This document shows, piece by piece, positions 1 to 64,000 of a stretch of DNA of 64,000 nt. The position numbers and the translations under genes are program-made. The notes beneath the pieces were generated by a model. That model ran no database searches, had not been told where the DNA came from, and saw nothing but the letters and a program-made list of their open reading frames with translations. The stretch is taken from assembly GCA_934255135.1 (NCBI GenBank), contig CAKQMV010000008.1:1-64000 (forward strand). Reading direction: 5' to 3'. Source of the DNA: an uncultured Clostridia bacterium (GTDB taxonomy: Bacteria; Bacillota; Clostridia; Peptostreptococcales; Anaerovoracaceae). Every line of letters starts with the position of its first letter. The first letter of the stretch is position 1.

Positions 1-504
1 CGAATTTCCAAGCTGTAGCCCGCACACCGCGGGCTGTATTAACGAATTCTCAAGCTGTAGCCCGCACACCGCGGGCTTTATCATCGAGTTTCTAAGCTGT
101 AGCCCGTACACCGCGGGCTTAATCATCGAATTTCTAAGCTGTAGCCCGCACACCGCGGGCTTAATCATCGAATTTCCAAGCTGTAGCCCGCACACCGCGG
201 GCTGTATTAACGAATTCTCAAGCTGTAGCCCGCACACCGCGGGCTGTATTAACGAATTCTCAAGCTGTAGCCCGCACACCGCGGGCTTAATCATCGAATT
301 TCCAAGCTGTAGCCCGCACACCGCGGGCTTTATCAACGAATTATCAAGTTGTAGCCCGCACACCGCGGGCTGTATTAACGAATTCTCAAGCTGTAGCCCG
401 CACACCGCGGGCTTTATCAACGAATTATCAAGTTGTAGCCCGCACATCGCGGGCTTTATCATCGAATTCTCAAGTTATAGGCCGACATCGTCGGGTTAAA
501 TTGC
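1..504. repeat. Tandem array of about 12 copies of a 42-bp unit (consensus cgaatttccaagctgtagcccgcacaccgcgggctgtattaa). Each unit contains a GCCCGC-ACACC-GCGGGC hairpin. The array runs to the window edge.
   Basis: Direct reading shows the units are immediately adjacent, in phase (1-42, 43-84 and so on), with 2-3 variant classes at the unit ends (gtattaa, ttatcat, taatcat, ttatcaa). The last unit (463-504) is degenerate. Confidence 0.9.
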
Positions 505-605
505 CATTTTCATATAAATAGCCCGGAGGCACTAAGAATGACCTCCGGCTTCCGCTCCTACATATTCAAGCAGTTGCAAGCTGAATGCTTTTATTTTTTT
601 TAATA

Positions 606-735
606 CTGCATGCAGCGCGCTACTTTGCTTTCGTTCGCAACGCGTTTTACCGATCACTGCGCGCTACTTTGCTCTCGATCGCAATGCGCCACTTCGCTCT
701 TGTTCGCGGCGCGCTTTTAAGTTTTCACACTATTG
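606..735. repeat. Three imperfect direct copies of a roughly 27-bp GC-rich motif (cgctactttgctttcgttcgcaacgcg and variants), lying 3' of the minus-strand MATE gene.
   Basis: The motifs gcgcgctactttgctttcgttcgcaacgcg, gcgcgctactttgctctcgatcgcaatgcg and ccacttcgctcttgttcgcggcgcg are visible in the sequence. Confidence 0.6.
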
Positions 736-759
736 ATATTTAATCCCTTGCTGTGATCC

Positions 760-2127
760 CTACGCTGCCACTGCTTCGCTATCTCCACATTTAGGCAGCT
801 TCTTCATCTGCTTAAGCAGCGTTATAATGAAGATCACCGAACTGCTTGCCCATGTGATCGGGTAAGCAAGTGCGAGCAGTACGAATGTATGGCTTATGTG
901 GAGCGCTATTGTTGTGTAAGCCACACGGAGTATGCACCATGTGCTGAGGAATGTCACCATTGAGTACATTGCTTTCTCCATTCCGAGCATTATTCCGCTA
1001 GTTGCGTGTGTGAATGCAAGCAGAAAGTAGAATATTGTTACAGTTCTTGCGTAAGTCACTCCGTATGCGATGGAGTCAGGAGTTTTGGTGAACAGGCTGA
1101 TACATTGAGGAGCCCAGATATAGATTACCGCTCCGATTACCTGAGCAATAATGATACTTGATATAATGCTGTACTTTACGCCCTTTCTTATACGCTGATA
1201 GTTTCCGGCGCCTCGGTTCTGGCTGACCATGGTCGAAAGTGCCATTGAAATTGAGAGGATCGGGATGAATACAAATCCTTCAATCTTGATATGTGCACCC
1301 TGACCAGACATTGCGTATTCGCCAAAAGAATTAATATATGTCTGAATAACTACATTTCCGATGCTGAGAGCAGAATTCTGGATTCCAGACGGAAGACCCT
1401 GAAGTATAATCTGTTTTAGGATTTTGCCATTGAACGGAGAACCCTTGAGATTGATTCTGAAAAGGCCTCCTTTTCGCTGCATTCTTAAGTAGCAAAGAAC
1501 CGCCGCAACGCCCTGCGCAATTACAGTTGCAAAAGCAGCTCCGAACGTTCCCTGATGCAGAACTGCTACGAAGAACAGGTCGAGCACGATATTCAGAACT
1601 GACGAAACCAGAAGGAGTATAAGCGGCATCATGCTGTCTCCGAGCGCTCTCATGATTGCAATCAGAAGGTTGTACATGATGATAGTCGAAATTCCCATGC
1701 AGTAAACACGGAAATATGTGATGGCCTCAGGCTGAACGCTAGTAGGAGTGTCCATCCAGATGATGATTTTAGGTGCAAGCAGGGTGGTGATGATTGTAAC
1801 CACGATACTTGTGATGATTCCTAGAAAGAATGTGTTCTGAATCGCTTTGGAAACTCCTTCCTCATTATTCGCACCATAGAATCTCGAAATTACAACGCCG
1901 GCGCCGTTCGACAGACCCATGAAAAATCCCACGATAAGAAAACACAGGTTTCCGCACGAAGATACTGCCGCAAATGATGCATTATCCGCGAAGTTACCGA
2001 TGATAAGCGAGTCGGCGATGTTGTAAAGCTGCTGAAGGAGCTGGCCAAAAAGTAGGGGCATCAGGAAAGAGATAAACCCGCGGGCCAGTGAGCCTGTTGT
2101 AAGTGTGTTGATGTTGTCTTTCTTCAT
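760..2127 (-). CDS. MATE family multidrug/toxic-compound efflux transporter
   Basis: 455-aa polytopic membrane protein (about 12 TM helices) with a MATE-like N-terminus (LARGFISFLMPLLFGQLLQQLYNIADSLIIG). Confidence 0.8.
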   Translation of the reverse strand: MKKDNINTLTTGSLARGFISFLMPLLFGQLLQQLYNIADSLIIGNFADNASFAAVSSCGNLCFLIVGFFMGLSNGAGVVISRFYGANNEEGVSKAIQNTFFLGIITSIVVTIITTLLAPKIIIWMDTPTSVQPEAITYFRVYCMGISTIIMYNLLIAIMRALGDSMMPLILLLVSSVLNIVLDLFFVAVLHQGTFGAAFATVIAQGVAAVLCYLRMQRKGGLFRINLKGSPFNGKILKQIILQGLPSGIQNSALSIGNVVIQTYINSFGEYAMSGQGAHIKIEGFVFIPILSISMALSTMVSQNRGAGNYQRIRKGVKYSIISSIIIAQVIGAVIYIWAPQCISLFTKTPDSIAYGVTYARTVTIFYFLLAFTHATSGIMLGMEKAMYSMVTFLSTWCILRVAYTTIALHISHTFVLLALAYPITWASSSVIFIITLLKQMKKLPKCGDSEAVAA

Positions 2128-2254
2128 TTTTATATAAATAATCCTTAAAATTACATGTCTATACCTAACCTTATAATTATAACGCGTTTTAGACTGGAGT
2201 TTAAGAGCTTGAGAGACAATATTTTTGCACCAGATAATAACTCAATATAGTGAG

Positions 2255-2282
2255 TTGAAAAAATTACATATTAGAGTATAAT
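2255..2282 (+). promoter_or_regulatory. Sigma-A type promoter for the thi operon (TTGAAA, 16 nt, TATAAT)
   Basis: -35 TTGAAA at 2255-2260 and -10 TATAAT at 2277-2282, just upstream of the THI-box. Confidence 0.5.
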
Positions 2283-2295
2283 TATGTTAACAATT

Positions 2296-2440
2296 AAACA
2301 CAGGGGAGCTTGTGAGGCAGGCTGAGAGGAAGTACTCGAACTTCGACCCGATAACCTGATTTGGATAATGCCAACGTAGGGAGCTGCTTATGACATACAC
2401 GGGGAATTTCCAAGTCGGGAATTTCCCGTTTTTTATTGTG
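2296..2440 (+). ncRNA. TPP (THI-box) riboswitch with an intrinsic-terminator expression platform
   Basis: The sequence carries caggggagc...ggctgagagg...cgacccgataacctgat.tggataatgcc.acgtagggagc, a classic THI element. This is followed by cggggaatttcc-aagtc-gggaatttcccg and a T7 run at 2399-2436. It sits immediately 5' of thiS. Confidence 0.9.
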
Positions 2441-2460
2441 TAACGGGTTTTAGGAGGTTA

Positions 2461-2658
2461 ATGATGGTAAAGGTTAATGGTTCTGAGCTTGATATCGCAG
2501 GACTTTCCGTTAAGGAATATCTTGATAGCACAAGCTACAACCCTGCAAGGGTTGCAGTTGAGCTTAACGGCGATATCGTGTTCAAGTCTCAATATGATAC
2601 CGTTCTCCTTAAGGATGATGACAGCATGGAAGTTGTCAGCTTCGTAGGAGGTGGCTAG
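2461..2658 (+). CDS. thiS: Thiamine biosynthesis sulfur-carrier protein ThiS
   Basis: 65-aa protein ending in GG (…VSFVGGG). RBS taggaggtta. First gene after the TPP riboswitch. Confidence 0.85.
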   Translation: MMVKVNGSELDIAGLSVKEYLDSTSYNPARVAVELNGDIVFKSQYDTVLLKDDDSMEVVSFVGGG

Positions 2659-3294
2659 ATGATTCCGACGCGTGAAGAATGGACCGCTGCGCTTAATGAG
2701 CGTCACGGCACGGAGCTTCAGAAGAAGTTCGATGCGGCAACCATTACTGTATGCGGACTTGGAGGACTCGGCTCGAATATAGCAATATCCCTTGCGAGAG
2801 CGGGAATCGGCAGACTGATACTGATTGATTTTGACCGCGTGGACATAACAAACCTCCACAGACAGCAGTACAGAGCAGATCAGATCGGGTTATATAAGAC
2901 CGATGCACTTTCAGAAATTCTTAAGGGGATTGCACCATATATCGAGATAGAGACACATACGGTCAGACTTACGGATGAGAACTCGGCGGAGATTCTTAAG
3001 GGCGCTGACATCGTGTGCGAAGCTTTTGACAGTCCGGATGCGAAGGCGATGCTTGTGGATGTCGTGCTCGAGAGGCTTCCTGGGGCGTACATTGTTGCGG
3101 GTTCTGGAATGGCTGGCATGGCGACTCCGAATTCGATCGTCACAAGACGTCTGACAGAGAGATTCTATCTTTCGGGGGATGGCGTGAGTGATGTGAATGA
3201 CGACATCGGACTTGTCGCACCGAGGGTCATGCTGTGCGCGGCGCATCAGGCACATACGGCGTTAAGAATTCTTGCAGGAGAATATAACGTATAG
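2659..3294 (+). CDS. thiF: ThiF, sulfur carrier protein ThiS adenylyltransferase (E1-like)
   Basis: Carries the GLGGLGS nucleotide-binding motif. Start overlaps the thiS stop. Confidence 0.85.
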   Translation: MIPTREEWTAALNERHGTELQKKFDAATITVCGLGGLGSNIAISLARAGIGRLILIDFDRVDITNLHRQQYRADQIGLYKTDALSEILKGIAPYIEIETHTVRLTDENSAEILKGADIVCEAFDSPDAKAMLVDVVLERLPGAYIVAGSGMAGMATPNSIVTRRLTERFYLSGDGVSDVNDDIGLVAPRVMLCAAHQAHTALRILAGEYNV

Positions 3295-3318
3295 GGTAGT
3301 TATAGAAAGGTTAAAGAA

Positions 3319-4089
3319 ATGAATAATGACAAGCTTGTTATAGGTGGACACGAATTTGATTCAAGATTCATTCTAGGTTCGGGTAAGTACTCGATGAAGC
3401 TGATTGAGTCAGCTATTAAGGATGCGGGCGCTGAGATTATTACGCTTGCAGTAAGAAGAGCTAACACTAAGGATGAGGAGAATATTCTCGACTACATTCC
3501 TGAGGGCGTTACACTTCTTCCTAACACATCAGGTGCTAGAAATGCAGACGAGGCAGTAAGAATTGCGCGTCTTGCAAGAGAGCTTGGATGCGGTGATTTT
3601 GTAAAGGTTGAGATTATGAGAGATGCGAAGTATCTTCTCCCTGACAACCAGGAGACTATCAAGGCAACAGAGATTCTCGCTAACGAGGGTTTTGTGGTAA
3701 TGCCTTACATGTATCCGGATCTTAACGCTGCAAGAGATATGGCTAATGCAGGTGCTGCTACAATTATGCCGCTTGCTTCACCAATCGGTTCAAACAAGGG
3801 TCTTGCAACTAAGGCGTTTATCCAGATTCTGATCGATGAGATTGATCTTCCAATCATCGTCGATGCCGGAATCGGCAAGCCTTCACAGGCGTGCGAAGCA
3901 ATGGAGATGGGTGCAGCTGCAATCATGGCTAACACTGCTCTTGCAACTGCAGGCGACCTTCCAATGATGGCTCAGGCATTTCGTCAGGCTATCGAGGCAG
4001 GACGTAAGGCTTATCTTTCAGGACTCGGTCGTGTGCTCACAAGAGGTGCTTCAGCATCAGATCCTCTTACAGGCTTCCTAAGAGACTAG
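3319..4089 (+). CDS. thiG: Thiazole synthase ThiG
   Basis: 256-aa protein with a ThiG-like N-terminus ([19 protein letters not shown]) and a TIM-barrel-like composition. Confidence 0.85.
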
Positions 4090-4099
4090 GAGGTGCAGG

Positions 4100-5350
4100 A
4101 TGGATAATCAGTATTTTGTAGATTCTGATGCACTGTCACCAGAGGCTCTTAAGCGTAAGCATGAGCTTGAGAATGATCCTTCAAGCAGAAGGAATCATAT
4201 GGAATATATGGAAGGAATGGAGGTACTCGATTCAGATATCTGCGAGAAGGTAATGTCGCAGATGAAGAGCTACGACTATTCCAAGTACACAGCTAAGGAT
4301 GTTCGTGCGGCTCTTAACCACGACACTTGTACGGTTGAGGACTTCAAGGCACTTCTGTCACCTGCGGCTCTACCATTCCTTGAGGAGATGGCGGAGAAGG
4401 CACGAATTGAGACAGGAAAGCATTTTGGCAATACAGTATACGTTTTCACGCCACTTTACATTGCGAACTACTGTGAGAACTACTGCGTATACTGCGGTTT
4501 CAACTGCTACAACAATATTCAGCGCATGAAGCTTTCAATGGAGCAGATTGAGCACGAGATGAAGGTTATCGCGGACAGTGGAATGGAGGAGATTCTCATT
4601 CTTACTGGAGAGAGCAGAGGCGCAAGCGATGTGAAGTATATCGGTGAGGCCTGCAAGCTTGCACGCAAGTACTTCCGTATGGTAGGTATCGAGATTTATC
4701 CTGTAAACACAGACGAGTACAAGTACCTTCATGAGTGCGGAGTTGACTATGTAACTGTTTTCCAGGAGACTTACGATTCTGACAGATACGAGCAGCTTCA
4801 CCTCGCAGGTCACAAGAGAGTATGGCCATACAGATTTGACGCTCAGGAGAGAGCTCTTCGCGGCGGAATGAGAGGAGTTGCTTTCTCAGCACTTCTTGGA
4901 CTTTCAGACTTCAGAAAGGATGCTCTGGCAAGCGCACTTCACGTGTACTATCTCCAGAGAAAATATCCTCACGCTGAGATGTCGCTTTCATGCCCAAGAC
5001 TCAGACCTATCATCAACAACGATAAGATTAATCCGCTCGATGTTGGTGAGAAGCAGCTCTGTCAGGTGCTCTGCGCATACAGAATCTTCCTGCCTTTTGT
5101 AGGAATCACTGTTTCATCTAGAGAGAGCGCTGAGTTCAGAAACGGAATCGTAAAGATTGCTGCAACTAAGGTTTCAGCAGGTGTTTCAACAGGAATCGGT
5201 GATCACGAGAAGAAGTATAACGGTGCTGATGATCAGGAGACTGGTGATGAGCAGTTCGAGATTGATGATGGCAGAAGCTTCTCAGAGATGTACGACGATA
5301 TGTCTGACGAGGGTCTTCAGCCGGTTCTTAACGACTACGTATATTTATAA
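4100..5350 (+). CDS. thiH: 2-iminoacetate synthase ThiH (radical SAM tyrosine lyase)
   Basis: Radical-SAM CxxxCxxC motif (CENYCVYCGF) in thi operon context. Acidic C-terminal tail. Confidence 0.8.
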   Translation: MDNQYFVDSDALSPEALKRKHELENDPSSRRNHMEYMEGMEVLDSDICEKVMSQMKSYDYSKYTAKDVRAALNHDTCTVEDFKALLSPAALPFLEEMAEKARIETGKHFGNTVYVFTPLYIANYCENYCVYCGFNCYNNIQRMKLSMEQIEHEMKVIADSGMEEILILTGESRGASDVKYIGEACKLARKYFRMVGIEIYPVNTDEYKYLHECGVDYVTVFQETYDSDRYEQLHLAGHKRVWPYRFDAQERALRGGMRGVAFSALLGLSDFRKDALASALHVYYLQRKYPHAEMSLSCPRLRPIINNDKINPLDVGEKQLCQVLCAYRIFLPFVGITVSSRESAEFRNGIVKIAATKVSAGVSTGIGDHEKKYNGADDQETGDEQFEIDDGRSFSEMYDDMSDEGLQPVLNDYVYL

Positions 5351-5365
5351 AGGAGCACTTGATTA

Positions 5366-6004
5366 ATGAGAGATTTTGATCCAAGTCTATATTTCATAAC
5401 AGACAGTACAGGTCTTGACGAAGATGTTTTTCTCGGCAAAGTTGAACAGGCTCTCAAGGGTGGAGTTACACTTATGCAGCTTCGTGAGAAGAAGCGCACA
5501 ACAAGAGAGTATATCGACCTTGCTGTAAAGGTTCACGACCTCACTAAGAAGTACAATGTTCCTCTGATTATTGACGACAGAGTTGATGTTGCACTCGCAG
5601 CTGATGCAGAGGGTGTACACGTTGGAGCAGAGGATATGCCTGTAAGCCTGGCTCGTAAGATCATGGGTGAAGACAAGATTGTCGGAGCTACAGCTAAGAC
5701 TGTGCCATGGGCAACTGATGCATTCAATCAGGGTGCTGACTACCTCGGAGTCGGAGCAATCTATCCGACAACAACTAAGGTTAAGACAGTTCTTACATCA
5801 ACAGAGACTCTTGCCGACATCTGCGAGGCTGTAGATATCCCGGTCAACGCGATCGGCGGTCTTAACAAAGACAATATTGATGTTCTTACAGGAATTCCAC
5901 TCGCTGGTATCTGCGTGGTATCAGCAATTATGAAGGCTGATGATCCTGAGGCTGCTGCAGCCGAGCTTAAAGCTAAGGCAGTAGAGCTTGGAATCATCAA
6001 GTAG
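5366..6004 (+). CDS. thiE: Thiamine-phosphate synthase ThiE
   Basis: 212-aa protein with an LYFITD start and ThiE-like motifs. Confidence 0.85.
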   Translation: MRDFDPSLYFITDSTGLDEDVFLGKVEQALKGGVTLMQLREKKRTTREYIDLAVKVHDLTKKYNVPLIIDDRVDVALAADAEGVHVGAEDMPVSLARKIMGEDKIVGATAKTVPWATDAFNQGADYLGVGAIYPTTTKVKTVLTSTETLADICEAVDIPVNAIGGLNKDNIDVLTGIPLAGICVVSAIMKADDPEAAAAELKAKAVELGIIK

Positions 6005-6026
6005 GAAATTCTCAGGAGAACAGACA

Positions 6027-6848
6027 ATGAAGAATCAAATGAACACGGCGCTTACAATCGCAGGAAGTGATTCAAGCGGTGGAGCCGGAATACAGGCGGA
6101 TATCAAGACGATGACCATGAACGGGGTCTATGCGATGAGTGCGATTACAGCTCTTACCGCACAGAACACTACAGGCGTCAGAGCCATCATGGAAGCATCG
6201 CCGGAGTTTCTCCGCCAGCAGATAGATGCAGTGTTCGAGGATATTTATCCAGATGCCGTTAAGATTGGAATGGTTTCATCAAGTGAGCTTATCGAAGTTA
6301 TCGCCGAGAGATTATCATTCTATTCGGCCAAAAGCATCGTCGTCGATCCCGTAATGGTCGCAACGTCAGGTTCTTCTCTTATGAAGAGCGATGCCGTGAA
6401 GTCGATGACGGAGAAGCTGCTGCCACTCGCGACGCTCGTTACTCCTAACATTCCTGAAGCTGAAGTGCTTTCAGATATGAAGATTGAGAACAGGGAAGAC
6501 ATGATTACAGCTGCAAAGGTGATAGGTGATACATATCACTGTCCTGTACTTATCAAGGGGGGACACAGTATAAACGATGCGAGTGACCTTCTGTATCGAG
6601 ATGGCGAATACAGATGGTTCGAAGGCACACGTATCGACAATCCGAACACACACGGAACAGGTTGCACCCTATCGAGTGCAATCGCTGCCAATCTGGCCAA
6701 AGGCTTCACGCTTGACCAGGCGGTACAGAGATCGAAGGATTATATTTCCGGAGCGCTAGAGAGCATGCTCGACCTCGGGAAGGGCAGCGGGCCACTTAAA
6801 CATAATTTTGGCCTTGAAGGCGAATGGGCGCGAAATATAAATGAATAA
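6027..6848 (+). CDS. thiD: Hydroxymethylpyrimidine/phosphomethylpyrimidine kinase ThiD
   Basis: Ribokinase-fold motifs (IAGSDSSGGAGIQADIKT). The ATG at 6027 has an AGGAGA RBS; the six-frame ORF extends to 5988. Confidence 0.8.
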   Translation: MKNQMNTALTIAGSDSSGGAGIQADIKTMTMNGVYAMSAITALTAQNTTGVRAIMEASPEFLRQQIDAVFEDIYPDAVKIGMVSSSELIEVIAERLSFYSAKSIVVDPVMVATSGSSLMKSDAVKSMTEKLLPLATLVTPNIPEAEVLSDMKIENREDMITAAKVIGDTYHCPVLIKGGHSINDASDLLYRDGEYRWFEGTRIDNPNTHGTGCTLSSAIAANLAKGFTLDQAVQRSKDYISGALESMLDLGKGSGPLKHNFGLEGEWARNINE

Positions 6849-6883
6849 ATAAACACTACACATAAGGAAAGGATTATTTCAAA

Positions 6884-8188
6884 ATGAGAAACTATACGAC
6901 ACAGATGGATGCCGCACGTAAGGGAATTATCACTCCAGAAATGAAGGCTGTTGCCAAGAAGGAGTACAGAACTGAGGAGGAGATCAGAGATCTAGTAGCT
7001 AGAGGTCAGGTTGCAATCTGCGCTAACAGACTGCACACTTGCATCGATCCTAATGGTGTTGGTTCAATGCTCCGCACTAAGATTAACGTAAACCTCGGCG
7101 TATCTCGTGACTGTAAGGACTACGATATTGAGATGCAGAAGGTTATGGCTGCAGTAGATATGGGAGCTGAGGCTATTATGGATCTTTCATCACACGGAAA
7201 CACTCAGCCTTTCCGTCAGAAGCTCACTTCAGAGTGTCCTGCAATGATCGGTACTGTTCCTGTTTACGACAGTGTTATCCACTACCAGAGAGACCTTGCT
7301 ACTCTTACTGCTAAGGATTTCATCGATGTTATTCGTCTTCACGCTGAGGACGGAGTTGACTTCGTAACTCTTCACTGCGGAATCACTCGCAAGACTATTG
7401 AGCAGATTAAGAAGCACAAGAGAAAGATGAACATCGTATCAAGAGGTGGTTCACTCGTATTCGCATGGATGAGCATGACTGGTGAGGAGAACCCATTCTA
7501 TGAGTACTACGATGAGATCCTCGACATCTGCCGTGAGTATGACGTAACTATTTCACTTGGTGATGCTTGCCGTCCAGGATGCCTTGCTGACGGAAGTGAC
7601 GTATGCCAGATCGAGGAGCTTGTAAGACTTGGAGAGCTCACTAAACGTGCCTGGGAGAAGGACGTTCAGGTTATGGTAGAGGGTCCTGGCCACATGCCAA
7701 TGGATCAGATTGAGGCTAACATGAAGATGCAGCAGACTATCTGCATGGGAGCTCCTTTCTACGTACTCGGACCTATCGTAACTGATATCGCTCCTGGCTA
7801 CGACCACATCACTTCAGCAATCGGTGGAGCTATCGCTGCTGCAAGCGGTGCTGCATTCCTCTGCTACGTAACTCCTGCAGAGCACCTTGCTCTTCCAGAT
7901 GTTAATGACGTAAAGCAGGGAATCATCGCTTCAAGAATCGCTGCACACGCTGCTGATATCGCTAAGAAGATTCCTCATGCAAGAGACATCGACGACAAGA
8001 TGGCTGACGCAAGAAGAACATTCGACTGGGATACTCAGTGGGAGTGCTCAATCGACCCAGAGACTGCTAAGTCAATCCGTGACAGCAGAGCACCAGAGCA
8101 CGACGACACTTGTTCAATGTGCGGTAAGTTCTGTGCAGTAAGAAGCATGAACAAGGCACTTAACGACGAGTATATTGATATTCTGTAA
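6884..8188 (+). CDS. thiC: Phosphomethylpyrimidine synthase ThiC
   Basis: 434-aa protein with a C-terminal CSMCGKFCA cluster motif and overall ThiC similarity. Confidence 0.9.
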
Positions 8189-8203
8189 TTAAATGATTAT
8201 AGG

Positions 8204-8237
8204 AAGGGCCGCTATCTTCGGATAGCGGCCCTTTTGG
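8204..8237 (+). terminator. Rho-independent terminator of the thi operon
   Basis: Hairpin gggccgctatc-ttcg-gatagcggccc followed by ttttggg. Confidence 0.75.
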
Positions 8238-8254
8238 GTACAGGGTTAGAAAGT

Positions 8255-8705
8255 GATGTAATTGCATGGTAGAGGGGTAAACGGTATAACATCCGGTATA
8301 GGGAACTGCATTTTTTGAATTGTCTCTACCAGGTGGTAGAGACAGAGACACTTCTTGAATTATCTCTACCGAATGGTAGAGAGAGCGCTGCTTTTCGTTA
8401 TCTCTATACCTAGTGATTGATCAAATTTCCATCAATGTGGTATAGAGAAATCAAAAATCTATGACCTATATACCGAAACCACCTATGATTGTATACAATT
8501 CATCGATTCTTATCATATTTATACTTTCTAAACATTAAATCACCGTAAAGAATGGTATAGAGATTTCACAAAACTCCAGTCTCTCTACCAAGTGGTAGAG
8601 AGAAAATGAAAAGAGTCCGTCTCTATACCTGCTGGTATAGAGAATCCACAAATATGACAATTCTCTACCACTTCGCATTGTCATATTTCTGCATTGTCAT
8701 ATTTA
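8255..8705. repeat. Array of 10-4-10 palindromes (TCTCTACC-N4-GGTAGAGA and the TCTCTATACC/GGTATAGAGA variant) at about 39-bp phasing, plus half-sites
   Basis: Perfect palindromes lie at 8321-8344, 8363-8384, 8580-8603 and 8619-8643. A long version spans 8401-8448 (arms separated by 28 nt). Half-sites lie at 8264, 8551 and 8661. A gcattgtcatattt x2 direct repeat lies at 8675-8703. The region contains no ORF longer than 63 aa. Confidence 0.8.
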
Positions 8706-8776
8706 AGTTCCCTAGAATAAATTGAAGAATCATAAAGAGAGGAGCAGCCTGGCTGCTCCTTCATCAAACATATTAA

Positions 8777-11700
8777 TTATTCCGATCTCAACGCTTCCAC
8801 AGGATCTTTCTTAGCTGCCATCTTTGATGGGATAAGTCCTGCTATGAATGTCAGCAGCACACTTATCGCTATAAGTATGATTCCAGCGATAACTGGGAGC
8901 TTGGCCTTAAGTGCGGCTATTCCGGTAACCTTCAGGAATACTACATTTATAGGTATGAGAAGGAGCAGGGTGATAATAACTCCCATCAATCCTGCACCAA
9001 GCCCAACCACGATGGTCTCTGAGTTAAATACTCTTGAGATATCTTTCTTTGAAGCTCCGATTGCTCTGAGGATTCCAATTTCTTTGGTTCTTTCGAGAAC
9101 TGAGATATATGTGATGATTCCAATCATAATCGAAGATACGATAAGCGAAATCGCTACAAAGGCTATAAGTACATAGCTTACAGCATTTGTAATTGTCTTT
9201 ACAGACTTGATCATAACACCTGTCACATCGGTGTAGCTTATGACACTTTCTTCCTTATCCTGCTTCTTCATGCTGTCATTGTACTTCTCAATGAAGTCAA
9301 GGAACTCTTCTTTGGCCTGGAAGTCCTTCAGGTAGAAGGAAATCGAAGATGGCCTGTCATAATCAGCATAGCCGAGCTTATTAAGGTTAGTATCAAGCGT
9401 TGTCAGAGTGTTTCCTGATGAAAGCGTCTGCACAAGCTGAGTGATATCATCGTCTGACATGTTGAACTTAAAGGCTGATGCTATAGCATTCTGATCAACA
9501 TTGAAGGCTGAAGCCATAGTTTTGGTAACCTCGCCTGTGAGCTTGCCGACATCTGTCAGAATAGTAGCTTTCATTACAACCTCAGTCAGAGTCTGAGCCA
9601 TCTTATCGATGCCAGCTTTGACATCATCATTTCCAAGGTATCCAGCTTCAGCGCTCTTAAGCATATCGCAGGTTACAGTGCCGCCTGTCTGTGATGCAAG
9701 CTGCTTAAGCACAGCACTGTAGCCCGAAACAACGGGATTTAGCATCTGTGAGCACGCATTTGGAGCCACAAGACCGCTGGTCAGCTTGGAGATCCTCTGG
9801 CATGCGGAAGAATACGAGTCAGAAGAGAGCACCTTTGCAGTCGCTTTGTCTATATCATTATCTGTTAGAGTAAAGCTCTCGGAACCGTCTCCAGATGAGG
9901 CAAGTTCAGATGTAATCTGTCCGCAGAGATCTTCAAGGGCACCTGATATTTCCTTCTTGTACGATGTCGTGTCTGCCGTGATGCTTCCTTCAATCTTTGA
10001 AGAATACTTCTTCAGAATGTTACGCATGTCCTGCTCGGAAACCTTGCCGCCAAAAGCACTCGCGAGTTTATTCTCATCTATCGAAATCAAGCTGTCAAAA
10101 CCGAGTGACTCCTGGTTCTCATCCTCCTGCAGAGACTTGAAGGTCTTGCCACTGAAGACGTCGACGTTCTTATTCGCAAGCTGCTTCTTTACAATATCAG
10201 ATTTTGCAGAGCTGTCGATTACGTGGTCAACAAGTGATGGAAGGTAGCCGATTCCCGGATTTACCATGCCGCCAGCGTTATCCTTGTTAGGGTAGGCGAT
10301 GCAGGTAATCTTCATCCTCTCGCCATTTCTTACAAGCTTCTTCATGTATGACTTGTCGTTTTGCTTGCTCTTGAACACGTCGTAGCTGCTGTCATATTCA
10401 TAATAGTCGCACGCATTGACGAGAGAGAACTCAAGCTCGGCAAGATCCTCATACGTCCATTCGAGCGGCTTTCCTGCCTTGAAATCGATGCTTTTGCCCG
10501 ACATGAGATCGGTCATGACCTTAGACATCTCTTCAGGGTCGCGGAGTCCGAGGCTGTAAGCCATATAGTCGTTCATCGAATTCTTGCTGTCGAGCACAAG
10601 AACCATCTCGTTATACTTCTCAGGCCATTTTCCGTAAGCGACAGTGTACTTATCCTTCTCCTGATCCGCATTGTCAGAAAGCTTAAAGAATATGTCACTC
10701 GAGCCACCCATCATCGATCCCATTGAAGAATTCATAAGGAAAGACGGGTTAACCTGAAGCGCGCCGTACTTAGTGCTCGCTGAATAAATCTGCGGAACAA
10801 TGCCGTAGTTATACACTACATCATTAAAATACGAATCTATCTTTTTATTGTTCTTCTCAACATACTTCTTAAATGATGCGAGGTCGTTACTTCCGATATT
10901 CGCAAACATCTGCGCCATCATCTGGTTCTCCTTGACCTTGCCCTTTGAAGCAGACTCATCATCATCCTTGCTCGCTGCAAAAGATGTGAGAAGAGATGAC
11001 ATATCAGCCGTATCCTTCTGTATCACGAAAGGGTACGATGAAAGCGTATCGTTCTCAATCTTATCTATGTAGTTCTGAAATCCCGTGGAAACCGAGAGAA
11101 TCAGGGCGATTCCGATAATTCCGATGCTGCCGGCAAAAGCAGTCAGGATCGTACGCGCCTTCTTCGTCATCAGGTTGTTAAAGGAGAGTCCAAGCGCAGT
11201 GCCAAAACCCATGGATTTATTCTTAAGTCCCGCCTTCCCGTGAATAAGGAATGATTTATCGCCTGTATATGGATTGCTATCTCCAGTAACAAGCCCGTCC
11301 TTAAGCTTGATGATTCTGCTTGAGTAACGCTCTGCAAGCTCAGGATTGTGAGTTACCATAATAACCAGCCTGTCAGATGCGATGGACTTAAGGATATCCA
11401 TTATCTGAACACTCGTCTCGGTGTCAAGGGCTCCGGTTGGTTCATCTGCTAGAAGTATGTCAGGATCGTTAATAAGAGCTCTTGCAATTGCAACTCTCTG
11501 CATCTGACCGCCTGACATCTGAGAAGGTCTCTTGTGAAGCTGATCACCGAGGCCTACCTCTGTAAGCACCTTGATTGCGCGCTCTCGTCTCTCCTCAGCT
11601 GAAACTCCGGAAAGGGTGAGGGCAAGCTCAACATTCGACAGGACGCTCTGATGAGGAATCAGGTTGTAGCTCTGGAAGACAAAGCCTATGGAATTGTTCC

Positions 11701-11941
11701 TGTAGGCATCCCAGTCCGCATCCTTGTAATCCCTGGTGCTCACTCCGTTGATGATAAGGTCACCGCTCGTATAATGATCAAGACCACCCATTATGTTAAG
11801 AAGGGTGGTCTTGCCACATCCAGAGGATCCGAGAATTGAAACAAACTCATGCTCTCTGAAAGCAATGTCCACACCCTTAAGGGCGTGGACACTCTCTCCT
11901 CCGGTCTCATATGTCTTTGTAATGTTTCTTAGTTCTAACAT
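8777..11941 (-). CDS. Fused ABC transporter ATP-binding/permease protein of the MacB/FtsX type, with a very large extracytoplasmic domain
   Basis: N-terminal Walker A (GSSGCGKTT), signature (LSGGQMQRVAIARAL) and Walker B (LLADEPTGALD). This is followed by a TM helix, a roughly 550-aa Ser/Asp/Lys-rich extracellular region, and a C-terminal FtsX-like 3-TM bundle. Confidence 0.8.
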   Translation of the reverse strand: MLELRNITKTYETGGESVHALKGVDIAFREHEFVSILGSSGCGKTTLLNIMGGLDHYTSGDLIINGVSTRDYKDADWDAYRNNSIGFVFQSYNLIPHQSVLSNVELALTLSGVSAEERRERAIKVLTEVGLGDQLHKRPSQMSGGQMQRVAIARALINDPDILLADEPTGALDTETSVQIMDILKSIASDRLVIMVTHNPELAERYSSRIIKLKDGLVTGDSNPYTGDKSFLIHGKAGLKNKSMGFGTALGLSFNNLMTKKARTILTAFAGSIGIIGIALILSVSTGFQNYIDKIENDTLSSYPFVIQKDTADMSSLLTSFAASKDDDESASKGKVKENQMMAQMFANIGSNDLASFKKYVEKNNKKIDSYFNDVVYNYGIVPQIYSASTKYGALQVNPSFLMNSSMGSMMGGSSDIFFKLSDNADQEKDKYTVAYGKWPEKYNEMVLVLDSKNSMNDYMAYSLGLRDPEEMSKVMTDLMSGKSIDFKAGKPLEWTYEDLAELEFSLVNACDYYEYDSSYDVFKSKQNDKSYMKKLVRNGERMKITCIAYPNKDNAGGMVNPGIGYLPSLVDHVIDSSAKSDIVKKQLANKNVDVFSGKTFKSLQEDENQESLGFDSLISIDENKLASAFGGKVSEQDMRNILKKYSSKIEGSITADTTSYKKEISGALEDLCGQITSELASSGDGSESFTLTDNDIDKATAKVLSSDSYSSACQRISKLTSGLVAPNACSQMLNPVVSGYSAVLKQLASQTGGTVTCDMLKSAEAGYLGNDDVKAGIDKMAQTLTEVVMKATILTDVGKLTGEVTKTMASAFNVDQNAIASAFKFNMSDDDITQLVQTLSSGNTLTTLDTNLNKLGYADYDRPSSISFYLKDFQAKEEFLDFIEKYNDSMKKQDKEESVISYTDVTGVMIKSVKTITNAVSYVLIAFVAISLIVSSIMIGIITYISVLERTKEIGILRAIGASKKDISRVFNSETIVVGLGAGLMGVIITLLLLIPINVVFLKVTGIAALKAKLPVIAGIILIAISVLLTFIAGLIPSKMAAKKDPVEALRSE

Positions 11942-11965
11942 AGTCGTACCCGTAAAAATTTTAAA

Positions 11966-13719
11966 CTAGAACTTGAATGCTGCGCTGTAGCGCATGAATT
12001 CTCTGTTGAAATGCTCGTCGTGCTTCTCCTTGAGCTCGTGCTGTGTTAGCTCCTGATCGTACTCTGTTTCAAGAATTGCAACACCGATATTGCTGCAGTG
12101 ATCGGCAACTCTCTCATAGTCTGTGATCAGATCATTAAATACGAAGCCGTTCTCAAGTGTGCAGGTGTTGGTCTGAAGACGCATAACGTGATTGTACTTC
12201 ATTGTGTCACACAGATTGTCGATTACTTCCTCAAGCGGCTCGATGTTTCTTGCCATCTCGATATCGTCATTTAAGAAGGCGTCAATCGCAAGATTGATAA
12301 TCTCCTTGATAGCTGACTCAAGAACATGAAGCTCGTGTGTAGCCTCAACAGAGAAAATGATATTCTTATCTGCAATCTCTGTTGCCGACTCTCCAACGTT
12401 GTCCGCGTGATCTGAAATTCTCTCAAGGTCAGAAAGAGTGTGAAGATATCTTGCAACATCCTGTGTCTGCTCTTCATTAAGTGCGGATGCTGTAACCTTC
12501 ATAAGATACTGTCCGAGCTTATCCTCGTACCTGTCGATTACACTCTCAAGCTCAGTAACACGTGCAATCTGCTTAGGTGAATAGTTCTTTCTTACTTCGA
12601 TTGCGTCAAAAATATTCTCTCTTGTCTTATCCGCCATTGATCCGATTACGAGTCTGCTCTGCTCAAGTGCGAGGGCAGGGTGGGCCAAAAATCTTGACTC
12701 AAGTCTCTCGAAATCCGCCTGCTCGGCAAGTGCTGTCGGATCATCCGGGAACATTCTTGCAACAAGCTTATCTAGAAGTCCAATGAACGGTGTCAGAATT
12801 ACGATTGTAACAAATCTGTAGGCAGTGTTAACAAATGCAATGCCTACCATATCCATTGTTCTGTCAACAAAGCTGAAATCTACAAATGCGCTTACTGTAT
12901 AGAAAATGCCTCCGCAGATAACCGCTCCGAGTGCATCGATAAGCAGGTATACAAAGGCAGTCTTTCTCGCATTAAGATTTGCTCCGAGTGCTGAAAGGAG
13001 TACAGGAACAGAAGCTCCGATACCGATACCGAGAAGTACAGGGAATGCAATATTAAATGTGATTGCTCCAGTAACTGCAAGAGCCTGCAGGATACCTACA
13101 GCTGCACTCGCACTCTGAAGAATTGCAGTAAATGCAAGTCCTACAAGAATTCCTACAAAAGGATTAGAGAACTTAGTCAGAAGACCGATAAACTCCGGAC
13201 TCTCCTTAAGTGGTGATACTGCACTTGACATTGCAGTCATTCCGTACATAAGTACTGCAAATCCAAGTAGAATCTCTCCAACATACTTGGTTGAAACCTT
13301 CTTCGCTGCCATTCTCATAACGATACCGATCACGGCAAGCACACCTGTAAGTACAGCTGTGCTGAACAGTGCTGCGATGCTCGCACCAGATCCGGAAAGA
13401 TTGTTCAGACAGAGAATCCATCCTGTGATTGATGTTCCGAAGATAGCTCCCATTATGATACCGATGGCCTGCTTAACCTTCATCATTCCAGAGTTAACAA
13501 AACCAACTACCATAACTGAAGTCGCTGAAGAAGACTGGATAACGGCTGTAACACCAGTACCCAGAAGAATACCCTTGATTGGAGTGCTTGAGAGCTTGTA
13601 TAGAATAACTTCAAGCTTGTTTCCTGCAACCTTCTTAAGAGAATCACCCATTACTGACATTCCGAACAGGAACAGAGCAACTCCTCCAAGAAGGGAAACA
13701 ATATTAGTAAAATCCATTT
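11966..13719 (-). CDS. Na+/Pi cotransporter family protein (NptA/YjbB-like) with C-terminal PhoU-like domains
   Basis: Duplicated QSSSA motifs (VIQSSSATSVMVV and ILQSASAAVGIL) with C-terminal PhoU-like helices. The likely start is MDFTNIV at 13719 (RBS AGAGGT); the six-frame ORF extends to 13804. Confidence 0.75.
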
Positions 13720-13811
13720 CCGTGTAACCTCTGCTTTGTAGAATTAATAACAGAATTATTCTTACAATAAGAAAGCATGCCGCAATAAGCGACATGCTCT
13801 TCAATAGTTAA

Positions 13812-14222
13812 TTACTCAACGTTAACCTTGTCCCAGGTCTTGATAATCTTATCAAGTGACTTCTTGTCAGTTCCGTTCTTCTTAAGCTGCTTGATGAACA
13901 TGTCTCTTGGCATTCCCATCTTCTTATAAGCAGTAACGAACTTCTTCTGCCAGTCGTTCATGTAGTAGAAGATTCCGCATGCGTATGCAACGATAAGAAT
14001 CAGTGAAACGAAAATACACTTCCAGCTGATTGCAAAACATGCTGCGAATGAAAGAACTACCCATACAACAAGAAGGATTCTGCTAACCTTAGTCAGCTTA
14101 GCGTAATCGATTGGCTTAGGAATCTCAATGTTCTGTGCCTTCATCTGCTGCTTCTGTAGATTCTTCTGATAACCACCTGAAGGTCTGTTGTACATCGGTG
14201 GTCTCTGCTTACCCTTACCCAT
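13812..14222 (-). CDS. Small membrane protein (2 TM helices, basic N-terminus). First gene of the minus-strand transporter operon.
   Basis: 136-aa ORF with two hydrophobic helices. It lies 7 bp upstream of the Na/Pi cotransporter gene. Confidence 0.5.
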   Translation of the reverse strand: MGKGKQRPPMYNRPSGGYQKNLQKQQMKAQNIEIPKPIDYAKLTKVSRILLVVWVVLSFAACFAISWKCIFVSLILIVAYACGIFYYMNDWQKKFVTAYKKMGMPRDMFIKQLKKNGTDKKSLDKIIKTWDKVNVE

Positions 14223-14403
14223 AAATAATTTCCTCTTTCTATAATAAATTTAAATTGTTTACAAAAAATTCCATCTAATTATAACATTAGTTATGGTGGT
14301 TGTGTAGATGATTTTGTACTTTTTAATTGGATAAATATTACCTATTTAATGGTATAATTATGCAACTAAATGTAATGTTTTAAGGAGAGAGTTTTAACTT
14401 ATA

Positions 14404-16581
14404 ATGGAAATTAATAAACTGCTTGCAGCAGAGCTTGGACTTAAGGAGTCACAGGTTCAGAAGACAATTGAACTTATAGATGAAGGAAACACAATTCCTT
14501 TTATTTCAAGATACAGAAAGGAAGTAACAGGCGGCCTTTCAGACGAGGTTCTAAGAGCCCTCGATGAGAGACTTACATACCTTCGCAATCTCGAGGAGAG
14601 AAAGGCTGAGGTAATAAGACTTATCGATGAGCAGGGCAAGCTTACCTCAGAGCTTAGAGATGCTATCGAGCAGGCTGATGTTCTTCAGAGAGTTGAGGAT
14701 ATCTACAAGCCTTTCAAGAAGAAGAGAGCAACACGTGCATCTAAGGCAAGGGAGAGAGGCCTTGAACCTCTGGCAATGACTATCCTTGAGCAGAAGCTTG
14801 AGAGCGGATCACCTGAGGATGCAGCAGCTCCATATATAGATAAAGAGAAGGAAGTACCTGATGCGGCTACAGCTATAGCAGGTGCATGCGATATCATCGC
14901 TGAGATGATAAGTGATGATGCGGACCTTATCGGAGATATCAGAGAGGCGACATCTAAGAATTCAAACCTTATCACAGCAGCAACAGATCCATCAGCAGAG
15001 TCTCCATATGAGATGTATTACGACTCGCAGGAGGGCGTATCTAAGATTCCTAACCACAGAGTTCTGGCAATAAACAGAGCTGAGAAGGAGAAGTTTATCA
15101 CAGTTAAGCTTGTTACTGACGAAGAGGCAATGCACAGAAGAATGGGCAAGCGTTATGTAACTAATAAGAGAAGCATCTTTAATGGTCTTATGGAGAGCAC
15201 TATCGATGATTCTTATAAGAGACTTATCTTCCCTTCAATAGACAGAGAGATTCGCGGAATGCTTACGGAGCGCGCCGAAGAGGAAGCTATTAAGGTTTTT
15301 GCATCCAACACAAGAAGTCTTCTGATGGTGCCACCTGTTAAGGGGGCAAGAATCATCAGTATCGACCCTGGATACAGAACCGGCTGCAAGGTTGCAGTTC
15401 TTAACGAATACGGCAAGCTGCTTGCTTATACAACAATTTATCCTACTGCACCTAAGAACGATGTCGAGGGTACTGAGAGGGTTCTGACTAAGCTTGCGGA
15501 CAAGTACAAGATAAACACTATCGTTGTCGGAAACGGCACAGCTTCAAGAGAGACCGAGGAGGTCGTTGCAGGCTGGATCAGAAAATCGGGCAAGGATATC
15601 AGATACACAATCGTTAACGAGGCGGGCGCATCTGTATATTCTGCTTCGAAGCTTGCAAGTGAGGAATATCCGGACCTTGATGTAACAACAAGGGGTGCGA
15701 TGTCTCTTGGAAGAAGACTTCAGGATCCACTGGCAGAGCTTGTCAAGATTGATCCTAAGAGTATCGGCGTTGGTCAGTACCAGCACGATATGAACCAGAC
15801 GAAGCTTAATCAGGCACTAGGCAATGTCGTAGAGGACTGCGTTAACAGCGTAGGAGTGGACCTGAACACCGCGAGCGCATCGCTTTTGGCCTACGTTTCT
15901 GGAATAAGCCAGGCGGTAGCGAAGAACATCGTCGCATACAGAGAAGAGAATGGCGTGTTCACAAGCAGGAAGGAGCTTCTTAAGGTATCGAAGCTCGGAC
16001 CTAAGGCATTTACTCAGTGTGCAGGATTTCTGAGAATCAGCGGTGGCACGAATCCGCTCGATGCGACTTCCGTTCACCCTGAGTCATACGACATCGCAGC
16101 TGCAATTCTTAAGAAGGCAGGACTTAGCCTTTCAGAGATCGGCGGCGGAGTTACAGATATTGAAGAGAAGCTGGCTGCTTCGATGGGCGGCAAGCTTAAT
16201 ATAAAGAAGCTTTCTGAAGAGCTGGGAGTCGGTGCGATGACTCTTTCCGATATTATCTCGGAGATCAGAAAGCCTGCTAGAGACCCAAGAGAAGACGCTC
16301 CGGCAGTAGTCTTCCGTAATGATGTAAGAAGCTTTGATGACCTCGAGGAGGGAATGGAGCTTACAGGAACGGTTCGTAATGTAGTAGACTTCGGAGCTTT
16401 TGTCGATATCGGAGTTAAGAACGACGGACTGGTTCACATTTCACAGATTTCAGACAGATACATCAAGCATCCGATGGATGCGGTTTCTGTTGGAGATACC
16501 GTTAATGTTAAGATCATTTCTATAGATAGAGCAAAACAGAGAGTTGGACTCACGATGAAAGGAATGAAGAACAGGAGGTAA
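14404..16581 (+). CDS. tex: Tex-like transcription accessory protein (YqgF/RuvC-like, HhH and S1 domains)
   Basis: 725-aa protein with a Tex-like N-terminus (TIPFISRYRKEVTGGL) and a C-terminal S1 domain (GTVRNVVDFGAFVDIG). Confidence 0.85.
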   Translation: MEINKLLAAELGLKESQVQKTIELIDEGNTIPFISRYRKEVTGGLSDEVLRALDERLTYLRNLEERKAEVIRLIDEQGKLTSELRDAIEQADVLQRVEDIYKPFKKKRATRASKARERGLEPLAMTILEQKLESGSPEDAAAPYIDKEKEVPDAATAIAGACDIIAEMISDDADLIGDIREATSKNSNLITAATDPSAESPYEMYYDSQEGVSKIPNHRVLAINRAEKEKFITVKLVTDEEAMHRRMGKRYVTNKRSIFNGLMESTIDDSYKRLIFPSIDREIRGMLTERAEEEAIKVFASNTRSLLMVPPVKGARIISIDPGYRTGCKVAVLNEYGKLLAYTTIYPTAPKNDVEGTERVLTKLADKYKINTIVVGNGTASRETEEVVAGWIRKSGKDIRYTIVNEAGASVYSASKLASEEYPDLDVTTRGAMSLGRRLQDPLAELVKIDPKSIGVGQYQHDMNQTKLNQALGNVVEDCVNSVGVDLNTASASLLAYVSGISQAVAKNIVAYREENGVFTSRKELLKVSKLGPKAFTQCAGFLRISGGTNPLDATSVHPESYDIAAAILKKAGLSLSEIGGGVTDIEEKLAASMGGKLNIKKLSEELGVGAMTLSDIISEIRKPARDPREDAPAVVFRNDVRSFDDLEEGMELTGTVRNVVDFGAFVDIGVKNDGLVHISQISDRYIKHPMDAVSVGDTVNVKIISIDRAKQRVGLTMKGMKNRR

Positions 16582-16584
16582 GCT

Positions 16585-17727
16585 ATGGGACTTATTAAAG
16601 CAGTAGTTGCAGCAGGCGGAAGCGTGCTCGCGGATCAATGGAAGGAGCTGTTCTATACAGATTCACTCGACAAGGACACTCTGATGGTAAGAGGTAAGAA
16701 GAAGACAAGCGGTAAGTCTTCAAACCACGGTAATGACAATATCATTACTAACGGTTCAGGCCTCCTCGTTAACGATGGTCAGTGCGCTATCATCGTAGAT
16801 CAGGGTGAGATTGCAGAGGTTTGTGCAGAGCCTGGCTACTACACTTATGACCAGTCAACAGAGCCTACAATTTTCAACGGCGATCTTGGCAAGGGCATTA
16901 AGGACTCATTTGAGAGATTCAAGGTTCGTTTCACTTATGGTGGCGATACTGGTAAGGATCAGAGAATTTATTTCTTCAACACTAAGGAAATTATCGACAA
17001 TAAGTTCGGAACCCCTAATCCTATCATGTACAGGGTTGTGGACAATTCAATCGGACTTGATATTGATGCATCATTAAAGTGCAGCGGTGTCTATTCATTT
17101 AAGATTGCAGACCCTATTATTTTCTATAAGAACGTAGTGGGTAATGTGACTTCTGAGTACACCAAGGAGGAGATTGAAGAGCAGCTTAAGGCAGAGTTCA
17201 TTCAGTCACTTTCACCTGCAATTTCAAGACTGAGCACACTTGAGCTCAGACCAAGCGAGCTTCCAGGACACGTTAAGGAGCTTGCAGATTACTTAAACGA
17301 GGATCTTTCAACTCTATGGGGAGAGAACAGAGGTCTTAAGGTTCAGAACGTTGCCATCAGCACTCTCACAGTACCTGAAGATATTCAGGAGGAGATCCGT
17401 GCTGCTCAGAAGGCAAAGCTCAATCGTACTGCTGGAATGGCAGCTGCTCAGACAGCTGCGGCTTACCAGGATGCTATGAGAGGCGCAGCAACAAACGAAG
17501 GTGGAGCTGCGGGTGCTTTTGTTGGCATGGGTATGGCTCAGGGAATGGGCGGACAGGCTACAGCTAATTTGTTTGAGATGGCACAGAATGAGCAGGGTGC
17601 TACTGGTGCAGCACCTGCAGATGCTGGAGCTGCCGCAGCAGGCGAGACTCCTAAGTTCTGTCCTGAGTGCGGAACTAAGCTGACACCTGGAACTAAGTTC
17701 TGTCCTGAGTGTGGCAAGAAGCTTTAA
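16585..17727 (+). CDS. SPFH/band-7-like protein of the YdjI type, with a Gly/Ala/Met-rich linker and a C-terminal double CPECG zinc ribbon
   Basis: The architecture matches what I recall of B. subtilis YdjI: a globular domain, a low-complexity AQGMGGQ linker, and a KFCPECGTKLTPGTKFCPECGKKL zinc ribbon. Confidence 0.55.
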   Translation: MGLIKAVVAAGGSVLADQWKELFYTDSLDKDTLMVRGKKKTSGKSSNHGNDNIITNGSGLLVNDGQCAIIVDQGEIAEVCAEPGYYTYDQSTEPTIFNGDLGKGIKDSFERFKVRFTYGGDTGKDQRIYFFNTKEIIDNKFGTPNPIMYRVVDNSIGLDIDASLKCSGVYSFKIADPIIFYKNVVGNVTSEYTKEEIEEQLKAEFIQSLSPAISRLSTLELRPSELPGHVKELADYLNEDLSTLWGENRGLKVQNVAISTLTVPEDIQEEIRAAQKAKLNRTAGMAAAQTAAAYQDAMRGAATNEGGAAGAFVGMGMAQGMGGQATANLFEMAQNEQGATGAAPADAGAAAAGETPKFCPECGTKLTPGTKFCPECGKKL

Positions 17728-17741
17728 TAATATGTAATTTC

Positions 17742-17777
17742 AGACGCGAAGCCGGGACTGTGGCTTCGCGTGCTTTA
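17742..17777 (+). terminator. Intrinsic terminator after the SPFH gene
   Basis: Hairpin cgcgaagcc-gggactgt-ggcttcgcg followed by tgctttat. Confidence 0.55.
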
Positions 17778-17798
17778 TATTAAGAAGGGGGAGAGAAT

Positions 17799-18884
17799 AT
17801 GGCTGATTTATTGGAGTATAAATGCCCGAGCTGTGGAGGTACACTTAAGTTCGATGCCGGAACGCAGGAAATGAAGTGTCCTTACTGCGGATCAACCATA
17901 AATGTTGAGACGCTCGCTTCCATGGATGAGAATCTCGGAGTTAAAGAAGATTCTTTTGACTGGGTAAAGATGGCAGATAATCAGTGGGAGGAAGGCGAGG
18001 CAGATGCCATGAAGGTATATGTCTGCAATTCCTGCGGAGGAGAGATTGTCTGCGACGGAAGCGTTGCCGCAACCAAGTGTCCTTACTGCGACAGCCCTGT
18101 AGTAATGCAGGGAAATCTGGAGGGTAACCTGAAGCCTGATCTGGTGGTTCCTTTTAAGATAACCAAGAAGGAGGCTAAGGAACGCTATCTTAAACACCTT
18201 GAGGGCAAGATGTTCCTGCCTAAGGTCTTTAAGGATGAGAATCACATAGATGAGATGAAGTCCATTTATGTGCCTTTCTGGCTATTTGATTGTGACACTG
18301 ACGCATCGGCAACATACAGAGCCACTAAGACACAGATGTGGTCTGATAGTGATAATGATTATTTAAAGACTGACTATTACAAGGTTATCCGTGAAGGAAC
18401 TATGGAATTTGAGAATATTCCTGTTGACGGGTCTCTTGCTATGCCTGATGATCTGATGCAGTCAATCGAGCCGTATAAGATGGCTGAGGCTGTGGATTTT
18501 CAGACTGCATATCTATCAGGATATCTTGCTGAGAAGTACACGGTTACAGCTAAGGATTCAATAGATATAGCTAACGAGAGAGTAAGAAACAGTACTATTG
18601 ATGCTTTTCGTAAGACTGTTAAGGGTTATGTTTCTGTGGACAATACAAGCGTAAATGTAACCGTTAACAATGGAAGCTGCCGGTACGGATTACTCCCTGT
18701 ATGGATTATGAATACAACTTACAACAACGGGAAATATATTTTTGCCATTAACGGACAGACTGGAAAGACTGTAGGTAACCTGCCAATCGATAAGAAAGCG
18801 GCGAGAAGATATATGCTTAAGATTTCGGCGATTGCTACAGCTGTTGTTGCGGCTGCTGAATACATATTCCTGTTTGTATTATAG
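17799..18884 (+). CDS. Zinc-ribbon protein (YdjG-like) with a C-terminal TM anchor
   Basis: Two CPxCGG…CPYCxS zinc-ribbon pairs (CPSCGG/CPYCGS and CNSCGG/CPYCDS) and a terminal hydrophobic helix. Confidence 0.5.
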   Translation: MADLLEYKCPSCGGTLKFDAGTQEMKCPYCGSTINVETLASMDENLGVKEDSFDWVKMADNQWEEGEADAMKVYVCNSCGGEIVCDGSVAATKCPYCDSPVVMQGNLEGNLKPDLVVPFKITKKEAKERYLKHLEGKMFLPKVFKDENHIDEMKSIYVPFWLFDCDTDASATYRATKTQMWSDSDNDYLKTDYYKVIREGTMEFENIPVDGSLAMPDDLMQSIEPYKMAEAVDFQTAYLSGYLAEKYTVTAKDSIDIANERVRNSTIDAFRKTVKGYVSVDNTSVNVTVNNGSCRYGLLPVWIMNTTYNNGKYIFAINGQTGKTVGNLPIDKKAARRYMLKISAIATAVVAAAEYIFLFVL

Positions 18885-18898
18885 AGAGGAGACAAGAC

Positions 18899-19726
18899 AT
18901 GAAGAAATTAACTGGTATTGGCCTTAGCCTGATGCTCGTGCTGATGATGTGTCTGGCTTCTTTCACATCGGCATGGGCTGCTGAGAAGCCGAGATTGATA
19001 GATGATGCTGATCTTTTTACAGCGGAAGAGGAGAATTATCTTTCGATTCTGCTAGATAACTTCAGGGAGAAGAACGACTTCGATGTAGTTGTTATGACTA
19101 CTAAGGAGGGCCTTGAGAATCCTGAGCTTACTGAACGTGCAGACGATTACTACGACTACGAGGGCTACGGCTGCGGAGAGAATAATGATGGATGTCTGCT
19201 CCTTATAGATATGGGAAGCAGGGTGATGCACGTTTCAACTACTGGTTATGGAATCACTGTTCTTACCGATTATGGTATCGACAAGATGACAGATGACATA
19301 GCAGCGAAGCTTGGCGAGAAGGACTATGTAGGCGCTGTTTCGGATGCTTTCATGGAAGATCTTGAGATGATGTACAAGGCTGCCAAGGAAGGTGAGCCAT
19401 ACGATGTTCCAGATGCTTCGGTTGATCTCGATATCAAAGATCCTTCGACACATGTAGGAATCTTCCTGCTTGCACTTCCTTTTGGCCTGATTATCGGAGG
19501 AATCAAGACATTCCGTAAGAAGAGACAGCTGATTTCTGTAAAGAAGAAGAAAGCTGCTTCTGACTTTGTGAAGCCTGGAAGCTTAAACTTAAGAAGAGAG
19601 AACGATTATTTCCTCTACTCAACTGTTACTTCAACACCTAAGCCTAAGGACAATGATTCTGGCGGATCTTCAACACACGTAGGATCTTCCGGAACTACTC
19701 ACGGCGGAGGAAGCAAGAGCTTCTAG
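18899..19726 (+). CDS. TPM-domain (TLP18.3/Psb32/MOLO-1-like) secreted/membrane protein
   Basis: Signal peptide, then a DADLFTAEEENYLS TPM-like motif, a TM segment and a Gly/Ser-rich tail. Confidence 0.5.
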   Translation: MKKLTGIGLSLMLVLMMCLASFTSAWAAEKPRLIDDADLFTAEEENYLSILLDNFREKNDFDVVVMTTKEGLENPELTERADDYYDYEGYGCGENNDGCLLLIDMGSRVMHVSTTGYGITVLTDYGIDKMTDDIAAKLGEKDYVGAVSDAFMEDLEMMYKAAKEGEPYDVPDASVDLDIKDPSTHVGIFLLALPFGLIIGGIKTFRKKRQLISVKKKKAASDFVKPGSLNLRRENDYFLYSTVTSTPKPKDNDSGGSSTHVGSSGTTHGGGSKSF

Positions 19727-19857
19727 GACTTTATAGGAGAGAGGCTCTTAACCAAATCTTCACATTTCCCTCGAATTACTCGGAATTTCGTAAAGATATT
19801 AATTTGGAGAAATCAACGAAGAAATATGTGAATATTTTGTGTAATTTAATCATGATT

Positions 19858-19890
19858 TGTTGATTTAGTGACGAAATATCGTATAATCAA
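19858..19890 (+). promoter_or_regulatory. Promoter for nhaC (TTGATT, 17 nt, TATAAT)
   Basis: The sequence reads tttgttgatttagtgacgaaatatcgtataatc. Confidence 0.5.
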
Positions 19891-19921
19891 TCACATAAAC
19901 TTATAAAAATACAAATGAGAG

Positions 19922-21373
19922 GTGAGGTTTATGAGAAATATATTTACGGAGGAACGCCCAATTAAACAGGCCACGTTAGCACACGCTATACTGTCATTTA
20001 TGGCACTTATTGCAGTAATGTCCGTTGGAATCATCGTATTTGAGGTTGATCCTCACATTCCGATGTTCTTTGGAGTAATCATCGCTGCCATTGTGGCAAT
20101 GTCACTTGGCTATGACTGGAAGTCAATTGAGGATATGATGATTGACGGAATAGGCAAGGCAATGCAGTCAATTCTGATTCTTGCAATCGTAGGTATGATG
20201 ATCGGAGTATGGCTCCTTTCAGGAACTATTCCGACAATGATCTACTTTGGACTCAAGCTTCTTTCCCCTAAGATATTTCTTGTAGCTTCAGTTCTTATCT
20301 GTTCAATCACAGCGCTGGCTACAGGTACATCCTGGGGTACAATGGGAACTATGGGTCTCGCACTGATGGGAATCGGATACGGACTCGGAATGCCAGTTGG
20401 ACCTACAGCAGGAGCTATCCTTGCAGGAGCATACTTCGGAGATAAGCTATCCCCACTCTCCGATACTACTAACCTTGCTCCGGCGATGGCAGGAACTGAT
20501 GTATTCACTCACGTAAAATATATGCTCAAATCAACAATGATTACATATGTTATTACGCTGGTTTTCTTCGGAGTATACGGTTTCATGCACGCAGCTAAGG
20601 GTGCTGCTGATACATCACAGGTAGACATTCTTATGAATGGTATCGCGGATAACTTTAATACTAATCCGCTGCTTCTTCTACCACCAGTTGTAGTAATTCT
20701 CTCAATTGCACTTAAGATTCCTGCAATCCCTGGAATTACACTAGGTATGATTACTGCCGGAATTCTGGCACCTATTTTCCAGGATTCGATTACATTCGGA
20801 CATATTCTTGATGTAGCAAGAAACGGATTCGTATGCGAGACAGATGTGGCAGCTCTTAACGATCTTCTTTCAACAGGAGGACTTATGAACATGGCTTCAT
20901 CGATTCTTATGACTATCATAGCGATGATGTTCGGTGGAATCATGGAAGGAAGCGGACAGCTTGCTGTTATCATCGAGGCTATTACTAAGAGAATCAAGAG
21001 TGCTGCAGGACTTGTTGGAGCAACAGAGGTTACATGTATTCTTTCTAACATAGTAATGCCTGAGCAGTACATCTCAATCCTCGTACCAGGAAGAATGTAC
21101 GCACCAGCATACAGAAAGGCTGGAATTCACCCTAAGTCACTTTCCAATGCACTTGAGTCAGCAGGTACAGTAACATCCTGCCTCGTTCCTTGGAACACAT
21201 GCGGAATGTTCATCGCTACAACTCTTGGCGTAACTACATCGGTATACGCACCATGGGCAGTATTTAACTACCTCATGCCAATCGTATGTTTCGTAATGGC
21301 ATTCTTCGGCATGACAGTAACAAAGATGACACCAGAAGAGCAGGCACTTGCAGACAAGGGAGAGCTTGTATAG
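19922..21373 (+). CDS. nhaC: Na+/H+ antiporter NhaC family
   Basis: 483-aa polytopic protein matching the NhaC-family pattern (…GYGLGMPVGPTAGAILAGAYFGDKLSPLSDTTNLA…). Confidence 0.8.
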   Translation: MRFMRNIFTEERPIKQATLAHAILSFMALIAVMSVGIIVFEVDPHIPMFFGVIIAAIVAMSLGYDWKSIEDMMIDGIGKAMQSILILAIVGMMIGVWLLSGTIPTMIYFGLKLLSPKIFLVASVLICSITALATGTSWGTMGTMGLALMGIGYGLGMPVGPTAGAILAGAYFGDKLSPLSDTTNLAPAMAGTDVFTHVKYMLKSTMITYVITLVFFGVYGFMHAAKGAADTSQVDILMNGIADNFNTNPLLLLPPVVVILSIALKIPAIPGITLGMITAGILAPIFQDSITFGHILDVARNGFVCETDVAALNDLLSTGGLMNMASSILMTIIAMMFGGIMEGSGQLAVIIEAITKRIKSAAGLVGATEVTCILSNIVMPEQYISILVPGRMYAPAYRKAGIHPKSLSNALESAGTVTSCLVPWNTCGMFIATTLGVTTSVYAPWAVFNYLMPIVCFVMAFFGMTVTKMTPEEQALADKGELV

Positions 21374-21417
21374 TATACTAAGACTATCGAAGGAAGTGTC
21401 AGAGATTATAACTTACG

Positions 21418-21455
21418 GACTAAAGCATTTGCTTCGGCAAATGCTTTTTTTCGGG
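21418..21455 (+). terminator. Intrinsic terminator after nhaC
   Basis: Hairpin aaagcatttgc-ttcg-gcaaatgcttt followed by ttttttcggg. Confidence 0.75.
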
Positions 21456-21528
21456 TTTTTCGGTTATAATATAATCTGCCGTACATTTCGGAATATAATA
21501 CTTTTGAACATATAAGGAGGATTTAATT

Positions 21529-21825
21529 ATGAACGCAAGTGTTGCAATTCAGGTACTGCCTTCAGTAACTGACGAGAATGAGGTTATCAGAATTGTTGAC
21601 GAGGTAATTGCATATATCAGGTCAACAGGACTGAACTATTATGTAGGACCTTTCGAGACAACTATCGAGGGTGACTACGATGAGCTTATGGATATTGTTA
21701 AGGAGTGTCAGCACGTTGCCGAGAGAGCTGGATGCCCAGCAATGAGCGTGTACGTTAAGATTGCATATAAGCCGGAAGGAGATGTGCTTACAATTGAGAA
21801 GAAGGTTACAAAGCATCACCAGTAA
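21529..21825 (+). CDS. YkoF/MTH1187-family thiamine/HMP-binding protein
   Basis: 98-aa ORF with YkoF-like features (MNASVAIQVLP…GLNYYVGPFETTIEGDYDELM). Adjacent to ThiXYZ-like transporter genes. Confidence 0.65.
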   Translation: MNASVAIQVLPSVTDENEVIRIVDEVIAYIRSTGLNYYVGPFETTIEGDYDELMDIVKECQHVAERAGCPAMSVYVKIAYKPEGDVLTIEKKVTKHHQ

Positions 21826-22564
21826 GCTGCCTGCCTTCGTCGCACTGCTGGTGATTCTGCTTATATGGCAGGCAGCCTGCTCTTTTGAGATAGTACCTGC
21901 ATATATGCTTCCATCACCTGCCAAGGTAGTCCACGCGCTCTGGAACTACAGAGAGACTCTGATGCTCCATGCGGGATACACCCTTCAGGAGACCTTCTAC
22001 GGACTTGGAGCCGGAATCCTGCTATCGTTTGTGACGGCCACTTTAATGGACAGATTCGATATACTCGATAAGGCTTTTGCCCCTCTGCTCGTAATCAGCC
22101 AGACAATTCCGACTATCGCGATTGCGCCGATTCTGGTGCTATGGTTCGGTTATGAGATGACGCCTAAGATTATTCTTGTCGTGCTTACGACATATTTTCC
22201 GATTACTGTCGGACTTCTCGGCGGATACAAGAGTGTGGACAGGGATTCTGTTGACCTGATGAGATCGATGGGAGCATCGAGGATAGAGATATTCAGACAC
22301 CTTAAGTTTCCTCAGGCGCTGCCACAGTTTTTCTCGGGGCTTAGGATTGCCGCTTCTTATGCGGTTGTCGGTGCTGTAGTTGCTGAATGGCTCGGCGGAT
22401 TTAACGGCCTTGGTGTATGTATGACGCGAATGAGGAAGGCATACGCTTTCGACACGATGTTCGGAATAATTTTATTTATTGTATTTATAAGCCTGCTTCT
22501 GCTTCTTGGCGTGAAGATTCTTTCGAGAGTATGCATGCCGTGGCTCAGAAGCGATAGCGAATAA
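21782..22564 (+). CDS. ABC transporter permease (NitT/TauT family, ThiX-like HMP/thiamine-precursor uptake)
   Basis: Polytopic permease with an EAA-like loop. The start is uncertain (ATG at 21782 overlaps ykoF; the six-frame ORF starts at 21761). Confidence 0.65.
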   Translation: MCLQLRRRLQSITSKLPAFVALLVILLIWQAACSFEIVPAYMLPSPAKVVHALWNYRETLMLHAGYTLQETFYGLGAGILLSFVTATLMDRFDILDKAFAPLLVISQTIPTIAIAPILVLWFGYEMTPKIILVVLTTYFPITVGLLGGYKSVDRDSVDLMRSMGASRIEIFRHLKFPQALPQFFSGLRIAASYAVVGAVVAEWLGGFNGLGVCMTRMRKAYAFDTMFGIILFIVFISLLLLLGVKILSRVCMPWLRSDSE

Positions 22565-22602
22565 TTCAAACAATTAAAACGATTTAACAGGAGAATGAAA
22601 CT

Positions 22603-23616
22603 ATGAAGAGAACAATGAAGAAGATTCTTGCGCTTACAGTATGCGCATCAATGATTCTGGGAATGACAGCCTGCGGAGATAAGAGCAGCTCTGAGGGAGA
22701 CAAGACTAAGATCACATTCTGTCTCGACTGGACACCTAACACTAACCACACAGGCCTTTATGTTGCACTTGCCAACGGATATTTCGAGGATGAGGGGCTC
22801 GATGTTGAGATCGTTCAGCCTGCCGAGAACACTGCTGCACAGATGTGCGCTGCTGGAGATGCACAGTTCGCAATCGAGGCGCAGGACACAATGGCTGCTT
22901 CACTTGCATCAGATGATCCTCTCGGAATCACAGCTGTAGCAACAATCCTTCAGCATAATACATCAGGAATCATGTCAAGAAAGGGCGATGGAATCACAAG
23001 CCCTGCCGGCCTTACCGGAAAGACATACTCAACATGGGAGTCACCAATCGAGCTTGCAATGCTTGAGAATGTCGTAAATGCAGACGGCGGAGACTTCAGC
23101 AAGGTTAAGCAGATTCCTAACGATATCACAGATGAGCCTGCAGCACTTAAGGCAAAGCAGACAGATGCAATCTGGGTATTCGAGGGATGGTCAAAGATCA
23201 ACGCAGACGTTAACAACGTTCCTGTAGATTACTTCAGCTTCGCAGATATGAACCCAACATTTGATTATTACACACCTGTAATCATCGCAAATAACGACTT
23301 CCTTAAGAAGTCACCAGACGTTGCTAAGGCATTTATGAGAGCTGCCAAGAAGGGCTACGAGTTCGCTGCTGAGAACCCTGACGAGGCTGCAGAGATTCTT
23401 ATCAAGGAAGATAACACAGGTTCACTTAAGGAATCAGAGAAGCTCGTTAAGAAGAGCCAGGAGTTCCTATCAACACAGTACATCGACGATGCAAAGTCAT
23501 GGGGATACATCGATCCTGAAAGATGGAACAACTTCTACAAGTGGCTCTATGACAACAAGCTCTGCTCAAAGGACCTTACAGACAAGGGTTTCTCAAACGA
23601 CTATCTAGAAGACTAG
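22603..23616 (+). CDS. ABC transporter substrate-binding lipoprotein, NMT1/THI5-like (ThiY-like)
   Basis: Lipobox LGMTACGD. NMT1/THI5-like SBP features. Confidence 0.65.
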   Translation: MKRTMKKILALTVCASMILGMTACGDKSSSEGDKTKITFCLDWTPNTNHTGLYVALANGYFEDEGLDVEIVQPAENTAAQMCAAGDAQFAIEAQDTMAASLASDDPLGITAVATILQHNTSGIMSRKGDGITSPAGLTGKTYSTWESPIELAMLENVVNADGGDFSKVKQIPNDITDEPAALKAKQTDAIWVFEGWSKINADVNNVPVDYFSFADMNPTFDYYTPVIIANNDFLKKSPDVAKAFMRAAKKGYEFAAENPDEAAEILIKEDNTGSLKESEKLVKKSQEFLSTQYIDDAKSWGYIDPERWNNFYKWLYDNKLCSKDLTDKGFSNDYLED

Positions 23617-23622
23617 GAGATA

Positions 23623-24360
23623 ATGATGTCGCTACTTAAAATTGAGAATGTAACAAAGAAATACGGCGACTTAACCGTTATAGAAGATATCAACATTCAT
23701 CTTGAGAAGGGAGAGCTTGTCTCTCTTCTCGGAGTGAGTGGCGCGGGCAAAACAACTCTTTTCCACGTCATCTCGGGACTTTCCGCTCCGGACGGCGGCA
23801 GGGTTTTGCTCGAGGATGAGGACATAACTGCAAAGCCAGGGCGAATCGCCTACATGCTTCAGAAGGATCTTCTTATGCAGCACAAGAAGGTGATTGATAA
23901 CGTATCACTTCCGCTTGTATTAAAGGGAATGAGCAAGGCTGATGCAAGAGAGAAGGCTGCTTTGTTCTTCGAAGAATTCGGCCTTTCGGGCTACGAGTAC
24001 AGCTATCCATCAGACCTCTCTGGAGGAATGAGGCAGAGAGCTGCACTCCTTAGAACGTATCTCGCATCGGAGGGAACTGCGCTTCTCGACGAGCCTTTCA
24101 GCGCACTAGATACGATCACGAAGTCAAACATTCACAAGTGGTATCTTGATGTAATGCAGCACATCGACCTGTCGACCTTGTTTATCACGCACGATATTGA
24201 TGAGGCGATACTTCTGTCTGACAGAATCTATATTCTAAGCGGCAGACCTGGCAGAATTACAGACGAGATTGTAATCGACGAGCCGAAGCCAAGAGCAGAT
24301 GACTTCAACCTTACAGAGAAGTTTCTTGAATACAAGAAGCTGATTATTTCAAAATTGTAA
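23623..24360 (+). CDS. ABC transporter ATP-binding protein (ThiZ-like)
   Basis: Walker A (GVSGAGKTT), signature (LSGGMRQRAAL) and Walker B (LLDEPFSALD). Confidence 0.8.
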   Translation: MMSLLKIENVTKKYGDLTVIEDINIHLEKGELVSLLGVSGAGKTTLFHVISGLSAPDGGRVLLEDEDITAKPGRIAYMLQKDLLMQHKKVIDNVSLPLVLKGMSKADAREKAALFFEEFGLSGYEYSYPSDLSGGMRQRAALLRTYLASEGTALLDEPFSALDTITKSNIHKWYLDVMQHIDLSTLFITHDIDEAILLSDRIYILSGRPGRITDEIVIDEPKPRADDFNLTEKFLEYKKLIISKL

Positions 24361-24362
24361 TA

Positions 24363-24402
24363 AAGAAGCCTGGCAATCTGCCAGGCTTCAACTTTATCTA
24401 AA
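24363..24402. terminator. Bidirectional intrinsic terminator between convergent thiZ-like and mscS genes
   Basis: Hairpin agcctggcaatctgccaggct flanked by A-rich and T-rich sequence. Confidence 0.7.
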
Positions 24403-24404
24403 TC

Positions 24405-25178
24405 CTAAATCCTCTCATACTTCACAAGCTCTATTCCTGCTTCGCTTAGCTCTCTTGCTATCACTGCGTTGCAGGCTCTCTTGATTATAGGCTTATTCTT
24501 CATATCACCCCATACTCTGATTGCGTGCAGCGTTCCGTCATTTACAAAATCCTTAATTCCCACGTATGAAGATCTGTCCACGCTTGCAACTTTATTCTCA
24601 AGCTTCTCAGGAAGTGCCTTAAACACCTCAGTAACCCTGTCCGCATCGTTATTCTGTGATACAGAAACCGGAATGTCGAAGCAAGGGAAGCCTTCCTCGA
24701 TAGTAGTGATGTCACGGTTACAGATGTAGACAGTTCCCATAAGGTCAAAATCATAGAGCTTCGTTGTTCTAAGTGTGAACGATTCGACAATTCCCGTGTG
24801 TCCGTTGATGGTTACTATCGAGCTTATATCCATTGACTCATCGAAGATGATGTGAAGTCCCATCAGGTAATCCTTAAGCGTATCCTGCAGCGCAAGACCG
24901 ATAACAGCACTGACAAGACCGAGTCCTGCTACGAAGGATTTTACGTTGAAACCAAGGATGGCAAGAATCCACATGGCAAAAATAAAGACAATCAGCACCT
25001 TCGCGCAGCTTCCGAGTACACGGATTATTGTGCCGAATCGGGTGTTTCCGGACTTCATGTGGTGCTTGAATATTCTCTTGGTTATAAGACTTGAGATGCC
25101 CAGTGCTACAAACATCAGGGCTATTACAAGTAGAATTCTGATTAAATGGTCGAGTGAAAACTCAGTAGAAAAGTTCAT
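24405..25178 (-). CDS. mscS: Small-conductance mechanosensitive channel (MscS family)
   Basis: Three TM helices, then the MscS beta-domain pattern (GLALQDTLKDYLMGLHIIFDE…). The start at MNFSTEF (25178) is preceded by an AAGGGAGG RBS; the six-frame ORF extends to 25205. Confidence 0.75.
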   Translation of the reverse strand: MNFSTEFSLDHLIRILLVIALMFVALGISSLITKRIFKHHMKSGNTRFGTIIRVLGSCAKVLIVFIFAMWILAILGFNVKSFVAGLGLVSAVIGLALQDTLKDYLMGLHIIFDESMDISSIVTINGHTGIVESFTLRTTKLYDFDLMGTVYICNRDITTIEEGFPCFDIPVSVSQNNDADRVTEVFKALPEKLENKVASVDRSSYVGIKDFVNDGTLHAIRVWGDMKNKPIIKRACNAVIARELSEAGIELVKYERI

Positions 25179-25248
25179 TAAGCTAATCCTCCCTTTTGTA
25201 AGCATAAGTATAACATAATGATTAATTATAAAAACTGTGGAAATAGTG

Positions 25249-25300
25249 TTGACAAAGTGAAAAACTTGTATTATTGTAATATTGTATTAAGTGCATAGGA
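25249..25300 (+). promoter_or_regulatory. Promoter/operator region for the gntR-ABC module: TTGACA -35, followed by a triple direct repeat TTGTATTA-TTGTAATA-TTGTATTA
   Basis: The sequence reads ttgacaaagtgaaaaacttgtattattgtaatattgtattaag. Confidence 0.4.
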
Positions 25301-25342
25301 CAACAGCACAGAAGACAATATCAAAACGAAAGGAGATTGCTT

Positions 25343-25726
25343 ATGACCTGGAATTTAGATGACAGCAGACCCATCTGGCCTCAGCTGAAGGAGAAGCTCA
25401 TGAGAGACATTGTAGCCGGCAGATATGCTCCCGGAGATTCTTTTCCAACAGTAAGGGATCTGGCTGAACAGGCAAGAGTAAACAGAAACACTATGCAGAG
25501 AGCACTTTCGGAGCTTGAGAATGAAGGACTTGTAATAACTAACAGAACAGCTGGAAGAACTGTAACTACTGATGAGGAGCTGATTAAGAATACAAGAGTA
25601 ACACTCGCAAGAGAGCAGATTAAGACGATGCTATCTGAGATGCAGCAACTTGGATTCAGTGCTGATGAGGTTGCTGAGCTTATAAGAAACGAAGGCGGGA
25701 AGAAGGTAGATAGAAATGAAGACTAA
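25343..25726 (+). CDS. GntR-family transcriptional regulator (YtrA subfamily, short C-terminal domain)
   Basis: Winged-HTH motif (FPTVRDLAEQARVNRNTMQRALSELENEGLV). ATG at 25343 with AGGAG 7 nt upstream. Confidence 0.8.
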   Translation: MTWNLDDSRPIWPQLKEKLMRDIVAGRYAPGDSFPTVRDLAEQARVNRNTMQRALSELENEGLVITNRTAGRTVTTDEELIKNTRVTLAREQIKTMLSEMQQLGFSADEVAELIRNEGGKKVDRNED

Positions 25727-26456
25727 TCCAATACTTGAATGCAAGAATTTAAGCAGGTATTACGATGCTAAGGCAGCACTAGATGATGTAAACCTTACAA
25801 TAGGAAGAGGCAAGATTGTAGGACTTCTCGGACCTAACGGTGCGGGTAAGACAACACTTATCAAGCTTGCTAACGGTCTTATCAGACCGAGCAGCGGACA
25901 GATCCTAATTGACGGCGTAGCGCCGGGAATCCACACCAAGGAGATAGTAAGCTATCTTCCGGATAAGGACTACTTTGCGAAATGGATGAAGGCAAGCGAT
26001 GTGCTTAATCTTTTTGAAGAGTTCTACAGTAACTTCAGCAGAAAGAAGGCTGACAGAATGTGCGAGACTCTTGGAATTAAGCAGGACATGCCAATCAAGG
26101 CGATGTCTAAGGGTACAAGAGAGAAGCTTCAGCTGATTCTCGTAATGTCAAGAAATGCTGAGCTATATCTTCTCGATGAGCCTATTGCGGGCGTTGACCC
26201 TGCGGCAAGAGATTTTATCTTAAGCACAATCGTTAACAACTATAACGAGGATGGAACAATTATTATTTCGACACATCTTATCTCTGATGTTGAAAGAGTG
26301 CTCGACGAGGTTGTTTTCATCAAGGATGGAAGAATTGTAAGACACGACACTGTAGATGATATTAAGGAGAAGGAAGGTAAGTCAATCGATGAGGTCTTCA
26401 GAGATGACTTCAGAATGGCAGTTCCTGGTGTAAAGGAGGCAGGCTATGACAGGTAA
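25716..26456 (+). CDS. ABC transporter ATP-binding protein (YtrB-like)
   Basis: Walker A (GPNGAGKTT) and Walker B (LLDEPIAGVD). Start overlaps the gntR stop. Confidence 0.8.
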   Translation: MKTNPILECKNLSRYYDAKAALDDVNLTIGRGKIVGLLGPNGAGKTTLIKLANGLIRPSSGQILIDGVAPGIHTKEIVSYLPDKDYFAKWMKASDVLNLFEEFYSNFSRKKADRMCETLGIKQDMPIKAMSKGTREKLQLILVMSRNAELYLLDEPIAGVDPAARDFILSTIVNNYNEDGTIIISTHLISDVERVLDEVVFIKDGRIVRHDTVDDIKEKEGKSIDEVFRDDFRMAVPGVKEAGYDR

Positions 26457-27273
26457 GCTTTGTAAATATGAATTCAAGACAAGTATAAGACAGATAAGCA
26501 TAGCGTGGATGGCGCTTCTGGCATCGTCAGTACTGCTTGCTGTGATTATCGCTTCAAGCCACAGCTTGATATACTCTTCAACAAGGGCTGTTGCAAGCAT
26601 TCTGACAGGAGTTCTGTCAACTCTGTATGGCGTAATTCTGACTGCTATGGTGGTTATGGCTGTGTTAATAGTCGTAGTAAGATTCTATAACAGTGTCTGC
26701 TCCGATGAGGGTTACCTTATTCACACACTGCCTGTAAGCATAAGAAGCATAATCGTGTCTAAGGGTCTTGTAGCAACAGCACTTCTGATTGTAAGTCTGT
26801 TTGTAGCAATGATTTCAATCTGCTTTATCTTGATGGGAATTTCAGTATCTGATTTCTTCGAGTCATGCGGATGCGTTTTCGAGGAAATCGGCAGGGAGCC
26901 TCGAATCCTGCTTCTGATATTTGAGGGAGTGGTTGTTCTTATCCTTGGAATCATGAAGAGCGTATATAACGTATATGCAGCTATTGCACTCGGACAGATG
27001 GCTAACAAGCACAGAATACTGATGTCAATCGTCTCATATATTGGAATCAGTGTGGTTCTTACTGCTATTGTTTCAACAGTACTCAATATTACAAGCAGTG
27101 ATCTTATCCGTGAGCCGCTGTTCGAAACAGGTCGTAACTTTGCAGCTTATTTCGGAGGCTGGGGAATAGGTCAGGCCGTAATCATCGCAGTAATTTTTGT
27201 TGAGCTTGTGCAGCTTATCATATTCCATGCGATAACTGAGGTTGCGCTCACTAAGAGGCTGAATCTTCTTTAA
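26446..27273 (+). CDS. Membrane protein / ABC-2-like permease of the GntR-ABC module
   Basis: 275-aa polytopic hydrophobic protein, translationally coupled to the ATPase. Confidence 0.55.
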   Translation: MTGKLCKYEFKTSIRQISIAWMALLASSVLLAVIIASSHSLIYSSTRAVASILTGVLSTLYGVILTAMVVMAVLIVVVRFYNSVCSDEGYLIHTLPVSIRSIIVSKGLVATALLIVSLFVAMISICFILMGISVSDFFESCGCVFEEIGREPRILLLIFEGVVVLILGIMKSVYNVYAAIALGQMANKHRILMSIVSYIGISVVLTAIVSTVLNITSSDLIREPLFETGRNFAAYFGGWGIGQAVIIAVIFVELVQLIIFHAITEVALTKRLNLL

Positions 27274-27295
27274 TAAAAGCATTAATTAGAAGCGT

Positions 27296-27337
27296 GGTGC
27301 AGGTGGCAATAAGATTGGCCTGCACCCTTTTCATTTC
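27296..27337 (+). terminator. Intrinsic terminator
   Basis: Hairpin ggtgcaggtggcaataagattggcctgcacc followed by cttttcatttc. Confidence 0.6.
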
Positions 27338-27376
27338 ATTGAATATTCACGCAGAATTTTCAATATATATGGTAGA

Positions 27377-28078
27377 ATGATAAAGATGAATACTAAAGAT
27401 AGAAATTATATATACGTGGTTCTTTCGAGGACACCTTCTAAGTTCGCGTGGGCGATAAGAACGTTCGGGCGGATTAACTACAACCATGCATCCATTGCTT
27501 TTGACAGCGACCTTAAGGAGCTCTGGTCATTTGCCCGTAAGATGAACAATCTTCCGATAGATGCCGGCGTTGTAAGGGAGTTTCCGGAGAGATTCACCTT
27601 AAACAAAGTGAATAATATTCCGATCAGAATCTACAGGGTTCCGGTTAATCCCGGTCAGTACAATCTGATTCGTAAACGTGTAATGGAGCTTCATAACGAT
27701 ATGGGGTACCATTATAATATCTTTTCAGCTCTTTTATATCCTATCGCAGGTGGCTTTAAGACAGACAGAGCATATACATGCAGTGAGTTTGTTTCAGCAC
27801 TTCTCGATGAGTATACCGATGTTGCAATTACACGTCCTTGTGAAGCTATTCTTCCTGAGGAGCTTCACGGAATTCTGGAATCTTTCCTGATGTATGATGG
27901 TAATCTTCTTGACTACAGGGAATTTGAACCTGTGGAATCATCATTCTTTGATTATGTGAGTCCATGGAAGGTTGTTGCAGTTACGGTAACGATTTTTGCA
28001 GTCATGGCATACAGAGGTGCAGGCAGGAGAGCTAGGGAATTGAGCAGCTTAAGAGACAGCTGGAGAGATTTCTGGTAA
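27377..28078 (+). CDS. Hypothetical protein, possibly a permuted papain-like (YiiX/C92-like) hydrolase
   Basis: 233-aa soluble protein with a conserved-looking Cys context (AYTCSEFVSALL). The family assignment rests on memory only. Confidence 0.3.
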   Translation: MIKMNTKDRNYIYVVLSRTPSKFAWAIRTFGRINYNHASIAFDSDLKELWSFARKMNNLPIDAGVVREFPERFTLNKVNNIPIRIYRVPVNPGQYNLIRKRVMELHNDMGYHYNIFSALLYPIAGGFKTDRAYTCSEFVSALLDEYTDVAITRPCEAILPEELHGILESFLMYDGNLLDYREFEPVESSFFDYVSPWKVVAVTVTIFAVMAYRGAGRRARELSSLRDSWRDFW

Positions 28079-28100
28079 TAAGAACTTAAGGAGTTTTAAG

Positions 28101-28457
28101 ATGAGCGTCATTATTGAATACGGCGAGGATGAGAAGCTGCAGCATGAGCACGAGCATGAACATAATCATGAACATAAACACAAGCACTCACACGAGCATT
28201 CGCCTGAGGAGAAGAAGAAGCAGCTTAACAGAATAGCGAGAGCAATCGGTCATCTTAAGGCTGTGCAGGGCATGATTGAACGCGATGAGGACTGCTCAGA
28301 TATTCTTATTCAGCTTTCTGCTGTAAGATCTGCGATTAACAACCTCGGCAAGGTTATCATCGACGAGCATCTCACACACTGCATCTATCATGCGATAGAA
28401 GAGGGCGATGATACGACGGTTAAGGAGTTCCAGGAAGCAATAAGGAAATTCATATAA
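28101..28457 (+). CDS. CsoR/RcnR-family metal-sensing transcriptional repressor with a His-rich N-terminal extension
   Basis: Helical C-terminal core with candidate ligands Cys (DEDCSD), His (IDEH) and Cys (THC), giving a C-H-C fingerprint. The N-terminal tail HEHEHEHNHEHKHKHSHEH has 9 His in 20 aa. Confidence 0.75.
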   Translation: MSVIIEYGEDEKLQHEHEHEHNHEHKHKHSHEHSPEEKKKQLNRIARAIGHLKAVQGMIERDEDCSDILIQLSAVRSAINNLGKVIIDEHLTHCIYHAIEEGDDTTVKEFQEAIRKFI

Positions 28458-28544
28458 CCGATATCCGTCTGACTCGTATTAATGAAGTCCATAAATATAA
28501 TTAATGTATTCAGGACATTGTTAAAGTTAATTTAATAACTTAAA

Positions 28545-28573
28545 TTGACTATAGAAGCATAAGAACCTACAAT
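28545..28573 (+). promoter_or_regulatory. Promoter (TTGACT, 17 nt, TACAAT) driving the nfl-hyp operon leader
   Basis: The sequence reads ttgactatagaagcataagaacctacaat. Confidence 0.5.
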
Positions 28574-28579
28574 ATAGGT

Positions 28580-28730
28580 ATCTGATACGAAACGTAACAC
28601 TTGAGTTGAAGATACGCCATGCAATATAGCTTAAAGGATGTCGGTGAACCGGCCAGAGGCTGCTTTACCAATCGTCCGCTACGATATGTAATACAAGAGG
28701 CAGTATCTTCAATTGCGAAGATACTGTTTT
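28580..28730 (+). ncRNA. Roughly 150-nt 5' leader ending in a strong intrinsic terminator. Candidate riboswitch or attenuator of unknown class.
   Basis: A structured region (ggatgtcggtgaaccggccagaggctgc…cgtccgc) is followed by cagtatcttc-aattgc-gaagatactg and a T6 run (28690-28730). This lies 50 nt before the TTG start of the first operon gene. Confidence 0.4.
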
Positions 28731-28778
28731 TTATTTTGTTATATAGAAGAGATTTTGTTATATAGAGGAGGTCATCCC

Positions 28779-29027
28779 TTGAACGGAAATAGAATTGCGA
28801 TAATCGGAATAATAATCGAGAAGAGCGAATCGGTTGAGAAGGTTAACGCTCTTTTGCACGACTACAGTGATGTAATTGTTGGAAGAATGGGTGTTCCCTG
28901 CAAGGATAGGGGAGTCAGCATTATAAGCGTGGCTCTCGATGCAACACAGGATTCAATCAATACGCTTGCGGGAAAGCTTGGTCGAATCGATGGTGTTTCA
29001 AGCAAGGCGCTATGCGTGTCGAAGTAG
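28779..29027 (+). CDS. TM1266-like small regulator (the family called putative iron-only hydrogenase system regulator, with an ACT/NikR-C-like fold)
   Basis: 82-aa ORF from TTG at 28779 with a perfect GGAGG 7 nt upstream (LNGNRIAIIGIIIEK…VIVGRMGVP…ISVALD). The six-frame ORF from 28713 has no RBS. Confidence 0.5.
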   Translation: MNGNRIAIIGIIIEKSESVEKVNALLHDYSDVIVGRMGVPCKDRGVSIISVALDATQDSINTLAGKLGRIDGVSSKALCVSK

Positions 29028-29039
29028 TGGAGGAGACAG

Positions 29040-29786
29040 ATGAGAAGGATAGCAATATACGGCAAGGGCGGTATAGGCAAGTCAACAATCTGCTCTAATC
29101 TTGCATCAGCAATGGCTGCGGACGGATTTAAGGTAATGCAGATCGGCTGCGACCCGAAGGCAGATTCAACAGCACTTCACAGGAAGGGGGTTAAGCTTCC
29201 TACAGTTCTTGACACAATGAGAGCGAAGGGAAGTGACTGGGGCCTTGATGAGGTTGTACATGTAAGCGATGATGGAGTTTTCTGCATCGAAGCTGGTGGA
29301 CCGGTTCCTGGACTTGGCTGTGCCGGCAGAGGAATCATCACAGCACTTGAGAAGCTTGAAGAGAAAGGCCTGTATGAGAAGTATGAGCCTGATGTGATTC
29401 TATACGATGTTCTCGGAGACGTTGTGTGCGGAGGCTTCAGTATGCCAATGAGATCAGGCTATGCAGATACTGTATATGTTGTGACCTCAGGTGAGAACAT
29501 GTCAATCTATGCGGCGGCTAACATTGCGATGGCTATAAGCAACTTCAGAGGTAGAGGATATGCGAAGCTTGGAGGTCTTATCCTTAACAGAAGAGATGTC
29601 AGAAACGAAGAGGATAAGGTAAGAGAGCTTGCAGCAGACCTTAAGACAGAGATTATTTCAGATATCCCAAGGTCATCTGATATCCAGGATGCGGAGGATG
29701 CCGGCGAGACTATCGTAAGACTGATGCCAGGCTCTGAGGTATCAGAGATTATTAAGAAGACTTCACGCAGAATCCTTTCTGAATAG
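29040..29786 (+). CDS. NifH/BchL/CfbC-family nitrogenase Fe-protein-like ATPase (copy 1)
   Basis: Walker A (GKGGIGKST), cluster cysteines (GLGCAGRG and VVCGGFSMPMR), and NifH-like length and pattern. Confidence 0.85.
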   Translation: MRRIAIYGKGGIGKSTICSNLASAMAADGFKVMQIGCDPKADSTALHRKGVKLPTVLDTMRAKGSDWGLDEVVHVSDDGVFCIEAGGPVPGLGCAGRGIITALEKLEEKGLYEKYEPDVILYDVLGDVVCGGFSMPMRSGYADTVYVVTSGENMSIYAAANIAMAISNFRGRGYAKLGGLILNRRDVRNEEDKVRELAADLKTEIISDIPRSSDIQDAEDAGETIVRLMPGSEVSEIIKKTSRRILSE

Positions 29787-29854
29787 CAGGATAACAGGAC
29801 AACAGAACAACAACCATTAAACATTAAACAGTTTAGTAACAGAGGCTAATCAGA

Positions 29855-32380
29855 ATGAAGGATATGATTAATACAGAATCATTAAGAATAGAAGATACGA
29901 CTTTCCCAGCTCCATGGAAGAGTCAGCTGGAGTTCAGCTCTCCAGCGAGAGGAACGTGGAACATCGTTCACACGGGAATGCTTATTCCGGAAAGCCACCA
30001 GATTTTTGTCTGCGCGAAGGGCTGCCTCAGAGGTGTAGTTCTTACGGCTGCCGAGATGGGCGAGATGGGAAGATACTCGGCACTTGAGATCAGAGAAGAG
30101 AATGTTCTTAACGGCGATATGGAGACAATGATGATAGACGGCGTTACAGATATCATCGAGAAGCTGCCGGTAAGACCTCGTGCTATAGAGCTTTTTATAA
30201 GTTGTCAGCATTTCTTCTTAGCATATGATCAGAAGCTTGTATTCAGAACTCTTAAAGAGAAGTTTCCGGATATAAGCTTTGTGGACTGCTACATGATTCC
30301 AACTCTTCGTAAGAGCGGAATTACACCGGATCAGAGGATGAGAGTTCAGATGTACAGAATGCTCGAGAAGGGACATATGTCACCTTCGAAGATAAACCAC
30401 ATCGGCTCGAATCACAGGATCAGAAGCAGCTCGGAGATATATGCTTTTGCCCGTAGAAACGGATACATTTTAAGATCCATTCACGACTGTGAGAGCTTCG
30501 ATGAGTACCTTGAGATGGCAGATGCGTGCTTTAACATCGTGACTGAGCCGCTTGCACTTAAGGCTGCAGAGGATATGGAAGCAAGACTCGGTATTCCTTA
30601 CGCATATGTGCCTAACGTGTTCAGATTCTCAGATATCGAGGAGGCTTACAGGAAGCTTTCTCTTGTAACCGGCGATCTTGCACCATACAGAATGCATGCT
30701 CAGGTTGAGATTGACAAGACTAAGAAACTTATCGGTGACGCTGAGATCGTGCTTGATTACACATTTACATTTAGAACGCTGAACCTGGCTAGATTCCTTG
30801 TCGAAAAGGGCTTCAACGTGACCGATATTTACATCGACAGCTTCCTGCCTGAAGATGAGGATGACTGGAAGCACCTTAAAGAGAACAGACCTGGCATAAT
30901 GATTCACCCGACGAACAGACCTTCGATGAGATTTGAGAAGGCCGGAAGAACTGATGCGATTGCACTCGGACAGAAGGCGGCTGAATTTGCGGGAACAGAT
31001 CATTTTGTGAATATTGCTGAAGGTGGCGGACTTTTCGGCTTTGCTGGAGTAGCGGAGCTTATGGAGCTTATGCGAGATGCATATATAAATGAGAAGGACA
31101 GACGAGAGGTCATTCAGAAGAAGGGCTTTAATCAGAGAAGTCTTCTAGATGAATCGGAGTGCCTATGCTCATCGGAGCCTCGAATCAGCAGTCTTACCTC
31201 AACAGGAATCAGAAGCTCTGCGAGCCTTATACCGACATATTCATCGGACGAATTCGGTGCATGCTCATCGCTTTATGAGCTCGGCGGAATGGTAGTAATG
31301 CACGATGCATCGGGTTGCAATTCAACTTATACAACTCATGACGAGCCAAGATGGTACGACCACCAGAGCATGATATATATATCGGCAATTTCTGAGATGG
31401 AAGCTATCATGGGAGACGACGATAAGCTGATCAAGGACATGACAGATGCGACAGAGGAGCTTCATCCAAGGTTTGCGGCAATCGTCGGAGCACCGATACC
31501 TTACATGACAGGAATCGACCTCGATGCGATTTCAGAAATCCTTAAATCAAAGCTTGAAATTCCGGTTTACGGCATCCACGCCAACGGAATGAATGATTAT
31601 ACGAAGGGAATAGAGATGGCCCTTGAGGCACTGACAGACGACCTCACGGAGGCACCGAAGGAAAATTCAGGCGCACACGACAGGGTCAGAGTCAACCTCC
31701 TTGGAATCACGCCACTTGATTACGCAAATCCATCGAATATGGATGAGCTTTATAAGTGGCTTTCCGAAAACGGCATGATCAAGCACTCAAGCTTCACGAT
31801 GGATTCATCAATCGAAGAGATCAAAGATGCTGCGAATGCTGATGTGAACCTGGTTCTGTCATCGGGAGGCCTTAAGACTGCGAAGAAGTTCAAGCGCCTT
31901 TACGGAATTCCATATGTGATAGGAGCACCTTTGGGCCGTGGATATGCGACGGAGCTTGCGAAGAATCTTAAAGACGCAGCTTCGGGCCAAAAACCTGGTT
32001 CAGCGACATGTGAGCGTCCCGCTTCGGCCGATGTTTTAATCATCGGAGAGGCTGTAACATCAGTTTCGCTCGCAAGAGCACTCGAGCTTGACCTTGGAAT
32101 AAGAGCAAGCGTTGCAGCAACAGTAAGCTGCAGCGATGAAATATTAAGAGCGGGCGACAGATTTACACCATGCGAGGATGCTGTGATAGAGGCTTTAGAT
32201 GAGCTTAAACCAGGAGCTGTAATTGCAGATCCTTTCTACATGGCAATCGTGAATGAGAAGACATTATTTATACCACTTCCTCACGAGGCCTTCTCAGGAA
32301 GAATTTTTGATAAGGAAGCACCGTGTCTGGTTAACACAGACCTTGATGCACTGCTTCAGGTAGGAGAGATAAATGCTTAA
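29855..32380 (+). CDS. Nitrogenase component-1-like oxidoreductase: a single-chain fusion of NifD/E-like (N-terminal half) and NifK/N-like (C-terminal half) domains
   Basis: 841 aa. The N-terminal half is homologous to ORF 33115-34413 ([15 protein letters not shown]…[13 protein letters not shown] vs [15 protein letters not shown]…[13 protein letters not shown]). The C-terminal half is homologous to ORF 34414-35466 ([18 protein letters not shown] vs CDAGGCTGNVCGFDEPRW). Confidence 0.7.
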
Positions 32381-33122
32381 ATTAGCGGTATATGGTAAAG
32401 GCGGAATAGGAAAATCAACAACAACGGCAAATCTTGCAGCGGCTTTTGCAAGCCTCGGCAAGAAGGTAATCCAGATAGGTTGCGATCCTAAGGCTGACTC
32501 GACAATGAACCTTCTTTCAGGAACTCCTGTTCAGTCAGTAATGGATTACATGAGAATTAACGATTGCGAGCCGGAGAGACTCGACGAGATTGTAAAGGAA
32601 GGCTACGGCGGAATCGTCTGCATCGAGACAGGCGGACCTACACCGGGACTTGGCTGCGCAGGAAGGGGAATCATAACAACATTCTCACTTCTTGAAGACC
32701 TCGAGCTCTTTGAGACTTACAAGCCTGACGTTGTGCTATACGACGTACTTGGAGACGTTGTGTGCGGAGGCTTTGCAGCACCTATAAGAGAGGGTTACGC
32801 AGAAGAGATTCTTATCGTAACATCAGGCGAGAAAATGGCGCTTTATGCGGCAAACAATATCGCCAAGGCTGTCGAGAATTTCGAGGACAGAGGATATGCG
32901 AGCGTTCGCGGAGTCGTTATGAACAGACGTAACGTTGAGAACGAGGAAGAGAAGGTCAAGGCCTGGGCTGATGAGGCGGGCTTCCCCGTTATCGCAGACA
33001 TTCCAAGAAGCAACGATATTATTAAATACGAAGATCAGGGCATGACAGTTATCGAAGGCGATAGAAGCCTTGAAGTGAGTCAATGCTACATAAAACTTGC
33101 AAAGAGGTTACTTAATGAATAA
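32373..33122 (+). CDS. NifH/BchL/CfbC-family nitrogenase Fe-protein-like ATPase (copy 2)
   Basis: [17 protein letters not shown] and [12 protein letters not shown] motifs. ATG overlaps the upstream stop (ATGCTTAA). Confidence 0.85.
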
Positions 33123-34413
33123 ACAGGATGCATTTTATATAACAGCAAGAGATCTTGCAGACGGAGGAATCGAAGGCGTTCCGTCAGAGCTTAAGTCGCA
33201 GGATCACCTAATCTACAGCTCACCTGCAGCGCTGAGCTTTAACTCACCTGGAGCACAGGGCTTCGGTGTCAAAAGAGCGGGTCTTGCAGTCCCAGGCTCC
33301 GTGATGCTGCTGGTTGCTCCGGCGTGCTGCGGACGTAACACAACTATGCTTGCAGAGCTCGGTTCATATGCTGACAGATTCTACTATCTTCTTCAGGATG
33401 ATACAGATATCATCACTGGAAGACACCTTAACAGAATCTCACAGGCAGTTAAGGATGTGGCAGATTTCCATGAAGAGTCGACTGGAACAAGACCTAACGT
33501 GGTAATGATCTGTATCACATGCGTAGACGCACTTCTCGGAACAGATATGGACAGAGTCTGCAGAAAGGCTTCAGAGTTTGCAGGACTTCCTGTTCTTCCA
33601 TGCTATATGTATGCGCTTGAAAGAGAGGGAAGAGTTCCTCCGATGACAGCGGTAAGAAGAACAGTGTACCAGCTCCTCGAGCCAAGGGAGAAGAAGAACA
33701 CAACAGTAAATCTTCTCGGACACTTCGCACCGCTTAACGATGATTCAGAAATCTACGAGCTTCTGAGAGGCATCGGAGTTAAGAAGATTAACGAGATATC
33801 AAGATGCGAGGATTTCGATGAGTATCTTGGAATGGCTGAGGCGAACTTCAGTATTATCCTGAACCCAGAATCAAGACTTGCTGCAGAGGATATTGCCAAA
33901 AGACTTGAGATTCCATCAGTCGAGCTTACAAGAATGTACAGAATCGACAAGATCAGAAAGCAGTATCAGCTCTTTGCGGGAGCTATCGGAGCTAAGATAG
34001 ATGACTCTAAGTTCTACGAGGAAGCGGCGGCGAAGGTAGAAGCTTTTGCCCGTGAGAACAAGGGTAAGAGGGTTGCAATCGGAGAGTGCATGAATGCGGA
34101 TTCATTCGAGCTTGCACTTGCAATGACTGAGTACGGACTTACAGTAACTGAGATTTACGGCACAGTTTCGGCTGAGAGAATGCCATATATCAAGATGCTT
34201 GCAGAACTTAGTCCTGAGACAAGAATCTACACCAATCTCGAGCCGTCAATGCTTTATTACGATTCAAGCGAGCTTCCATGCGACTTTACCATCGGAATTG
34301 ATGCCGGATATTATCATCCGGATGCGCCTAATGTTCCTTGGAATCTCGAGGTTCAGCCATGGGGCTACAACGGTCTTATCCGTCTGATTGAAGAAATAGA
34401 AGGAGTGCTCTAG
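33115..34413 (+). CDS. Nitrogenase component-1-like subunit (NifD/NifE/BchN-like)
   Basis: About 432 aa, paralogous to the N-terminal half of the 841-aa fusion. Start at MNKQDAFY (AGAGGT RBS) overlaps the nifH-like stop. Confidence 0.7.
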
Positions 34414-35466
34414 ATGAAGGGTTTACTAAGAGTTATGTCACCGTTTGCGCCTGACCAGTCAGGTGCGGCTTCGGTGTTTTACGATATGAATGCGATTACA
34501 GTCATATGCGATGCCGGCGGATGTACCGGAAACGTGTGTGGCTTCGATGAGCCGAGATGGCAGAAGAATGCGAGACCGATTTTCAGTGCGGGACTTCGTG
34601 ATATGGATGCGATTCTCGGAAGAGATGACAGACTGGTCGACAAGCTTAAGCTTGTTTCAGATAAGAGCGATGCGGATTTTGCTGCTATAATCGGAACTCC
34701 CGTGCCGGCAGTTATTGCAACTGACTTTAAGGCTCTCAAAAAAATGGCATCAAAGCGTTGCGGCATCCCAGTTGTAACGTGTGAGTGCACAGGAACTAAT
34801 CTCTACGACAAGGGTGAGGAGATGGCTTACCTCGAGCTTATGAAGACGTTCACAAGGGACATGGATGTGTGCGAGGGAAGAGTCGGAGTCCTCGGTGCGA
34901 CACCACTTAACTTCAGCGATATTGAAGCTGACAAGCTTATCAGAAAACACTATATGGAAGAAGGCTTTAGCGAGGTGCTTGTCTACGGCATGGGCGACGG
35001 ACTTGATTCGGTAAGAATGGCGGCGTCATGCGAGATGAATATCGTAGTTTCAGCTTCGGGACTTGCTCCGGCAAGATGGCTTAAGAAAAATTATGGGACA
35101 CCTTACAGAGTTGAGTGCCCTTTTGCAGGCGAGGCTGCAGCTAAGGCGGCAGGAGTGCTTAAGCATTCAAAGGTTCTTATCGTACATGAGCAGGTTGCTG
35201 CAAACAGCCTTAGAGATGCGATGGAGGACTGCGACGTTACAGTAGCGACCTTCTTCACACTCGATAAGAACATTGCAAATGAAGGCGATGTGCTGGTGGA
35301 GACAGAGGCTCAGTTTATAGAGCTTGTCGAAAATGGAGGCTACGATGCAGTTATCTGCGACGAGCTTCTTAGAAGAGCCGTAAAGGATGGAACCTACGGC
35401 ATTTGGATTAACCGAAGACATTTTGCAGTCTCCGGAAACCTGGAGGAAGGATTATGCGAACTCTAA
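34414..35466 (+). CDS. Nitrogenase component-1-like subunit (NifK/NifN/BchB-like)
   Basis: 350 aa, paralogous to the C-terminal half of the fusion. Cys-rich CDAGGCTGNVCG and VVTCECTG segments. Confidence 0.7.
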   Translation: MKGLLRVMSPFAPDQSGAASVFYDMNAITVICDAGGCTGNVCGFDEPRWQKNARPIFSAGLRDMDAILGRDDRLVDKLKLVSDKSDADFAAIIGTPVPAVIATDFKALKKMASKRCGIPVVTCECTGTNLYDKGEEMAYLELMKTFTRDMDVCEGRVGVLGATPLNFSDIEADKLIRKHYMEEGFSEVLVYGMGDGLDSVRMAASCEMNIVVSASGLAPARWLKKNYGTPYRVECPFAGEAAAKAAGVLKHSKVLIVHEQVAANSLRDAMEDCDVTVATFFTLDKNIANEGDVLVETEAQFIELVENGGYDAVICDELLRRAVKDGTYGIWINRRHFAVSGNLEEGLCEL

Positions 35467-37760
35467 GAATCTGCGTGTACGGAATAGTGCAGGGTGTAGG
35501 CTTCAGACCTTTTATTTCAAGACTTGCTGACAGACACGGAATACTCGGAAGCGTGGCGAACAGAGGTTCATATGTTGAGATTTTTGCCTGCGGAGAGGAC
35601 GATGAGCTCGATGCTTTTAAGGCTGGAATTGAAGCTGAGGCTCCACCAAGATCTGCAATTCTTAAAGTAACAAGCAGAGATATATCGGATAAGGCTCCTG
35701 CTTATCATGATTTTCAGATAATAGAGAGCACTGCGGAGAGAGGCGACATCTTCGTATCACCGGATATTGCGACATGTCCGGAATGCAGAAGAGAGCTTTT
35801 TGACAGTGGCAACAGAAGATATATGCATCCGTTCATTAACTGTACGGCATGCGGACCTAGACTTACGATTCTCGATGCGATGCCTTATGACAGGGAACGT
35901 ACGAGCATGAAGGAATTTCCAATGTGTCCGGAGTGCGAGTTTGAATATACTCATCCGGAGACGAGAAGATATGACGCGCAGCCCGTGTGCTGTAACGACT
36001 GCGGACCAGAGGTCTATATAGTCGGAACTGATATCAGAGGAAGAGATGCGATTACACGCGCAAGACAGGCCGTTATTGATGGTGAGATTGTTGCGATAAA
36101 AGGAATCGGAGGCTTTCACCTCTGCTGCGATGCGACTTCGGAGGAGGCTGTAGCAAGACTCAGAAGGCTTAAGAGAAGACCTGCTAAGCCATTTGCAATT
36201 ATGGCTAGAAGTCTTGAAGCGGTGGATAGAATCTGCAGCATTCCATCAGATTCTGTAAGAGAGCTTCTCGATGGACACAGCAAGCCGATTGTTCTTCTTG
36301 AGAGAATAAATGAAGGCGTGCTCGCACCATCGGTTGCACCTGATAATCCGAATGTTGGTGTTATGCTTCCATACGCACCGGTTCAGATGCTGATGTTTGA
36401 CTATAACGACGATCTTGACATCGGAACAGATTATTTTGTAATGACGAGCGGAAATGTATCTGGAGCACCGATCTGCAGAACAGATGAGGATGCAGTAGCT
36501 GAGCTTTCGGATTTCTGCGATGTGATATTAAGTCACAACAGAACGATAAGGCTTCGTGCGGACGACTCTGTTGTGGATGTATATAAGGATGAGCCTTACA
36601 TGATCAGACGTTCAAGAGGCTTCGCTCCTCTGCCTGTTATGACAGAAGAGGAGATTGAGGCATCAGTTCTCGCTGTTGGAGGAGAGCTTAAGAACACATT
36701 CTGCATCGGAAAGGATCAGCTGCTCTATGAATCATCGTTCGTCGGCGATATGGCTGATGTAAGAACGGTAAGAGCTCTGAATGAGTCAATAGACAGAATG
36801 GCAGAGCTTCTTGAGACAGACCCTGAGGTGGTGGTGTGCGACCTTCATCCTAAATACAATACGACCGAGGTTGCTGAAAGATATGCAGATAAGCATAATA
36901 TTCCTCTTATCAGACTTCAGCATCATTATGCTCACATTCTGTCGTGCATGGCGGAAAATGATTATACAGACGAGGTCATCGGCCTGTCTATGGACGGAAC
37001 AGGCTATGGAACAGACGGAACTATCTGGGGTGGCGAAGTTCTCCTGACAAGAAGAGACGGCTTCGAGAGACTTTCTCATATCGATCCGTTTATGCAGGCC
37101 GGCGGTGACCTCTCTGCAAAGGAGGGCTGGAGAATTGCAGCTTCTATGATAGGTTCGCTTTTCGGTGATGATGCAGAGGTAATCTCTGAGAATCTCGGAA
37201 TCTGCAGCGAATCAGAGTTTAAGCTTATTCGCACAATGACAGAGCGAGGAATTAACTCTGTGAAGTCGACGAGTGCGGGAAGACTCTTTGATGCAGTAAG
37301 TGCGATCCTTGGAGTAAGAAGAGCGTCAAGCTTCGAGGGTGAAGCGGCTACAACACTGCAGTTTAGAGCAATTGAAGCTAAGGGCGAATCAAAGTACCCA
37401 GGCCAAAACCGTGGTGACGGTTCGATAGCTTCCGGTGAGATTGTTAAATGGCTCGTAGGAGAGATGCTTCAGGCAACCGATAAAGATCAGACGCAGCGGG
37501 AGCTTGCGTGGGCCTTCCACGAAGCTTTTGCCCGTGAGATGGCGGACTCGGCACTTTACTGGTCGGAGAAGACAGGAATAAAGACAATAGCACTAAGCGG
37601 CGGTGTTATGCAGAATACTCTGCTGCTTGGAATGCTTGAAGAATACCTTGAGGAGAGAGAACTTAAGGTTATAAGACATCATATGATTCCACCGAATGAT
37701 GGCGGAATCGCGCTTGGGCAGGCGCTATATGCCCGTTGGGAGGTAGGAAAATGTGTGTAG
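35454..37760 (+). CDS. hypF: Carbamoyltransferase HypF ([NiFe]-hydrogenase maturation: acylphosphatase, 2 Zn fingers, YrdC and Kae1-like domains)
   Basis: 768 aa. Acylphosphatase start (ICVYGIVQGVGFRPF), two CxxC x18 CxxC fingers, YrdC-like and C-terminal Kae1-like regions. Confidence 0.85.
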   Translation: MRTLRICVYGIVQGVGFRPFISRLADRHGILGSVANRGSYVEIFACGEDDELDAFKAGIEAEAPPRSAILKVTSRDISDKAPAYHDFQIIESTAERGDIFVSPDIATCPECRRELFDSGNRRYMHPFINCTACGPRLTILDAMPYDRERTSMKEFPMCPECEFEYTHPETRRYDAQPVCCNDCGPEVYIVGTDIRGRDAITRARQAVIDGEIVAIKGIGGFHLCCDATSEEAVARLRRLKRRPAKPFAIMARSLEAVDRICSIPSDSVRELLDGHSKPIVLLERINEGVLAPSVAPDNPNVGVMLPYAPVQMLMFDYNDDLDIGTDYFVMTSGNVSGAPICRTDEDAVAELSDFCDVILSHNRTIRLRADDSVVDVYKDEPYMIRRSRGFAPLPVMTEEEIEASVLAVGGELKNTFCIGKDQLLYESSFVGDMADVRTVRALNESIDRMAELLETDPEVVVCDLHPKYNTTEVAERYADKHNIPLIRLQHHYAHILSCMAENDYTDEVIGLSMDGTGYGTDGTIWGGEVLLTRRDGFERLSHIDPFMQAGGDLSAKEGWRIAASMIGSLFGDDAEVISENLGICSESEFKLIRTMTERGINSVKSTSAGRLFDAVSAILGVRRASSFEGEAATTLQFRAIEAKGESKYPGQNRGDGSIASGEIVKWLVGEMLQATDKDQTQRELAWAFHEAFAREMADSALYWSEKTGIKTIALSGGVMQNTLLLGMLEEYLEERELKVIRHHMIPPNDGGIALGQALYARWEVGKCV

Positions 37761-37957
37761 GATTAGCGGCTAAGGTTGTTGGTATCAAGGATGGTGCGGC
37801 AGTTGTTGATGCATCAGGTGCAAGACGTGAGGTATCAGCTGAGATGATCGAGAATCTTGAACCGGGCGATTACGTAATGGTTCATGCAGGAATTGCAATT
37901 GCGAAGATTACTTCTGACGATACAGAAGAGACAGATGAACTGATGGAGATGCTCTAA
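37751..37957 (+). CDS. hypC: Hydrogenase assembly chaperone HypC/HupF
   Basis: Begins MCVGLAAKV (the essential Cys2). About 68 aa. ATG at 37751 with a GGGAGG RBS. Confidence 0.8.
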   Translation: MCVGLAAKVVGIKDGAAVVDASGARREVSAEMIENLEPGDYVMVHAGIAIAKITSDDTEETDELMEML

Positions 37958-39015
37958 TGGAAGAAAGAAAGCTTACAGCGAGAGAAATAATTGAGCAGTA
38001 CGACGGCCCGAAGATCAGAATTATGGAGGTGTGCGGAACGCATACACACGAAATCTTCAAGCTTGGAATCCGTAATCTGCTCCCGGAGAATATAGAACTT
38101 ATTTCGGGACCCGGATGTCCGGTGTGCGTAACTCCTTGCGGCTTTATCGACATGGCGTGCGAGCTTGCACTCGATAAGGGCTGTACAGTATGCACCTTCG
38201 GAGACCTTATAAGAGTTCCGGGAACCGAGATGAGCCTTGCAGATGCGAGAACTAAGGGTGCTGAGATTAAGATTGTGTATACAGCACTCGATGCGCTTGA
38301 TTTTGCAAGAAATAATCCTGATAAGGACGTTGTGTTCCTCTCTGTTGGATTTGAGACCACAACTCCTGCGGCCTGCCTTACTGTAAAGAAGGCTAAGGAA
38401 GAGGGAATCACCAACTACTCGATTCTTACAGCAAACAAGACTATGCCTAACGCGTACAACGCTCTTAAGGGAAGTGCAGATGCCTTTCTTTACCCTGGTC
38501 ACGTAAATGCGATCACAGGTGAAGAGGATTGCGAGAGACTCGCTTACGAAGAGGGAATCTCAGGCGTTATCGCAGGTTTTACGGCCAAAGAGCTTCTTAC
38601 TGCAATCGCGGTAATAATCCGCAGACTCGAGAAGGGTGAGCCGTTCTTCGTGAATTGCTATCCAAGAGTTGTAACAAGGGAAGGAAGCAAGCCTGCAAAG
38701 AAGCTTATAGACGAGACAATGGAGCTTACAGATTCAACATGGAGAGGACTTGGAGTTATCCCTAAATCAGGTCTTAAGCTCCGCGAGGAATACAAGGATT
38801 ACGATGCATCATACAAGTATGATGTGCCTTACACAGACGGCAAGCCTAATCCGGGATGCCGCTGCGGAGACGTGCTTCAGGGAAAGTGCAAGCCTTGTGA
38901 CTGTTCGCTTTTCGGCAAGATGTGCACACCACTTCACCCGGTTGGAGCTTGTATGGTAAGTAACGAAGGAAGCTGCTCAGCGTTCTATCAGTATGGAGGA
39001 ATAATCAATGGATAA
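37957..39015 (+). CDS. hypD: Hydrogenase formation protein HypD
   Basis: CGTHTHEI (CGxH), GPGCPVC and C-terminal Cys motifs. TAATG coupling to hypC. Confidence 0.85.
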   Translation: MEERKLTAREIIEQYDGPKIRIMEVCGTHTHEIFKLGIRNLLPENIELISGPGCPVCVTPCGFIDMACELALDKGCTVCTFGDLIRVPGTEMSLADARTKGAEIKIVYTALDALDFARNNPDKDVVFLSVGFETTTPAACLTVKKAKEEGITNYSILTANKTMPNAYNALKGSADAFLYPGHVNAITGEEDCERLAYEEGISGVIAGFTAKELLTAIAVIIRRLEKGEPFFVNCYPRVVTREGSKPAKKLIDETMELTDSTWRGLGVIPKSGLKLREEYKDYDASYKYDVPYTDGKPNPGCRCGDVLQGKCKPCDCSLFGKMCTPLHPVGACMVSNEGSCSAFYQYGGIING

Positions 39016-40012
39016 TGTAGTAAAGCTAGCTCATGGTGGCGGCGGAAAGCTGACATCTGAGCTTATCGAGAAGGTATTTAAGAAGCATTTTGCAAACGAG
39101 GCATTTACAGCAGACGATGCTGCAGTTTTAAACATCGGAAGTGGAAACATCGCAATGACTACAGACGGATTTATCGTATCACCGTTTGAGTTCCCTGGCG
39201 GAAACATAGGAAAGCTTTCAATCTGCGGAACTGTTAACGACCTTGCCTGCATGGGAGCAAAGCCTCTTTATATGACATGTGCTTTTGTCATCGAGGAGGG
39301 CTTCCCAATGGACAAGCTTGAGGAGATTGCTGCTCTCATGGAGAAGACTGCTGCAGAGGTTGGCGTTAAGATCGTTGCCGGTGACACTAAGGTTGCAGGT
39401 AAGGGTCAGGTAGACAATGTGTTTATCACAACTACAGGAATCGGCGTTCTGACTGAGGGTGTTAAGACTTCAGGTGCATTTGCAGAGAAGGGTGACAAAA
39501 TCATCGTTACTGGCGATGTTGGACGTCACGGCTGCACAATCCTTCTTGAAAGAGAGGACCTTGGAATCGAGGCTGATATCACGAGCGACTGTGCACCGTT
39601 GTGGAACACTGTAAAGTCTGTAATGGATGCGGCTCCTGACGTTCATGTAATCAGAGATGCTACAAGGGGCGGAGTTGGAACAGTTCTTTACGAAATCGCC
39701 GGCGAGAGTAACGTCGGAATCAGAATTGAGTCAGCAGATATTCCTGTTGATCCTGCTGTAGCAGGCGTATGCGGAATGCTCGGTCTTGATCCGCTCTACC
39801 TTGCCAACGAGGGAACAATGGTTATTATTGCACCTGCTTGTAGTGCTGATGCAGTGCTTACTGCACTTCATAATGATAAGTACGGAAAGAATGCAGCTAT
39901 TATTGGAGAGGTTACTGACGAGATGGCAGGAAGCGTAGTTCTCAGGACTGAGATCGGAACAGAGACAATGCTTCCACAGCCAGGCGGAGAGCTTCTTCCA
40001 AGAATCTGCTAA
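39008..40012 (+). CDS. hypE: Hydrogenase maturation factor HypE (AIR-synthase-like carbamoyl dehydratase)
   Basis: PurM-like fold motifs and the diagnostic C-terminal …PRIC. Confidence 0.85.
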   Translation: MDNVVKLAHGGGGKLTSELIEKVFKKHFANEAFTADDAAVLNIGSGNIAMTTDGFIVSPFEFPGGNIGKLSICGTVNDLACMGAKPLYMTCAFVIEEGFPMDKLEEIAALMEKTAAEVGVKIVAGDTKVAGKGQVDNVFITTTGIGVLTEGVKTSGAFAEKGDKIIVTGDVGRHGCTILLEREDLGIEADITSDCAPLWNTVKSVMDAAPDVHVIRDATRGGVGTVLYEIAGESNVGIRIESADIPVDPAVAGVCGMLGLDPLYLANEGTMVIIAPACSADAVLTALHNDKYGKNAAIIGEVTDEMAGSVVLRTEIGTETMLPQPGGELLPRIC

Positions 40013-40036
40013 TTCCCAGATAATGGAGTAATAGAT

Positions 40037-41092
40037 ATGAATAATCTTGAGAAGCTAAAAGAATTAGTGCTCAAGCTTAAAGACGAAAAGAGACTCGATA
40101 AGGATGAGTGGATACTCCTTATCGAGTCACAAAGTCCTGAGCTTATGGAATTTGTCTCTGAACACGCAAGAAATGTAAGAGAAGCTCACTACGGCAAGGA
40201 TGTCTATGTGAGAGGTCTTATCGAGATAAGCAATTATTGTAAGAATGACTGCTACTACTGCGGAATCAGAAAGAGCAATCTTAATGCGCACAGGTACAGA
40301 CTCTCTAAGGAGACGATACTTGACTGCTGCCGTGAGGGCCATGAGCTTGGCTACAGGACTTTTGTCATGCAGGGCGGCGAGGACATGCACTATAGCGATG
40401 ACCTCGTCTGCGATATAGTTTCATCCATCAAGGCAGAATTTCCAGACTCTGCAGTGACTCTTTCAATAGGAGAGAGGTCACGCGAGAGCTATGCAAGATT
40501 TAAGAAAGCAGGTGCTGACAGATATCTTCTTAGACATGAGACTGCATGCGAGGCTCATTATAGAAAACTTCACCCAGATGAGCTTACTCTTGCGAACAGG
40601 AAAAGATGCCTGTATGATTTAAAGGAACTCGGCTTCCAGGTGGGAGCCGGTTTTATGGTGGGCGCGCCATACCAGACCGTAGATAATCTTGCAGAGGATA
40701 TGATTTTCCTTAAGGAGCTTAGTCCTCATATGGTCGGCATCGGCCCGTTTATTCCACACCACGACACACCGTTTAAAGATATGCCGGCGGGAAGTGCTGA
40801 GCAGACGCTTTATTTTCTCAGCCTTACAAGACTGATGCTTCCATCAGTTCTGCTTCCGGCGACAACTGCACTTGGTACAATCTCTGACAATGGAAGAGAG
40901 CTTGGAATGCTTGCCGGTGCAAACGTTGTTATGCCCAACCTTTCGCCAGCGGAGGTGAGAGGCGATTATCTTCTTTATGATAACAAACTGTGCACCGGAG
41001 ATGAGGCTGCGCAGAATCTTGCTAATCTTAATAAGAGAATGGAGTCGGTCGGCTTTAATATTTCAATGACTCGTGGTGACTGGAAAGAATAA
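40037..41092 (+). CDS. hydE: [FeFe]-hydrogenase H-cluster radical SAM maturase HydE-like
   Basis: 351 aa. CKNDCYYCGIR matches the HydE-type CxxxCxYCGxR motif rather than BioB CPEDCxYC. BioB/HydE-like length. Confidence 0.65.
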   Translation: MNNLEKLKELVLKLKDEKRLDKDEWILLIESQSPELMEFVSEHARNVREAHYGKDVYVRGLIEISNYCKNDCYYCGIRKSNLNAHRYRLSKETILDCCREGHELGYRTFVMQGGEDMHYSDDLVCDIVSSIKAEFPDSAVTLSIGERSRESYARFKKAGADRYLLRHETACEAHYRKLHPDELTLANRKRCLYDLKELGFQVGAGFMVGAPYQTVDNLAEDMIFLKELSPHMVGIGPFIPHHDTPFKDMPAGSAEQTLYFLSLTRLMLPSVLLPATTALGTISDNGRELGMLAGANVVMPNLSPAEVRGDYLLYDNKLCTGDEAAQNLANLNKRMESVGFNISMTRGDWKE

Positions 41093-41116
41093 AACTTTGA
41101 AACAGAAGGGAATACA

Positions 41117-42856
41117 ATGAAATTCAAGAGAAATAATCTTTCTAAAATGCTAAGCTACTATAAGCCTTACATGGGACTGTTCCTTGCTGATATGTTCTTT
41201 GCGACAATCAGCTCCGCGATAGCACTGTGTATTCCGCTTGTAGTAAGATACGTTACTTCGACGCTCGTTTACATGAAGCCGGAGGTTATTCTTGCACAGA
41301 CTTTAAAGCTTGCTATTCTGATGCTTGTGCTTGTGCTTGTTGATTTCGGTTCAAGATACTTTATCGGTAACTACGGACATGTGATGGGTGCGAAGATAGA
41401 ATATAACATGCGAGCAGAGATCTTCGACCATATGCAGAAGCTGTCATTCAGGTTCTACGATGATGCCAAGGTCGGACAGCTGATGAGCAGAGTCACAACA
41501 GACCTGTTTGATATCACTGAGCTTCTCCACCACGGTCCTGAGAACATTCTTCTTTCACTTCTCAAGATCTGCGGAGCTCTTGCAATCCTGTTTAGCATCA
41601 ATCCGAAGCTTACATTAGCGGCATTTATTATTCTGCCGTTTATGTTCATATATGCATACGTTCTTAACAAGAAGATGAGAAGGGCATTTAAGCTTAACAG
41701 AGTTAAGATCGCCGAAATCAACGGACAGATCGAGGACAACTTCTCAGGAATCAGAGTGGTAAAGTCATTTGCCAATGAGGATGTTGAGAATGGCAAGTTC
41801 AAGGTAGGAAATGATGGCTTCCTGTCATCAAAGAAGAACAATTACAGATATATGGGCCTTTTCCAGGCCGGAATTCAGGCGTTCAATACGCTGATTACAG
41901 TGTGCGTTATCATAATCGGCTGCGTTCTTATTGCAAGGGACAACCTTAATGTCAGCGATTTCGTAACGTTCCTTCTTTATATTAACGTATTCACTGATCC
42001 TATCAAGACTCTTGTAGATTTTACAGAGATGTTTCAGAACGGATACACAGGCTTCGAAAGATTCAGAGAGATTATGGATATCGAGCCAGATATTCAGGAC
42101 GATCCTGATGCAGAGGAGCTTGGAGATGTAGACGGTAACATAGTATTTGATGATGTATCGTTCTCATATAACGATAATTCTGGCGAGGTTCTTTCGAACG
42201 TAAATCTCGATATCAGACCGGGACAGTATATCGCACTTGTCGGTTCATCCGGTGCAGGTAAGACTACGCTTTGTTCACTTATTCCTCGTTTCTACGATGT
42301 GGATTCAGGAAGAATTCTGATTGACGGACACGACATCAGACATCTCAAGCAGAGAAGCCTCCGTAACAAGATCGGAATCGTTCAGCAGGACGTGTATCTT
42401 TTTGCCGGAACAATCTATGATAACATCGCATACGGTAAGCCGGGTGCGACAAGAGAAGAGGTCATCGAGGCTGCAAAGAATGCGAATGCGCATGACTTTA
42501 TAATGTCACTTGAGGACGGCTACGATACAGATATCGGACAGAGAGGAATCAAGCTCTCAGGAGGTCAGAAGCAGAGACTTTCGATTGCTAGAGTATTCCT
42601 TAAGAATCCACCTATCCTTATCTTTGATGAGGCAACATCGGCACTCGATAACGAGAGCGAGAGAATCGTTCAGGAGTCACTTGAGAAGCTCGCGGCTAAT
42701 AGAACAACTATCGTAATCGCCCACAGACTTTCAACTATCAGAAATGCTGAGAAGATTCTCGTTCTCACAGAGGATGGAATCGCAGAAAGCGGTACGCACG
42801 AGGAACTCCTTCACAAGGGCGGCGTGTACGAGCAGCTTTACAGAGGAACTATCTAA
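41117..42856 (+). CDS. ABC transporter ATP-binding/permease protein (type I exporter, MsbA/LmrA-like half-transporter)
   Basis: Six TM helices followed by an NBD with GSSGAGKTT, LSGGQKQRLSIAR and ILIFDEATSALD. Confidence 0.8.
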   Translation: MKFKRNNLSKMLSYYKPYMGLFLADMFFATISSAIALCIPLVVRYVTSTLVYMKPEVILAQTLKLAILMLVLVLVDFGSRYFIGNYGHVMGAKIEYNMRAEIFDHMQKLSFRFYDDAKVGQLMSRVTTDLFDITELLHHGPENILLSLLKICGALAILFSINPKLTLAAFIILPFMFIYAYVLNKKMRRAFKLNRVKIAEINGQIEDNFSGIRVVKSFANEDVENGKFKVGNDGFLSSKKNNYRYMGLFQAGIQAFNTLITVCVIIIGCVLIARDNLNVSDFVTFLLYINVFTDPIKTLVDFTEMFQNGYTGFERFREIMDIEPDIQDDPDAEELGDVDGNIVFDDVSFSYNDNSGEVLSNVNLDIRPGQYIALVGSSGAGKTTLCSLIPRFYDVDSGRILIDGHDIRHLKQRSLRNKIGIVQQDVYLFAGTIYDNIAYGKPGATREEVIEAAKNANAHDFIMSLEDGYDTDIGQRGIKLSGGQKQRLSIARVFLKNPPILIFDEATSALDNESERIVQESLEKLAANRTTIVIAHRLSTIRNAEKILVLTEDGIAESGTHEELLHKGGVYEQLYRGTI

Positions 42857-42871
42857 AGAGGTAAATAATTG

Positions 42872-43780
42872 ATGGATAACATGCTTTATGTTGCACCGCT
42901 TGAGGGTCTGACTATGGCGGTGTGGAGAAAAGCGCATAGAGATGTGTTCGGCGGAGCGGATAAATATTTCGCTCCGTTTATTTCTCCAAATCAGAATATG
43001 TCGCTTACGGAGAAGGAGAGAAGAGATATCACGCAGGATGAGACAGATCTCGTTCCGCAGGTTCTAGTGTCGAATGTAGAACATTTCGCGTGGGCTTGTG
43101 AGACTCTTTTAGAGCTTGGGTATACGGAGCTTAATCTGAACTTCGGCTGCCCGAGTGGAACTGTCACTGCCAAAAGAAAAGGTTCAGGCCTTTTAAGAAC
43201 CCCGGATGCTCTCGATGAGTTTCTCGATGGAGCTTTTGAGGTGTCCCGTGGCATGACAATTTCTGTAAAGACAAGAATAGGTTATGAGGACTCGGACAGA
43301 TGGCCCGAGATTCTTAGCATTTATGAGAAATATCCGATAAGCGAGCTTATCATTCATCCGAGAATCCGTAAGGATTTCTATAAGGGCGAGCCAGATAGAG
43401 AGCTGTTCCTTGAGGCGATGAACGAAAGCCCGCTTAAGCTTGTATATAATGGAGATATTGCATCGCCGGAAGATCCGGCTCTTTCCTATGGCTGTGATGT
43501 GATGGTTGGAAGAGGGCTTATTGCAAGACCATCGCTATTTCGTGAAATAAGAGGAGGAGAGCCTGCGAGCATGGATGAACTTAAGCGCTTTCACGATATG
43601 ATTCTAGAAGGCTATATGGAATATATGCCGGGCGAGCTCCCGCTTCTACATAGAATGAAGGAGTTCTGGCACTATTTTTCGGAAAGCTTTGATGCTGATC
43701 CGAAGCTGGTCAGGAAAATCCTTAAGACTAAGAAGGTTTCAGAATATATGAACGCGGTGAATTCGATTTTTGCCGGATAG
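42872..43780 (+). CDS. dus: tRNA-dihydrouridine synthase family protein
   Basis: Dus-like motifs (LNFGCPSGTV…KTRIGYED). Start choice ATG 42872 (RBS AAGAGGT); the six-frame ORF starts at 42869 (TTG). Confidence 0.7.
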   Translation: MDNMLYVAPLEGLTMAVWRKAHRDVFGGADKYFAPFISPNQNMSLTEKERRDITQDETDLVPQVLVSNVEHFAWACETLLELGYTELNLNFGCPSGTVTAKRKGSGLLRTPDALDEFLDGAFEVSRGMTISVKTRIGYEDSDRWPEILSIYEKYPISELIIHPRIRKDFYKGEPDRELFLEAMNESPLKLVYNGDIASPEDPALSYGCDVMVGRGLIARPSLFREIRGGEPASMDELKRFHDMILEGYMEYMPGELPLLHRMKEFWHYFSESFDADPKLVRKILKTKKVSEYMNAVNSIFAG

Positions 43781-43803
43781 AATAATTGACGGAGAGAGAA
43801 AAC

Positions 43804-44685
43804 ATGATTCAGGATATTGGAAAAGGAAGATTTGATAATCAGTATAAGAATGTAAAAGCGACAGAGGAGGATATGGCTGTCGTTTTCGCCGGTACATGCA
43901 AGAGGGACGATTCAATTCTTGCCGGCGTTGAATGGGCAGATGGCGTAGCTAAGACTGCATACTTTCCGACTGTAGGCGAGCTTTCAGAATGTGGATACAC
44001 AGCTGATGACTTTATTTATCTCTTTTCAATCGACGATCAGAGATATTTCATGCTCGACAGATACAGCGAAACAATCGATGGAGTAGAGAGACTTGCAGAT
44101 TATGAGTTTACTGCAATTAGAACGCTTACTAAGGTTGAGCCGATGGAGCTTGGCATGGCAGCGATTACTGCCTATCATCTCTTCGACTGGTACAGAATCA
44201 ATCAGTTCTGCGGACGCTGCGGCGGCAGGATGGTTCACGACTCTAAGGAACGTGCCAAGCGATGCACATGTGGCTGCGGTAATATGGTATTCCCTAAGAT
44301 CTGCCCTGCGTGCATAATTGCAGTTCGTAATGGTGATACAGTAATCACTTCAAGATATGCAGGAAGAGCTTACAGAGGTCGTGCGCTGATTGCTGGATTC
44401 TGCGAGATTGGTGAGACTGCGGAGGAGACAGTTGCAAGAGAGGTAATGGAGGAGATTGGACTTAAGGTCAAGAACATTACTTATTACGGAAGTCAGCCAT
44501 GGGGAGTTGAGTCAGATCTTCTTCTCGGTTATTATTGCGATGTTGATGGCTCGACAGAGATTCACATCGATGAGGAGGAGCTTGCGATTGCGGAGTGGAC
44601 ACATCGTGAAGACCTCGACCCTGAAGCAAATATGAGAACGCTTACCGGTACGATGCTTAATGCATTCAGAACCGGCGAAATTTAA
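43804..44685 (+). CDS. nudC: NAD+ diphosphatase NudC (NUDIX hydrolase with zinc ribbon)
   Basis: Zinc ribbon (CGRCGGRM…CTCGCG) and a Nudix box (GFCEIGETAEETVAREVMEEIGL). ATG at 43804 after a GGAGAG RBS; the six-frame ORF extends from 43786 (TTG). Confidence 0.7.
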   Translation: MIQDIGKGRFDNQYKNVKATEEDMAVVFAGTCKRDDSILAGVEWADGVAKTAYFPTVGELSECGYTADDFIYLFSIDDQRYFMLDRYSETIDGVERLADYEFTAIRTLTKVEPMELGMAAITAYHLFDWYRINQFCGRCGGRMVHDSKERAKRCTCGCGNMVFPKICPACIIAVRNGDTVITSRYAGRAYRGRALIAGFCEIGETAEETVAREVMEEIGLKVKNITYYGSQPWGVESDLLLGYYCDVDGSTEIHIDEEELAIAEWTHREDLDPEANMRTLTGTMLNAFRTGEI

Positions 44686-44769
44686 ACATAAATATTAATA
44701 AAATCTTAATAATTCAGATACTTTTTTCTTAATGCACCTGTGAAGGATAATAAGCTCGGGAGGTATGAT

Positions 44770-45459
44770 ATGGCAACAATTCTAATATGTGACGACGAGA
44801 AGGATATCGTAAGCGCGCTTGATATCTACTTGTCATCAGAGGGCTACAGCATCCTGAGAGCTTACAACGGAGCGGAAGCACTCGAGAAGATAGAGAATAA
44901 TAATGTGGATCTCATTCTTTTGGACGTAATGATGCCTGTACTCGACGGAATACAGACAATCATGAAGATTCGTGAGAACCACGACATGCCCGTGATTTTC
45001 CTTTCAGCTAAGTCTGAGGATACGGACAAAATTCTCGGTCTCAATCTCGGTGCTGATGATTACGTAACGAAGCCTTTCAACATGGTGGAGGTTGCCGCAA
45101 GGGTGAGATCAAACTTAAGACGTATCAGAATGACCGCACCAAAGCAACTCGAGGATACACTTGTTATCGGTGGAATTTCTTTAAATGACAGATCAAAGCA
45201 GGTGACTGTCGATGGAGACTATGTCGAGCTCACACCTAAGGAGTACGAGATTCTGAAGCTCCTTATGAAGAACCCTGATAGAGTTTTCAGCAACAAAGAA
45301 ATCTACAAGGCAGTGTGGGATGAGAATCCTAACGGCTACGAGGGAACTGTATCAGTCCATATCAGACACCTAAGAGAGAAAATTGAAGTAAACCCGGCCG
45401 ACCCGCGCTATATTCAGGCTGTGTGGGGCCGCGGCTACAGACTCGAGAGAGGAAGGTAA
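44770..45459 (+). CDS. OmpR-family two-component response regulator
   Basis: Receiver domain (ILICDDE…LLDVMMP) and winged-helix C-terminus (VWGRGYRL). ATG at 44770 with a GGAGGT RBS. Confidence 0.85.
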   Translation: MATILICDDEKDIVSALDIYLSSEGYSILRAYNGAEALEKIENNNVDLILLDVMMPVLDGIQTIMKIRENHDMPVIFLSAKSEDTDKILGLNLGADDYVTKPFNMVEVAARVRSNLRRIRMTAPKQLEDTLVIGGISLNDRSKQVTVDGDYVELTPKEYEILKLLMKNPDRVFSNKEIYKAVWDENPNGYEGTVSVHIRHLREKIEVNPADPRYIQAVWGRGYRLERGR

Positions 45460-45462
45460 GAT

Positions 45463-47400
45463 ATGGATAAATTATTTAAAAGTACAGCGGCCAAGGTCAT
45501 CGGACTTGCGGTGGCATCGGTACTTGCATCATTTATAATACTAAGCACTGCTGTGCTTGTGGGACTTAGCGATGAGGGACTATATTCAAGTTCTAGGGAG
45601 GATTTACTTAAAAGATATGCAGAGAACAGACTGTTTGGCTATTCTCTTTCATCGATGAATACGGTCGAAGAGTACTGTGGCGGCTGGGACGCGATGAATA
45701 CACATGATGATACAGCTGACCTTATGGCCAGTGCATGGAAGGATGGCTTCGATAAGGTTCAGTATGATGGATGCGACTTTCTTGTAACTGTTGACGGTAA
45801 GAAGGTATTCAGAACATTTAAGGATGGAACCCACTTTCGCTACACAGCAAATTCACAGCATAGTGTAAATGTTTCTGATGTTACTGTCAGAGTATATTCA
45901 GATGGTAACGGTACACTTGGCATTGAACTCGACATGTTATCGAAGGTGTATGATAACCGAAATGCGCTCATCATAATTGACTTTGTTTCAATCGCAGCAT
46001 TTATCGGTCTTGTGATATTCCTTATGATCGGTGCAGGAAGACGTCCAGGGGATGATTTGATTCATGATAGACGATTTATCGATCACATTCCTGCAGATGT
46101 CTATGCATTTCTTATAGTCTGCATTGATTGCTGTTTTATTATTCCAATAGGAATGCTATTGGACATGGGAATTGACAATATGTCACTTAATACAGTCGGC
46201 ATATTACTTGGTGGCCTTGGAACATTCTGCTTCGCAGTAGTACTGGCGTGGATGATGAGCTGTGCTGTTCAGTTCAAGCAAAAGCGTCTGTGGTCAGATC
46301 TGCTAGTTGTGAGATCCGTTAAATTCGTGCTTAGGACCCTTAAGCAGGTGTGGACTGGAATTGTTAAGCTGCTTCAGAAGGTGTCGGAGAGTCTGCCTGC
46401 GCTATGGAAGATTATGGTTCCGGCACTTGTAATATACGGACTGATTCTTATTTCAGGAATTATCTGTGTTAATCCATTTGGTTCACTTGATTCCGGATTC
46501 TTTATGCTGTTTGTTCTTGCTTCAGGTATGCTCTTTCTCACATGGTATCTAGCTTACTACATGAAGGAGATTGACGAGGGAACACAGAGAATCCTTGGAG
46601 GCGACCCGACTTTTGAAATAAACACAGAGTTTATGAGAGGACCTCTTAAGAGACACGCAGAAGACCTTGGAAGCATGGGTAGGGCTGTTGATGCGGCTGT
46701 AAATGAGAGAATGAAGAGCGAGCGTATCAAGACTGAGCTTATCACTAACGTATCTCACGACATCAAAACTCCGCTTACTTCAATTATAAATTACACTGAT
46801 CTTCTTGCTGCAGAGGAACTTGGAAGTGAGAATGCCAGGGAGTACGTTGAGGTTATTTCAAGAAATGCGCAGCGTCTCAAGAAGCTTGCAGTTGATGTTG
46901 TTGATGCATCTAAGGCAAGCACTGGTAATGTTGATATCAAGCTTACAGACTGCTGTCTCGGTATGATGGTTGAGCAGGTAGTAGGCGAGTATAGCGACAG
47001 GCTGGCAGAGAAGAACCTGACATCTGTTATGAATATCCCAGAAGATGATATTCTCGTATCAGCAGACGGTAGACAGTCATGGAGAATCTTCGATAATATG
47101 CTAGGCAACATCTACAAGTATGCTCAGGAGAACACTAGAGTGTACATAGATGTAATCTGCGATAAGAATTCTGATAATATGGCATATGTCTGCTTCAGGA
47201 ACATCTCAGCAGCAGAGCTTAACATAAGCGCAGACGAACTGATGGAGAGGTTCGTAAGAGGTGATTCTTCTAGAAATACAGAAGGAAGTGGCCTTGGGCT
47301 CAGCATCGCATCAAACCTTGCCAAGCTCCAGGGCGGCAAGATGGATGTTTCAATTGATGGCGACCTGTTTAAGGTGAAGATTGGTTTCCGTCTCGCATAG
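45463..47400 (+). CDS. Sensor histidine kinase (multi-TM sensor, HAMP, HisKA, HATPase_c)
   Basis: H-box (VSHDIKTPLTSI) and G-boxes (GSGLGLSIA). Partner of the upstream response regulator. Confidence 0.85.
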   Translation: MDKLFKSTAAKVIGLAVASVLASFIILSTAVLVGLSDEGLYSSSREDLLKRYAENRLFGYSLSSMNTVEEYCGGWDAMNTHDDTADLMASAWKDGFDKVQYDGCDFLVTVDGKKVFRTFKDGTHFRYTANSQHSVNVSDVTVRVYSDGNGTLGIELDMLSKVYDNRNALIIIDFVSIAAFIGLVIFLMIGAGRRPGDDLIHDRRFIDHIPADVYAFLIVCIDCCFIIPIGMLLDMGIDNMSLNTVGILLGGLGTFCFAVVLAWMMSCAVQFKQKRLWSDLLVVRSVKFVLRTLKQVWTGIVKLLQKVSESLPALWKIMVPALVIYGLILISGIICVNPFGSLDSGFFMLFVLASGMLFLTWYLAYYMKEIDEGTQRILGGDPTFEINTEFMRGPLKRHAEDLGSMGRAVDAAVNERMKSERIKTELITNVSHDIKTPLTSIINYTDLLAAEELGSENAREYVEVISRNAQRLKKLAVDVVDASKASTGNVDIKLTDCCLGMMVEQVVGEYSDRLAEKNLTSVMNIPEDDILVSADGRQSWRIFDNMLGNIYKYAQENTRVYIDVICDKNSDNMAYVCFRNISAAELNISADELMERFVRGDSSRNTEGSGLGLSIASNLAKLQGGKMDVSIDGDLFKVKIGFRLA

Positions 47401-47414
47401 TATTAATATGTATA

Positions 47415-47447
47415 GAAAAAAGTCAGGCATCGCAGCCTGACTTTTCT
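47415..47447. terminator. Bidirectional intrinsic terminator between convergent histidine kinase and hydrogenase genes
   Basis: Hairpin aaaaaa-gtcaggc-atcgca-gcctgac-ttttctc. Confidence 0.7.
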
Positions 47448-47479
47448 CGTAAGACGAAATTTATTAATACTAATCTATG

Positions 47480-48937
47480 TTATCTGTTCACAGTCTCAAA
47501 TCTCTCTGTGATCTCAAGGTGTGTTGCTTCGTCAGCATGGCTGTCGATGTCAGCATCCTGCTTAGGTGTGTGCTTCAGACATCCTGCACCACCTGTACAT
47601 CCGCCGCTGCAAGCCATTCCCTCAATGAAGTTCTGAACGAGCAGATCCTTATTAGCTCTTGTAAGGATTGGCTTAATCTTATCAAGTCCTGATACGCAGA
47701 TAGGGTTAACCTCGAACTCAGAACCTCTCTCCTTAAGAGCCTGAACTGCAGATGCAGCTACTCCACCTGAGTGAGCGAAGCGACGACCGAATCCTGTAGC
47801 CTGATCCATCTCGCTCTTCTCCTGCATCTCAACGTCAATCTCTCTGCTGTCAAGAAGTGCAAGCAGCTCCTCAAAAGTGATTACACTGTCAACATATGGT
47901 GAAACGCTATCCTTAAGAACCTCAGCCTTCTTCGCTGTGCAAGGTCCGATAAAGATAACCTTGGCATCAGGATTGTCAGCCTTGATAATTCTTCCAAGCT
48001 CTGCCATAGGTGACAGGTTGTGTGAAATTGAAGGTACGAGGGCAGGGAATCTGTTCTCTACGTACTTTACGAAAGCAGGGCAGCATGATGTAAGAAGGCG
48101 ACCCTTCTCCTCAAGCTCTGCTGACTCCTTGTAAGCTATAATATCAGCTCCAAGAGCTGCCTCGTATACCTCAGCAAATCCGAGCTTTCTGATTCCTGTG
48201 ATAACCTGTCCAAGGTCGACAGGTGCAAACTGTGATGCAATTGCAGGAGCAACAATAGCAATTACAGGATACTCAGTGTTGTCCTTGCTTCCTTTAATGA
48301 TGTCAATTACATCAGCGATATATGATTTGTCAATTGGTGCACCGAACGGACATCTGTTCATGCAGACACCGCATGATGTGCACTTGTCATAGTCAATAAC
48401 AGCCTCACCTGTCTCAGCCATACAGATAGCGTCAGCCTTGCAGGCTTTCTCGCAAGGTCGCTTAAAGTTAGTGATGGCGCTGTATGGGCATGCCTTGGCA
48501 CACTGTCCGCACTCAACGCACTTCGACTTGTCGATTACTGCGTGGTTGTTTTCAAAAGTGATGGCGCCGAGCTTGCATGCTCCCTGGCACTCGTGAGCAA
48601 GACAGCCTCTGCAAAGGTTAGTTACAGTGTGACCTGCCTCAGGACACTCATCACAGATAAGACCGATAACCTCGATAATGTGATCGCTGTTATGGTTCCC
48701 ACCAAGAGCAACTCTGATTCTCTCGGCGAGCTTCGCCTTATCCTTATAGATACAACAGCTTGTTGAAGGTTCATCAGGAAGAATTGTCTTAGCTGCGATA
48801 TCATCAAAAGATCTGAAAATATCTTCGCCTGCCCAGAGCTTTCTGGCAACTTCGGTAAGAACTCTGTTTTTCATGATCTGAACATTGGTGTCAAATTTTC
48901 TGGCATCAAATTTTCTTGCCTCGTCGTATTCTTTCAT
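47480..48937 (-). CDS. hydA: [FeFe] hydrogenase, monomeric, with an N-terminal Cys-rich ferredoxin-like region (group B-like)
   Basis: H-cluster motifs L1 (TSCCPAFV), L2 (GPCTAKKAE) and L3 (EGMACSGGCTGG), plus 2x CxxCxxCxxxCP ferredoxin motifs. Start at MKEYDEARKF (48937) with an AAGGAG RBS; the six-frame ORF extends to 49129. Confidence 0.8.
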   Translation of the reverse strand: MKEYDEARKFDARKFDTNVQIMKNRVLTEVARKLWAGEDIFRSFDDIAAKTILPDEPSTSCCIYKDKAKLAERIRVALGGNHNSDHIIEVIGLICDECPEAGHTVTNLCRGCLAHECQGACKLGAITFENNHAVIDKSKCVECGQCAKACPYSAITNFKRPCEKACKADAICMAETGEAVIDYDKCTSCGVCMNRCPFGAPIDKSYIADVIDIIKGSKDNTEYPVIAIVAPAIASQFAPVDLGQVITGIRKLGFAEVYEAALGADIIAYKESAELEEKGRLLTSCCPAFVKYVENRFPALVPSISHNLSPMAELGRIIKADNPDAKVIFIGPCTAKKAEVLKDSVSPYVDSVITFEELLALLDSREIDVEMQEKSEMDQATGFGRRFAHSGGVAASAVQALKERGSEFEVNPICVSGLDKIKPILTRANKDLLVQNFIEGMACSGGCTGGAGCLKHTPKQDADIDSHADEATHLEITERFETVNR

Positions 48938-49188
48938 TAGTGATCTCCTTTTAGTCAAAATAAAAAGCACGGCCCAATAAATGTGTCGCACTTGGTATTC
49001 ATATTGTTGTGTAATGTAACGATTTTGCGTAAAATTATAGCGTTTTAGCAAAATATGCAAAACACAAGGATTGATAAAATTTAAACAATCCTCGACGATT
49101 ATAACACAGCATATTTTATAAGTAAACACCTTAAGCCTTACATAATCATTGTGATATAATATTTAAGTTAAAGGAGATGTTAATTACA

Positions 49189-50523
49189 ATGAGCAAACAG
49201 CTTGATATTTTAAATGGAAGCATATGGGACAAGGCACTGAAGTTTGCAATCCCACTGGCTCTTACCGGAATGCTTCAACAGGTTTTTAGTGCGACCGACG
49301 TTGCGGTTCTCGGACGATTTGTCGGAGCTGAGGCAATGGCCGGAGTAGGAAGCAACGCACCGTTTGTTTCACTTCTTATTAATGGCTTTGTAGGCGTAGC
49401 AGTAGGTGCGAACGTTGTTATTGCCAACTATATTGGACAGGGCGATGAGAAGAAGGTAGAAAGGGCAACGCATACAGCGTGGATGTTAGCTGTTATAAGC
49501 GGTCTTATAGTTGCAGTCTTTGGAAGACTTGCAATCGGACCTGCAATGAACATACTAGGCGTTCCAGCAGAGGTTGAATCATATTCTAGGCTGTATCTTT
49601 CGATATATTTTGCCGGTGCACCGTTTATAATGCTATATAACTTTGAAGCAGCAATCTTTAGAAGCATCGGTAAGACACAGATCCCGCTGATTGCACTTAC
49701 ATGTGGAGGCATTCTTAATGTAGGAAGTGATATCTTCTTCGTACTGAAGCTAGGCATGTCAGCAGACGGAGTTGCTTATGCGACAGTGCTTGCTAATGTA
49801 GTAAGCTCGATGATACTGTTTGTCTGCCTTCTCAAAGAGAAGAGTATGATCAGAATCAACATAAGGAAGCTTTCAATTGACAAAGCAATAATGATAAGAA
49901 TTCTTAAGATTGGAGTTCCATCAGGTGTTCAGAGTATGGTTTTCTCAATCTCTAACCTATGTGTTCAGTCAGCAATAAACAGCCTCGGATCTGCAGCCAT
50001 GGCGGCGGGATCTGCATCATTTAATATAGAGATTTTTGCATACTACATCATAAACGCTTTCGGACAGACAGTTGTAACCTTCGCAGGACAGAGCTATGGT
50101 GCGGGAAACAAGAAGCGTGTCAGGGATTCACTTAAGCAGATTACAATCCTGAGTGAGATTGTGACAATAGTTGTAATGATACTGATTCTTGTGTTCCTTA
50201 ATCAGCTATGCGGACTGTTCAGCAAGGATCCGGAGATTATGGCACTCAGCGCAGTCAGAGTTAAATGTCTGATATACTTCGAATGGATGAATGTTTTTAT
50301 GGAGAACCTTTCAAGCGTTCTAAGAGGCATCGGCAAATCACTTGGACCTGCAATAATCACACTCGTTTCGGTCTGCGGAACACGAATCGTGTGGGTATAT
50401 ACAATTTTTGCACAGACTAAATCATGGCTGGTTCTCAGCTCTGTATATCCGATAAGCTGGGCAATCTGTGTTGCAATACTTGTGGCTCTATACATTAAAA
50501 CAAGGAGGAAGATCCTATGCTAA
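49189..50523 (+). CDS. MATE family efflux transporter (second copy in the window)
   Basis: MATE-like N-terminus (MSKQLDILNGSIWDKALKFAIPLALTGMLQQVF) and 12 TM helices. The six-frame ORF starts at 49177. Confidence 0.8.
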   Translation: MSKQLDILNGSIWDKALKFAIPLALTGMLQQVFSATDVAVLGRFVGAEAMAGVGSNAPFVSLLINGFVGVAVGANVVIANYIGQGDEKKVERATHTAWMLAVISGLIVAVFGRLAIGPAMNILGVPAEVESYSRLYLSIYFAGAPFIMLYNFEAAIFRSIGKTQIPLIALTCGGILNVGSDIFFVLKLGMSADGVAYATVLANVVSSMILFVCLLKEKSMIRINIRKLSIDKAIMIRILKIGVPSGVQSMVFSISNLCVQSAINSLGSAAMAAGSASFNIEIFAYYIINAFGQTVVTFAGQSYGAGNKKRVRDSLKQITILSEIVTIVVMILILVFLNQLCGLFSKDPEIMALSAVRVKCLIYFEWMNVFMENLSSVLRGIGKSLGPAIITLVSVCGTRIVWVYTIFAQTKSWLVLSSVYPISWAICVAILVALYIKTRRKILC

Positions 50524-51701
50524 AGGGCAAGACAATCGTACTCGGTGTAACAGGAAGCATCGCTGCATATAAGACCGCGAATCTTGCGAGCATGCTCGTT
50601 AAGGAGCATGCCGATGTTCACGTGATTATGACGGAGAATGCGAAGAACTTCATAAATCCGATTACATTCGAGACGCTGACGCATAATAAATGTATAACCG
50701 ATACTTTTGACCGAAACTTCGAGTTCGACGTGAAGCATATCTCTCTGGCTCAGAAGGCAGATCTGTTAATGATAGCTCCCGCTTCGGCGAACATTATAGG
50801 CAAGATTGCATCGGGTATCGCTGATGATATGCTGTCGACTACTATTATGGCGGCGAAGTGTCCTGTTCTTATTTCACCTGCAATGAATACTGCGATGTAT
50901 GAGAACTATTTTGTTCAGAAGAATATGAGAAGTCTTATGGATGCGGGATACAAGCTGATTGAGCCTGCAAGCGGATACCTTGCATGCGGAGATACAGGAA
51001 AGGGCAAGATGCCGGAGCCAGAGCTTCTTAAGGAGCATATTCTTATGGAGCTTAGCCATAAGAAGGATCTCAGAGGTAAGAAGGTGCTTGTAACAGCAGG
51101 CCCTACTCAGGAGGCAATCGACCCTGTCAGATTCATAAGCAATCACTCAAGCGGCAAGATGGGCTATGAGGTTGCAAGGCAGGCTGCAAGAAGAGGTGCA
51201 GAGGTTACACTTGTAAGCGGAAGAACTAATCTTGATTGCCCTCTCGGCGTTAACAGAATCGATGTTCTGTCAGCGGCAGATATGAAGGATGCTGTAGTAT
51301 CTAACGCTGAAGAGACTGATATTTTTGTCATGGCAGCGGCTGTTGCCGATTACAGACCTGCAGTAGTAAGCGACAGCAAGATCAAGAAGAAGGATGGCTC
51401 GATGGCGATTGAGCTTACAAGAACTGAAGATATCATCGCCGGAATCTGCGAGAACAAGAGAGCAGATCAGTTTGTCTGTGGTTTTTCTATGGAGACAGAT
51501 AATCTGATTGAGAATTCAAGGTCTAAGCTTGAGAGAAAGAAGCTGGATATGATAGTTGCTAACAACCTCAAGGTAGAAGGCGCCGGATTCAGAGGCGACA
51601 CTAACGTTGCTGTTATTATTAGGCCGGATTCTATTACAGAACTGGACATTATGAGTAAGTCAGAGCTTGCGGACGTGATATTAGACGAGATTATACAATA
51701 A
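50517..51701 (+). CDS. coaBC: Bifunctional phosphopantothenoylcysteine decarboxylase / phosphopantothenate-cysteine ligase CoaBC
   Basis: N-terminal flavoprotein (GVTGSIAAYK…PAMNTAMYEN) and C-terminal CoaB (DPVRFISNHSSGKMG). Confidence 0.85.
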   Translation: MLKGKTIVLGVTGSIAAYKTANLASMLVKEHADVHVIMTENAKNFINPITFETLTHNKCITDTFDRNFEFDVKHISLAQKADLLMIAPASANIIGKIASGIADDMLSTTIMAAKCPVLISPAMNTAMYENYFVQKNMRSLMDAGYKLIEPASGYLACGDTGKGKMPEPELLKEHILMELSHKKDLRGKKVLVTAGPTQEAIDPVRFISNHSSGKMGYEVARQAARRGAEVTLVSGRTNLDCPLGVNRIDVLSAADMKDAVVSNAEETDIFVMAAAVADYRPAVVSDSKIKKKDGSMAIELTRTEDIIAGICENKRADQFVCGFSMETDNLIENSRSKLERKKLDMIVANNLKVEGAGFRGDTNVAVIIRPDSITELDIMSKSELADVILDEIIQ

Positions 51702-51821
51702 TGAAATTGTATCTTTTTGCCCAGACTGTTGGCAGAATACGGAATATCTGATATCATATGTCTGAGATGGTGAAAAAATTAACAAGTGAAATACGTATGA
51801 TCAACAACGGAGGTTATTATT

Positions 51822-52916
51822 ATGGCATTTGAACTTAGAAAGTATACTCATCCGGACTTCACACAGGACAAATTTGTAAACGCCCCAGACTGTGTGCTCG
51901 TTCCTGCACCTAAGGATGGAGTTGCACCTGACAACTTCCATGCTAACAGTATTTTCCCTGAATATTTTAAGGTTAACGGAGAGTGGCTCCTTCTTGAGGA
52001 GAGCAGAATGGACACAGTTCCAATGTTCGACGGAGAGAAGATGCAGTCATATGAACCAAGAAGACTTAAGAAGGGTGACCTCGTAGTAGTTGGAAGAACT
52101 GAAGACTGCGAAGAGGGAATCTACATGCATGCTAATGGATTCAATGAGGAGAGAGGCTCAGGAGATACATTCGCATTCAGAACAGGAAGATCAAGAGAGA
52201 CCGCATTCGGTAAGGATATCGACGAGATCGTAGAGCTTCTCAAGCACGAGAAGGAGAACGGAAACGTAGTATGGGTACTCGGACCTGCATTCTCATTTGA
52301 CATCAGAGCAAGAAGAGCTCTTTCAGCAATCATCTCAAACGGATATGCTGATGCAGTACTTGCTGGTAACGCTCTCGCTACACATGATCTTGAGGGAGCA
52401 TACATGAACACAGCTCTTGGACAGAACATCTACACTCAGGAGAACGTTCACAACGGACACTACAACCACCTCGAGCTTATCAACAAGGTAAGAGAAGCAG
52501 GATCAATTCCAGAGTTCATCGAGCAGAACAATCTTGATGACGGAATCATCTGTGCAGCAGTAAAGAATGATGTTCCAATTGTACTTGGAGGATCAATCAG
52601 AGACGACGGTCCACTTCCAGAGGTATTTGGAAACTGCTACGATGCACAGGATGCAATGAGAGGCTGCGTAAAGAAAGCAACAACAGTAATCACACTTGCA
52701 ACAATGCTTCACTCAATCGCAGTAGGAAACATGACACCATCATTCAGAGTAATGGAGGATGGAACTGTAAGACAGGTTTACTTCTACATCTGCGACATCT
52801 CAGAGTTCGTAGTAAACAAGCTTGCAGACAGAGGATCACTCTCAGCTAAGGGAATCATCACTAACGTTCAGGACTTCATCTGCAGCGTAGCAAATGGACT
52901 GGGACTTGAGTACTAA
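51822..52916 (+). CDS. Conserved hypothetical protein (possibly a LOR/SDH-like or TIGR00300-like family). Function unknown.
   Basis: 364-aa soluble ORF with good codon usage. The family guess is from memory and not verifiable here. Confidence 0.3.
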   Translation: MAFELRKYTHPDFTQDKFVNAPDCVLVPAPKDGVAPDNFHANSIFPEYFKVNGEWLLLEESRMDTVPMFDGEKMQSYEPRRLKKGDLVVVGRTEDCEEGIYMHANGFNEERGSGDTFAFRTGRSRETAFGKDIDEIVELLKHEKENGNVVWVLGPAFSFDIRARRALSAIISNGYADAVLAGNALATHDLEGAYMNTALGQNIYTQENVHNGHYNHLELINKVREAGSIPEFIEQNNLDDGIICAAVKNDVPIVLGGSIRDDGPLPEVFGNCYDAQDAMRGCVKKATTVITLATMLHSIAVGNMTPSFRVMEDGTVRQVYFYICDISEFVVNKLADRGSLSAKGIITNVQDFICSVANGLGLEY

Positions 52917-53099
52917 TTTCTATTAGTATAGCGATTCATATAACGATAGACTTTAATAGCATAAGGGCTCTTGCGATAGACCGTAGGGGCTCTTTTTATG
53001 TATAATTTATGTACTTTCAAGCTATACAATTTTGTTCACCAAATGTATAATTTACATTTGGTATATTTGTAAATAATCTTATTGTAAGGACGAACATAT

Positions 53100-53900
53100 A
53101 TGAAGAAACTTGGAGTTTTGATGGCGTGCGTTATAGCCATCTCTATGCTATGTGGATGCAGCGGAAATAATGAGGGCATGGCAGCGGATCTGCCTGAAAT
53201 AACAGTAGGAAGCGATACGTATCCGCCTTTTGTTTTTGAGGATGCTGATGGCAATCCTACAGGTATTGATGTGGAGCTTGCCAGAGAGGCCTTCAAGCGG
53301 ATGGGGTATAAGTCTGTATTTAAGACAATTAACTGGGAGAATAAGACAAAGCTTGTAGATTCAGGAGCGATTGACTGCATCTGGGGAAGCTTCTCTATTG
53401 ATGGAAGAGAAGATCTATACAATTGGACGAAGCCCTACATGTACAGCAGAGAGGTTGTGGCTGTGAAGGCGGACAGTGGTATTACGAGCTTGTCTGACCT
53501 TGAAGGAAAACGCATCGCTGTTCAGTCGACTACAAGACCCGAAGAGGTGCTTCTTTCTGGCAGTAATCCTGATATCCCCGAATTGATGGAGGTCATTTCA
53601 CTTCAGAAGAGAGAGGTTATGTATCCATATCTCAGTAAGGGTTATGTTGATGCAATTGCAGCTCATGAAATCTCAATTCTTACATGCATGAAGGATTATA
53701 GAATTGACTATAGAATCATAGACGAGCCACTTCAGAGCGTTGGCCTGGGTGTGGCTTTCTCAAAGAAGGACAAACGAAATCTTCAGCATAAGCTTTCTAA
53801 GAGTTTTGAAGAAATGAGAAATGATGGAACTATGAAGAAGATAATCGGAAAGTATCTCGAGGATCCTGAGAAATATATGGAGGCTGGAGATAATGAGTAA
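53100..53900 (+). CDS. Family-3 (amino-acid type) substrate-binding lipoprotein
   Basis: Lipobox (MLCGCSG). PBPb-like sequence. Overlaps the start of the hybrid histidine kinase. Confidence 0.7.
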   Translation: MKKLGVLMACVIAISMLCGCSGNNEGMAADLPEITVGSDTYPPFVFEDADGNPTGIDVELAREAFKRMGYKSVFKTINWENKTKLVDSGAIDCIWGSFSIDGREDLYNWTKPYMYSREVVAVKADSGITSLSDLEGKRIAVQSTTRPEEVLLSGSNPDIPELMEVISLQKREVMYPYLSKGYVDAIAAHEISILTCMKDYRIDYRIIDEPLQSVGLGVAFSKKDKRNLQHKLSKSFEEMRNDGTMKKIIGKYLEDPEKYMEAGDNE

Positions 53901-56100
53901 AGATAACCGAAGAAAGCTTACATTATTAAGGGTAGATCTTACAAATCGCGAGCGTATGAGATATACGTTTATAGCAATTGCGGTAGTCATTATCTCAGGC
54001 ATCCTTGCATCACTATATGACATTAATCAGACAAAGAATATGATGCAGGATACAGTTTCATACGTCAAAGAGCAGTGCAACAGATACACAAGAATTCAGC
54101 TTGCCTCAGAGGCGAAGAGTCTTCTTCGTGTGCAGCAAAGCTGCGTCGATGTTGCGTATGACATTGAGAATTACGATAATAGTCTTAATAGAGACTTATT
54201 AAAGGAATATACAATTTACAATTATCTTTCTGGCATTATGGTTCTTGATGCTAATGGAAGGATTGTGGAAGAGTATCATATGGGTGAAATGCCGGAAGCT
54301 GTCGGCGACGCAATCGAATCAGAGGCCCTTTTGGACACTATTGATCATCCGAAGAAGAGATATGCTGTAAGAAGCTCATGCACTGATGGAAGTGAGGTGG
54401 ATATCGCGGCAATGTCTGAGGCTGATTCAGATCTGATAATCGCCGTTTATTATCACACTCCGGCTGACTACAAGAATTCATTCAGTCTGACGATGAATTC
54501 CTTCCTGTCAGGTTATGTCATGGAGAAGAACGGCACCATTGTTGTCAGCAGCAATGATATTGTTACCGCAAGTAATGATAAGTCACTTGTCGGTAAGGAT
54601 GTAGATGAAATCAGGGTTGTAAACAAGCTGCAGAAGAATGGTAAGTATAATGAACTCATTGCAGCAACGCAGAAGGGGAAACTTCTTAGCCACCATTATT
54701 ATGGCCTTATGGATCACGGCAGGGATTGCTATATTTATGCTGTTTTGCCTGAAAGCTCAGTGTTTACATACACACCCAGGGTGATGCTGTACGGACTGAT
54801 TGCATATCTGGCTGTGCTTACGCTTCTTTACTATATGAGAGTGAATGTTGAAAGCCGCCACCGCGAGGAGCAGATTAAGGCTCAGAGAGAATATGCGATA
54901 AGTCTTAAGAACAAGAACAAGCAGCTTACTGTCGCCAAAGAACAGGCAGAACGTGCTAATGTGGCCAAAACGAGCTTTCTGTCCCGTATGAGTCACGACA
55001 TTCGTACGCCGCTTAATGGTATTATCGGACTTCTCGATATAGACGAGAAGCATCCGGATAATGAGGAGCTTATAAGAACAAATCACGCCAAGATGCAAAT
55101 TGCAGCCAATCATCTGCTTTCTCTTATAAACGACGTGCTTCAGATGAGCAAGCTCGAAAGTGGTGAGGTAGTTCTTTCTGAGGAACCGATTAGAATCGAT
55201 AATCTTGTTTCAGATGTAATGCTACTTATGGGACAGAGAGCTGCCGAGGCGGGTGTAACAATCGAATACGACACAGAATCGGACAGCAATGATGTAGATA
55301 CTGTTTACGGAAGTCCGCTTCACCTGAGACAGATTTTTCTAAATATCTATTCGAATTGTATAAAGTACAACAAGAAGGGTGGCTCAATCAGAACACTTTT
55401 CGAATGTACGGAGAGAGATTCCAAGACGGTTACGTACAGATGGACTATTACTGATACAGGAATCGGTATGAGCGAGGAATTCCTTAAGCATCTCTTCGAT
55501 CCGTTTACCCAGGAGAATATTGATGCAAGAAGTGTATATCATGGCACGGGTCTTGGAATGTCTATTGTAAAGAGCCTTCTTGAGAAGATGAACGGAAGTA
55601 TAGATGTATCAAGTGAGCGTGGAGTCGGATCAACCTTTGTGATAACAATTCCATTTAAGCTTGCTGAGTCGGAGAAGCTTGATGTGAAGGAGGAATGCTT
55701 CGCTGAAGATCTTTCACTAGACGGAATTAAGGTGCTTCTTGTTGAAGATAACGAGCTTAATGCTGAAATCGCCAAGACTCTTCTTGAAGATGTGGGTGCA
55801 GACATCACACTTGCGTTAGATGGAAAGCAGGCTGTTGATATGTTTGCAGCAAGCCATGCGGGTGAATTTGATATCATCATTACAGATGTTATGATGCCGG
55901 TGATGGATGGAATTGAAGAAGCGAAGACCATTCGAGGTCTCGATCATCCGGATGCAAAGAGCATTCCGATTGTAGCGATGACTGCTAATGTTTTTGCAGA
56001 GGATATCAATAACTGCATCGCCGCAGGAATGAATGCACATATCGCCAAGCCGCTTAACATGACAAGTCTTCTTGTAACAATCAAGCGTCTGGTTAAATAA
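53893..56100 (+). CDS. Hybrid sensor histidine kinase/response regulator (TM-flanked extracytoplasmic sensor, HisKA, HATPase, C-terminal receiver)
   Basis: H-box (MSHDIRTPLNGI), ATPase (GTGLGMSIV), and receiver (VLLVEDNELN…DVMMPVMDG). Confidence 0.85.
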   Translation: MSKDNRRKLTLLRVDLTNRERMRYTFIAIAVVIISGILASLYDINQTKNMMQDTVSYVKEQCNRYTRIQLASEAKSLLRVQQSCVDVAYDIENYDNSLNRDLLKEYTIYNYLSGIMVLDANGRIVEEYHMGEMPEAVGDAIESEALLDTIDHPKKRYAVRSSCTDGSEVDIAAMSEADSDLIIAVYYHTPADYKNSFSLTMNSFLSGYVMEKNGTIVVSSNDIVTASNDKSLVGKDVDEIRVVNKLQKNGKYNELIAATQKGKLLSHHYYGLMDHGRDCYIYAVLPESSVFTYTPRVMLYGLIAYLAVLTLLYYMRVNVESRHREEQIKAQREYAISLKNKNKQLTVAKEQAERANVAKTSFLSRMSHDIRTPLNGIIGLLDIDEKHPDNEELIRTNHAKMQIAANHLLSLINDVLQMSKLESGEVVLSEEPIRIDNLVSDVMLLMGQRAAEAGVTIEYDTESDSNDVDTVYGSPLHLRQIFLNIYSNCIKYNKKGGSIRTLFECTERDSKTVTYRWTITDTGIGMSEEFLKHLFDPFTQENIDARSVYHGTGLGMSIVKSLLEKMNGSIDVSSERGVGSTFVITIPFKLAESEKLDVKEECFAEDLSLDGIKVLLVEDNELNAEIAKTLLEDVGADITLALDGKQAVDMFAASHAGEFDIIITDVMMPVMDGIEEAKTIRGLDHPDAKSIPIVAMTANVFAEDINNCIAAGMNAHIAKPLNMTSLLVTIKRLVK

Positions 56101-56113
56101 AGAAATAACCAAG

Positions 56114-56150
56114 CAGGAGATGAATCTATAATGGTTCATCTCTTTTTTTA
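56114..56150 (+). terminator. Intrinsic terminator
   Basis: Hairpin ggagatgaatc-tataatg-gttcatctc followed by ttttttt. Confidence 0.7.
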
Positions 56151-56184
56151 ATAAAACTGGTATAAGGGTGTTGACTTAATATCA

Positions 56185-56212
56185 ACATATGATAATATAT
56201 TCATATGTTCAA
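56185..56212. promoter_or_regulatory. Near-perfect 26-bp palindrome AACATATGATAATATATTCATATGTT (12-2-12-like ArsR/SmtB operator), overlapping TGTTCGAACA
   Basis: Read directly from the sequence. Sits about 40 bp upstream of the arsR-family gene start. Confidence 0.55.
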
Positions 56213-56251
56213 ATGTTCGAACAAAACGAAGTAATTCGGAGGTGAAATACA

Positions 56252-56578
56252 TTGGCACATATTCATTCGGAAGAGGAGCTTCTGATTAATGAAATCGGAG
56301 AAGAAGAGCTTCTTGAGATGGCAGATCTTTTTAAGATGTTCGCTGATTCGACAAGAATAAAGATTCTCTACGATCTTCTTGGTGGCGAGAAGAACGTAAC
56401 AGAGATATGCGATGATCTTGAGATGAATCAGTCAGCGATTTCCCATCAGCTTAAGCAGCTTAAGGCATCGAAGCTTGTTAAGGGAAGACGTGATGGTAAG
56501 GCTATTATCTATTCACTGGCAGATGACCATGTCAGAACAATTATCGCAATGGGACGAGACCATATTGAAGAATGTTAA
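56252..56578 (+). CDS. ArsR/SmtB-family metalloregulator (alpha5-site type, CzrA/NmtR-like)
   Basis: HTH motif (STRIKILYDL…EICDDLEMNQSAISHQLKQL). C-terminal DDHVRTIIAMGRDHIEEC (D/H…H…E alpha5 ligands). TTG start with a GGAGGTG RBS. Confidence 0.75.
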   Translation: MAHIHSEEELLINEIGEEELLEMADLFKMFADSTRIKILYDLLGGEKNVTEICDDLEMNQSAISHQLKQLKASKLVKGRRDGKAIIYSLADDHVRTIIAMGRDHIEEC

Positions 56579-56612
56579 CTAATTATTATTACAAATAACG
56601 GAGGATAATATC

Positions 56613-56831
56613 ATGAAGAAGAAGTTTAAGCTACAGGACCTTGATTGTGCAAACTGCGCAGCTAAGATGGAGGCTGCTATTAAGAAGATTGACGGTGTTG
56701 AGGACGCATCAGTAAGCTTCCTTACACAGAAGATGACAATCGTAGGTGATGACGCTAAGTTTGATGAAATCGTAGCACAGGCAGTTAAGGAAATTTCAAA
56801 GGTTGAGCCTGACTGCAAGGTGCTTCTTTAG
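56613..56831 (+). CDS. Heavy-metal-associated (HMA) domain metallochaperone
   Basis: 72-aa protein with the LDCANCAAKME CxxC motif. Confidence 0.8.
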   Translation: MKKKFKLQDLDCANCAAKMEAAIKKIDGVEDASVSFLTQKMTIVGDDAKFDEIVAQAVKEISKVEPDCKVLL

Positions 56832-56864
56832 AAAGCTATCATAACTATTTGGAGGACTTGGAAG

Positions 56865-58766
56865 ATGAACGCTTTGACACCAAGACAGAGAAGAGAGCTT
56901 AAAGAAATAATAATTTCTGGAATCATTTTCTTCGCGCTTATGATAGTGCAGCACATGAACCTTCTTCCAGAAAGCGTAAATAGCGCATGGCTCTGGTTCG
57001 CTCTCTACCTTGTGCCATATCTGATTGTCGGAAGAGATGTAGTAAGAAAGTGCTTTCTGGGAATTAAGAACGGAAATGTGTTTGATGAATGCTTTCTGAT
57101 GACACTTGCGACAGTAGGTGCTTTTGCAACACAGGAATTCAGCGAGGCCGTTGCTGTAATGCTTTTCTACCAGGTTGGAGAATTCTTCCAGCGTTATGCC
57201 GTTGGAAAGTCGAGAAATTCGATTGAGACACTTCTCTCAATCGCACCGGATTATGCAAACGTAATCAGAGAGGACGGAAGCGTAGAAGAGATTGATCCTG
57301 ACGACGTTGAAATAGGAGATATCCTCCTGATAAAGCCTGGCGAGAAGTTCCCGGTAGATGGAACTGTAGTCGAGGGCGGAGGATATATCAATACATCGGC
57401 ACTGACAGGAGAGTCGATGCCGCGTTCAGTTGATGAGGGCGATGCGGTTATTTCAGGCTGCATCAACGGTGAGAATCTTATGAAGGTAAGAGCCGACAAG
57501 CTTTACGAGGATTCTACAGTAATGCAGATTCTTGAGCTTGTGGAGAATGCTTCATCTAAGAAATCACAGACTGAGTCATTTATCACAAGATTCGCAAGAT
57601 ACTACACACCTGCAGTCGTAGTGGCGGCACTTGTGCTTGCATTTGTTCCACCGATTTTTGCAGGAAACCTTATGGACTGGGTTATGAGAGCTTGTACATT
57701 CCTAGTAATTTCATGTCCTTGTGCACTGGTTATTTCAGTCCCGCTTGCGTTCTTCGGCGGAATCGGAGCGGCGTCTCGAATCGGTGTTCTGGTCAAGGGC
57801 TCTAACTACCTCGAGATGATGTCTGAGCTCGATACTGTAGTTTCGGACAAAACAGGAACTCTAACAGAGGGACGTTTCACTGTTAGCGATGTTTATACTG
57901 CAGATGGAGTATCACGTGAGACTCTTCTTGGCCTTGCGGCAGCTGTCGAGTCGGGTTCCACACATCCGATTGCAGTCTCAATCTGCGAAGCTTACGATGG
58001 CGATGTAACAGCATTCGATGTTAAGGATCCGGTTAACTATACAGGCAAAGGATTCGGTGCCTCTGTTGACGGTAGGACTGTCCTCGTGGGCAAAAGGAGC
58101 CTTCTTGAGGCCGAGGGCATTTCCGTTCCATCACTTGATGATGTAGCTGGTAGCGTATGCTACGTTTCAGCTGACGGCAAGTTTATTGGAAGAATTGCTG
58201 TATCTGATTCAATTAAGAAGAATGCATCTGATGCGATAAGAAGTATGAAACAGCTCGGCGTATCAAAGGTTGTGATGCTGACTGGTGACTCAAGGTCAGC
58301 AGCAGAAATTGCAGCAAAGGAGCTTGGAGTTACAGATTATAAGGCAGAGCTTCTGCCAGCCGATAAGGTAACGTGTGTTGAGAAACTTCTTTCAGAGATT
58401 ACAGGCAAGAGACGCTTTCTGGCATTTATTGGAGACGGAATAAACGATGCTCCTGTACTTTCAAGAGCTGATATCGGCATTGCAATGGGTTCACTTGGAT
58501 CTGATGCTGCTATTGAGGCGGCAGACGTTGTAATCATGGACGATGATATCGCCAAGGTTCCTCGCCTTATGAAGATTGCGAGCAAGACCGTTGGAATTTC
58601 GAGAATGAATATCGTATTCGCACTTGCGGTTAAGGCAATCTGTCTTATCCTCGGAGCACTCGGAATCGCGAACATGTGGGCAGCAGTTTTTGCCGACGTT
58701 GGAGTTGCATTCATATGCATCCTGAACTCGATGAGAATGCTTACAGTAAAGAGCGAAAACAAGTAA
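56865..58766 (+). CDS. Heavy-metal translocating P1B-type ATPase (Zn/Cd/Co-type) lacking an N-terminal HMA domain
   Basis: SCPCALV transmembrane metal site, DKTGTLT phosphorylation site, and GDGINDAP motif. Confidence 0.85.
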   Translation: MNALTPRQRRELKEIIISGIIFFALMIVQHMNLLPESVNSAWLWFALYLVPYLIVGRDVVRKCFLGIKNGNVFDECFLMTLATVGAFATQEFSEAVAVMLFYQVGEFFQRYAVGKSRNSIETLLSIAPDYANVIREDGSVEEIDPDDVEIGDILLIKPGEKFPVDGTVVEGGGYINTSALTGESMPRSVDEGDAVISGCINGENLMKVRADKLYEDSTVMQILELVENASSKKSQTESFITRFARYYTPAVVVAALVLAFVPPIFAGNLMDWVMRACTFLVISCPCALVISVPLAFFGGIGAASRIGVLVKGSNYLEMMSELDTVVSDKTGTLTEGRFTVSDVYTADGVSRETLLGLAAAVESGSTHPIAVSICEAYDGDVTAFDVKDPVNYTGKGFGASVDGRTVLVGKRSLLEAEGISVPSLDDVAGSVCYVSADGKFIGRIAVSDSIKKNASDAIRSMKQLGVSKVVMLTGDSRSAAEIAAKELGVTDYKAELLPADKVTCVEKLLSEITGKRRFLAFIGDGINDAPVLSRADIGIAMGSLGSDAAIEAADVVIMDDDIAKVPRLMKIASKTVGISRMNIVFALAVKAICLILGALGIANMWAAVFADVGVAFICILNSMRMLTVKSENK

Positions 58767-58830
58767 TGCGCTAAAGCCTTGCATTTCGGGGCTTCGTGTG
58801 GTATATTTAATCGAACGTTATATTTTTCGG

Positions 58831-58862
58831 AAAGAGTGGGGCAATCCCACTCTTTCACTTAT
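58831..58862 (+). terminator. Hairpin plus U-tract downstream of the P-type ATPase
   Basis: Hairpin agagtggg-gcaat-cccactct followed by ttcacttatgtttggatttttt. Confidence 0.45.
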
Positions 58863-58885
58863 GTTTGGATTTTTTCGGAGGAGTT

Positions 58886-59362
58886 ATGGCTAAGGAAGAT
58901 ATTTCAAAGAAGGTTACAGAGCTTCTTTCGGAGTTCTGCGAGGGTAAGGAGCTCGAGGTTTACAGGGTTCAGTATAAGAAGGAAGGACCGGACTGGAAGC
59001 TTAAGGTTTTCCTCGACAAGCCTGCTGATGCGGAGACTGAGTATGTTGATATCAATGAATGTGAAGCCGCTACAAGATTCCTTGGCGACAAGCTTGATGA
59101 GCTCGACCTCATCGAGAGAGCATATACACTTGAGGTAAGCTCACCGGGACTTGACCGAGAGCTTATTAAGGACTCCGATTTTGACCGTTTTGCGGGAAGA
59201 GAGGTTGAGGTAAAGCTCTTTACTGCAGTCGAAGGAAGTAAGAATCACGAGGGTACACTTATCGGACTTAAGGACGGTATTGTGACAATCAGTGTGAACG
59301 GTAGTGAAATTGAGCTGCCGAAGGATAAGATATCAAAGATTAATCTAGCAGTAGTATTTTAG
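58886..59362 (+). CDS. rimP: Ribosome maturation factor RimP
   Basis: RimP-like N-terminus (MAKEDISKKVTELLSEFCEG…LEVYRVQYKKEG). ATG at 58886 after GGAGGAG; the six-frame ORF extends from 58865 (TTG). Confidence 0.8.
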   Translation: MAKEDISKKVTELLSEFCEGKELEVYRVQYKKEGPDWKLKVFLDKPADAETEYVDINECEAATRFLGDKLDELDLIERAYTLEVSSPGLDRELIKDSDFDRFAGREVEVKLFTAVEGSKNHEGTLIGLKDGIVTISVNGSEIELPKDKISKINLAVVF

Positions 59363-59371
59363 GAGGAAGCG

Positions 59372-60496
59372 ATGAACAAGGAATTTCTTGATGCTCTTGC
59401 AGATCTCGAGCGTGAGAAGAATATTTCACAGAACGAGATTATCACAGCGATTGAAGAGGCTGTTGAGAATGCGTACCGTAAGAACTACGGAGCAGCTAAT
59501 GTAAGATGCATCACTGACAGAGAGAACGGTGAGCTGATGGTGCTTCTCAGCAAGGAGGTTGTTGAAGAGGTATTCGACGACATGACTGAGGTATCACTTG
59601 AGGAAGCAAAGTCATATGATGAGTCATATGAGCTTGGTGATTTCATTGAGTACCAGGTTGACCCTAAGGACTTCGGACGTATTGCAGCACAGGGTGCTAA
59701 GCAGGTAGTTGTTCAGAAGATCCGTGAGGCTGAGAGAGCAAACTCATACAACGAGTACATTGATAAGAAGGGTGAGATCATCACTGGTAAGGTTGACAGA
59801 ATCAACAACGGAACAATGCTCGTTTCAGTAGGAAGCACTGAGGGTATCGTACCTAATTCAGAGCAGGTTAAGGGTGAGAACTTCAAGCCTGGCGACAGAA
59901 TCAAGGTTTACGTAATGGATGTTAAGAAGGAGAGCAAGGGCCCACAGGTATTCCTTTCAAGATCACATCCAGGACTTGTAAGAGGTCTGTTTGAGCTTGA
60001 GATTCCAGAGATCGCTGACGGTACAGTTGAGATCAAGGGAATCGCAAGAGAAGCAGGTTCAAGAACTAAGATCGCCGTTTACTCACATGATGAGAACGTT
60101 GATCCGGTAGGAGCATGCGTAGGAAACAGAGGTGCAAGAGTTCAGAATATTGCCGATGATCTTTTCGGAGAGAAGATTGATATTATCGTATGGGATGAGG
60201 ATCCTGCTGTACTTATCAGCAACGTTCTCAAGCCAGCAATCGTTGAGGGTGTTTACATCAACGAGGAAGAGAAGATGGCTACAGCAGTAGTTCCTGAGCA
60301 GCAGCTGTCACTTGCAATCGGTAGAGAGGGACAGAACGTAAGACTTGCTGCAAGAGTTTCAGGCTGGAAGATTGACATCAAGAGCAGAAGCCAGCTTGAG
60401 GAAATCGGTTTTGACTTCGATGAGTATGAGGATTCAGAGACTCCAGAGGTTACAGAGACTTCTGAGACTCCTGAAATCGTAGAGATCGAAGAGTAA
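59372..60496 (+). CDS. nusA: Transcription termination/antitermination factor NusA
   Basis: S1 and two KH domains with an acidic C-terminal tail. Conserved rimP-nusA order. Confidence 0.9.
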   Translation: MNKEFLDALADLEREKNISQNEIITAIEEAVENAYRKNYGAANVRCITDRENGELMVLLSKEVVEEVFDDMTEVSLEEAKSYDESYELGDFIEYQVDPKDFGRIAAQGAKQVVVQKIREAERANSYNEYIDKKGEIITGKVDRINNGTMLVSVGSTEGIVPNSEQVKGENFKPGDRIKVYVMDVKKESKGPQVFLSRSHPGLVRGLFELEIPEIADGTVEIKGIAREAGSRTKIAVYSHDENVDPVGACVGNRGARVQNIADDLFGEKIDIIVWDEDPAVLISNVLKPAIVEGVYINEEEKMATAVVPEQQLSLAIGREGQNVRLAARVSGWKIDIKSRSQLEEIGFDFDEYEDSETPEVTETSETPEIVEIEE

Positions 60497-60514
60497 ATAC
60501 AGGAGAGATAAGAC

Positions 60515-60802
60515 ATGGAAGAGAAGAGAACTCCAATGAGAAGATGCATCTCATGTATGCAGTCCTTTCCGAAGGAGGAGCTTCTAAGGTTCACTGTAAG
60601 GGATGGAGTGATTATCCCTGACGGTGAACGTGAGAACGACGGAAGAGGGTTCTATATCTGCAGGAAACAGGCATGTCTTGATAAAACAATCAGGAAGAAA
60701 GTCTTCAATCGTGTTCTGAGAATGCAGCTTGATCAGAATATGGTTGAGGAGGTAATTGGCAATATAGCTGATACGGAGGTAATTGATGGGAAAGAAAATT
60801 AG
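60515..60802 (+). CDS. ylxR: YlxR/RnpM family (DUF448) RNA-binding protein
   Basis: [19 protein letters not shown]…GRGFYIC motif. Conserved position between nusA and infB. Confidence 0.75.
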
Positions 60803-63560
60803 TGAAATAACCAAAGAGCTTTCCATCGAGTTTACTGAGCTTAAGAGCTATGCAGACAAGCTCGGTATTGAGATGAAGAGCGCTCGCGGCAGCCTTGATG
60901 AGGCTTCTGCCGAGAGACTTATACAGACAGTTAATATGATGCACGGAACAAAGTCGTCAAAAGGTGGTGCACACAAGACTGCTCCTAAGGCAGTACCTGT
61001 TAAGAAGAAGGATGCACCTAAGATGGCACCTGCAGCAAAGCCTGCACCTAAGGCAGAGAAGACAGAGGCTCCAGCTGAAGAAGCTAAGGTAGAGGCTCCT
61101 AAGGCAGAGAAGACAAAGGCTCCAGCTGAAGAGACAAAGAAGGAAGCTCCTAAGGCAGAGGCTAAGGAGGCTCCTAAGGCTGAAGCTAAAGCAGTTCCGG
61201 AGAAGAAGGAAGAGGAAGAGTACGTAAATGCTCCAAATAAGCCTATGAGATTCAAGAAGATCGTAGATGCAAATCAGGTCAAGGAAGAAGAGAAGGCTAA
61301 GCATTCAAGAGAGCACAAGCGTGACAACAACAGAGATAACAGAAACGGAAACAGAAACGAGCAGGGCAGCAGAAACGGAAACAGAGACAACAAGAATGAG
61401 CGCGGTACAAGAAACAGAAACGATCGTGACAACAATAGAGGTGACCGTGACAACAGAGGCGGTAACAGAGGTGACCGTGACAACAGAAACGGCGGAAGAG
61501 ACAACCGAGACAACAAGGATTCCGACAGCAGAAACTCAAGACCTCAGAGAAGAAACCAGGGCGGCGGCGCTTCAGCAGCTCCTGCTGAGTCAAAGCCATC
61601 ATCAAGAGGCAAGAGCAAGAAGTTCTTTGATAACAAGGATAAGGACAAGCAGTCACGTCACGACAGAAGAGAGGACGGAAACGGAAGAGGATACAAGAAC
61701 AACTCTTACCTCGATGATACTTCACTTGAGAAGCAGTCACGTCGTAAGAAGAAGAAGGTTGTTAAGGAAGAGCCTGAAATCGAGATCGAGGAGCTTCTTC
61801 CAGAAGGCGCAATTCCAGTATCAGTTCCAATCACTGTAGCTGGACTTGCTGAGCAGGCAGAGATTTCTGTAACAAACATCATCATGGCACTTATGAAGAT
61901 GGGTGTTATGGCAACAATCAACCAGACTCTCGATAAGGATGCCATTGAGATGCTCTCACTTGAGCTCGGAATGGAGTTCGTTGTAACAGAAGAGGAAGAG
62001 GTTGAGGAAGAAGAAGGACTCGAGCTCTACGAGGATACTGAGTCAGATCTTAAGCCAAGACCACCAATCATCACAGTTATGGGTCACGTTGACCACGGTA
62101 AGACATCACTCCTCGATGCTATCCGTAACACTAACGTAACTGCAGGTGAGTCAGGTGGAATCACTCAGCATATCGGAGCTTCAGAGGTAGTTATCGACGG
62201 AAAGAGAATCGTATTCCTCGATACTCCTGGACACGAGGCTTTCACAACAATGAGAGCAAGAGGTGCTCAGATTACAGATATCGCTGTACTCGTAGTTGCT
62301 GCTGACGACTCAGTTAAGCCACAGACCATCGAGTCAATCTCACACGCTAAGGCTGCAGGTGTACCTATTATCGTTGCAATCAACAAGATGGATAAGCCTG
62401 GTGCCAACCCAGACAGAGTAAAGAAGGACCTCGCAGAGAACGGCGTTCTCGTAGAGGACTGGGGTGGAGACGTTATCAGCGTTCCTGTATCAGCTAAGAA
62501 GGGTGAGGGTATCAGAGACCTTCTCGAGATGATCCTGCTTCAGGCAGAGGTACTTGAGCTTAAGGCTAACCCAGACAGACTTGCACTTGGTACAGTTATC
62601 GAGGCAAGACTTGATAAGGCTAAGGGACCTATCGCTACACTTCTTGTTACTAATGGTACTCTTAAGTCAGGACAGAGCGTTGTTGCAGGTACATGCAGCG
62701 GACGTATCAGAGTAATGACTAACTTCAGAGGCGAGACTATCAGAAAGGCTGGCCCTGCAACTGCAGTTGAGATTCTCGGACTTTCAGATGTTCCAATGGC
62801 AGGTGATTCATTCAACGCTGTTAAGGACGACAAGGTTGCAAGAGAAATTGCCAACCAGAGAAAGGAGAAGCTCAGAGAGGACGTACTTGCTAAGAACGCA
62901 AGCACAACTCTCGACAAGCTCTTCAGCCAGATCCAGGAGGGTGAGGCTAAGGAGCTTAACCTCATCATCAAGGGAGACGTACAGGGTTCAGTTGGTGCTA
63001 TCATTTCATCACTTGAGAAGCTTGATACTCCTGAGGTTAAGATCAGAGTTATCCACTCAGGTGTTGGTACAATCAACGAGTCAGATGTAACTCTCGCTGA
63101 GACATCAAACGCTATCATTATCGGATTTAACGTAAGACCTACAACAGCTGTAACTAACCAGGCTCAGAACGCAGACGTTGAGCTCAGACTTTATAGAGTA
63201 ATCTACGATATCATCGATGATATCCAGGATGCTATGAAGGGAATGCTCGACCCTGAGTACAAGGAAGAGGTTCTTGGTAAGGCTGAGGTTAGAGATACAT
63301 TCAAGGTTCCTAATGTCGGCGTAATCGCTGGTGCTTACGTAATCGAGGGTAAGGTTCAGCGAAGCAAGCAGATCAGACTTGTAAGAGATGGAATCGTAAT
63401 CCACGAGGGAACTATTTCATCACTTAAGAGATACAAGGATGACGTTAAGGAAGTTGTATCAGGATTCGAGTGCGGACTCGGAATCGAGAAGTACAACGAC
63501 ATTAAGCCAGGCGATGTAATCGAGTGCTTCCACATGGTTGAAATCGAAAGAAGCCTGTAA
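60786..63560 (+). CDS. infB: Translation initiation factor IF-2 with a long K/A/E/P-rich then R/D/N-rich low-complexity insert
   Basis: N-terminal IF2_N domain, GTPase G-domain ([24 protein letters not shown]), and C-terminal beta-barrels. ATG at 60786 with a GGAGGT RBS. Confidence 0.9.
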
Positions 63561-63577
63561 GCATTAAACAAGCAATA

Positions 63578-63620
63578 ATTCGCGTCTGATAGAGCAATCC
63601 TCTGTCAGACGCTGTTTTTT
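63578..63620 (+). terminator. Intrinsic terminator immediately after infB
   Basis: Hairpin cgcgtctgacagagg…cctctgtcagacgc followed by tgtttttt. Confidence 0.75.
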
Positions 63621-63635
63621 GGAGGTTATATATTT

Positions 63636-64000
63636 ATGTCAAAAGGATATTCAAGTCTTGTCCGCAACATGCTGATCGTCGTGTTCGGTAATCTTGTATA
63701 TGCGACTGGAGTAGTATTCTTCATTCTGCCGGGAGGTCTCATCACTGGAGGAACAACAGGTATTGCACTCGTTGTAAACCAGCTTACGGGACTTCAGATT
63801 TCACTTTTTGTAGGAATCTTTAACGTAATCATGTTCTCAGCAGGCGCCTTAATTCTCGGTAAGGAGTTCGCTCTGACAACACTTCTTAGTACCATCAGTT
63901 ACCCGCTTCTTCTCGGAACTCTTCAGAAGGCGGTAGGCGATTTTGTACTTACAGACGACAAGCTTATATGTGCACTCTTCGGAGGTATGTGCATCGGATG
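63636..64000 (+). CDS. YitT-family (DUF161/DUF2179) membrane protein, 5' partial at the window edge
   Basis: The open frame runs to the end of the window (MSKGYSSLVRNMLIVVFGNLVYATGVVFFILPGGLITGGTTGIALV…), which is a YitT-like N-terminus. RBS GGAGG upstream. Confidence 0.6.
   Translation, partial: MSKGYSSLVRNMLIVVFGNLVYATGVVFFILPGGLITGGTTGIALVVNQLTGLQISLFVGIFNVIMFSAGALILGKEFALTTLLSTISYPLLLGTLQKAVGDFVLTDDKLICALFGGMCIG

What the first reader, a model, noticed from the sequence alone, without database searches (positions are those of the whole stretch)
29855..35466. Two paralogous NifD/K-like sets, one encoded as a single 841-aa D-K fusion polypeptide
**Seen in sequence.**
- The 841-aa ORF's N-terminal half aligns by eye with the separate 432-aa D-like ORF (FDEYL.MA.A.F.I…AAED…RL.IP).
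- Its C-terminal half aligns with the 350-aa K-like ORF (…GC…DEPRW…, …IP.…CE…).
- Each set is preceded by its own NifH-like gene.

**Inference.** A covalently fused alpha-beta unit next to a split alpha/beta pair mirrors the enzyme-plus-scaffold duplications of nitrogenase (NifDK/NifEN) and of (bacterio)chlorophyll reductases (BchLNB/BchXYZ). One set may be a cofactor scaffold and the other the catalytic enzyme. The D and K domains are much shorter than genuine NifD/NifK, so this is not a nitrogen-fixation system.
Basis: partly seen in the sequence, partly recalled or inferred. Interest (0 to 1): 0.65.

Follow-up and report, generated by a model that had tools for sequence, protein, structure and literature searches.

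The report
Nitrogenase-like pairs in hydrogenase-maturation cluster
The window carries two related sets of nitrogenase-like genes, one with its two large subunits fused into a single protein, and they sit in a widely conserved gut-bacterial gene cluster with hydrogenase cofactor-building genes, so they probably help build an iron-carbonyl-cyanide cofactor rather than fix nitrogen.

Summary
The 841-aa ORF (29855-32380) is a genuine D-K fusion. Its N-half matches the D-like ORF (26% identity, E 3e-30) and its C-half the K-like ORF (28%, E 2e-42). Each set has its own NifH-like gene (54% identical). The fusion is not an artefact: independent assemblies share it, it arose at least four times, and most relatives (72 of 81 loci) keep D1 and K1 split.

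The genes form a cluster conserved in at least 580 species genomes: TM1266, (HydF), HydE, NifH1-D1-K1, NifH2-D2-K2, HypF-C-D-E. D2K2 never occurs without Hyp genes. In canonical loci the order is TM1266-HydE-HydG-HydF, and NifH1-D1-K1 occupies the HydG slot. HydG adjacency is 0 of 33 versus 20 of 46 loci.

The proteins lack FeMo-cofactor and full P-cluster ligands and are closest to NifE/NifEN, so they do not fix nitrogen. The best reading is an ATP-driven reductase/scaffold pair for an Fe-CO/CN cofactor, possibly a HydG-independent route to the [FeFe]-hydrogenase H-cluster.

Dos Santos et al. (2012) noted such twin NifHEN-like sets next to hydrogenase maturation genes, but the function is still untested. 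This is a new architectural variant of a known, uncharacterised kind.

The parts
28545..28732 (+). Promoter-like site (TTGACT-17-TACAAT, 28545-28573) and a leader that ends in a 16-bp terminator-like hairpin with a T-run (28695-28732), upstream of the cluster.
   Evidence: Consensus scan and sequence. No Rfam match. Not conserved at the sequence level in other loci. Function is inferred only.
28780..29027 (+). TM1266-like small ACT/NikR-C-like protein, a putative regulator of [FeFe]-hydrogenase maturation. The likely start is TTG 28780 behind the RBS AGAGGAGG; the ORF lister starts it at 28713.
   Evidence: PF21699 108 bits and TIGR03959 112 bits, both above cut-off. Sequence. Present in 31 of 44 fully flanked related loci.
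29040..29786 (+). NifH-like ATPase/Fe protein 1 (248 aa), with P-loop GKGGIGKS and cluster cysteines C94 and C130.
   Evidence: PF00142 285 bits. Below the nifH and CfbC equivalog cut-offs. Both cysteines are 100% conserved in 59 homologues.
29855..31123 (+). D1 (alpha/NifE-like) domain of the 841-aa fusion, residues 1-423. Conserved cysteines are C53, C57 and C117.
   Evidence: BLASTP to D2, E 3e-30. Conservation in 82 sequences. AF2 model.
31124..31219 (+). Variable, disordered linker joining D1 and K1, residues about 424-455.
   Evidence: Gap-rich, non-conserved alignment columns. pLDDT below 50 for residues 424-443. In split relatives the D1 stop and K1 start lie between -29 and +201 nt apart.
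31220..32380 (+). K1 (beta/NifN-like) domain of the fusion, residues about 456-841. It carries the invariant motif [18 protein letters not shown] (H483, C488, H495).
   Evidence: BLASTP to K2, E 2e-42. PF00148. C488 aligns with the NifN 'HGAQGC' cysteine. Conservation.
32373..33122 (+). NifH-like ATPase/Fe protein 2 (249 aa). It overlaps the fusion's stop codon by 8 nt.
   Evidence: PF00142 307 bits. 54% identical to NifH1. C95 and C131 are invariant.
33097..34413 (+). D2 (alpha/NifE-like) subunit, 438 aa from TTG or 432 aa from ATG 33115. Conserved cysteines are C77, C78, C139, C142 and C155.
   Evidence: PF00148 87 bits. Profile best hit is NifE, E 7e-16. Homologues are 64-77% identical across Clostridia, Spirochaetales and Lentisphaeria.
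34414..35466 (+). K2 (beta-like) subunit, 350 aa. It carries the motif CDAGGCTGNxCGFDEPRW (C32, C37, C42).
   Evidence: PF00148 59 bits. Profile best hit is NifE/NifEN, E 2.5e-11. Conservation.
35454..37760 (+). HypF carbamoyltransferase. Its start overlaps the end of K2 by 13 nt.
   Evidence: TIGR00143 739 bits, above cut-off. Both zinc-finger motifs are present.
37751..37957 (+). HypC (68 aa), beginning MCVG with the essential N-terminal cysteine.
   Evidence: ORF. Motif. PF01455 in the homologous position of relatives.
37957..39015 (+). HypD, with CGTHTH, GPGCPVC and GFETT motifs and the C-terminal cysteine cluster.
   Evidence: PF01924 451 bits. Motifs.
39008..40012 (+). HypE, with the C-terminal PRIC motif.
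   Evidence: TIGR02124 423 bits, above cut-off. Motif.
40037..41092 (+). HydE, the [FeFe]-hydrogenase H-cluster radical-SAM maturase.
   Evidence: TIGR03956 570 bits against a cut-off of 255. CX3CX2C motif.
47480..49129 (-). [FeFe]-hydrogenase catalytic subunit, a possible client 6 kb downstream. H-cluster motifs TSCCP, PCxxK and MACxxGC are present. The true start is probably Met65.
   Evidence: PF02906 200 bits. Motifs. Adjacency is not conserved (2 of 81 loci), so the link is weak.

Best explanation
The region is the core of a conserved 'NFL-Hyp-Hyd' gene cluster of anaerobic gut and rumen bacteria.

Shown:
- It encodes two paralogous nitrogenase-like (NFL) systems. One is NifH1 with a D1-K1 heterodimer, here covalently fused. 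The other is NifH2 with D2 and K2.
- Each D/K pair keeps the cysteines that place an Fe-S cluster at the alpha/beta interface (positions of NifE C62 and C124 plus NifN C44).
- Both pairs lack the FeMo-co and L-cluster ligands.
- The D-K fusion is a lineage-specific variant that arose repeatedly. It is analogous to natural NifE-NifN fusions.
- The gene linkage falls into two modules. Module B is NifH2-D2-K2 with HypFCDE. Module A is NifH1-D1-K1 with TM1266, HydE and HydF.

Inferred mechanism:
- Each NifH-like dimer uses ATP to push low-potential electrons into its D/K partner. The D/K partner acts as a scaffold or reductase on a metal-cofactor intermediate, as NifEN does.
- In module B, HypE and HypF make cyanide from carbamoyl phosphate, and HypCD assembles an Fe(CN)x(CO) unit that is handed to or processed on D2K2. 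The cluster has no HypA, HypB or [NiFe] large subunit.
- Module A then feeds HydE and HydF.
- The product is an organometallic Fe-CO/CN cofactor. It is most plausibly the [2Fe] subcluster of [FeFe]-hydrogenase, made by a route that replaces or supplements HydG.

The direction of flow, the chemistry and the final client are all inferred.
For: - Paralogy and fusion.
- Scale: at least 580 species genomes encode a relative.
- Gene order: blastp of window proteins against ORFs of 81 non-redundant loci gives the canonical order [TM1266][HydF][HydE]-NifH1-D1-K1-NifH2-D2-K2-HypF-C-D-E. The same order is seen in called genes with Pfam labels.
- Linkage: of 44 loci with full flanks, 37 have D2K2 and 36 of those have HypD. 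D2K2 never occurs without Hyp. 24 have HydE or HydF, and 31 have TM1266.
- Operon signals: K2 and HypF overlap by 13 nt, and the fusion and NifH2 overlap by 8 nt.
- Intact maturases: the Hyp motifs are all present. HydE and HydF in the clusters score as bona fide equivalogs at 570, 571 and 555 bits.
- AspA follows HydF in 5 loci, which is typical of hyd operons (PMC11736057).
- HydG slot: HydE-centred metagenome loci show TM1266-HydE-HydG-HydF in 20 cases and TM1266-HydE-NifH1-D1-K1-HydF in 2, and never both. With the earlier loci, HydG adjacency is 0 of 33 versus 20 of 46, Fisher p 2.5e-6.
- HydE is not diverged: NFL-linked HydE is as similar to HydG-linked HydE (58%) as to other NFL-linked HydE (59%).
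- About 16 of 50 loci with both DK sets have a single NifH-like gene. This resembles NifH serving both NifDK and NifEN.
- Closest relatives: the nearest solved relatives are NifE and the fused GmNifEN, by profile (E 5e-25, 7e-16, 2.5e-11) and by fold (9i0g_A, E 1.9e-24). The model has pLDDT 81.7 and pTM 0.84.
- Ligand pattern.
- Independent fusions, at least 4.
- Literature: Dos Santos 2012 noted twin NifHEN-like sets associated with hydrogenase maturation proteins in Coprococcus catus, Dorea and other Firmicutes. Several acetogenic clostridia have HydE and HydF, no recognisable HydG, and HypCDEF without HypAB (PMC9431212).
Against: - All functional evidence is guilt by association. No biochemistry exists for this clade.
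- Whether cluster-bearing genomes really lack HydG or [NiFe]-hydrogenases could not be tested. The HydG search saturated.
- Absence of HydG from a neighbourhood is weak evidence, because 26 of 48 HydE loci lack an adjacent HydG anyway.
- Some loci carry NifH1-D1-K1 with HydE and HydF but no D2K2 or Hyp. Instead they have a FecCD/BtuCDF-type ABC importer. Distant members (Sutterella, Synergistaceae, Spirochaetaceae) have only NFL plus the importer. The D1K1 family may therefore act on an imported metal chelate.
- HypCD makes Fe(CN)2(CO), but the H-cluster needs more CO than CN.
- An [FeFe]-hydrogenase gene is adjacent in only 2 of 81 loci.
- The window itself holds no HydF.
Confidence: 0.55

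Rival explanations
1. The NFL sets are substrate reductases in the style of CfbCD, DPOR, Mar or Isr. They would act on an imported metal chelate, tetrapyrrole or other small molecule. Their adjacency to Hyp and Hyd genes would then reflect shared regulation (TM1266) or shared metal economy, not a common pathway.
For: - A subset of loci places a BtuF/FhuD-type binding protein directly after K1. These loci also carry a FecCD-type permease and an ATPase fused to a TM1266 domain.
- Distant members have only NFL plus this importer (L038, L046, L061, L065, L074, L077).
- Dos Santos 2012 also noted NFL-ABC transporter co-location.
- All characterised non-nitrogenase NFLs reduce organic or tetrapyrrole substrates (PMC13474568).
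Against: - No tetrapyrrole, cobalamin or sulfur-assimilation genes occur in the window or the conserved cluster.
- CfbD, BchN/B and BchY models score far below their cut-offs.
- D2K2 is never found without HypFCDE, and the genes overlap in a way that suggests translational coupling.
- NifH1-D1-K1 sits exactly in the HydG slot between HydE and HydF.
Confidence: 0.15
2. One D/K complex is itself the final enzyme. It would be a new ATP-driven metalloenzyme, for example a hydrogenase-like or CO/CN-processing catalyst, whose active site receives the Fe(CN)2CO unit from HypCDEF. The other D/K set would be its assembly scaffold.
For: - HypCDEF is present without HypA, HypB, a large subunit or an endopeptidase in any cluster, so Hyp needs a non-[NiFe] client.
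- D2 is unusually conserved at 64-77% identity across phyla, as expected for a precise catalyst.
- D2K2 has 7-8 conserved cysteines, and K1 has an invariant His/Asp/Cys/Glu-rich motif.
- NifDK/NifEN provides the precedent for an enzyme-scaffold pair.
Against: - Bona fide HydE and HydF, which serve [FeFe]-hydrogenase, are linked to D1K1.
- NFL-linked HydE has not diverged from canonical HydE.
- The closest relatives are the maturase NifE/NifEN rather than catalytic NifD.
- No substrate-related genes are conserved nearby.
Confidence: 0.15
3. It is a nitrogen-fixing, or Mar/Isr-type sulfur-compound-cleaving, nitrogenase relative that uses P-cluster and L/M-cluster cofactors.
For: - The proteins belong to PF00142 and PF00148.
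- Public annotations call them 'nitrogenase component 1'.
Against: - The NifD C275 position is Thr in D1 and Asn in D2, and there is no His at the H442 position (alignments).
- Only 2+1 of the 3+3 P-cluster cysteine positions are kept.
- Scores are 18-75 bits against cut-offs of 444-823 for Nif/Vnf/Anf and NifE models.
- No NifB, NifEN, NifV or sulfur-metabolism genes occur in 64 kb.
- Rumen N2 fixation is negligible despite frequent 'nifH' genes (PMC6776011).
Confidence: 0.03
4. The 841-aa ORF is an assembly or sequencing artefact, for example a lost stop codon or a frameshift joining two genes.
For: Most relatives have separate D1 and K1 genes that are only -29 to +201 nt apart, so a single error could join them.
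Against: - Fused homologues of 812-1075 aa come from many independent assemblies at 34-96% identity.
- The window's clade (window, L005, L006) shares the fusion at 62-75% identity, and at least 4 independent fusion events are inferred.
- The linker is in frame, variable and predicted disordered between two confidently folded domains.
Confidence: 0.01

Closest known systems
Twin 'NifHEN-like' gene sets of Firmicutes (Coprococcus catus GD/7, Dorea longicatena DSM 13814) described by Dos Santos et al. 2012, BMC Genomics 13:162 (PMC3464626)
   Same: - Two closely linked H-E/D-N/K-like sets.
- The same cysteine pattern: two in the alpha-like subunit at the NifD C88/NifE C62 and NifD C154/NifE C124 positions, and one in the beta-like subunit at the NifK C95/NifN C44 position.
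- No FeMo-co ligands.
- Association with hydrogenase maturation genes. The authors suggested a role in assembling the active-site metallocluster.
   Different: - That paper gives one sentence of context and no function.
- It reports NifH-NifE fusions but not the alpha-beta (D-K) fusion seen here.
- The two-module structure (D2K2 with Hyp; D1K1 with HydE, HydF and TM1266) and the occupation of the HydG slot are worked out here.
- Phylogenetic identity with their 'red clade' was not tested, because their sequences were not at hand.
NifEN, the FeMo-cofactor maturase scaffold, including the naturally fused NifE-NifN of 9i0g (GmNifEN)
   Same: - It is the best sequence-profile and fold match.
- It has an alpha/beta architecture with a [4Fe-4S]-type interface cluster held by NifE C62 and C124 plus NifN C44.
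- It works with a NifH-type ATPase on a cofactor intermediate.
- A covalent alpha-beta fusion occurs naturally.
   Different: - Identity is only 13-18%.
- The TIGR01283 score is 44-75 bits against a cut-off of 505.
- The NifE C250 L-cluster ligand position is not a cysteine.
- There are no NifB, NifX or NifDK partners.
- The context is Hyp and Hyd, not nif.
HydG, the radical-SAM tyrosine lyase that makes the Fe(CO)2(CN)(Cys) synthon for the H-cluster
   Same: It occupies the same operon slot between HydE and HydF, downstream of TM1266. A supplier of Fe-CO/CN units to HydE is what the NFL and Hyp modules would have to be.
   Different: - There is no homology.
- HydG uses tyrosine and SAM, whereas the proposed route would use carbamoyl phosphate (HypEF) and ATP-driven reduction.
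- Functional equivalence is a hypothesis only.
[quoted passage not shown]
   Same: - An ATP-dependent NifH-like reductase plus a PF00148 catalytic component that uses a simple [4Fe-4S] cluster rather than P/M clusters.
- A cofactor-biosynthetic role.
- The NifH-like proteins score almost as well on the CfbC model as on the NifH model (296-302 bits).
   Different: - CfbD is homomeric, whereas here there are distinct alpha-like and beta-like subunits.
- CfbD, BchN, BchB and BchY models score 18-40 bits against cut-offs of 268-512.
- There is no tetrapyrrole gene context.
HypCDEF pathway of [NiFe]-hydrogenase maturation
   Same: All four proteins are present with intact catalytic motifs (HypC Cys2, HypD CGxHxH/GPGCPVC/GFETT, HypE PRIC, HypF zinc fingers) and score above the equivalog cut-offs.
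   Different: No HypA, HypB, [NiFe] large subunit or maturation endopeptidase occurs in the window or in the conserved cluster. Instead HypF is translationally coupled to K2.

Membership tests
Nitrogenase component-1 superfamily (Pfam PF00148, Oxidored_nitro) | Significant match to the family model above the gathering score | tested here: met
   Fusion 137.9 bits (two stretches), D2 87.2 bits and K2 58.7 bits, against a cut-off of 28.6. The fold search returns only NifEN, NifDK, VnfDK and BchNB chains.
NifH/BchL/CfbC-type Fe-protein ATPases (PF00142) | P-loop, switch regions and the two cysteines (NifH C97 and C132) that bridge a [4Fe-4S] cluster | tested here: met
   285 and 307 bits against a cut-off of 25. 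GKGGIGKS is present. C94/C130 in NifH1 and C95/C131 in NifH2 are 100% conserved in 59 and 54 homologues.
Genuine nitrogenase NifDK/VnfDK/AnfDK | FeMo-co ligands NifD Cys275 and His442 | tested here: not met
   In profile alignments to NifE/NifD, the C275/NifE-C250 position is Thr in D1 and Asn in D2. The H442 position falls in a gap in D2 and on Ala/Glu in D1 (with manual reading). The alignments have low identity, so positions are approximate.
Genuine nitrogenase NifDK/VnfDK/AnfDK | Six P-cluster cysteines (3 in alpha, 3 in beta) | tested here: not met
   Only the NifD C88 and C154 positions in D, and the NifK C95 position in K, hold cysteines. The K 'GTPVPAVI' and 'GAPIPYM' stretches replace the NifK C153 motif.
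Genuine nitrogenase NifDK/VnfDK/AnfDK | Score above NCBIfam equivalog cut-offs, with nifB/nifEN in the genome neighbourhood | tested here: not met
   Best scores are 18-51 bits against cut-offs of 444-823. No NifB, NifE, NifN or NifV occurs in the 64-kb window.
NifEN (FeMo-co maturase) | Equivalog-level similarity and the L-cluster-binding NifE Cys250 | tested here: not met
   TIGR01283 scores 75, 67 and 44 bits against a cut-off of 505. There is no cysteine at the C250 position. NifEN is nevertheless the closest solved relative.
CfbCD (F430 biosynthesis, Group IV-B) | CfbC and CfbD model scores above cut-off, with a homomeric D component | tested here: not met
   NF033200 scores 296 and 302 bits against a cut-off of 402. 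TIGR03282 scores 30 bits against 268. Here distinct D and K subunits are always paired.
DPOR/COR (BchLNB, BchXYZ, Group V) | BchL/X, BchN/B and BchY/Z model scores above cut-off, with a chlorophyll-synthesis context | tested here: not met
   BchL 185-212 bits against 345. BchB 28-40 bits against 490. BchN 18 bits against 420. BchY 20 bits against 425. No tetrapyrrole genes lie nearby.
Mar/Isr organosulfur reductases (Groups IV-C, IV-F) | P-cluster-like and L-cluster ligands, a NifB/MarB partner, and a sulfur-assimilation gene context | tested here: not met
   The cysteine pattern is 2+1 only. There is no NifB-like gene and no sulfur-metabolism context in the window or conserved cluster. Chains 9d9u and 9fmg ('Nitrogenase') are weak hits at E 5e-5 to 7e-14. 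No dedicated HMM was available.
Twin NifHEN-like sets linked to hydrogenase maturation (Dos Santos 2012) | Two linked H-E-N-like sets, a 2+1 conserved cysteine pattern, and adjacent hydrogenase maturation genes | tested here: met
   compared with the text.
Twin NifHEN-like sets linked to hydrogenase maturation (Dos Santos 2012) | Phylogenetic placement with the Coprococcus catus and Dorea longicatena sequences | not tested
Group VI NFL (Elusimicrobia) | Co-occurrence with many radical-SAM/B12-binding genes, in Elusimicrobia, Gracilibacteria or Myxococcales | tested here: not met
   The context here is Hyp and Hyd, with only HydE as a radical-SAM gene, and the hosts are Clostridia and other gut anaerobes. 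Sequence placement was not tested.
HydE ([FeFe]-hydrogenase maturase) | Score above the TIGR03956 equivalog cut-off and a CX3CX2C motif | tested here: met
   570 bits against a cut-off of 254.6. Motif CKNDCYYC. It is 64% identical to HydE genes that sit next to HydG.
HypCDEF (Fe(CN)2CO synthesis) | All four proteins above cut-off, with catalytic motifs | tested here: met
   HypF 739 bits, HypE 423 bits and HypD 451 bits. HypC starts MC..., HypE ends PRIC, and the HypD motifs are present.

The most novel reading that the evidence does not exclude
The cluster is a HydG-independent pathway for the [2Fe] subcluster of [FeFe]-hydrogenases.

- Cyanide would come from carbamoyl phosphate via HypEF, and the Fe-CO/CN unit would be built on HypCD.
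- The two ATP-driven nitrogenase-like complexes (D2K2, then D1K1) would reduce and remodel this unit into the synthon that HydE and HydF normally receive from HydG.
- Nitrogenase-family proteins would then be maturases for a hydrogenase. This would merge the [NiFe] and [FeFe] maturation pathways.
- It would also explain the abundant 'pseudo-nifH' genes of gut and rumen Clostridia, and the 'missing HydG' of some clostridia.
Probability: 0.3. Interest if true: 0.9.

Novelty: new variant of a known kind. Interest (0 to 1): 0.65.

Why it matters
Nitrogenase-like genes are common in gut and rumen Clostridia. 23% of 501 rumen genomes score as 'NifH-positive' although the rumen fixes almost no nitrogen (PMC6776011), and 'pseudo-nifH' genes distort diazotroph surveys (PMC8597730). 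A 2026 review of the field states that gene context has so far given little help with their function (PMC13474568).

This window and its roughly 580 relatives give a concrete hypothesis that can be tested by experiment. Two nitrogenase-like reductase/scaffold pairs are hard-wired to the HypCDEF and HydE/HydF machineries, and one pair sits exactly where HydG normally sits.

If confirmed, this would be a new biosynthetic role for the nitrogenase superfamily and an alternative route to the H-cluster. That bears on hydrogen metabolism in the rumen and gut, and on heterologous production of hydrogenases.

The recurrent D-K, D2-K2 and NifH-D fusions also provide ready-made single-chain constructs for structural and biochemical work.

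Tried and rejected
- **HydG in cluster-bearing genomes.** A homologue search with a verified HydG (L104) returned 120 hits that were all 85-100% identical gut sequences. No diagnostic organism names or contig fingerprints appeared, so it was uninformative.
- **Clostridium ljungdahlii and C. autoethanogenum.** I tried to find their members via the D2 of a Clostridium genome. They were not among the top 120 hits, so the 'missing HydG plus orphan HypCDEF' coincidence in PMC9431212 could not be tied to NFL genes.
- **Ruminococcus albus hydrogenase paper.** It is not held in the library.
- **Riboswitch upstream of the cluster.** Rfam finds nothing there, and only a TPP riboswitch elsewhere. The leader hairpin is not conserved at the sequence level in other loci.
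- **Gaps inside relatives' clusters.** The HydF-HydE gap in R. albus holds three small unknown membrane proteins, not HydG. The radical-SAM gene after HypE in Clostridiaceae BL-3 is not HydG.
- **Global fold match.** Superposition on the fused GmNifEN gives a low TM-score (0.34, rmsd 28 Å) despite E 1.9e-24. The domain folds match, but the predicted inter-domain geometry cannot be equated with NifEN.
- **Literature.** Searches for any paper linking NFL with HypCDEF, HydE or HydG found only the 2012 remark.

Full report
**1.

The ORF map shows a co-directional, tightly packed gene row on the + strand:

| Gene | Coordinates | Note |
|---|---|---|
| NifH-like 1 | 29040-29786 | |
| 841-aa ORF | 29855-32380 | D1-K1 fusion |
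| NifH-like 2 | 32373-33122 | overlaps the previous stop by 8 nt |
| D-like | 33097-34413 | 438 aa from TTG; 432 aa from ATG 33115 |
| K-like | 34414-35466 | 350 aa |

- BLASTP aligns fusion residues 23-360 with the D-like protein (26% identity, E 3e-30).
- Residues 458-817 align with the K-like protein (28% identity, E 2e-42).
- The two NifH-like proteins are 54% identical.
- All D/K domains hit PF00148 and both H proteins hit PF00142, above the gathering scores.

**2. The fusion is real, recurrent and a minority state**

- Fused homologues of 812-1075 aa occur in many independent assemblies at 34-96% identity.
- In an alignment of 21 of them, the D and K domains are well conserved. The linker (about residues 424-455) varies in length and sequence.
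- AlphaFold2 gives two confident domains (mean pLDDT 81.7, pTM 0.84) joined by a disordered stretch at 424-443.
- Among 81 non-redundant related loci, D1 and K1 are fused in 8 and separate in 72. The separate genes usually overlap or lie a few bases apart.
- On a D1 tree the fused state needs at least four origins. The window groups with L005 and L006, both fused.
- Other lineages fuse D2-K2 (5 loci) or NifH1-D1 (L026, L034, L085).
- The fusions say that D and K are obligate partners. The particular fusion in this window is not a defining trait.
- There is a natural precedent in the superfamily: the fused NifE-NifN of 9i0g. It is also the top profile hit (E 5e-25) and the top fold hit (E 1.9e-24).

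**3. It is not a nitrogenase or any characterised relative**

- NCBIfam scores are far below every equivalog cut-off: NifE 44-75 against 505, NifD/VnfD/AnfD 18-51 against 444-823, BchB/N/Y 18-40 against 420-512, CfbD 30 against 268.
- The NifH-like proteins score 296-310 bits on both the NifH and CfbC models, below both cut-offs.
- Against all PDB sequences the single proteins reach only E about 5e-6 to NifE. Family profiles reach 7e-16 (D2) and 2.5e-11 (K2), again best to NifE/NifEN, then NifD, then BchB.

Conservation over 52-82 homologues per family:

| Family | Conserved residues |
|---|---|
| D1 | C53, C57, C117 |
| K1 | C488, and mostly C470, inside the invariant motif [18 protein letters not shown] |
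| D2 | C77, C78, C139, C142, C155 |
| K2 | C37, C42, mostly C32, in CDAGGCTGNxCGFDEPRW |

- By alignment, D1 C57 and D2 C77/78 correspond to NifE C62 (NifD C88).
- D1 C117 and D2 C142 correspond to NifE C124 (NifD C154).
- K1 C488 and K2 C37 correspond to NifN C44 (NifK C95).
- The NifD C275/NifE C250 position is Thr in D1 and Asn in D2, and no His sits at the H442 position.
- I therefore infer [4Fe-4S]-type interface clusters, with extra family-specific ligands. There is no P-cluster and no M/L-cluster.
- No NifB, NifEN or NifV occurs anywhere in the 64 kb.

**4. The surroundings**

- Directly downstream, with overlapping or near-abutting genes, lie HypF (35454-37760, overlapping K2 by 13 nt), HypC (37751-37957), HypD, HypE and HydE (40037-41092).
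- Directly upstream of NifH1 is a TM1266-family protein.
- The Hyp proteins keep every catalytic motif, and HydE scores 570 bits against a cut-off of 255.
- No HypA, HypB, [NiFe] large subunit, endopeptidase, HydF or HydG is in the window.
- An [FeFe]-hydrogenase with intact H-cluster motifs lies 6 kb away on the other strand.

**5. The arrangement is conserved on a large scale**

- A scan of one genome per species found at least 580 genomes with a relative. They span Lachnospiraceae, Ruminococcus (including R. albus AR67), Oscillospiraceae, Anaerovoracaceae, Clostridium, Coriobacteriaceae, Sutterella, Synergistaceae, Spirochaetaceae and Syntrophomonas.
- Labelling the ORFs of 81 loci with the window's proteins gives the canonical order [TM1266][HydF][HydE]-NifH1-D1-K1-NifH2-D2-K2-HypF-HypC-HypD-HypE. 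Pre-computed Pfam calls on independent contigs confirm it.
- Of 44 loci with full flanks, 37 have D2K2 and 36 of those have HypD. D2K2 is never seen without Hyp. 24 have HydE or HydF, and 31 have TM1266.

Two modules emerge:

- **Module B** is NifH2-D2-K2 with HypFCDE.
- **Module A** is TM1266, HydE and HydF with NifH1-D1-K1.
  - Module A sometimes occurs alone. In those loci it comes with a FecCD/BtuCDF-type ABC importer whose ATPase is fused to a TM1266 domain, and with AspA after HydF.
  - AspA next to hydF is a hallmark of hyd operons (PMC11736057).

Further points:

- HydE and HydF in R. albus and NK3A20 are bona fide by NCBIfam (555, 571 and 496 bits).
- About 16 of 50 loci with both DK sets have only one NifH-like gene. 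This recalls NifH serving both NifDK and NifEN.
- D2 is remarkably conserved at 64-77% identity across phyla, with at least 2569 clusters at E < 1e-20.

**6. NifH1-D1-K1 sits in the HydG slot**

- No HydG or ThiH-like ORF other than HydE exists in any of the 84 loci.
- A second, HydE-centred scan of metagenome contigs returned the 80 closest HydE relatives.
- Of 48 with at least 3 kb downstream:
  - 20 show TM1266-HydE-HydG-HydF (HydG verified at 965 and 936 bits).
  - 2 show TM1266-HydE-NifH1-D1-K1-HydF.
  - None has both, and 26 have neither.
- Pooling with the 31 NFL loci that hold HydE, HydG adjacency is 0 of 33 against 20 of 46 (Fisher p 2.5e-6).
- NFL-linked HydE is as similar to HydG-linked HydE (58%) as to other NFL-linked HydE (59%). 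About four context switches appear on the tree. So it is ordinary HydE, not a diverged paralogue.

**7. Best explanation**

- Shown:
  - Two paralogous ATP-dependent NFL systems are genetically hard-wired to the two known machineries that build Fe-CO/CN centres.
  - The sets are closest to the maturase NifEN.
- Inferred:
  - The D/K complexes act as reductase/scaffolds on an organometallic iron intermediate.
  - Module B would make or process an Fe(CN)x(CO) unit from HypCDEF.
  - Module A would hand material to HydE and HydF.
  - The end product is most plausibly the [2Fe] subcluster of [FeFe]-hydrogenase.
- I give about 0.55 to the general statement (hydrogenase-type cofactor maturation).
- I give about 0.3 to the specific HydG-bypass version.
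- Circumstantial support comes from PMC9431212. Several acetogenic clostridia have HydE and HydF, no recognisable HydG, and HypCDEF without HypAB. I could not check NFL adjacency in those genomes.

**8. Caveats and rivals**

- Everything functional is guilt by association.
- HydG may sit elsewhere in these genomes. More than half of HydE loci lack an adjacent HydG anyway.
- Module-A-only loci, and distant members with just an iron-chelate, heme or B12-type importer, suggest the D1K1 family might act on an imported metal complex. That is the substrate-reductase rival (0.15).
- One D/K pair could itself be the client enzyme of HypCDEF, with the other as its scaffold.
- The Mar/Isr or nitrogenase readings (0.03) and the artefact reading (0.01) are effectively excluded.

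**9. What is already known**

- Dos Santos et al. [quoted passage not shown] - They also noted NFL-ABC transporter co-location and NifH-NifE fusions.
- Nothing further was found.
- A July 2026 review of NFL systems lists only sulfur and tetrapyrrole contexts and does not mention Hyp or Hyd.
- The kind is therefore known but uncharacterised.
- New here:
  - The D-K fusion architecture and its recurrence.
  - The two-module wiring.
  - The scale of at least 580 species.
  - The strong conservation of D2.
  - The positional replacement of HydG.

**10. Verdict**

- This is a new architectural variant of a known, functionally unsolved NFL class.
- The hypothesis is sharp and testable.
- Interest is 0.65.

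Noticed in passing
window 28101-28457 (+): A CsoR/RcnR-family metal-sensing repressor (PF02583, 92 bits) lies immediately upstream of the cluster. It has an unusual His-rich N-terminal tail (HEHEHEHNHEHKHKHSHEHS). It is not conserved next to the NFL cluster in other loci, but CsoR-like genes sit near HydE in two metagenome loci (L117, L125).
   Followed up: partly
window 28545-28779 (+): A promoter-like site is followed by a leader of about 200 nt. The leader ends in a strong terminator-like hairpin with a T-run (28695-28732) just before the TM1266 start. An upstream segment (GAAGATACG, about 28608) could compete with the 3' arm of the hairpin, giving an attenuator or riboswitch-like layout. 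There is no Rfam hit and no sequence conservation in other loci.
   Followed up: partly
L073 4728-5834, also L076, L078, L079, L082, L083, L009, L071: In loci that carry only NifH1-D1-K1 with HydE and HydF, the ATPase of a FecCD/BtuCDF-type ABC importer is fused to a C-terminal TM1266 domain. A BtuF/FhuD-like binding protein follows K1 directly. This suggests TM1266 domains are ligand-sensing regulatory modules, like the C-terminal domains of MetN or ModC.
   Followed up: partly
L001, L022, L026, L034, L055 (D2-K2 fused); L026, L034, L085 (NifH1-D1 fused): Other fusion architectures occur in the same cluster. In Lachnospiraceae NK3A20 both DK sets are 941-aa fusions and only one NifH-like gene is present. 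About 16 of 50 loci with both DK sets have a single NifH-like gene.
   Followed up: partly
proteins P0121-P0240 (homologues of D2): D2 is unusually conserved for an uncharacterised protein. It is 64-77% identical between Clostridium, Lachnospiraceae, Spirochaetales and Lentisphaeria, and many are annotated 'NifE' by JGI. At least 2569 90%-identity clusters score E < 1e-20.
   Followed up: no
L024 6277-8111 (Ruminococcus albus AR67): Three tandem paralogous small proteins of 168-222 aa, with predicted membrane segments and no family match, are inserted between HydF and HydE of the cluster.
   Followed up: no
window 47480-49129 (-): An [FeFe]-hydrogenase has two ferredoxin-like CX2CX2CX3C motifs and H-cluster motifs TSCCP, GPCTAKK and MACSGGC (a group-B-like pattern). 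The listed ORF has an N-terminal extension of about 64 aa that is probably not translated, with a likely start at MKEYDE.
   Followed up: partly
window 2292-2399 (+) and 2659-8188: A TPP riboswitch (RF00059, 63 bits) precedes a thiamine-biosynthesis operon (ThiF, ThiG, ThiH, ThiE, ThiD, ThiC). This is ordinary. ThiH is the only HydG-like radical-SAM protein in the window.
   Followed up: yes
window 41117-42856 (+): A fused permease-ATPase ABC exporter-type gene (PF00664 plus PF00005) follows HydE after 24 nt. It is not conserved in other loci, and whether it belongs to the operon is unknown.
   Followed up: no
window 27377-28078 (+): A 233-aa ORF has no Pfam or NCBIfam match. It sits between an ABC-2-type transporter pair and the CsoR-like gene.
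   Followed up: no

What the first reader, a model, noticed from the sequence alone, without database searches (positions are those of the whole stretch)
40037..41092. Orphan HydE-like radical SAM maturase without HydG/HydF partners in the neighbourhood
The CKNDCYYCGIR motif is HydE-type. HydE is usually found with hydG and hydF (often with TM1266 between them). Here it is instead coupled (24-bp gap) to hypE at the end of the nfl-hyp operon, and is followed without a terminator by an MsbA-like ABC exporter. It either moonlights on a Hyp-derived Fe(CN)2CO species or belongs to the HydE-paralog group with unknown substrates.
Basis: partly seen in the sequence, partly recalled or inferred. Interest (0 to 1): 0.5.

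Follow-up and report, generated by a model that had tools for sequence, protein, structure and literature searches.

The report
Ordinary HydE in nitrogenase-like/Hyp operon
The gene is a normal HydE, the radical-SAM enzyme that helps build the iron cofactor of [FeFe] hydrogenases; the notable point is that it, like hydF and a TM1266-type gene in many other bacteria, is attached to a widespread, uncharacterised nitrogenase-like/HypFCDE gene cluster that never carries hydG.

Summary
ORF 40037-41092 encodes a 351-aa radical SAM protein. It starts 24 nt after hypE, and an ABC exporter gene starts 24 nt after it, with no terminator in either gap. No hydG or hydF lies in the window or in about 10 kb to the left and 6.5 kb to the right of it.

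The protein is a canonical HydE, not a paralogue. It scores 570 bits on TIGR03956 (cut-off 255), is 47% identical to Thermotoga HydE, and keeps every residue implicated in catalysis. Only the dispensable auxiliary-cluster cysteines are missing, as in 61% of its close homologues.

A lone hydE is common: 23 of 63 informative related hydE loci have neither hydG nor hydF beside them.

The more interesting result is comparative. The nfl-hypFCDE cluster occurs in at least 571 species. In 25 of 80 fetched loci hydF and/or hydE lie directly beside it, in several different arrangements, and hydG is there in none.

HydE most likely does its normal job here. A direct biochemical link to the nfl-hyp system is possible but untested.

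The parts
28545..28745 (+). Promoter-like site (TTGACT-17-TACAAT, 28545-28573) and a structured 5' leader ending in a terminator-like hairpin (28695-28732) plus a U-run. This is a possible attenuator for the operon.
   Evidence: MFE -51.3 kcal/mol, z = -4.7. No Rfam family matches. Function is inferred only.
28779..29027 (+). TM1266-family small protein ('[FeFe] hydrogenase system putative regulator'), first gene of the operon. The likely start is TTG at 28779.
   Evidence: TIGR03959 112.4 bits, cut-off 60.8. Sequence and ribosome-binding site read.
29040..29786 (+). NifH-like ATPase/reductase (copy a)
   Evidence: TIGR01287 303 bits, below the nifH cut-off
29855..32380 (+). 841-aa fusion of two NifD/K/E-like (Oxidored_nitro) halves
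   Evidence: PF00148, two stretches. Only remote matches to solved NifE and NifD. It is two separate genes in most related loci.
32373..33122 (+). NifH-like ATPase/reductase (copy b)
33115..34413 (+). NifE-like protein (432 aa as called in public assemblies)
34414..35466 (+). NifN/E-like protein (350 aa)
35454..37760 (+). HypF carbamoyltransferase
   Evidence: TIGR00143 739 bits
37751..37957 (+). HypC (starts MC...)
37957..39015 (+). HypD (CGxH, GPGCPVC, GFETT and PGHVN motifs)
   Evidence: TIGR00075 404 bits. Motifs.
39008..40012 (+). HypE (C-terminal PRIC)
   Evidence: TIGR02124 423 bits..
40037..41092 (+). HydE, radical SAM [FeFe]-hydrogenase H-cluster maturase (the finding)
   Evidence: TIGR03956 569.8 bits, cut-off 254.6. 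E = 2e-85 to T. maritima HydE structures. Functional residues conserved.
41117..42856 (+). ABC exporter (fused transmembrane and ATPase domains, MsbA-like but below every equivalog cut-off). It keeps this position in related clade members L095 and L097.
42869..44685 (+). Dus-family and NUDIX (NAD+ diphosphatase-like) genes continuing on the same strand with 12-nt and 5-nt gaps. Probably the tail of the same transcript and not part of the system.
47480..48937 (-). Monomeric group-B [FeFe] hydrogenase, a likely client of HydE (TSCCP and EGMACSGGCTGG motifs)
   Evidence: TIGR04105 508.6 bits, cut-off 450. Gene call. Motifs.

Best explanation
The ORF is the organism's ordinary HydE.

Mechanism, taken from established HydE work rather than tested here. 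Its [4Fe-4S] cluster on C68/C72/C75 cleaves SAM. The 5'-deoxyadenosyl radical attacks the cysteine sulfur of HydG's product [Fe(II)(Cys)(CO)2(CN)] (complex-B). The resulting Fe(I)(CO)2(CN)S units are held on M232 and M299 (Tm M224 and M291), with K317 (Tm K309) in the radical relay. They are dimerised to [Fe2(SH)2(CO)4(CN)2], which passes to HydF and then to [FeFe] hydrogenases such as the group-B enzyme 6.4 kb downstream. hydG and hydF would be encoded elsewhere in the genome, which is common in Clostridia.

Shown here: family membership, residue conservation, operon layout, the local absence of hydG and hydF, and the presence of a hydrogenase client.

Inferred: the gene is co-transcribed with the TM1266-nfl-hypFCDE operon as a 3' add-on. 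It has 24-nt gaps, whereas the core genes overlap. This placement is one instance of a recurrent, probably selected, linkage between [FeFe]-maturase genes and the nfl-hyp cluster, reflecting shared regulation or a shared pathway.
For: Family membership: HydE equivalog HMM 570 bits against a cut-off of 255, with PylB, BioB, ThiH, HydG and HmdB all far below their cut-offs. Best solved relatives are T. maritima HydE structures (E = 2e-85), with PylB next at 4e-26.

Residues: Tm R54, C63/67/70, V105, Q107, T134, R155, L157, R159, E161, M224, T268/269, R279, M291 and K309 are all conserved, and they are invariant or nearly so across 128 close HydEs. Their roles come from PMC10114646 and PMC11826987.

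Relatives: homologues 63-66% identical sit in a canonical TM1266-hydE-hydG-hydF-lyase operon (L085), in a hydE-hydF pair (L088) or alone (L086).

Baseline: 23 of 63 informative related hydE loci have neither hydG nor hydF next door. The hyd genes are scattered in acetogenic Clostridium (Table 3 of PMC9431212).

Client: an [FeFe] hydrogenase with H-cluster motifs is in the window.

Operon: gaps are short, no terminator is predicted and composition shows no break.

Linkage: the nfl-hypFCDE-hydE-ABC order is kept in relatives whose HydE is only 66-67% identical. hydE and/or hydF lie directly beside the cluster in 25 of 80 loci.
Against: The rest of the genome could not be searched, so the presence of hydG and hydF, and the copy number of hydE, are assumed rather than shown. 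Co-transcription is inferred from spacing only. The non-random association of hydF, hydE and TM1266 genes with nfl-hyp, with hydG never present, leaves room for a role beyond the canonical one.
Confidence: 0.68

Rival explanations
1. HydE, with HydF and the TM1266 protein, is a working part of the nfl-hyp system. Either the nitrogenase-like and HypFCDE proteins supply an Fe-CO/CN building block that replaces or supplements HydG's complex-B, or HydE and HydF help build an H-cluster-like organometallic cofactor for the nitrogenase-like proteins.
For: hydF (24 loci) and hydE (4 loci) lie immediately beside the cluster in 25 of 80 loci. That is 21 of 54 loci with the full core set, and 11 of 28 with both flanks visible. 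At least four arrangements occur: upstream of the NifH-NflD-NflK unit, downstream of it, after hypE, and on the opposite strand. A TM1266-family gene was detected in 39 of 80 loci. hydG is in 0 of 80. The linked HydF and HydE proteins are canonical, at 532-574 bits. HydF is the only recurrent protein family found in the flanks outside the cluster's core gene set; no HypA, HypB or [NiFe] large-subunit family recurs. An independent metagenome locus, L165, reads TM1266 - ABC transporter genes - HydE - NifH-like - NflD - NflK - binding protein - HydF, with no hydG and no hyp genes within 10 kb. HypCDEF without HypAB or a [NiFe] hydrogenase, and no recognisable canonical HydG, were reported for 5 of 8 acetogenic Clostridium (PMC9431212). 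Several of those species carry this cluster.
Against: HydE's active site is unchanged from enzymes that use complex-B. HypCD assembles Fe(CN)2(CO), whereas complex-B is cysteine-bound Fe(CO)2(CN), so the ligand stoichiometry does not match (established chemistry). HydE, HydF and HydG alone mature HydA in E. coli (PMC9431212 text). Most nfl-hyp loci (55 of 80) have no hyd gene adjacent. The loci are phylogenetically non-independent. The reported absence of HydG in acetogens rests on motif searches and the authors themselves doubt it. Presence or absence of hydG in the genomes that carry the cluster was not testable here.
Confidence: 0.22
2. The juxtaposition is an accident of gene order with no selective or functional meaning. 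hydE merely landed behind hypE and is read through.
For: hydE and the downstream genes have 5-24-nt gaps, while nfl-hyp core genes overlap or abut. The downstream ABC, Dus and NUDIX genes look unrelated. hydE contexts are very variable.
Against: The order is retained in relatives whose HydE has diverged to 66-67% identity. hyd maturase genes recur beside the cluster in several arrangements and in distant taxa. This is far above the chance expectation for one particular gene to be the immediate neighbour of the cluster (my rough estimate: 2 neighbouring positions out of about 3000 genes in a genome of this size).
Confidence: 0.08
3. It is a HydE-like paralogue (or a BioB, PylB or HmdB relative) acting on a non-hydrogenase substrate.
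For: It belongs to the same radical SAM subfamily, and the auxiliary-cluster cysteines C319 and C322 (Tm numbering) are replaced by Asn.
Against: Scores are PylB 155 against a cut-off of 348, BioB 89 against 225, and HmdB 50 against 321. All HydE-specific residues are kept. In an NJ tree it nests among HydEs from canonical operons. The auxiliary cysteines are missing from 78 of 128 bona fide close HydEs.
Confidence: 0.02

Closest known systems
Thermotoga maritima HydE (TM1269; PDB 3CIX, 3IIZ, 7O1P and others)
   Same: 47% identity over 295 aligned residues. It shares the CX3CX2C radical SAM motif and every residue implicated in complex-B binding, Fe(I) handling (M224, M291), the radical relay (K309) and CN contacts (R54, T134, R155, T269).
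   Different: The window protein lacks two of the three cysteines of the C-terminal auxiliary cluster (C319 and C322 become N327 and N330). It is encoded behind hypE instead of beside hydG, hydF and TM1266.
Canonical TM1266-hydE-hydG-hydF(-aspA-like lyase) operon of Clostridia (e.g. L085, L103, L112)
   Same: A TM1266-family gene and hydE are on one transcription unit. The HydE is 65% identical to the HydE of L085.
   Different: hydG and hydF are absent here. About 11 kb of nitrogenase-like and hypFCDE genes lie between the TM1266 gene and hydE.
Scattered hyd maturase genes in Clostridium (acetogens in PMC9431212, Table 3)
   Same: hydE is encoded away from hydG and hydF. The same genomes carry hypCDEF without hypAB, and several of them carry the nfl-hyp cluster (C. 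ljungdahlii, C. ragsdalei, C. drakei, C. carboxidivorans).
   Different: In those Clostridium loci hydE is not adjacent to the nfl-hyp cluster.
PylB, BioB and HmdB (sister radical SAM families)
   Same: They share the TIM-barrel radical SAM fold and the CX3CX2C motif, and give detectable HMM matches.
   Different: All score far below their family cut-offs, and the HydE-specific methionines and lysine are present in the window protein.
NifH/NifEN cofactor-assembly machinery and HypCDEF of [NiFe] hydrogenases (operon partners)
   Same: The operon partners include NifH-like ATPases, NifE/NifD-like proteins and a complete, canonical-looking HypF-C-D-E set.
   Different: The Nfl proteins are only remotely related to any solved NifE or NifD (E = 1e-5 to 1e-8). 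No HypA, HypB, [NiFe] large subunit or NifB family recurs nearby. The association of NifHEN-like proteins with hydrogenase maturation proteins was noted in 2012 without a function being assigned (PMC3464626).

Membership tests
HydE ([FeFe] hydrogenase H-cluster radical SAM maturase, TIGR03956) | Whole-protein score above the curated equivalog cut-off and above sister families | tested here: met
   569.8 bits against a cut-off of 254.6, covering profile positions 2-339 of 340. Next best is PylB at 155.4.
HydE | CX3CX2C radical SAM cluster motif | tested here: met
   C68, C72 and C75 align with Tm C63, C67 and C70.
HydE | Residues that bind complex-B and handle the Fe(I) intermediates (Tm R54, T134, R155, R159, M224, T268/269, M291, K309) | tested here: met
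   All are identical in the window protein and invariant or nearly so in 128 close homologues. Roles are taken from PMC10114646 and PMC11826987.
HydE | C-terminal auxiliary Fe-S cluster cysteines (Tm C311, C319, C322). This feature is accessory, not defining. | tested here: not met
   The pattern is C319, N327, N330 in window numbering. Only 50 of 128 close HydEs have all three cysteines. A HydE modelling paper treats loss of this cluster as not expected to affect catalysis (PMC11826987).
HydE | An [FeFe] hydrogenase is present in the same genome | tested here: met
   Group-B HydA at 47480-48937 (-), TIGR04105 508.6 bits against a cut-off of 450, with TSCCP and ExMxCxxGCxxG motifs.
HydE | HydG and HydF are present in the same genome | not testable with these tools
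   Neither is found in the 64-kb window or in 10 kb to the left and 6.5 kb to the right.
HydE | SAM-dependent conversion of complex-B, and a requirement for HydA maturation | not testable with these tools
   This needs biochemical or genetic experiments.
Canonical hydEGF operon | hydE adjacent to hydG and/or hydF | tested here: not met
   The neighbours are hypE and an ABC exporter gene. For comparison, 40 of 63 informative related hydE loci have hydG or hydF adjacent.
PylB, BioB and HmdB (rival families) | Score above each family's cut-off | tested here: not met
   PylB 155.4 against 348.2, BioB 89.3 against 225, HmdB 50.2 against 320.9.
nfl-hypFCDE cluster with attached [FeFe]-maturase genes (undescribed grouping) | Two NifH-like genes, two NifD/K/E-like pairs and hypF-C-D-E in one cluster | tested here: met
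   Window 29040-40012. The same gene set recurs in 54 of 80 fetched loci, drawn from at least 571 matching species.
nfl-hypFCDE cluster with attached [FeFe]-maturase genes (undescribed grouping) | A TM1266-family gene and hydE and/or hydF directly adjacent, with hydG absent | tested here: met
   In the window, TM1266 is at the 5' end and hydE at the 3' end. Among the 80 loci, TM1266 is in 39, hydE and/or hydF in 25, and hydG in 0.

The most novel reading that the evidence does not exclude
The nitrogenase-like (Nfl) and HypFCDE proteins, together with HydE, HydF and the TM1266 protein, form one pathway for iron-carbonyl-cyanide chemistry. It would be either a HydG-independent route that feeds HydE and HydF for H-cluster synthesis, or the assembly line for an H-cluster-like organometallic cofactor installed in a nitrogenase-like enzyme.
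Probability: 0.2. Interest if true: 0.9.

Novelty: new member of a known kind. Interest (0 to 1): 0.55.

Why it matters
The gene alone changes nothing: it is a textbook HydE, and a lone hydE is common. The comparative result is what could matter.

A cluster present in at least 571 bacterial species combines two NifH-like proteins, two NifDK/EN-like pairs and a complete HypFCDE set, with no [NiFe] hydrogenase partner. The species include gut Lachnospiraceae and Oscillospiraceae, Megasphaera, Synergistaceae and industrial acetogens such as C. ljungdahlii and C. carboxidivorans. The cluster repeatedly carries the [FeFe]-hydrogenase maturase genes hydF and hydE and a TM1266-family gene, and never hydG.

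I found no paper in the searchable library that reports this link. Only a one-sentence 2012 note mentions NifHEN-like proteins next to hydrogenase maturation proteins.

If the link is biochemical, it would point to a new way of making or using Fe-CO-CN cofactors. It would also bear on the reported difficulty of finding hydG in some acetogens. The cluster occurs in genetically tractable organisms, so the question can be tested directly.

Tried and rejected
(1) Paralogue, BioB or PylB identity. Rejected on HMM scores, residue conservation and tree position.

(2) Auxiliary-cluster cysteines as a discriminator. Rejected, because they are absent from 61% of close HydEs.

(3) hydG or hydF just beyond the window edges. 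Looked for in overlapping public contigs and not found within 10 kb to the left and 6.5 kb to the right. The look-up with the IF-2 ORF failed because the start codon differs.

(4) Whole-genome search for hydG and hydF. Not possible.

(5) A known riboswitch in the operon leader. None was found in the window or in seven related loci. The leader has no blastn similarity in the other fetched loci, though the same-species loci held do not cover that region.

(6) A distinct clade of nfl-linked HydEs. Not seen. In an NJ tree without bootstrap the window protein groups with L007, while L048, L072 and L045 lie among canonical-context HydEs.

(7) Compositional evidence that hydE and the ABC gene are foreign. 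None: GC is 0.44-0.46 against 0.45-0.49 for the core genes and 0.45 for the window.

(8) Literature on a function for nfl-hyp, or on a HydF/nitrogenase-like association. Nothing was found beyond PMC3464626.

(9) Internal promoter for hydE. A 10-of-12 consensus match lies at 39801-39828, but promoter-like hits are no more frequent than in shuffles (26 against 29.1), so it is not used as evidence.
Full report
OBSERVATION. The ORF at 40037-41092 (+) is real: ATG start, 351 aa, with the radical SAM motif C68-KND-C72-YY-C75-GIR. hypE ends at 40012 with the canonical ...PRIC C-terminus. hydE starts 24 nt later, behind a GGAG-type ribosome-binding site. A 579-aa ABC exporter gene starts 24 nt after the hydE stop. 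No terminator-like structure lies in either gap, and terminator-like hits in 27-46 kb are no more frequent than in shuffled sequence. The description is therefore correct.

WHAT THE PROTEIN IS. It scores 569.8 bits against the NCBIfam HydE equivalog model TIGR03956 (cut-off 254.6) over essentially the whole profile. The next families are far below their cut-offs: PylB 155, BioB 89, ThiH 69, HydG 68 and HmdB 50. The best solved relatives are the T. maritima HydE structures (E = 2e-85), with PylB next at 4e-26.

- Over 295 aligned positions it is 47% identical to TmHydE.
- Every residue that structural and computational work ties to the HydE reaction is kept: C63/67/70, R54, V105, Q107, T134, R155, L157, R159, E161, M224, T268/269, R279, M291 and K309, in Tm numbering. 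Their roles come from PMC10114646 and PMC11826987.
- Across 128 close homologues these positions are invariant or nearly so.
- Of the three auxiliary-cluster cysteines only the first is present (C319, N327, N330). The same is true of 78 of the 128 homologues, so this says nothing about function.

The 'HydE paralogue' reading is rejected.

THE SURROUNDINGS IN THE WINDOW. hydE is the eleventh gene of a same-strand array:
- a TM1266-family gene (28779-29027; TIGR03959 112 bits against a cut-off of 61);
- NifH-like a;
- an 841-aa fusion of two NifD/K-like halves;
- NifH-like b;
- a NifE-like protein (432 aa) and a NifN-like protein (350 aa);
- HypF, HypC, HypD and HypE, all with their signature motifs;
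- HydE;
- an ABC exporter, then Dus and NUDIX genes.

From NifH-b to HypE the genes overlap or abut (-13 to 0 nt). hydE and the later genes are separated by 5-24 nt. Composition shows no break.

The TM1266-family gene, which it expected between hyd genes, heads this very operon. A monomeric group-B [FeFe] hydrogenase with TSCCP and ExMxCxxGCxxG motifs lies 6.4 kb downstream on the other strand. HydE therefore has a client nearby.

No hydG or hydF is in the window. The only HydG-like hit is ThiH, inside a TPP-riboswitch-controlled thiamine operon. Public contigs that overlap the window show none within 10 kb to the left or 6.5 kb to the right, where the nusA-infB-rbfA-truB-rpsO-pnp genes lie.

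HOW UNUSUAL IS A LONE hydE? Not very.
- Three close homologues (63-66% identity) sit respectively in a TM1266-hydE-hydG-hydF-lyase operon, in a hydE-hydF pair, and alone.
- I fetched 80 related hydE loci from metagenomes, and 63 have enough flank to judge. Of these, 34 have hydG adjacent, 6 have hydF only and 23 have neither.
- A published neighbourhood survey found another hyd gene within 20 ORFs of hydF for only about 56% of HydF proteins (PMC11736057).
- In eight acetogenic Clostridium the three genes carry widely separated locus tags (PMC9431212).

THE CLUSTER ELSEWHERE. I used the NifE-like protein as an anchor. They include Lachnospiraceae, Oscillospiraceae, Anaerobutyricum hallii, Megasphaera, Synergistaceae, and C. 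ljungdahlii, C. ragsdalei, C. drakei and C. carboxidivorans.

In the 80 best loci, each with up to 10 kb of flank, the core set recurs in two main orders. The core is two NifH-like genes, two NifD/K/E-like pairs and hypFCDE.

An all-against-all clustering of flanking ORFs found only one recurrent protein family outside the cluster's core gene set, and it is HydF. Searches with HydF, HydG and HydE from a canonical operon gave these counts:
- hydF directly adjacent in 24 loci;
- hydE directly adjacent in 4 loci (L007 hypE-hydE-hydF, L048, L045, L072 hydE-hydF-nfl);
- a TM1266-family gene in 39 loci;
- hydG in none.

Overall, 25 of 80 loci have a hyd maturase gene within 1 kb of the cluster. That is 21 of 54 loci with the full core set, and 11 of 28 with both flanks visible. 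The linked proteins are canonical: HydF scores 568-570 bits against a cut-off of 326 and has the P-loop and CxH...HCxxC motifs, and HydE scores 532-574 bits.

Most often the maturase gene abuts the NifH-NflD-NflK unit. The window's position, after hypE, is the minority form. That form is nevertheless conserved, together with the ABC exporter, in relatives whose HydE is only 66-67% identical.

An independent metagenome locus (L165) reads TM1266 - ABC transporter genes - HydE - NifH-like - NflD - NflK - binding protein - HydF. It has no hydG and no hyp genes within 10 kb. Its Nfl pair is 42-44% identical to the two halves of the window's 841-aa fusion.

Nfl-linked HydEs are not a separate clade. 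The window protein is 68, 58, 58 and 53% identical to them, and 65% identical to a HydE from a canonical operon. An NJ tree without bootstrap intersperses them.

MOST LIKELY EXPLANATION. This is the cell's normal HydE. It probably serves the [FeFe] hydrogenase(s) of the organism through the established reaction: SAM cleavage, adenosylation of the cysteine sulfur of HydG's complex-B, Fe(I) intermediates on the two methionines, and dimerisation to the [Fe2(SH)2(CO)4(CN)2] precursor that is handed to HydF. hydG and hydF would be encoded elsewhere.

Family membership, residues, layout and the local absence of partners are shown here. The reaction, co-transcription, and the existence of hydG and hydF are inferred. 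Confidence is about 0.68.

The placement is not random noise. It is one case of a recurrent association between [FeFe]-maturase genes and the nfl-hyp cluster.

RIVALS. The main rival (about 0.22) is that this association is biochemical. Either the Nfl/Hyp system delivers an Fe-CO/CN unit to HydE and HydF in place of HydG, or HydE and HydF help build a cofactor for the Nfl proteins.
- For: the linkage statistics, the consistent absence of hydG, TM1266 as a shared component, L165, and the published puzzle of HypCDEF without HypAB or a [NiFe] hydrogenase, with no recognisable canonical HydG, in five acetogens (PMC9431212).
- Against: an unchanged complex-B active site, the different ligand stoichiometry of the HypCD product, the sufficiency of HydEFG in E. 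coli, 55 of 80 loci without any adjacent hyd gene, phylogenetic non-independence of the loci, and the weak (motif-based) nature of the acetogen claim.

A pure accident of gene order (about 0.08) is hard to reconcile with the conservation and recurrence. A paralogue with another substrate (about 0.02) is effectively excluded.

LITERATURE. The only mention I found of this cluster type is one sentence in Dos Santos et al. 2012 (PMC3464626). [quoted passage not shown] No paper in the searchable library links HydF, HydE or TM1266 with nitrogenase-like genes. The library holds open-access papers only, so absence there is not proof.

LIMITS.
- Gene content of the loci rests on tblastn with window queries and coverage thresholds, so short or divergent TM1266 genes may be undercounted.
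- The 80 loci are the best-scoring subset, and many come from related MAGs, some possibly mis-binned.
- Many loci are cut by contig ends or by the 10-kb flank.
- No whole genome could be searched, so hydG presence or absence in carriers is unknown.
- The source organism is an unnamed gut Clostridia lineage.

VERDICT. Interest is moderate (0.55). It comes almost entirely from the recurrent, apparently unreported coupling of hydF, hydE and TM1266 genes, but never hydG, to the nfl-hypFCDE cluster.

Noticed in passing
window 28545-28745 (+): Ahead of the TM1266-like gene lie a promoter-like site and a 168-nt leader. The leader folds at -51.3 kcal/mol (z = -4.7) and ends in a 16-bp hairpin plus a U-run. 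An upstream segment (UUGAAGAUAC) repeats the hairpin's 3' arm and could form an antiterminator. No Rfam family matches, and the other fetched loci show no sequence similarity.
   Followed up: partly
L165 7920-17035 (metagenome contig Ga0183095_10260): An operon reading TM1266 - FecCD-type ABC permease - ATPase - HydE - NifH-like - two NifD/K-like genes - periplasmic-binding-protein-like gene - HydF. It has no hydG and no hyp genes within 10 kb. This is a second kind of nitrogenase-like module embedded among [FeFe] maturase genes.
   Followed up: partly
L016, L018-L020, L022-L025, L028, L030 (upstream of the first NifH-like gene): In this subgroup of loci hydF occupies the position that the TM1266-family gene has in the window, and no TM1266 gene was detected.
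   Followed up: no
window 29855-32380 (+): The NifD/K-like pair is fused into one 841-aa protein here and in the closest relatives (L005-L007, L095, L097). It is two genes in most other loci.
   Followed up: partly
window 41117-42856 (+); L095 11100-12839; L097 11179-12918: A 579-aa ABC exporter follows hydE in this clade even where HydE identity has dropped to 66-67%. It is absent from that position in the other nfl-hyp loci.
   Followed up: partly
window 2292-2399 (+) and 2659-8188: A TPP riboswitch (63 bits) lies ahead of a thiamine operon (thiF, thiG-like, thiH, thiE, thiD, thiC). The ThiH here is the only HydG-like sequence in the window.
   Followed up: yes
window 51822-52916 (+): A putative nickel-pincer-nucleotide-dependent ornithine cyclodeaminase (NF052526, 594 bits against a cut-off of 440).
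   Followed up: no
L036 119-1522; L070 and L077 about 7536-8487: [FeFe] hydrogenase-like genes lie directly upstream of the nfl-hyp cluster in three loci (52% and 30% identity to the window's HydA).
   Followed up: no
window 56252-58766 (+): A metal-resistance module: an ArsR/SmtB regulator, a small HMA-domain protein and a heavy-metal P-type ATPase.
   Followed up: no
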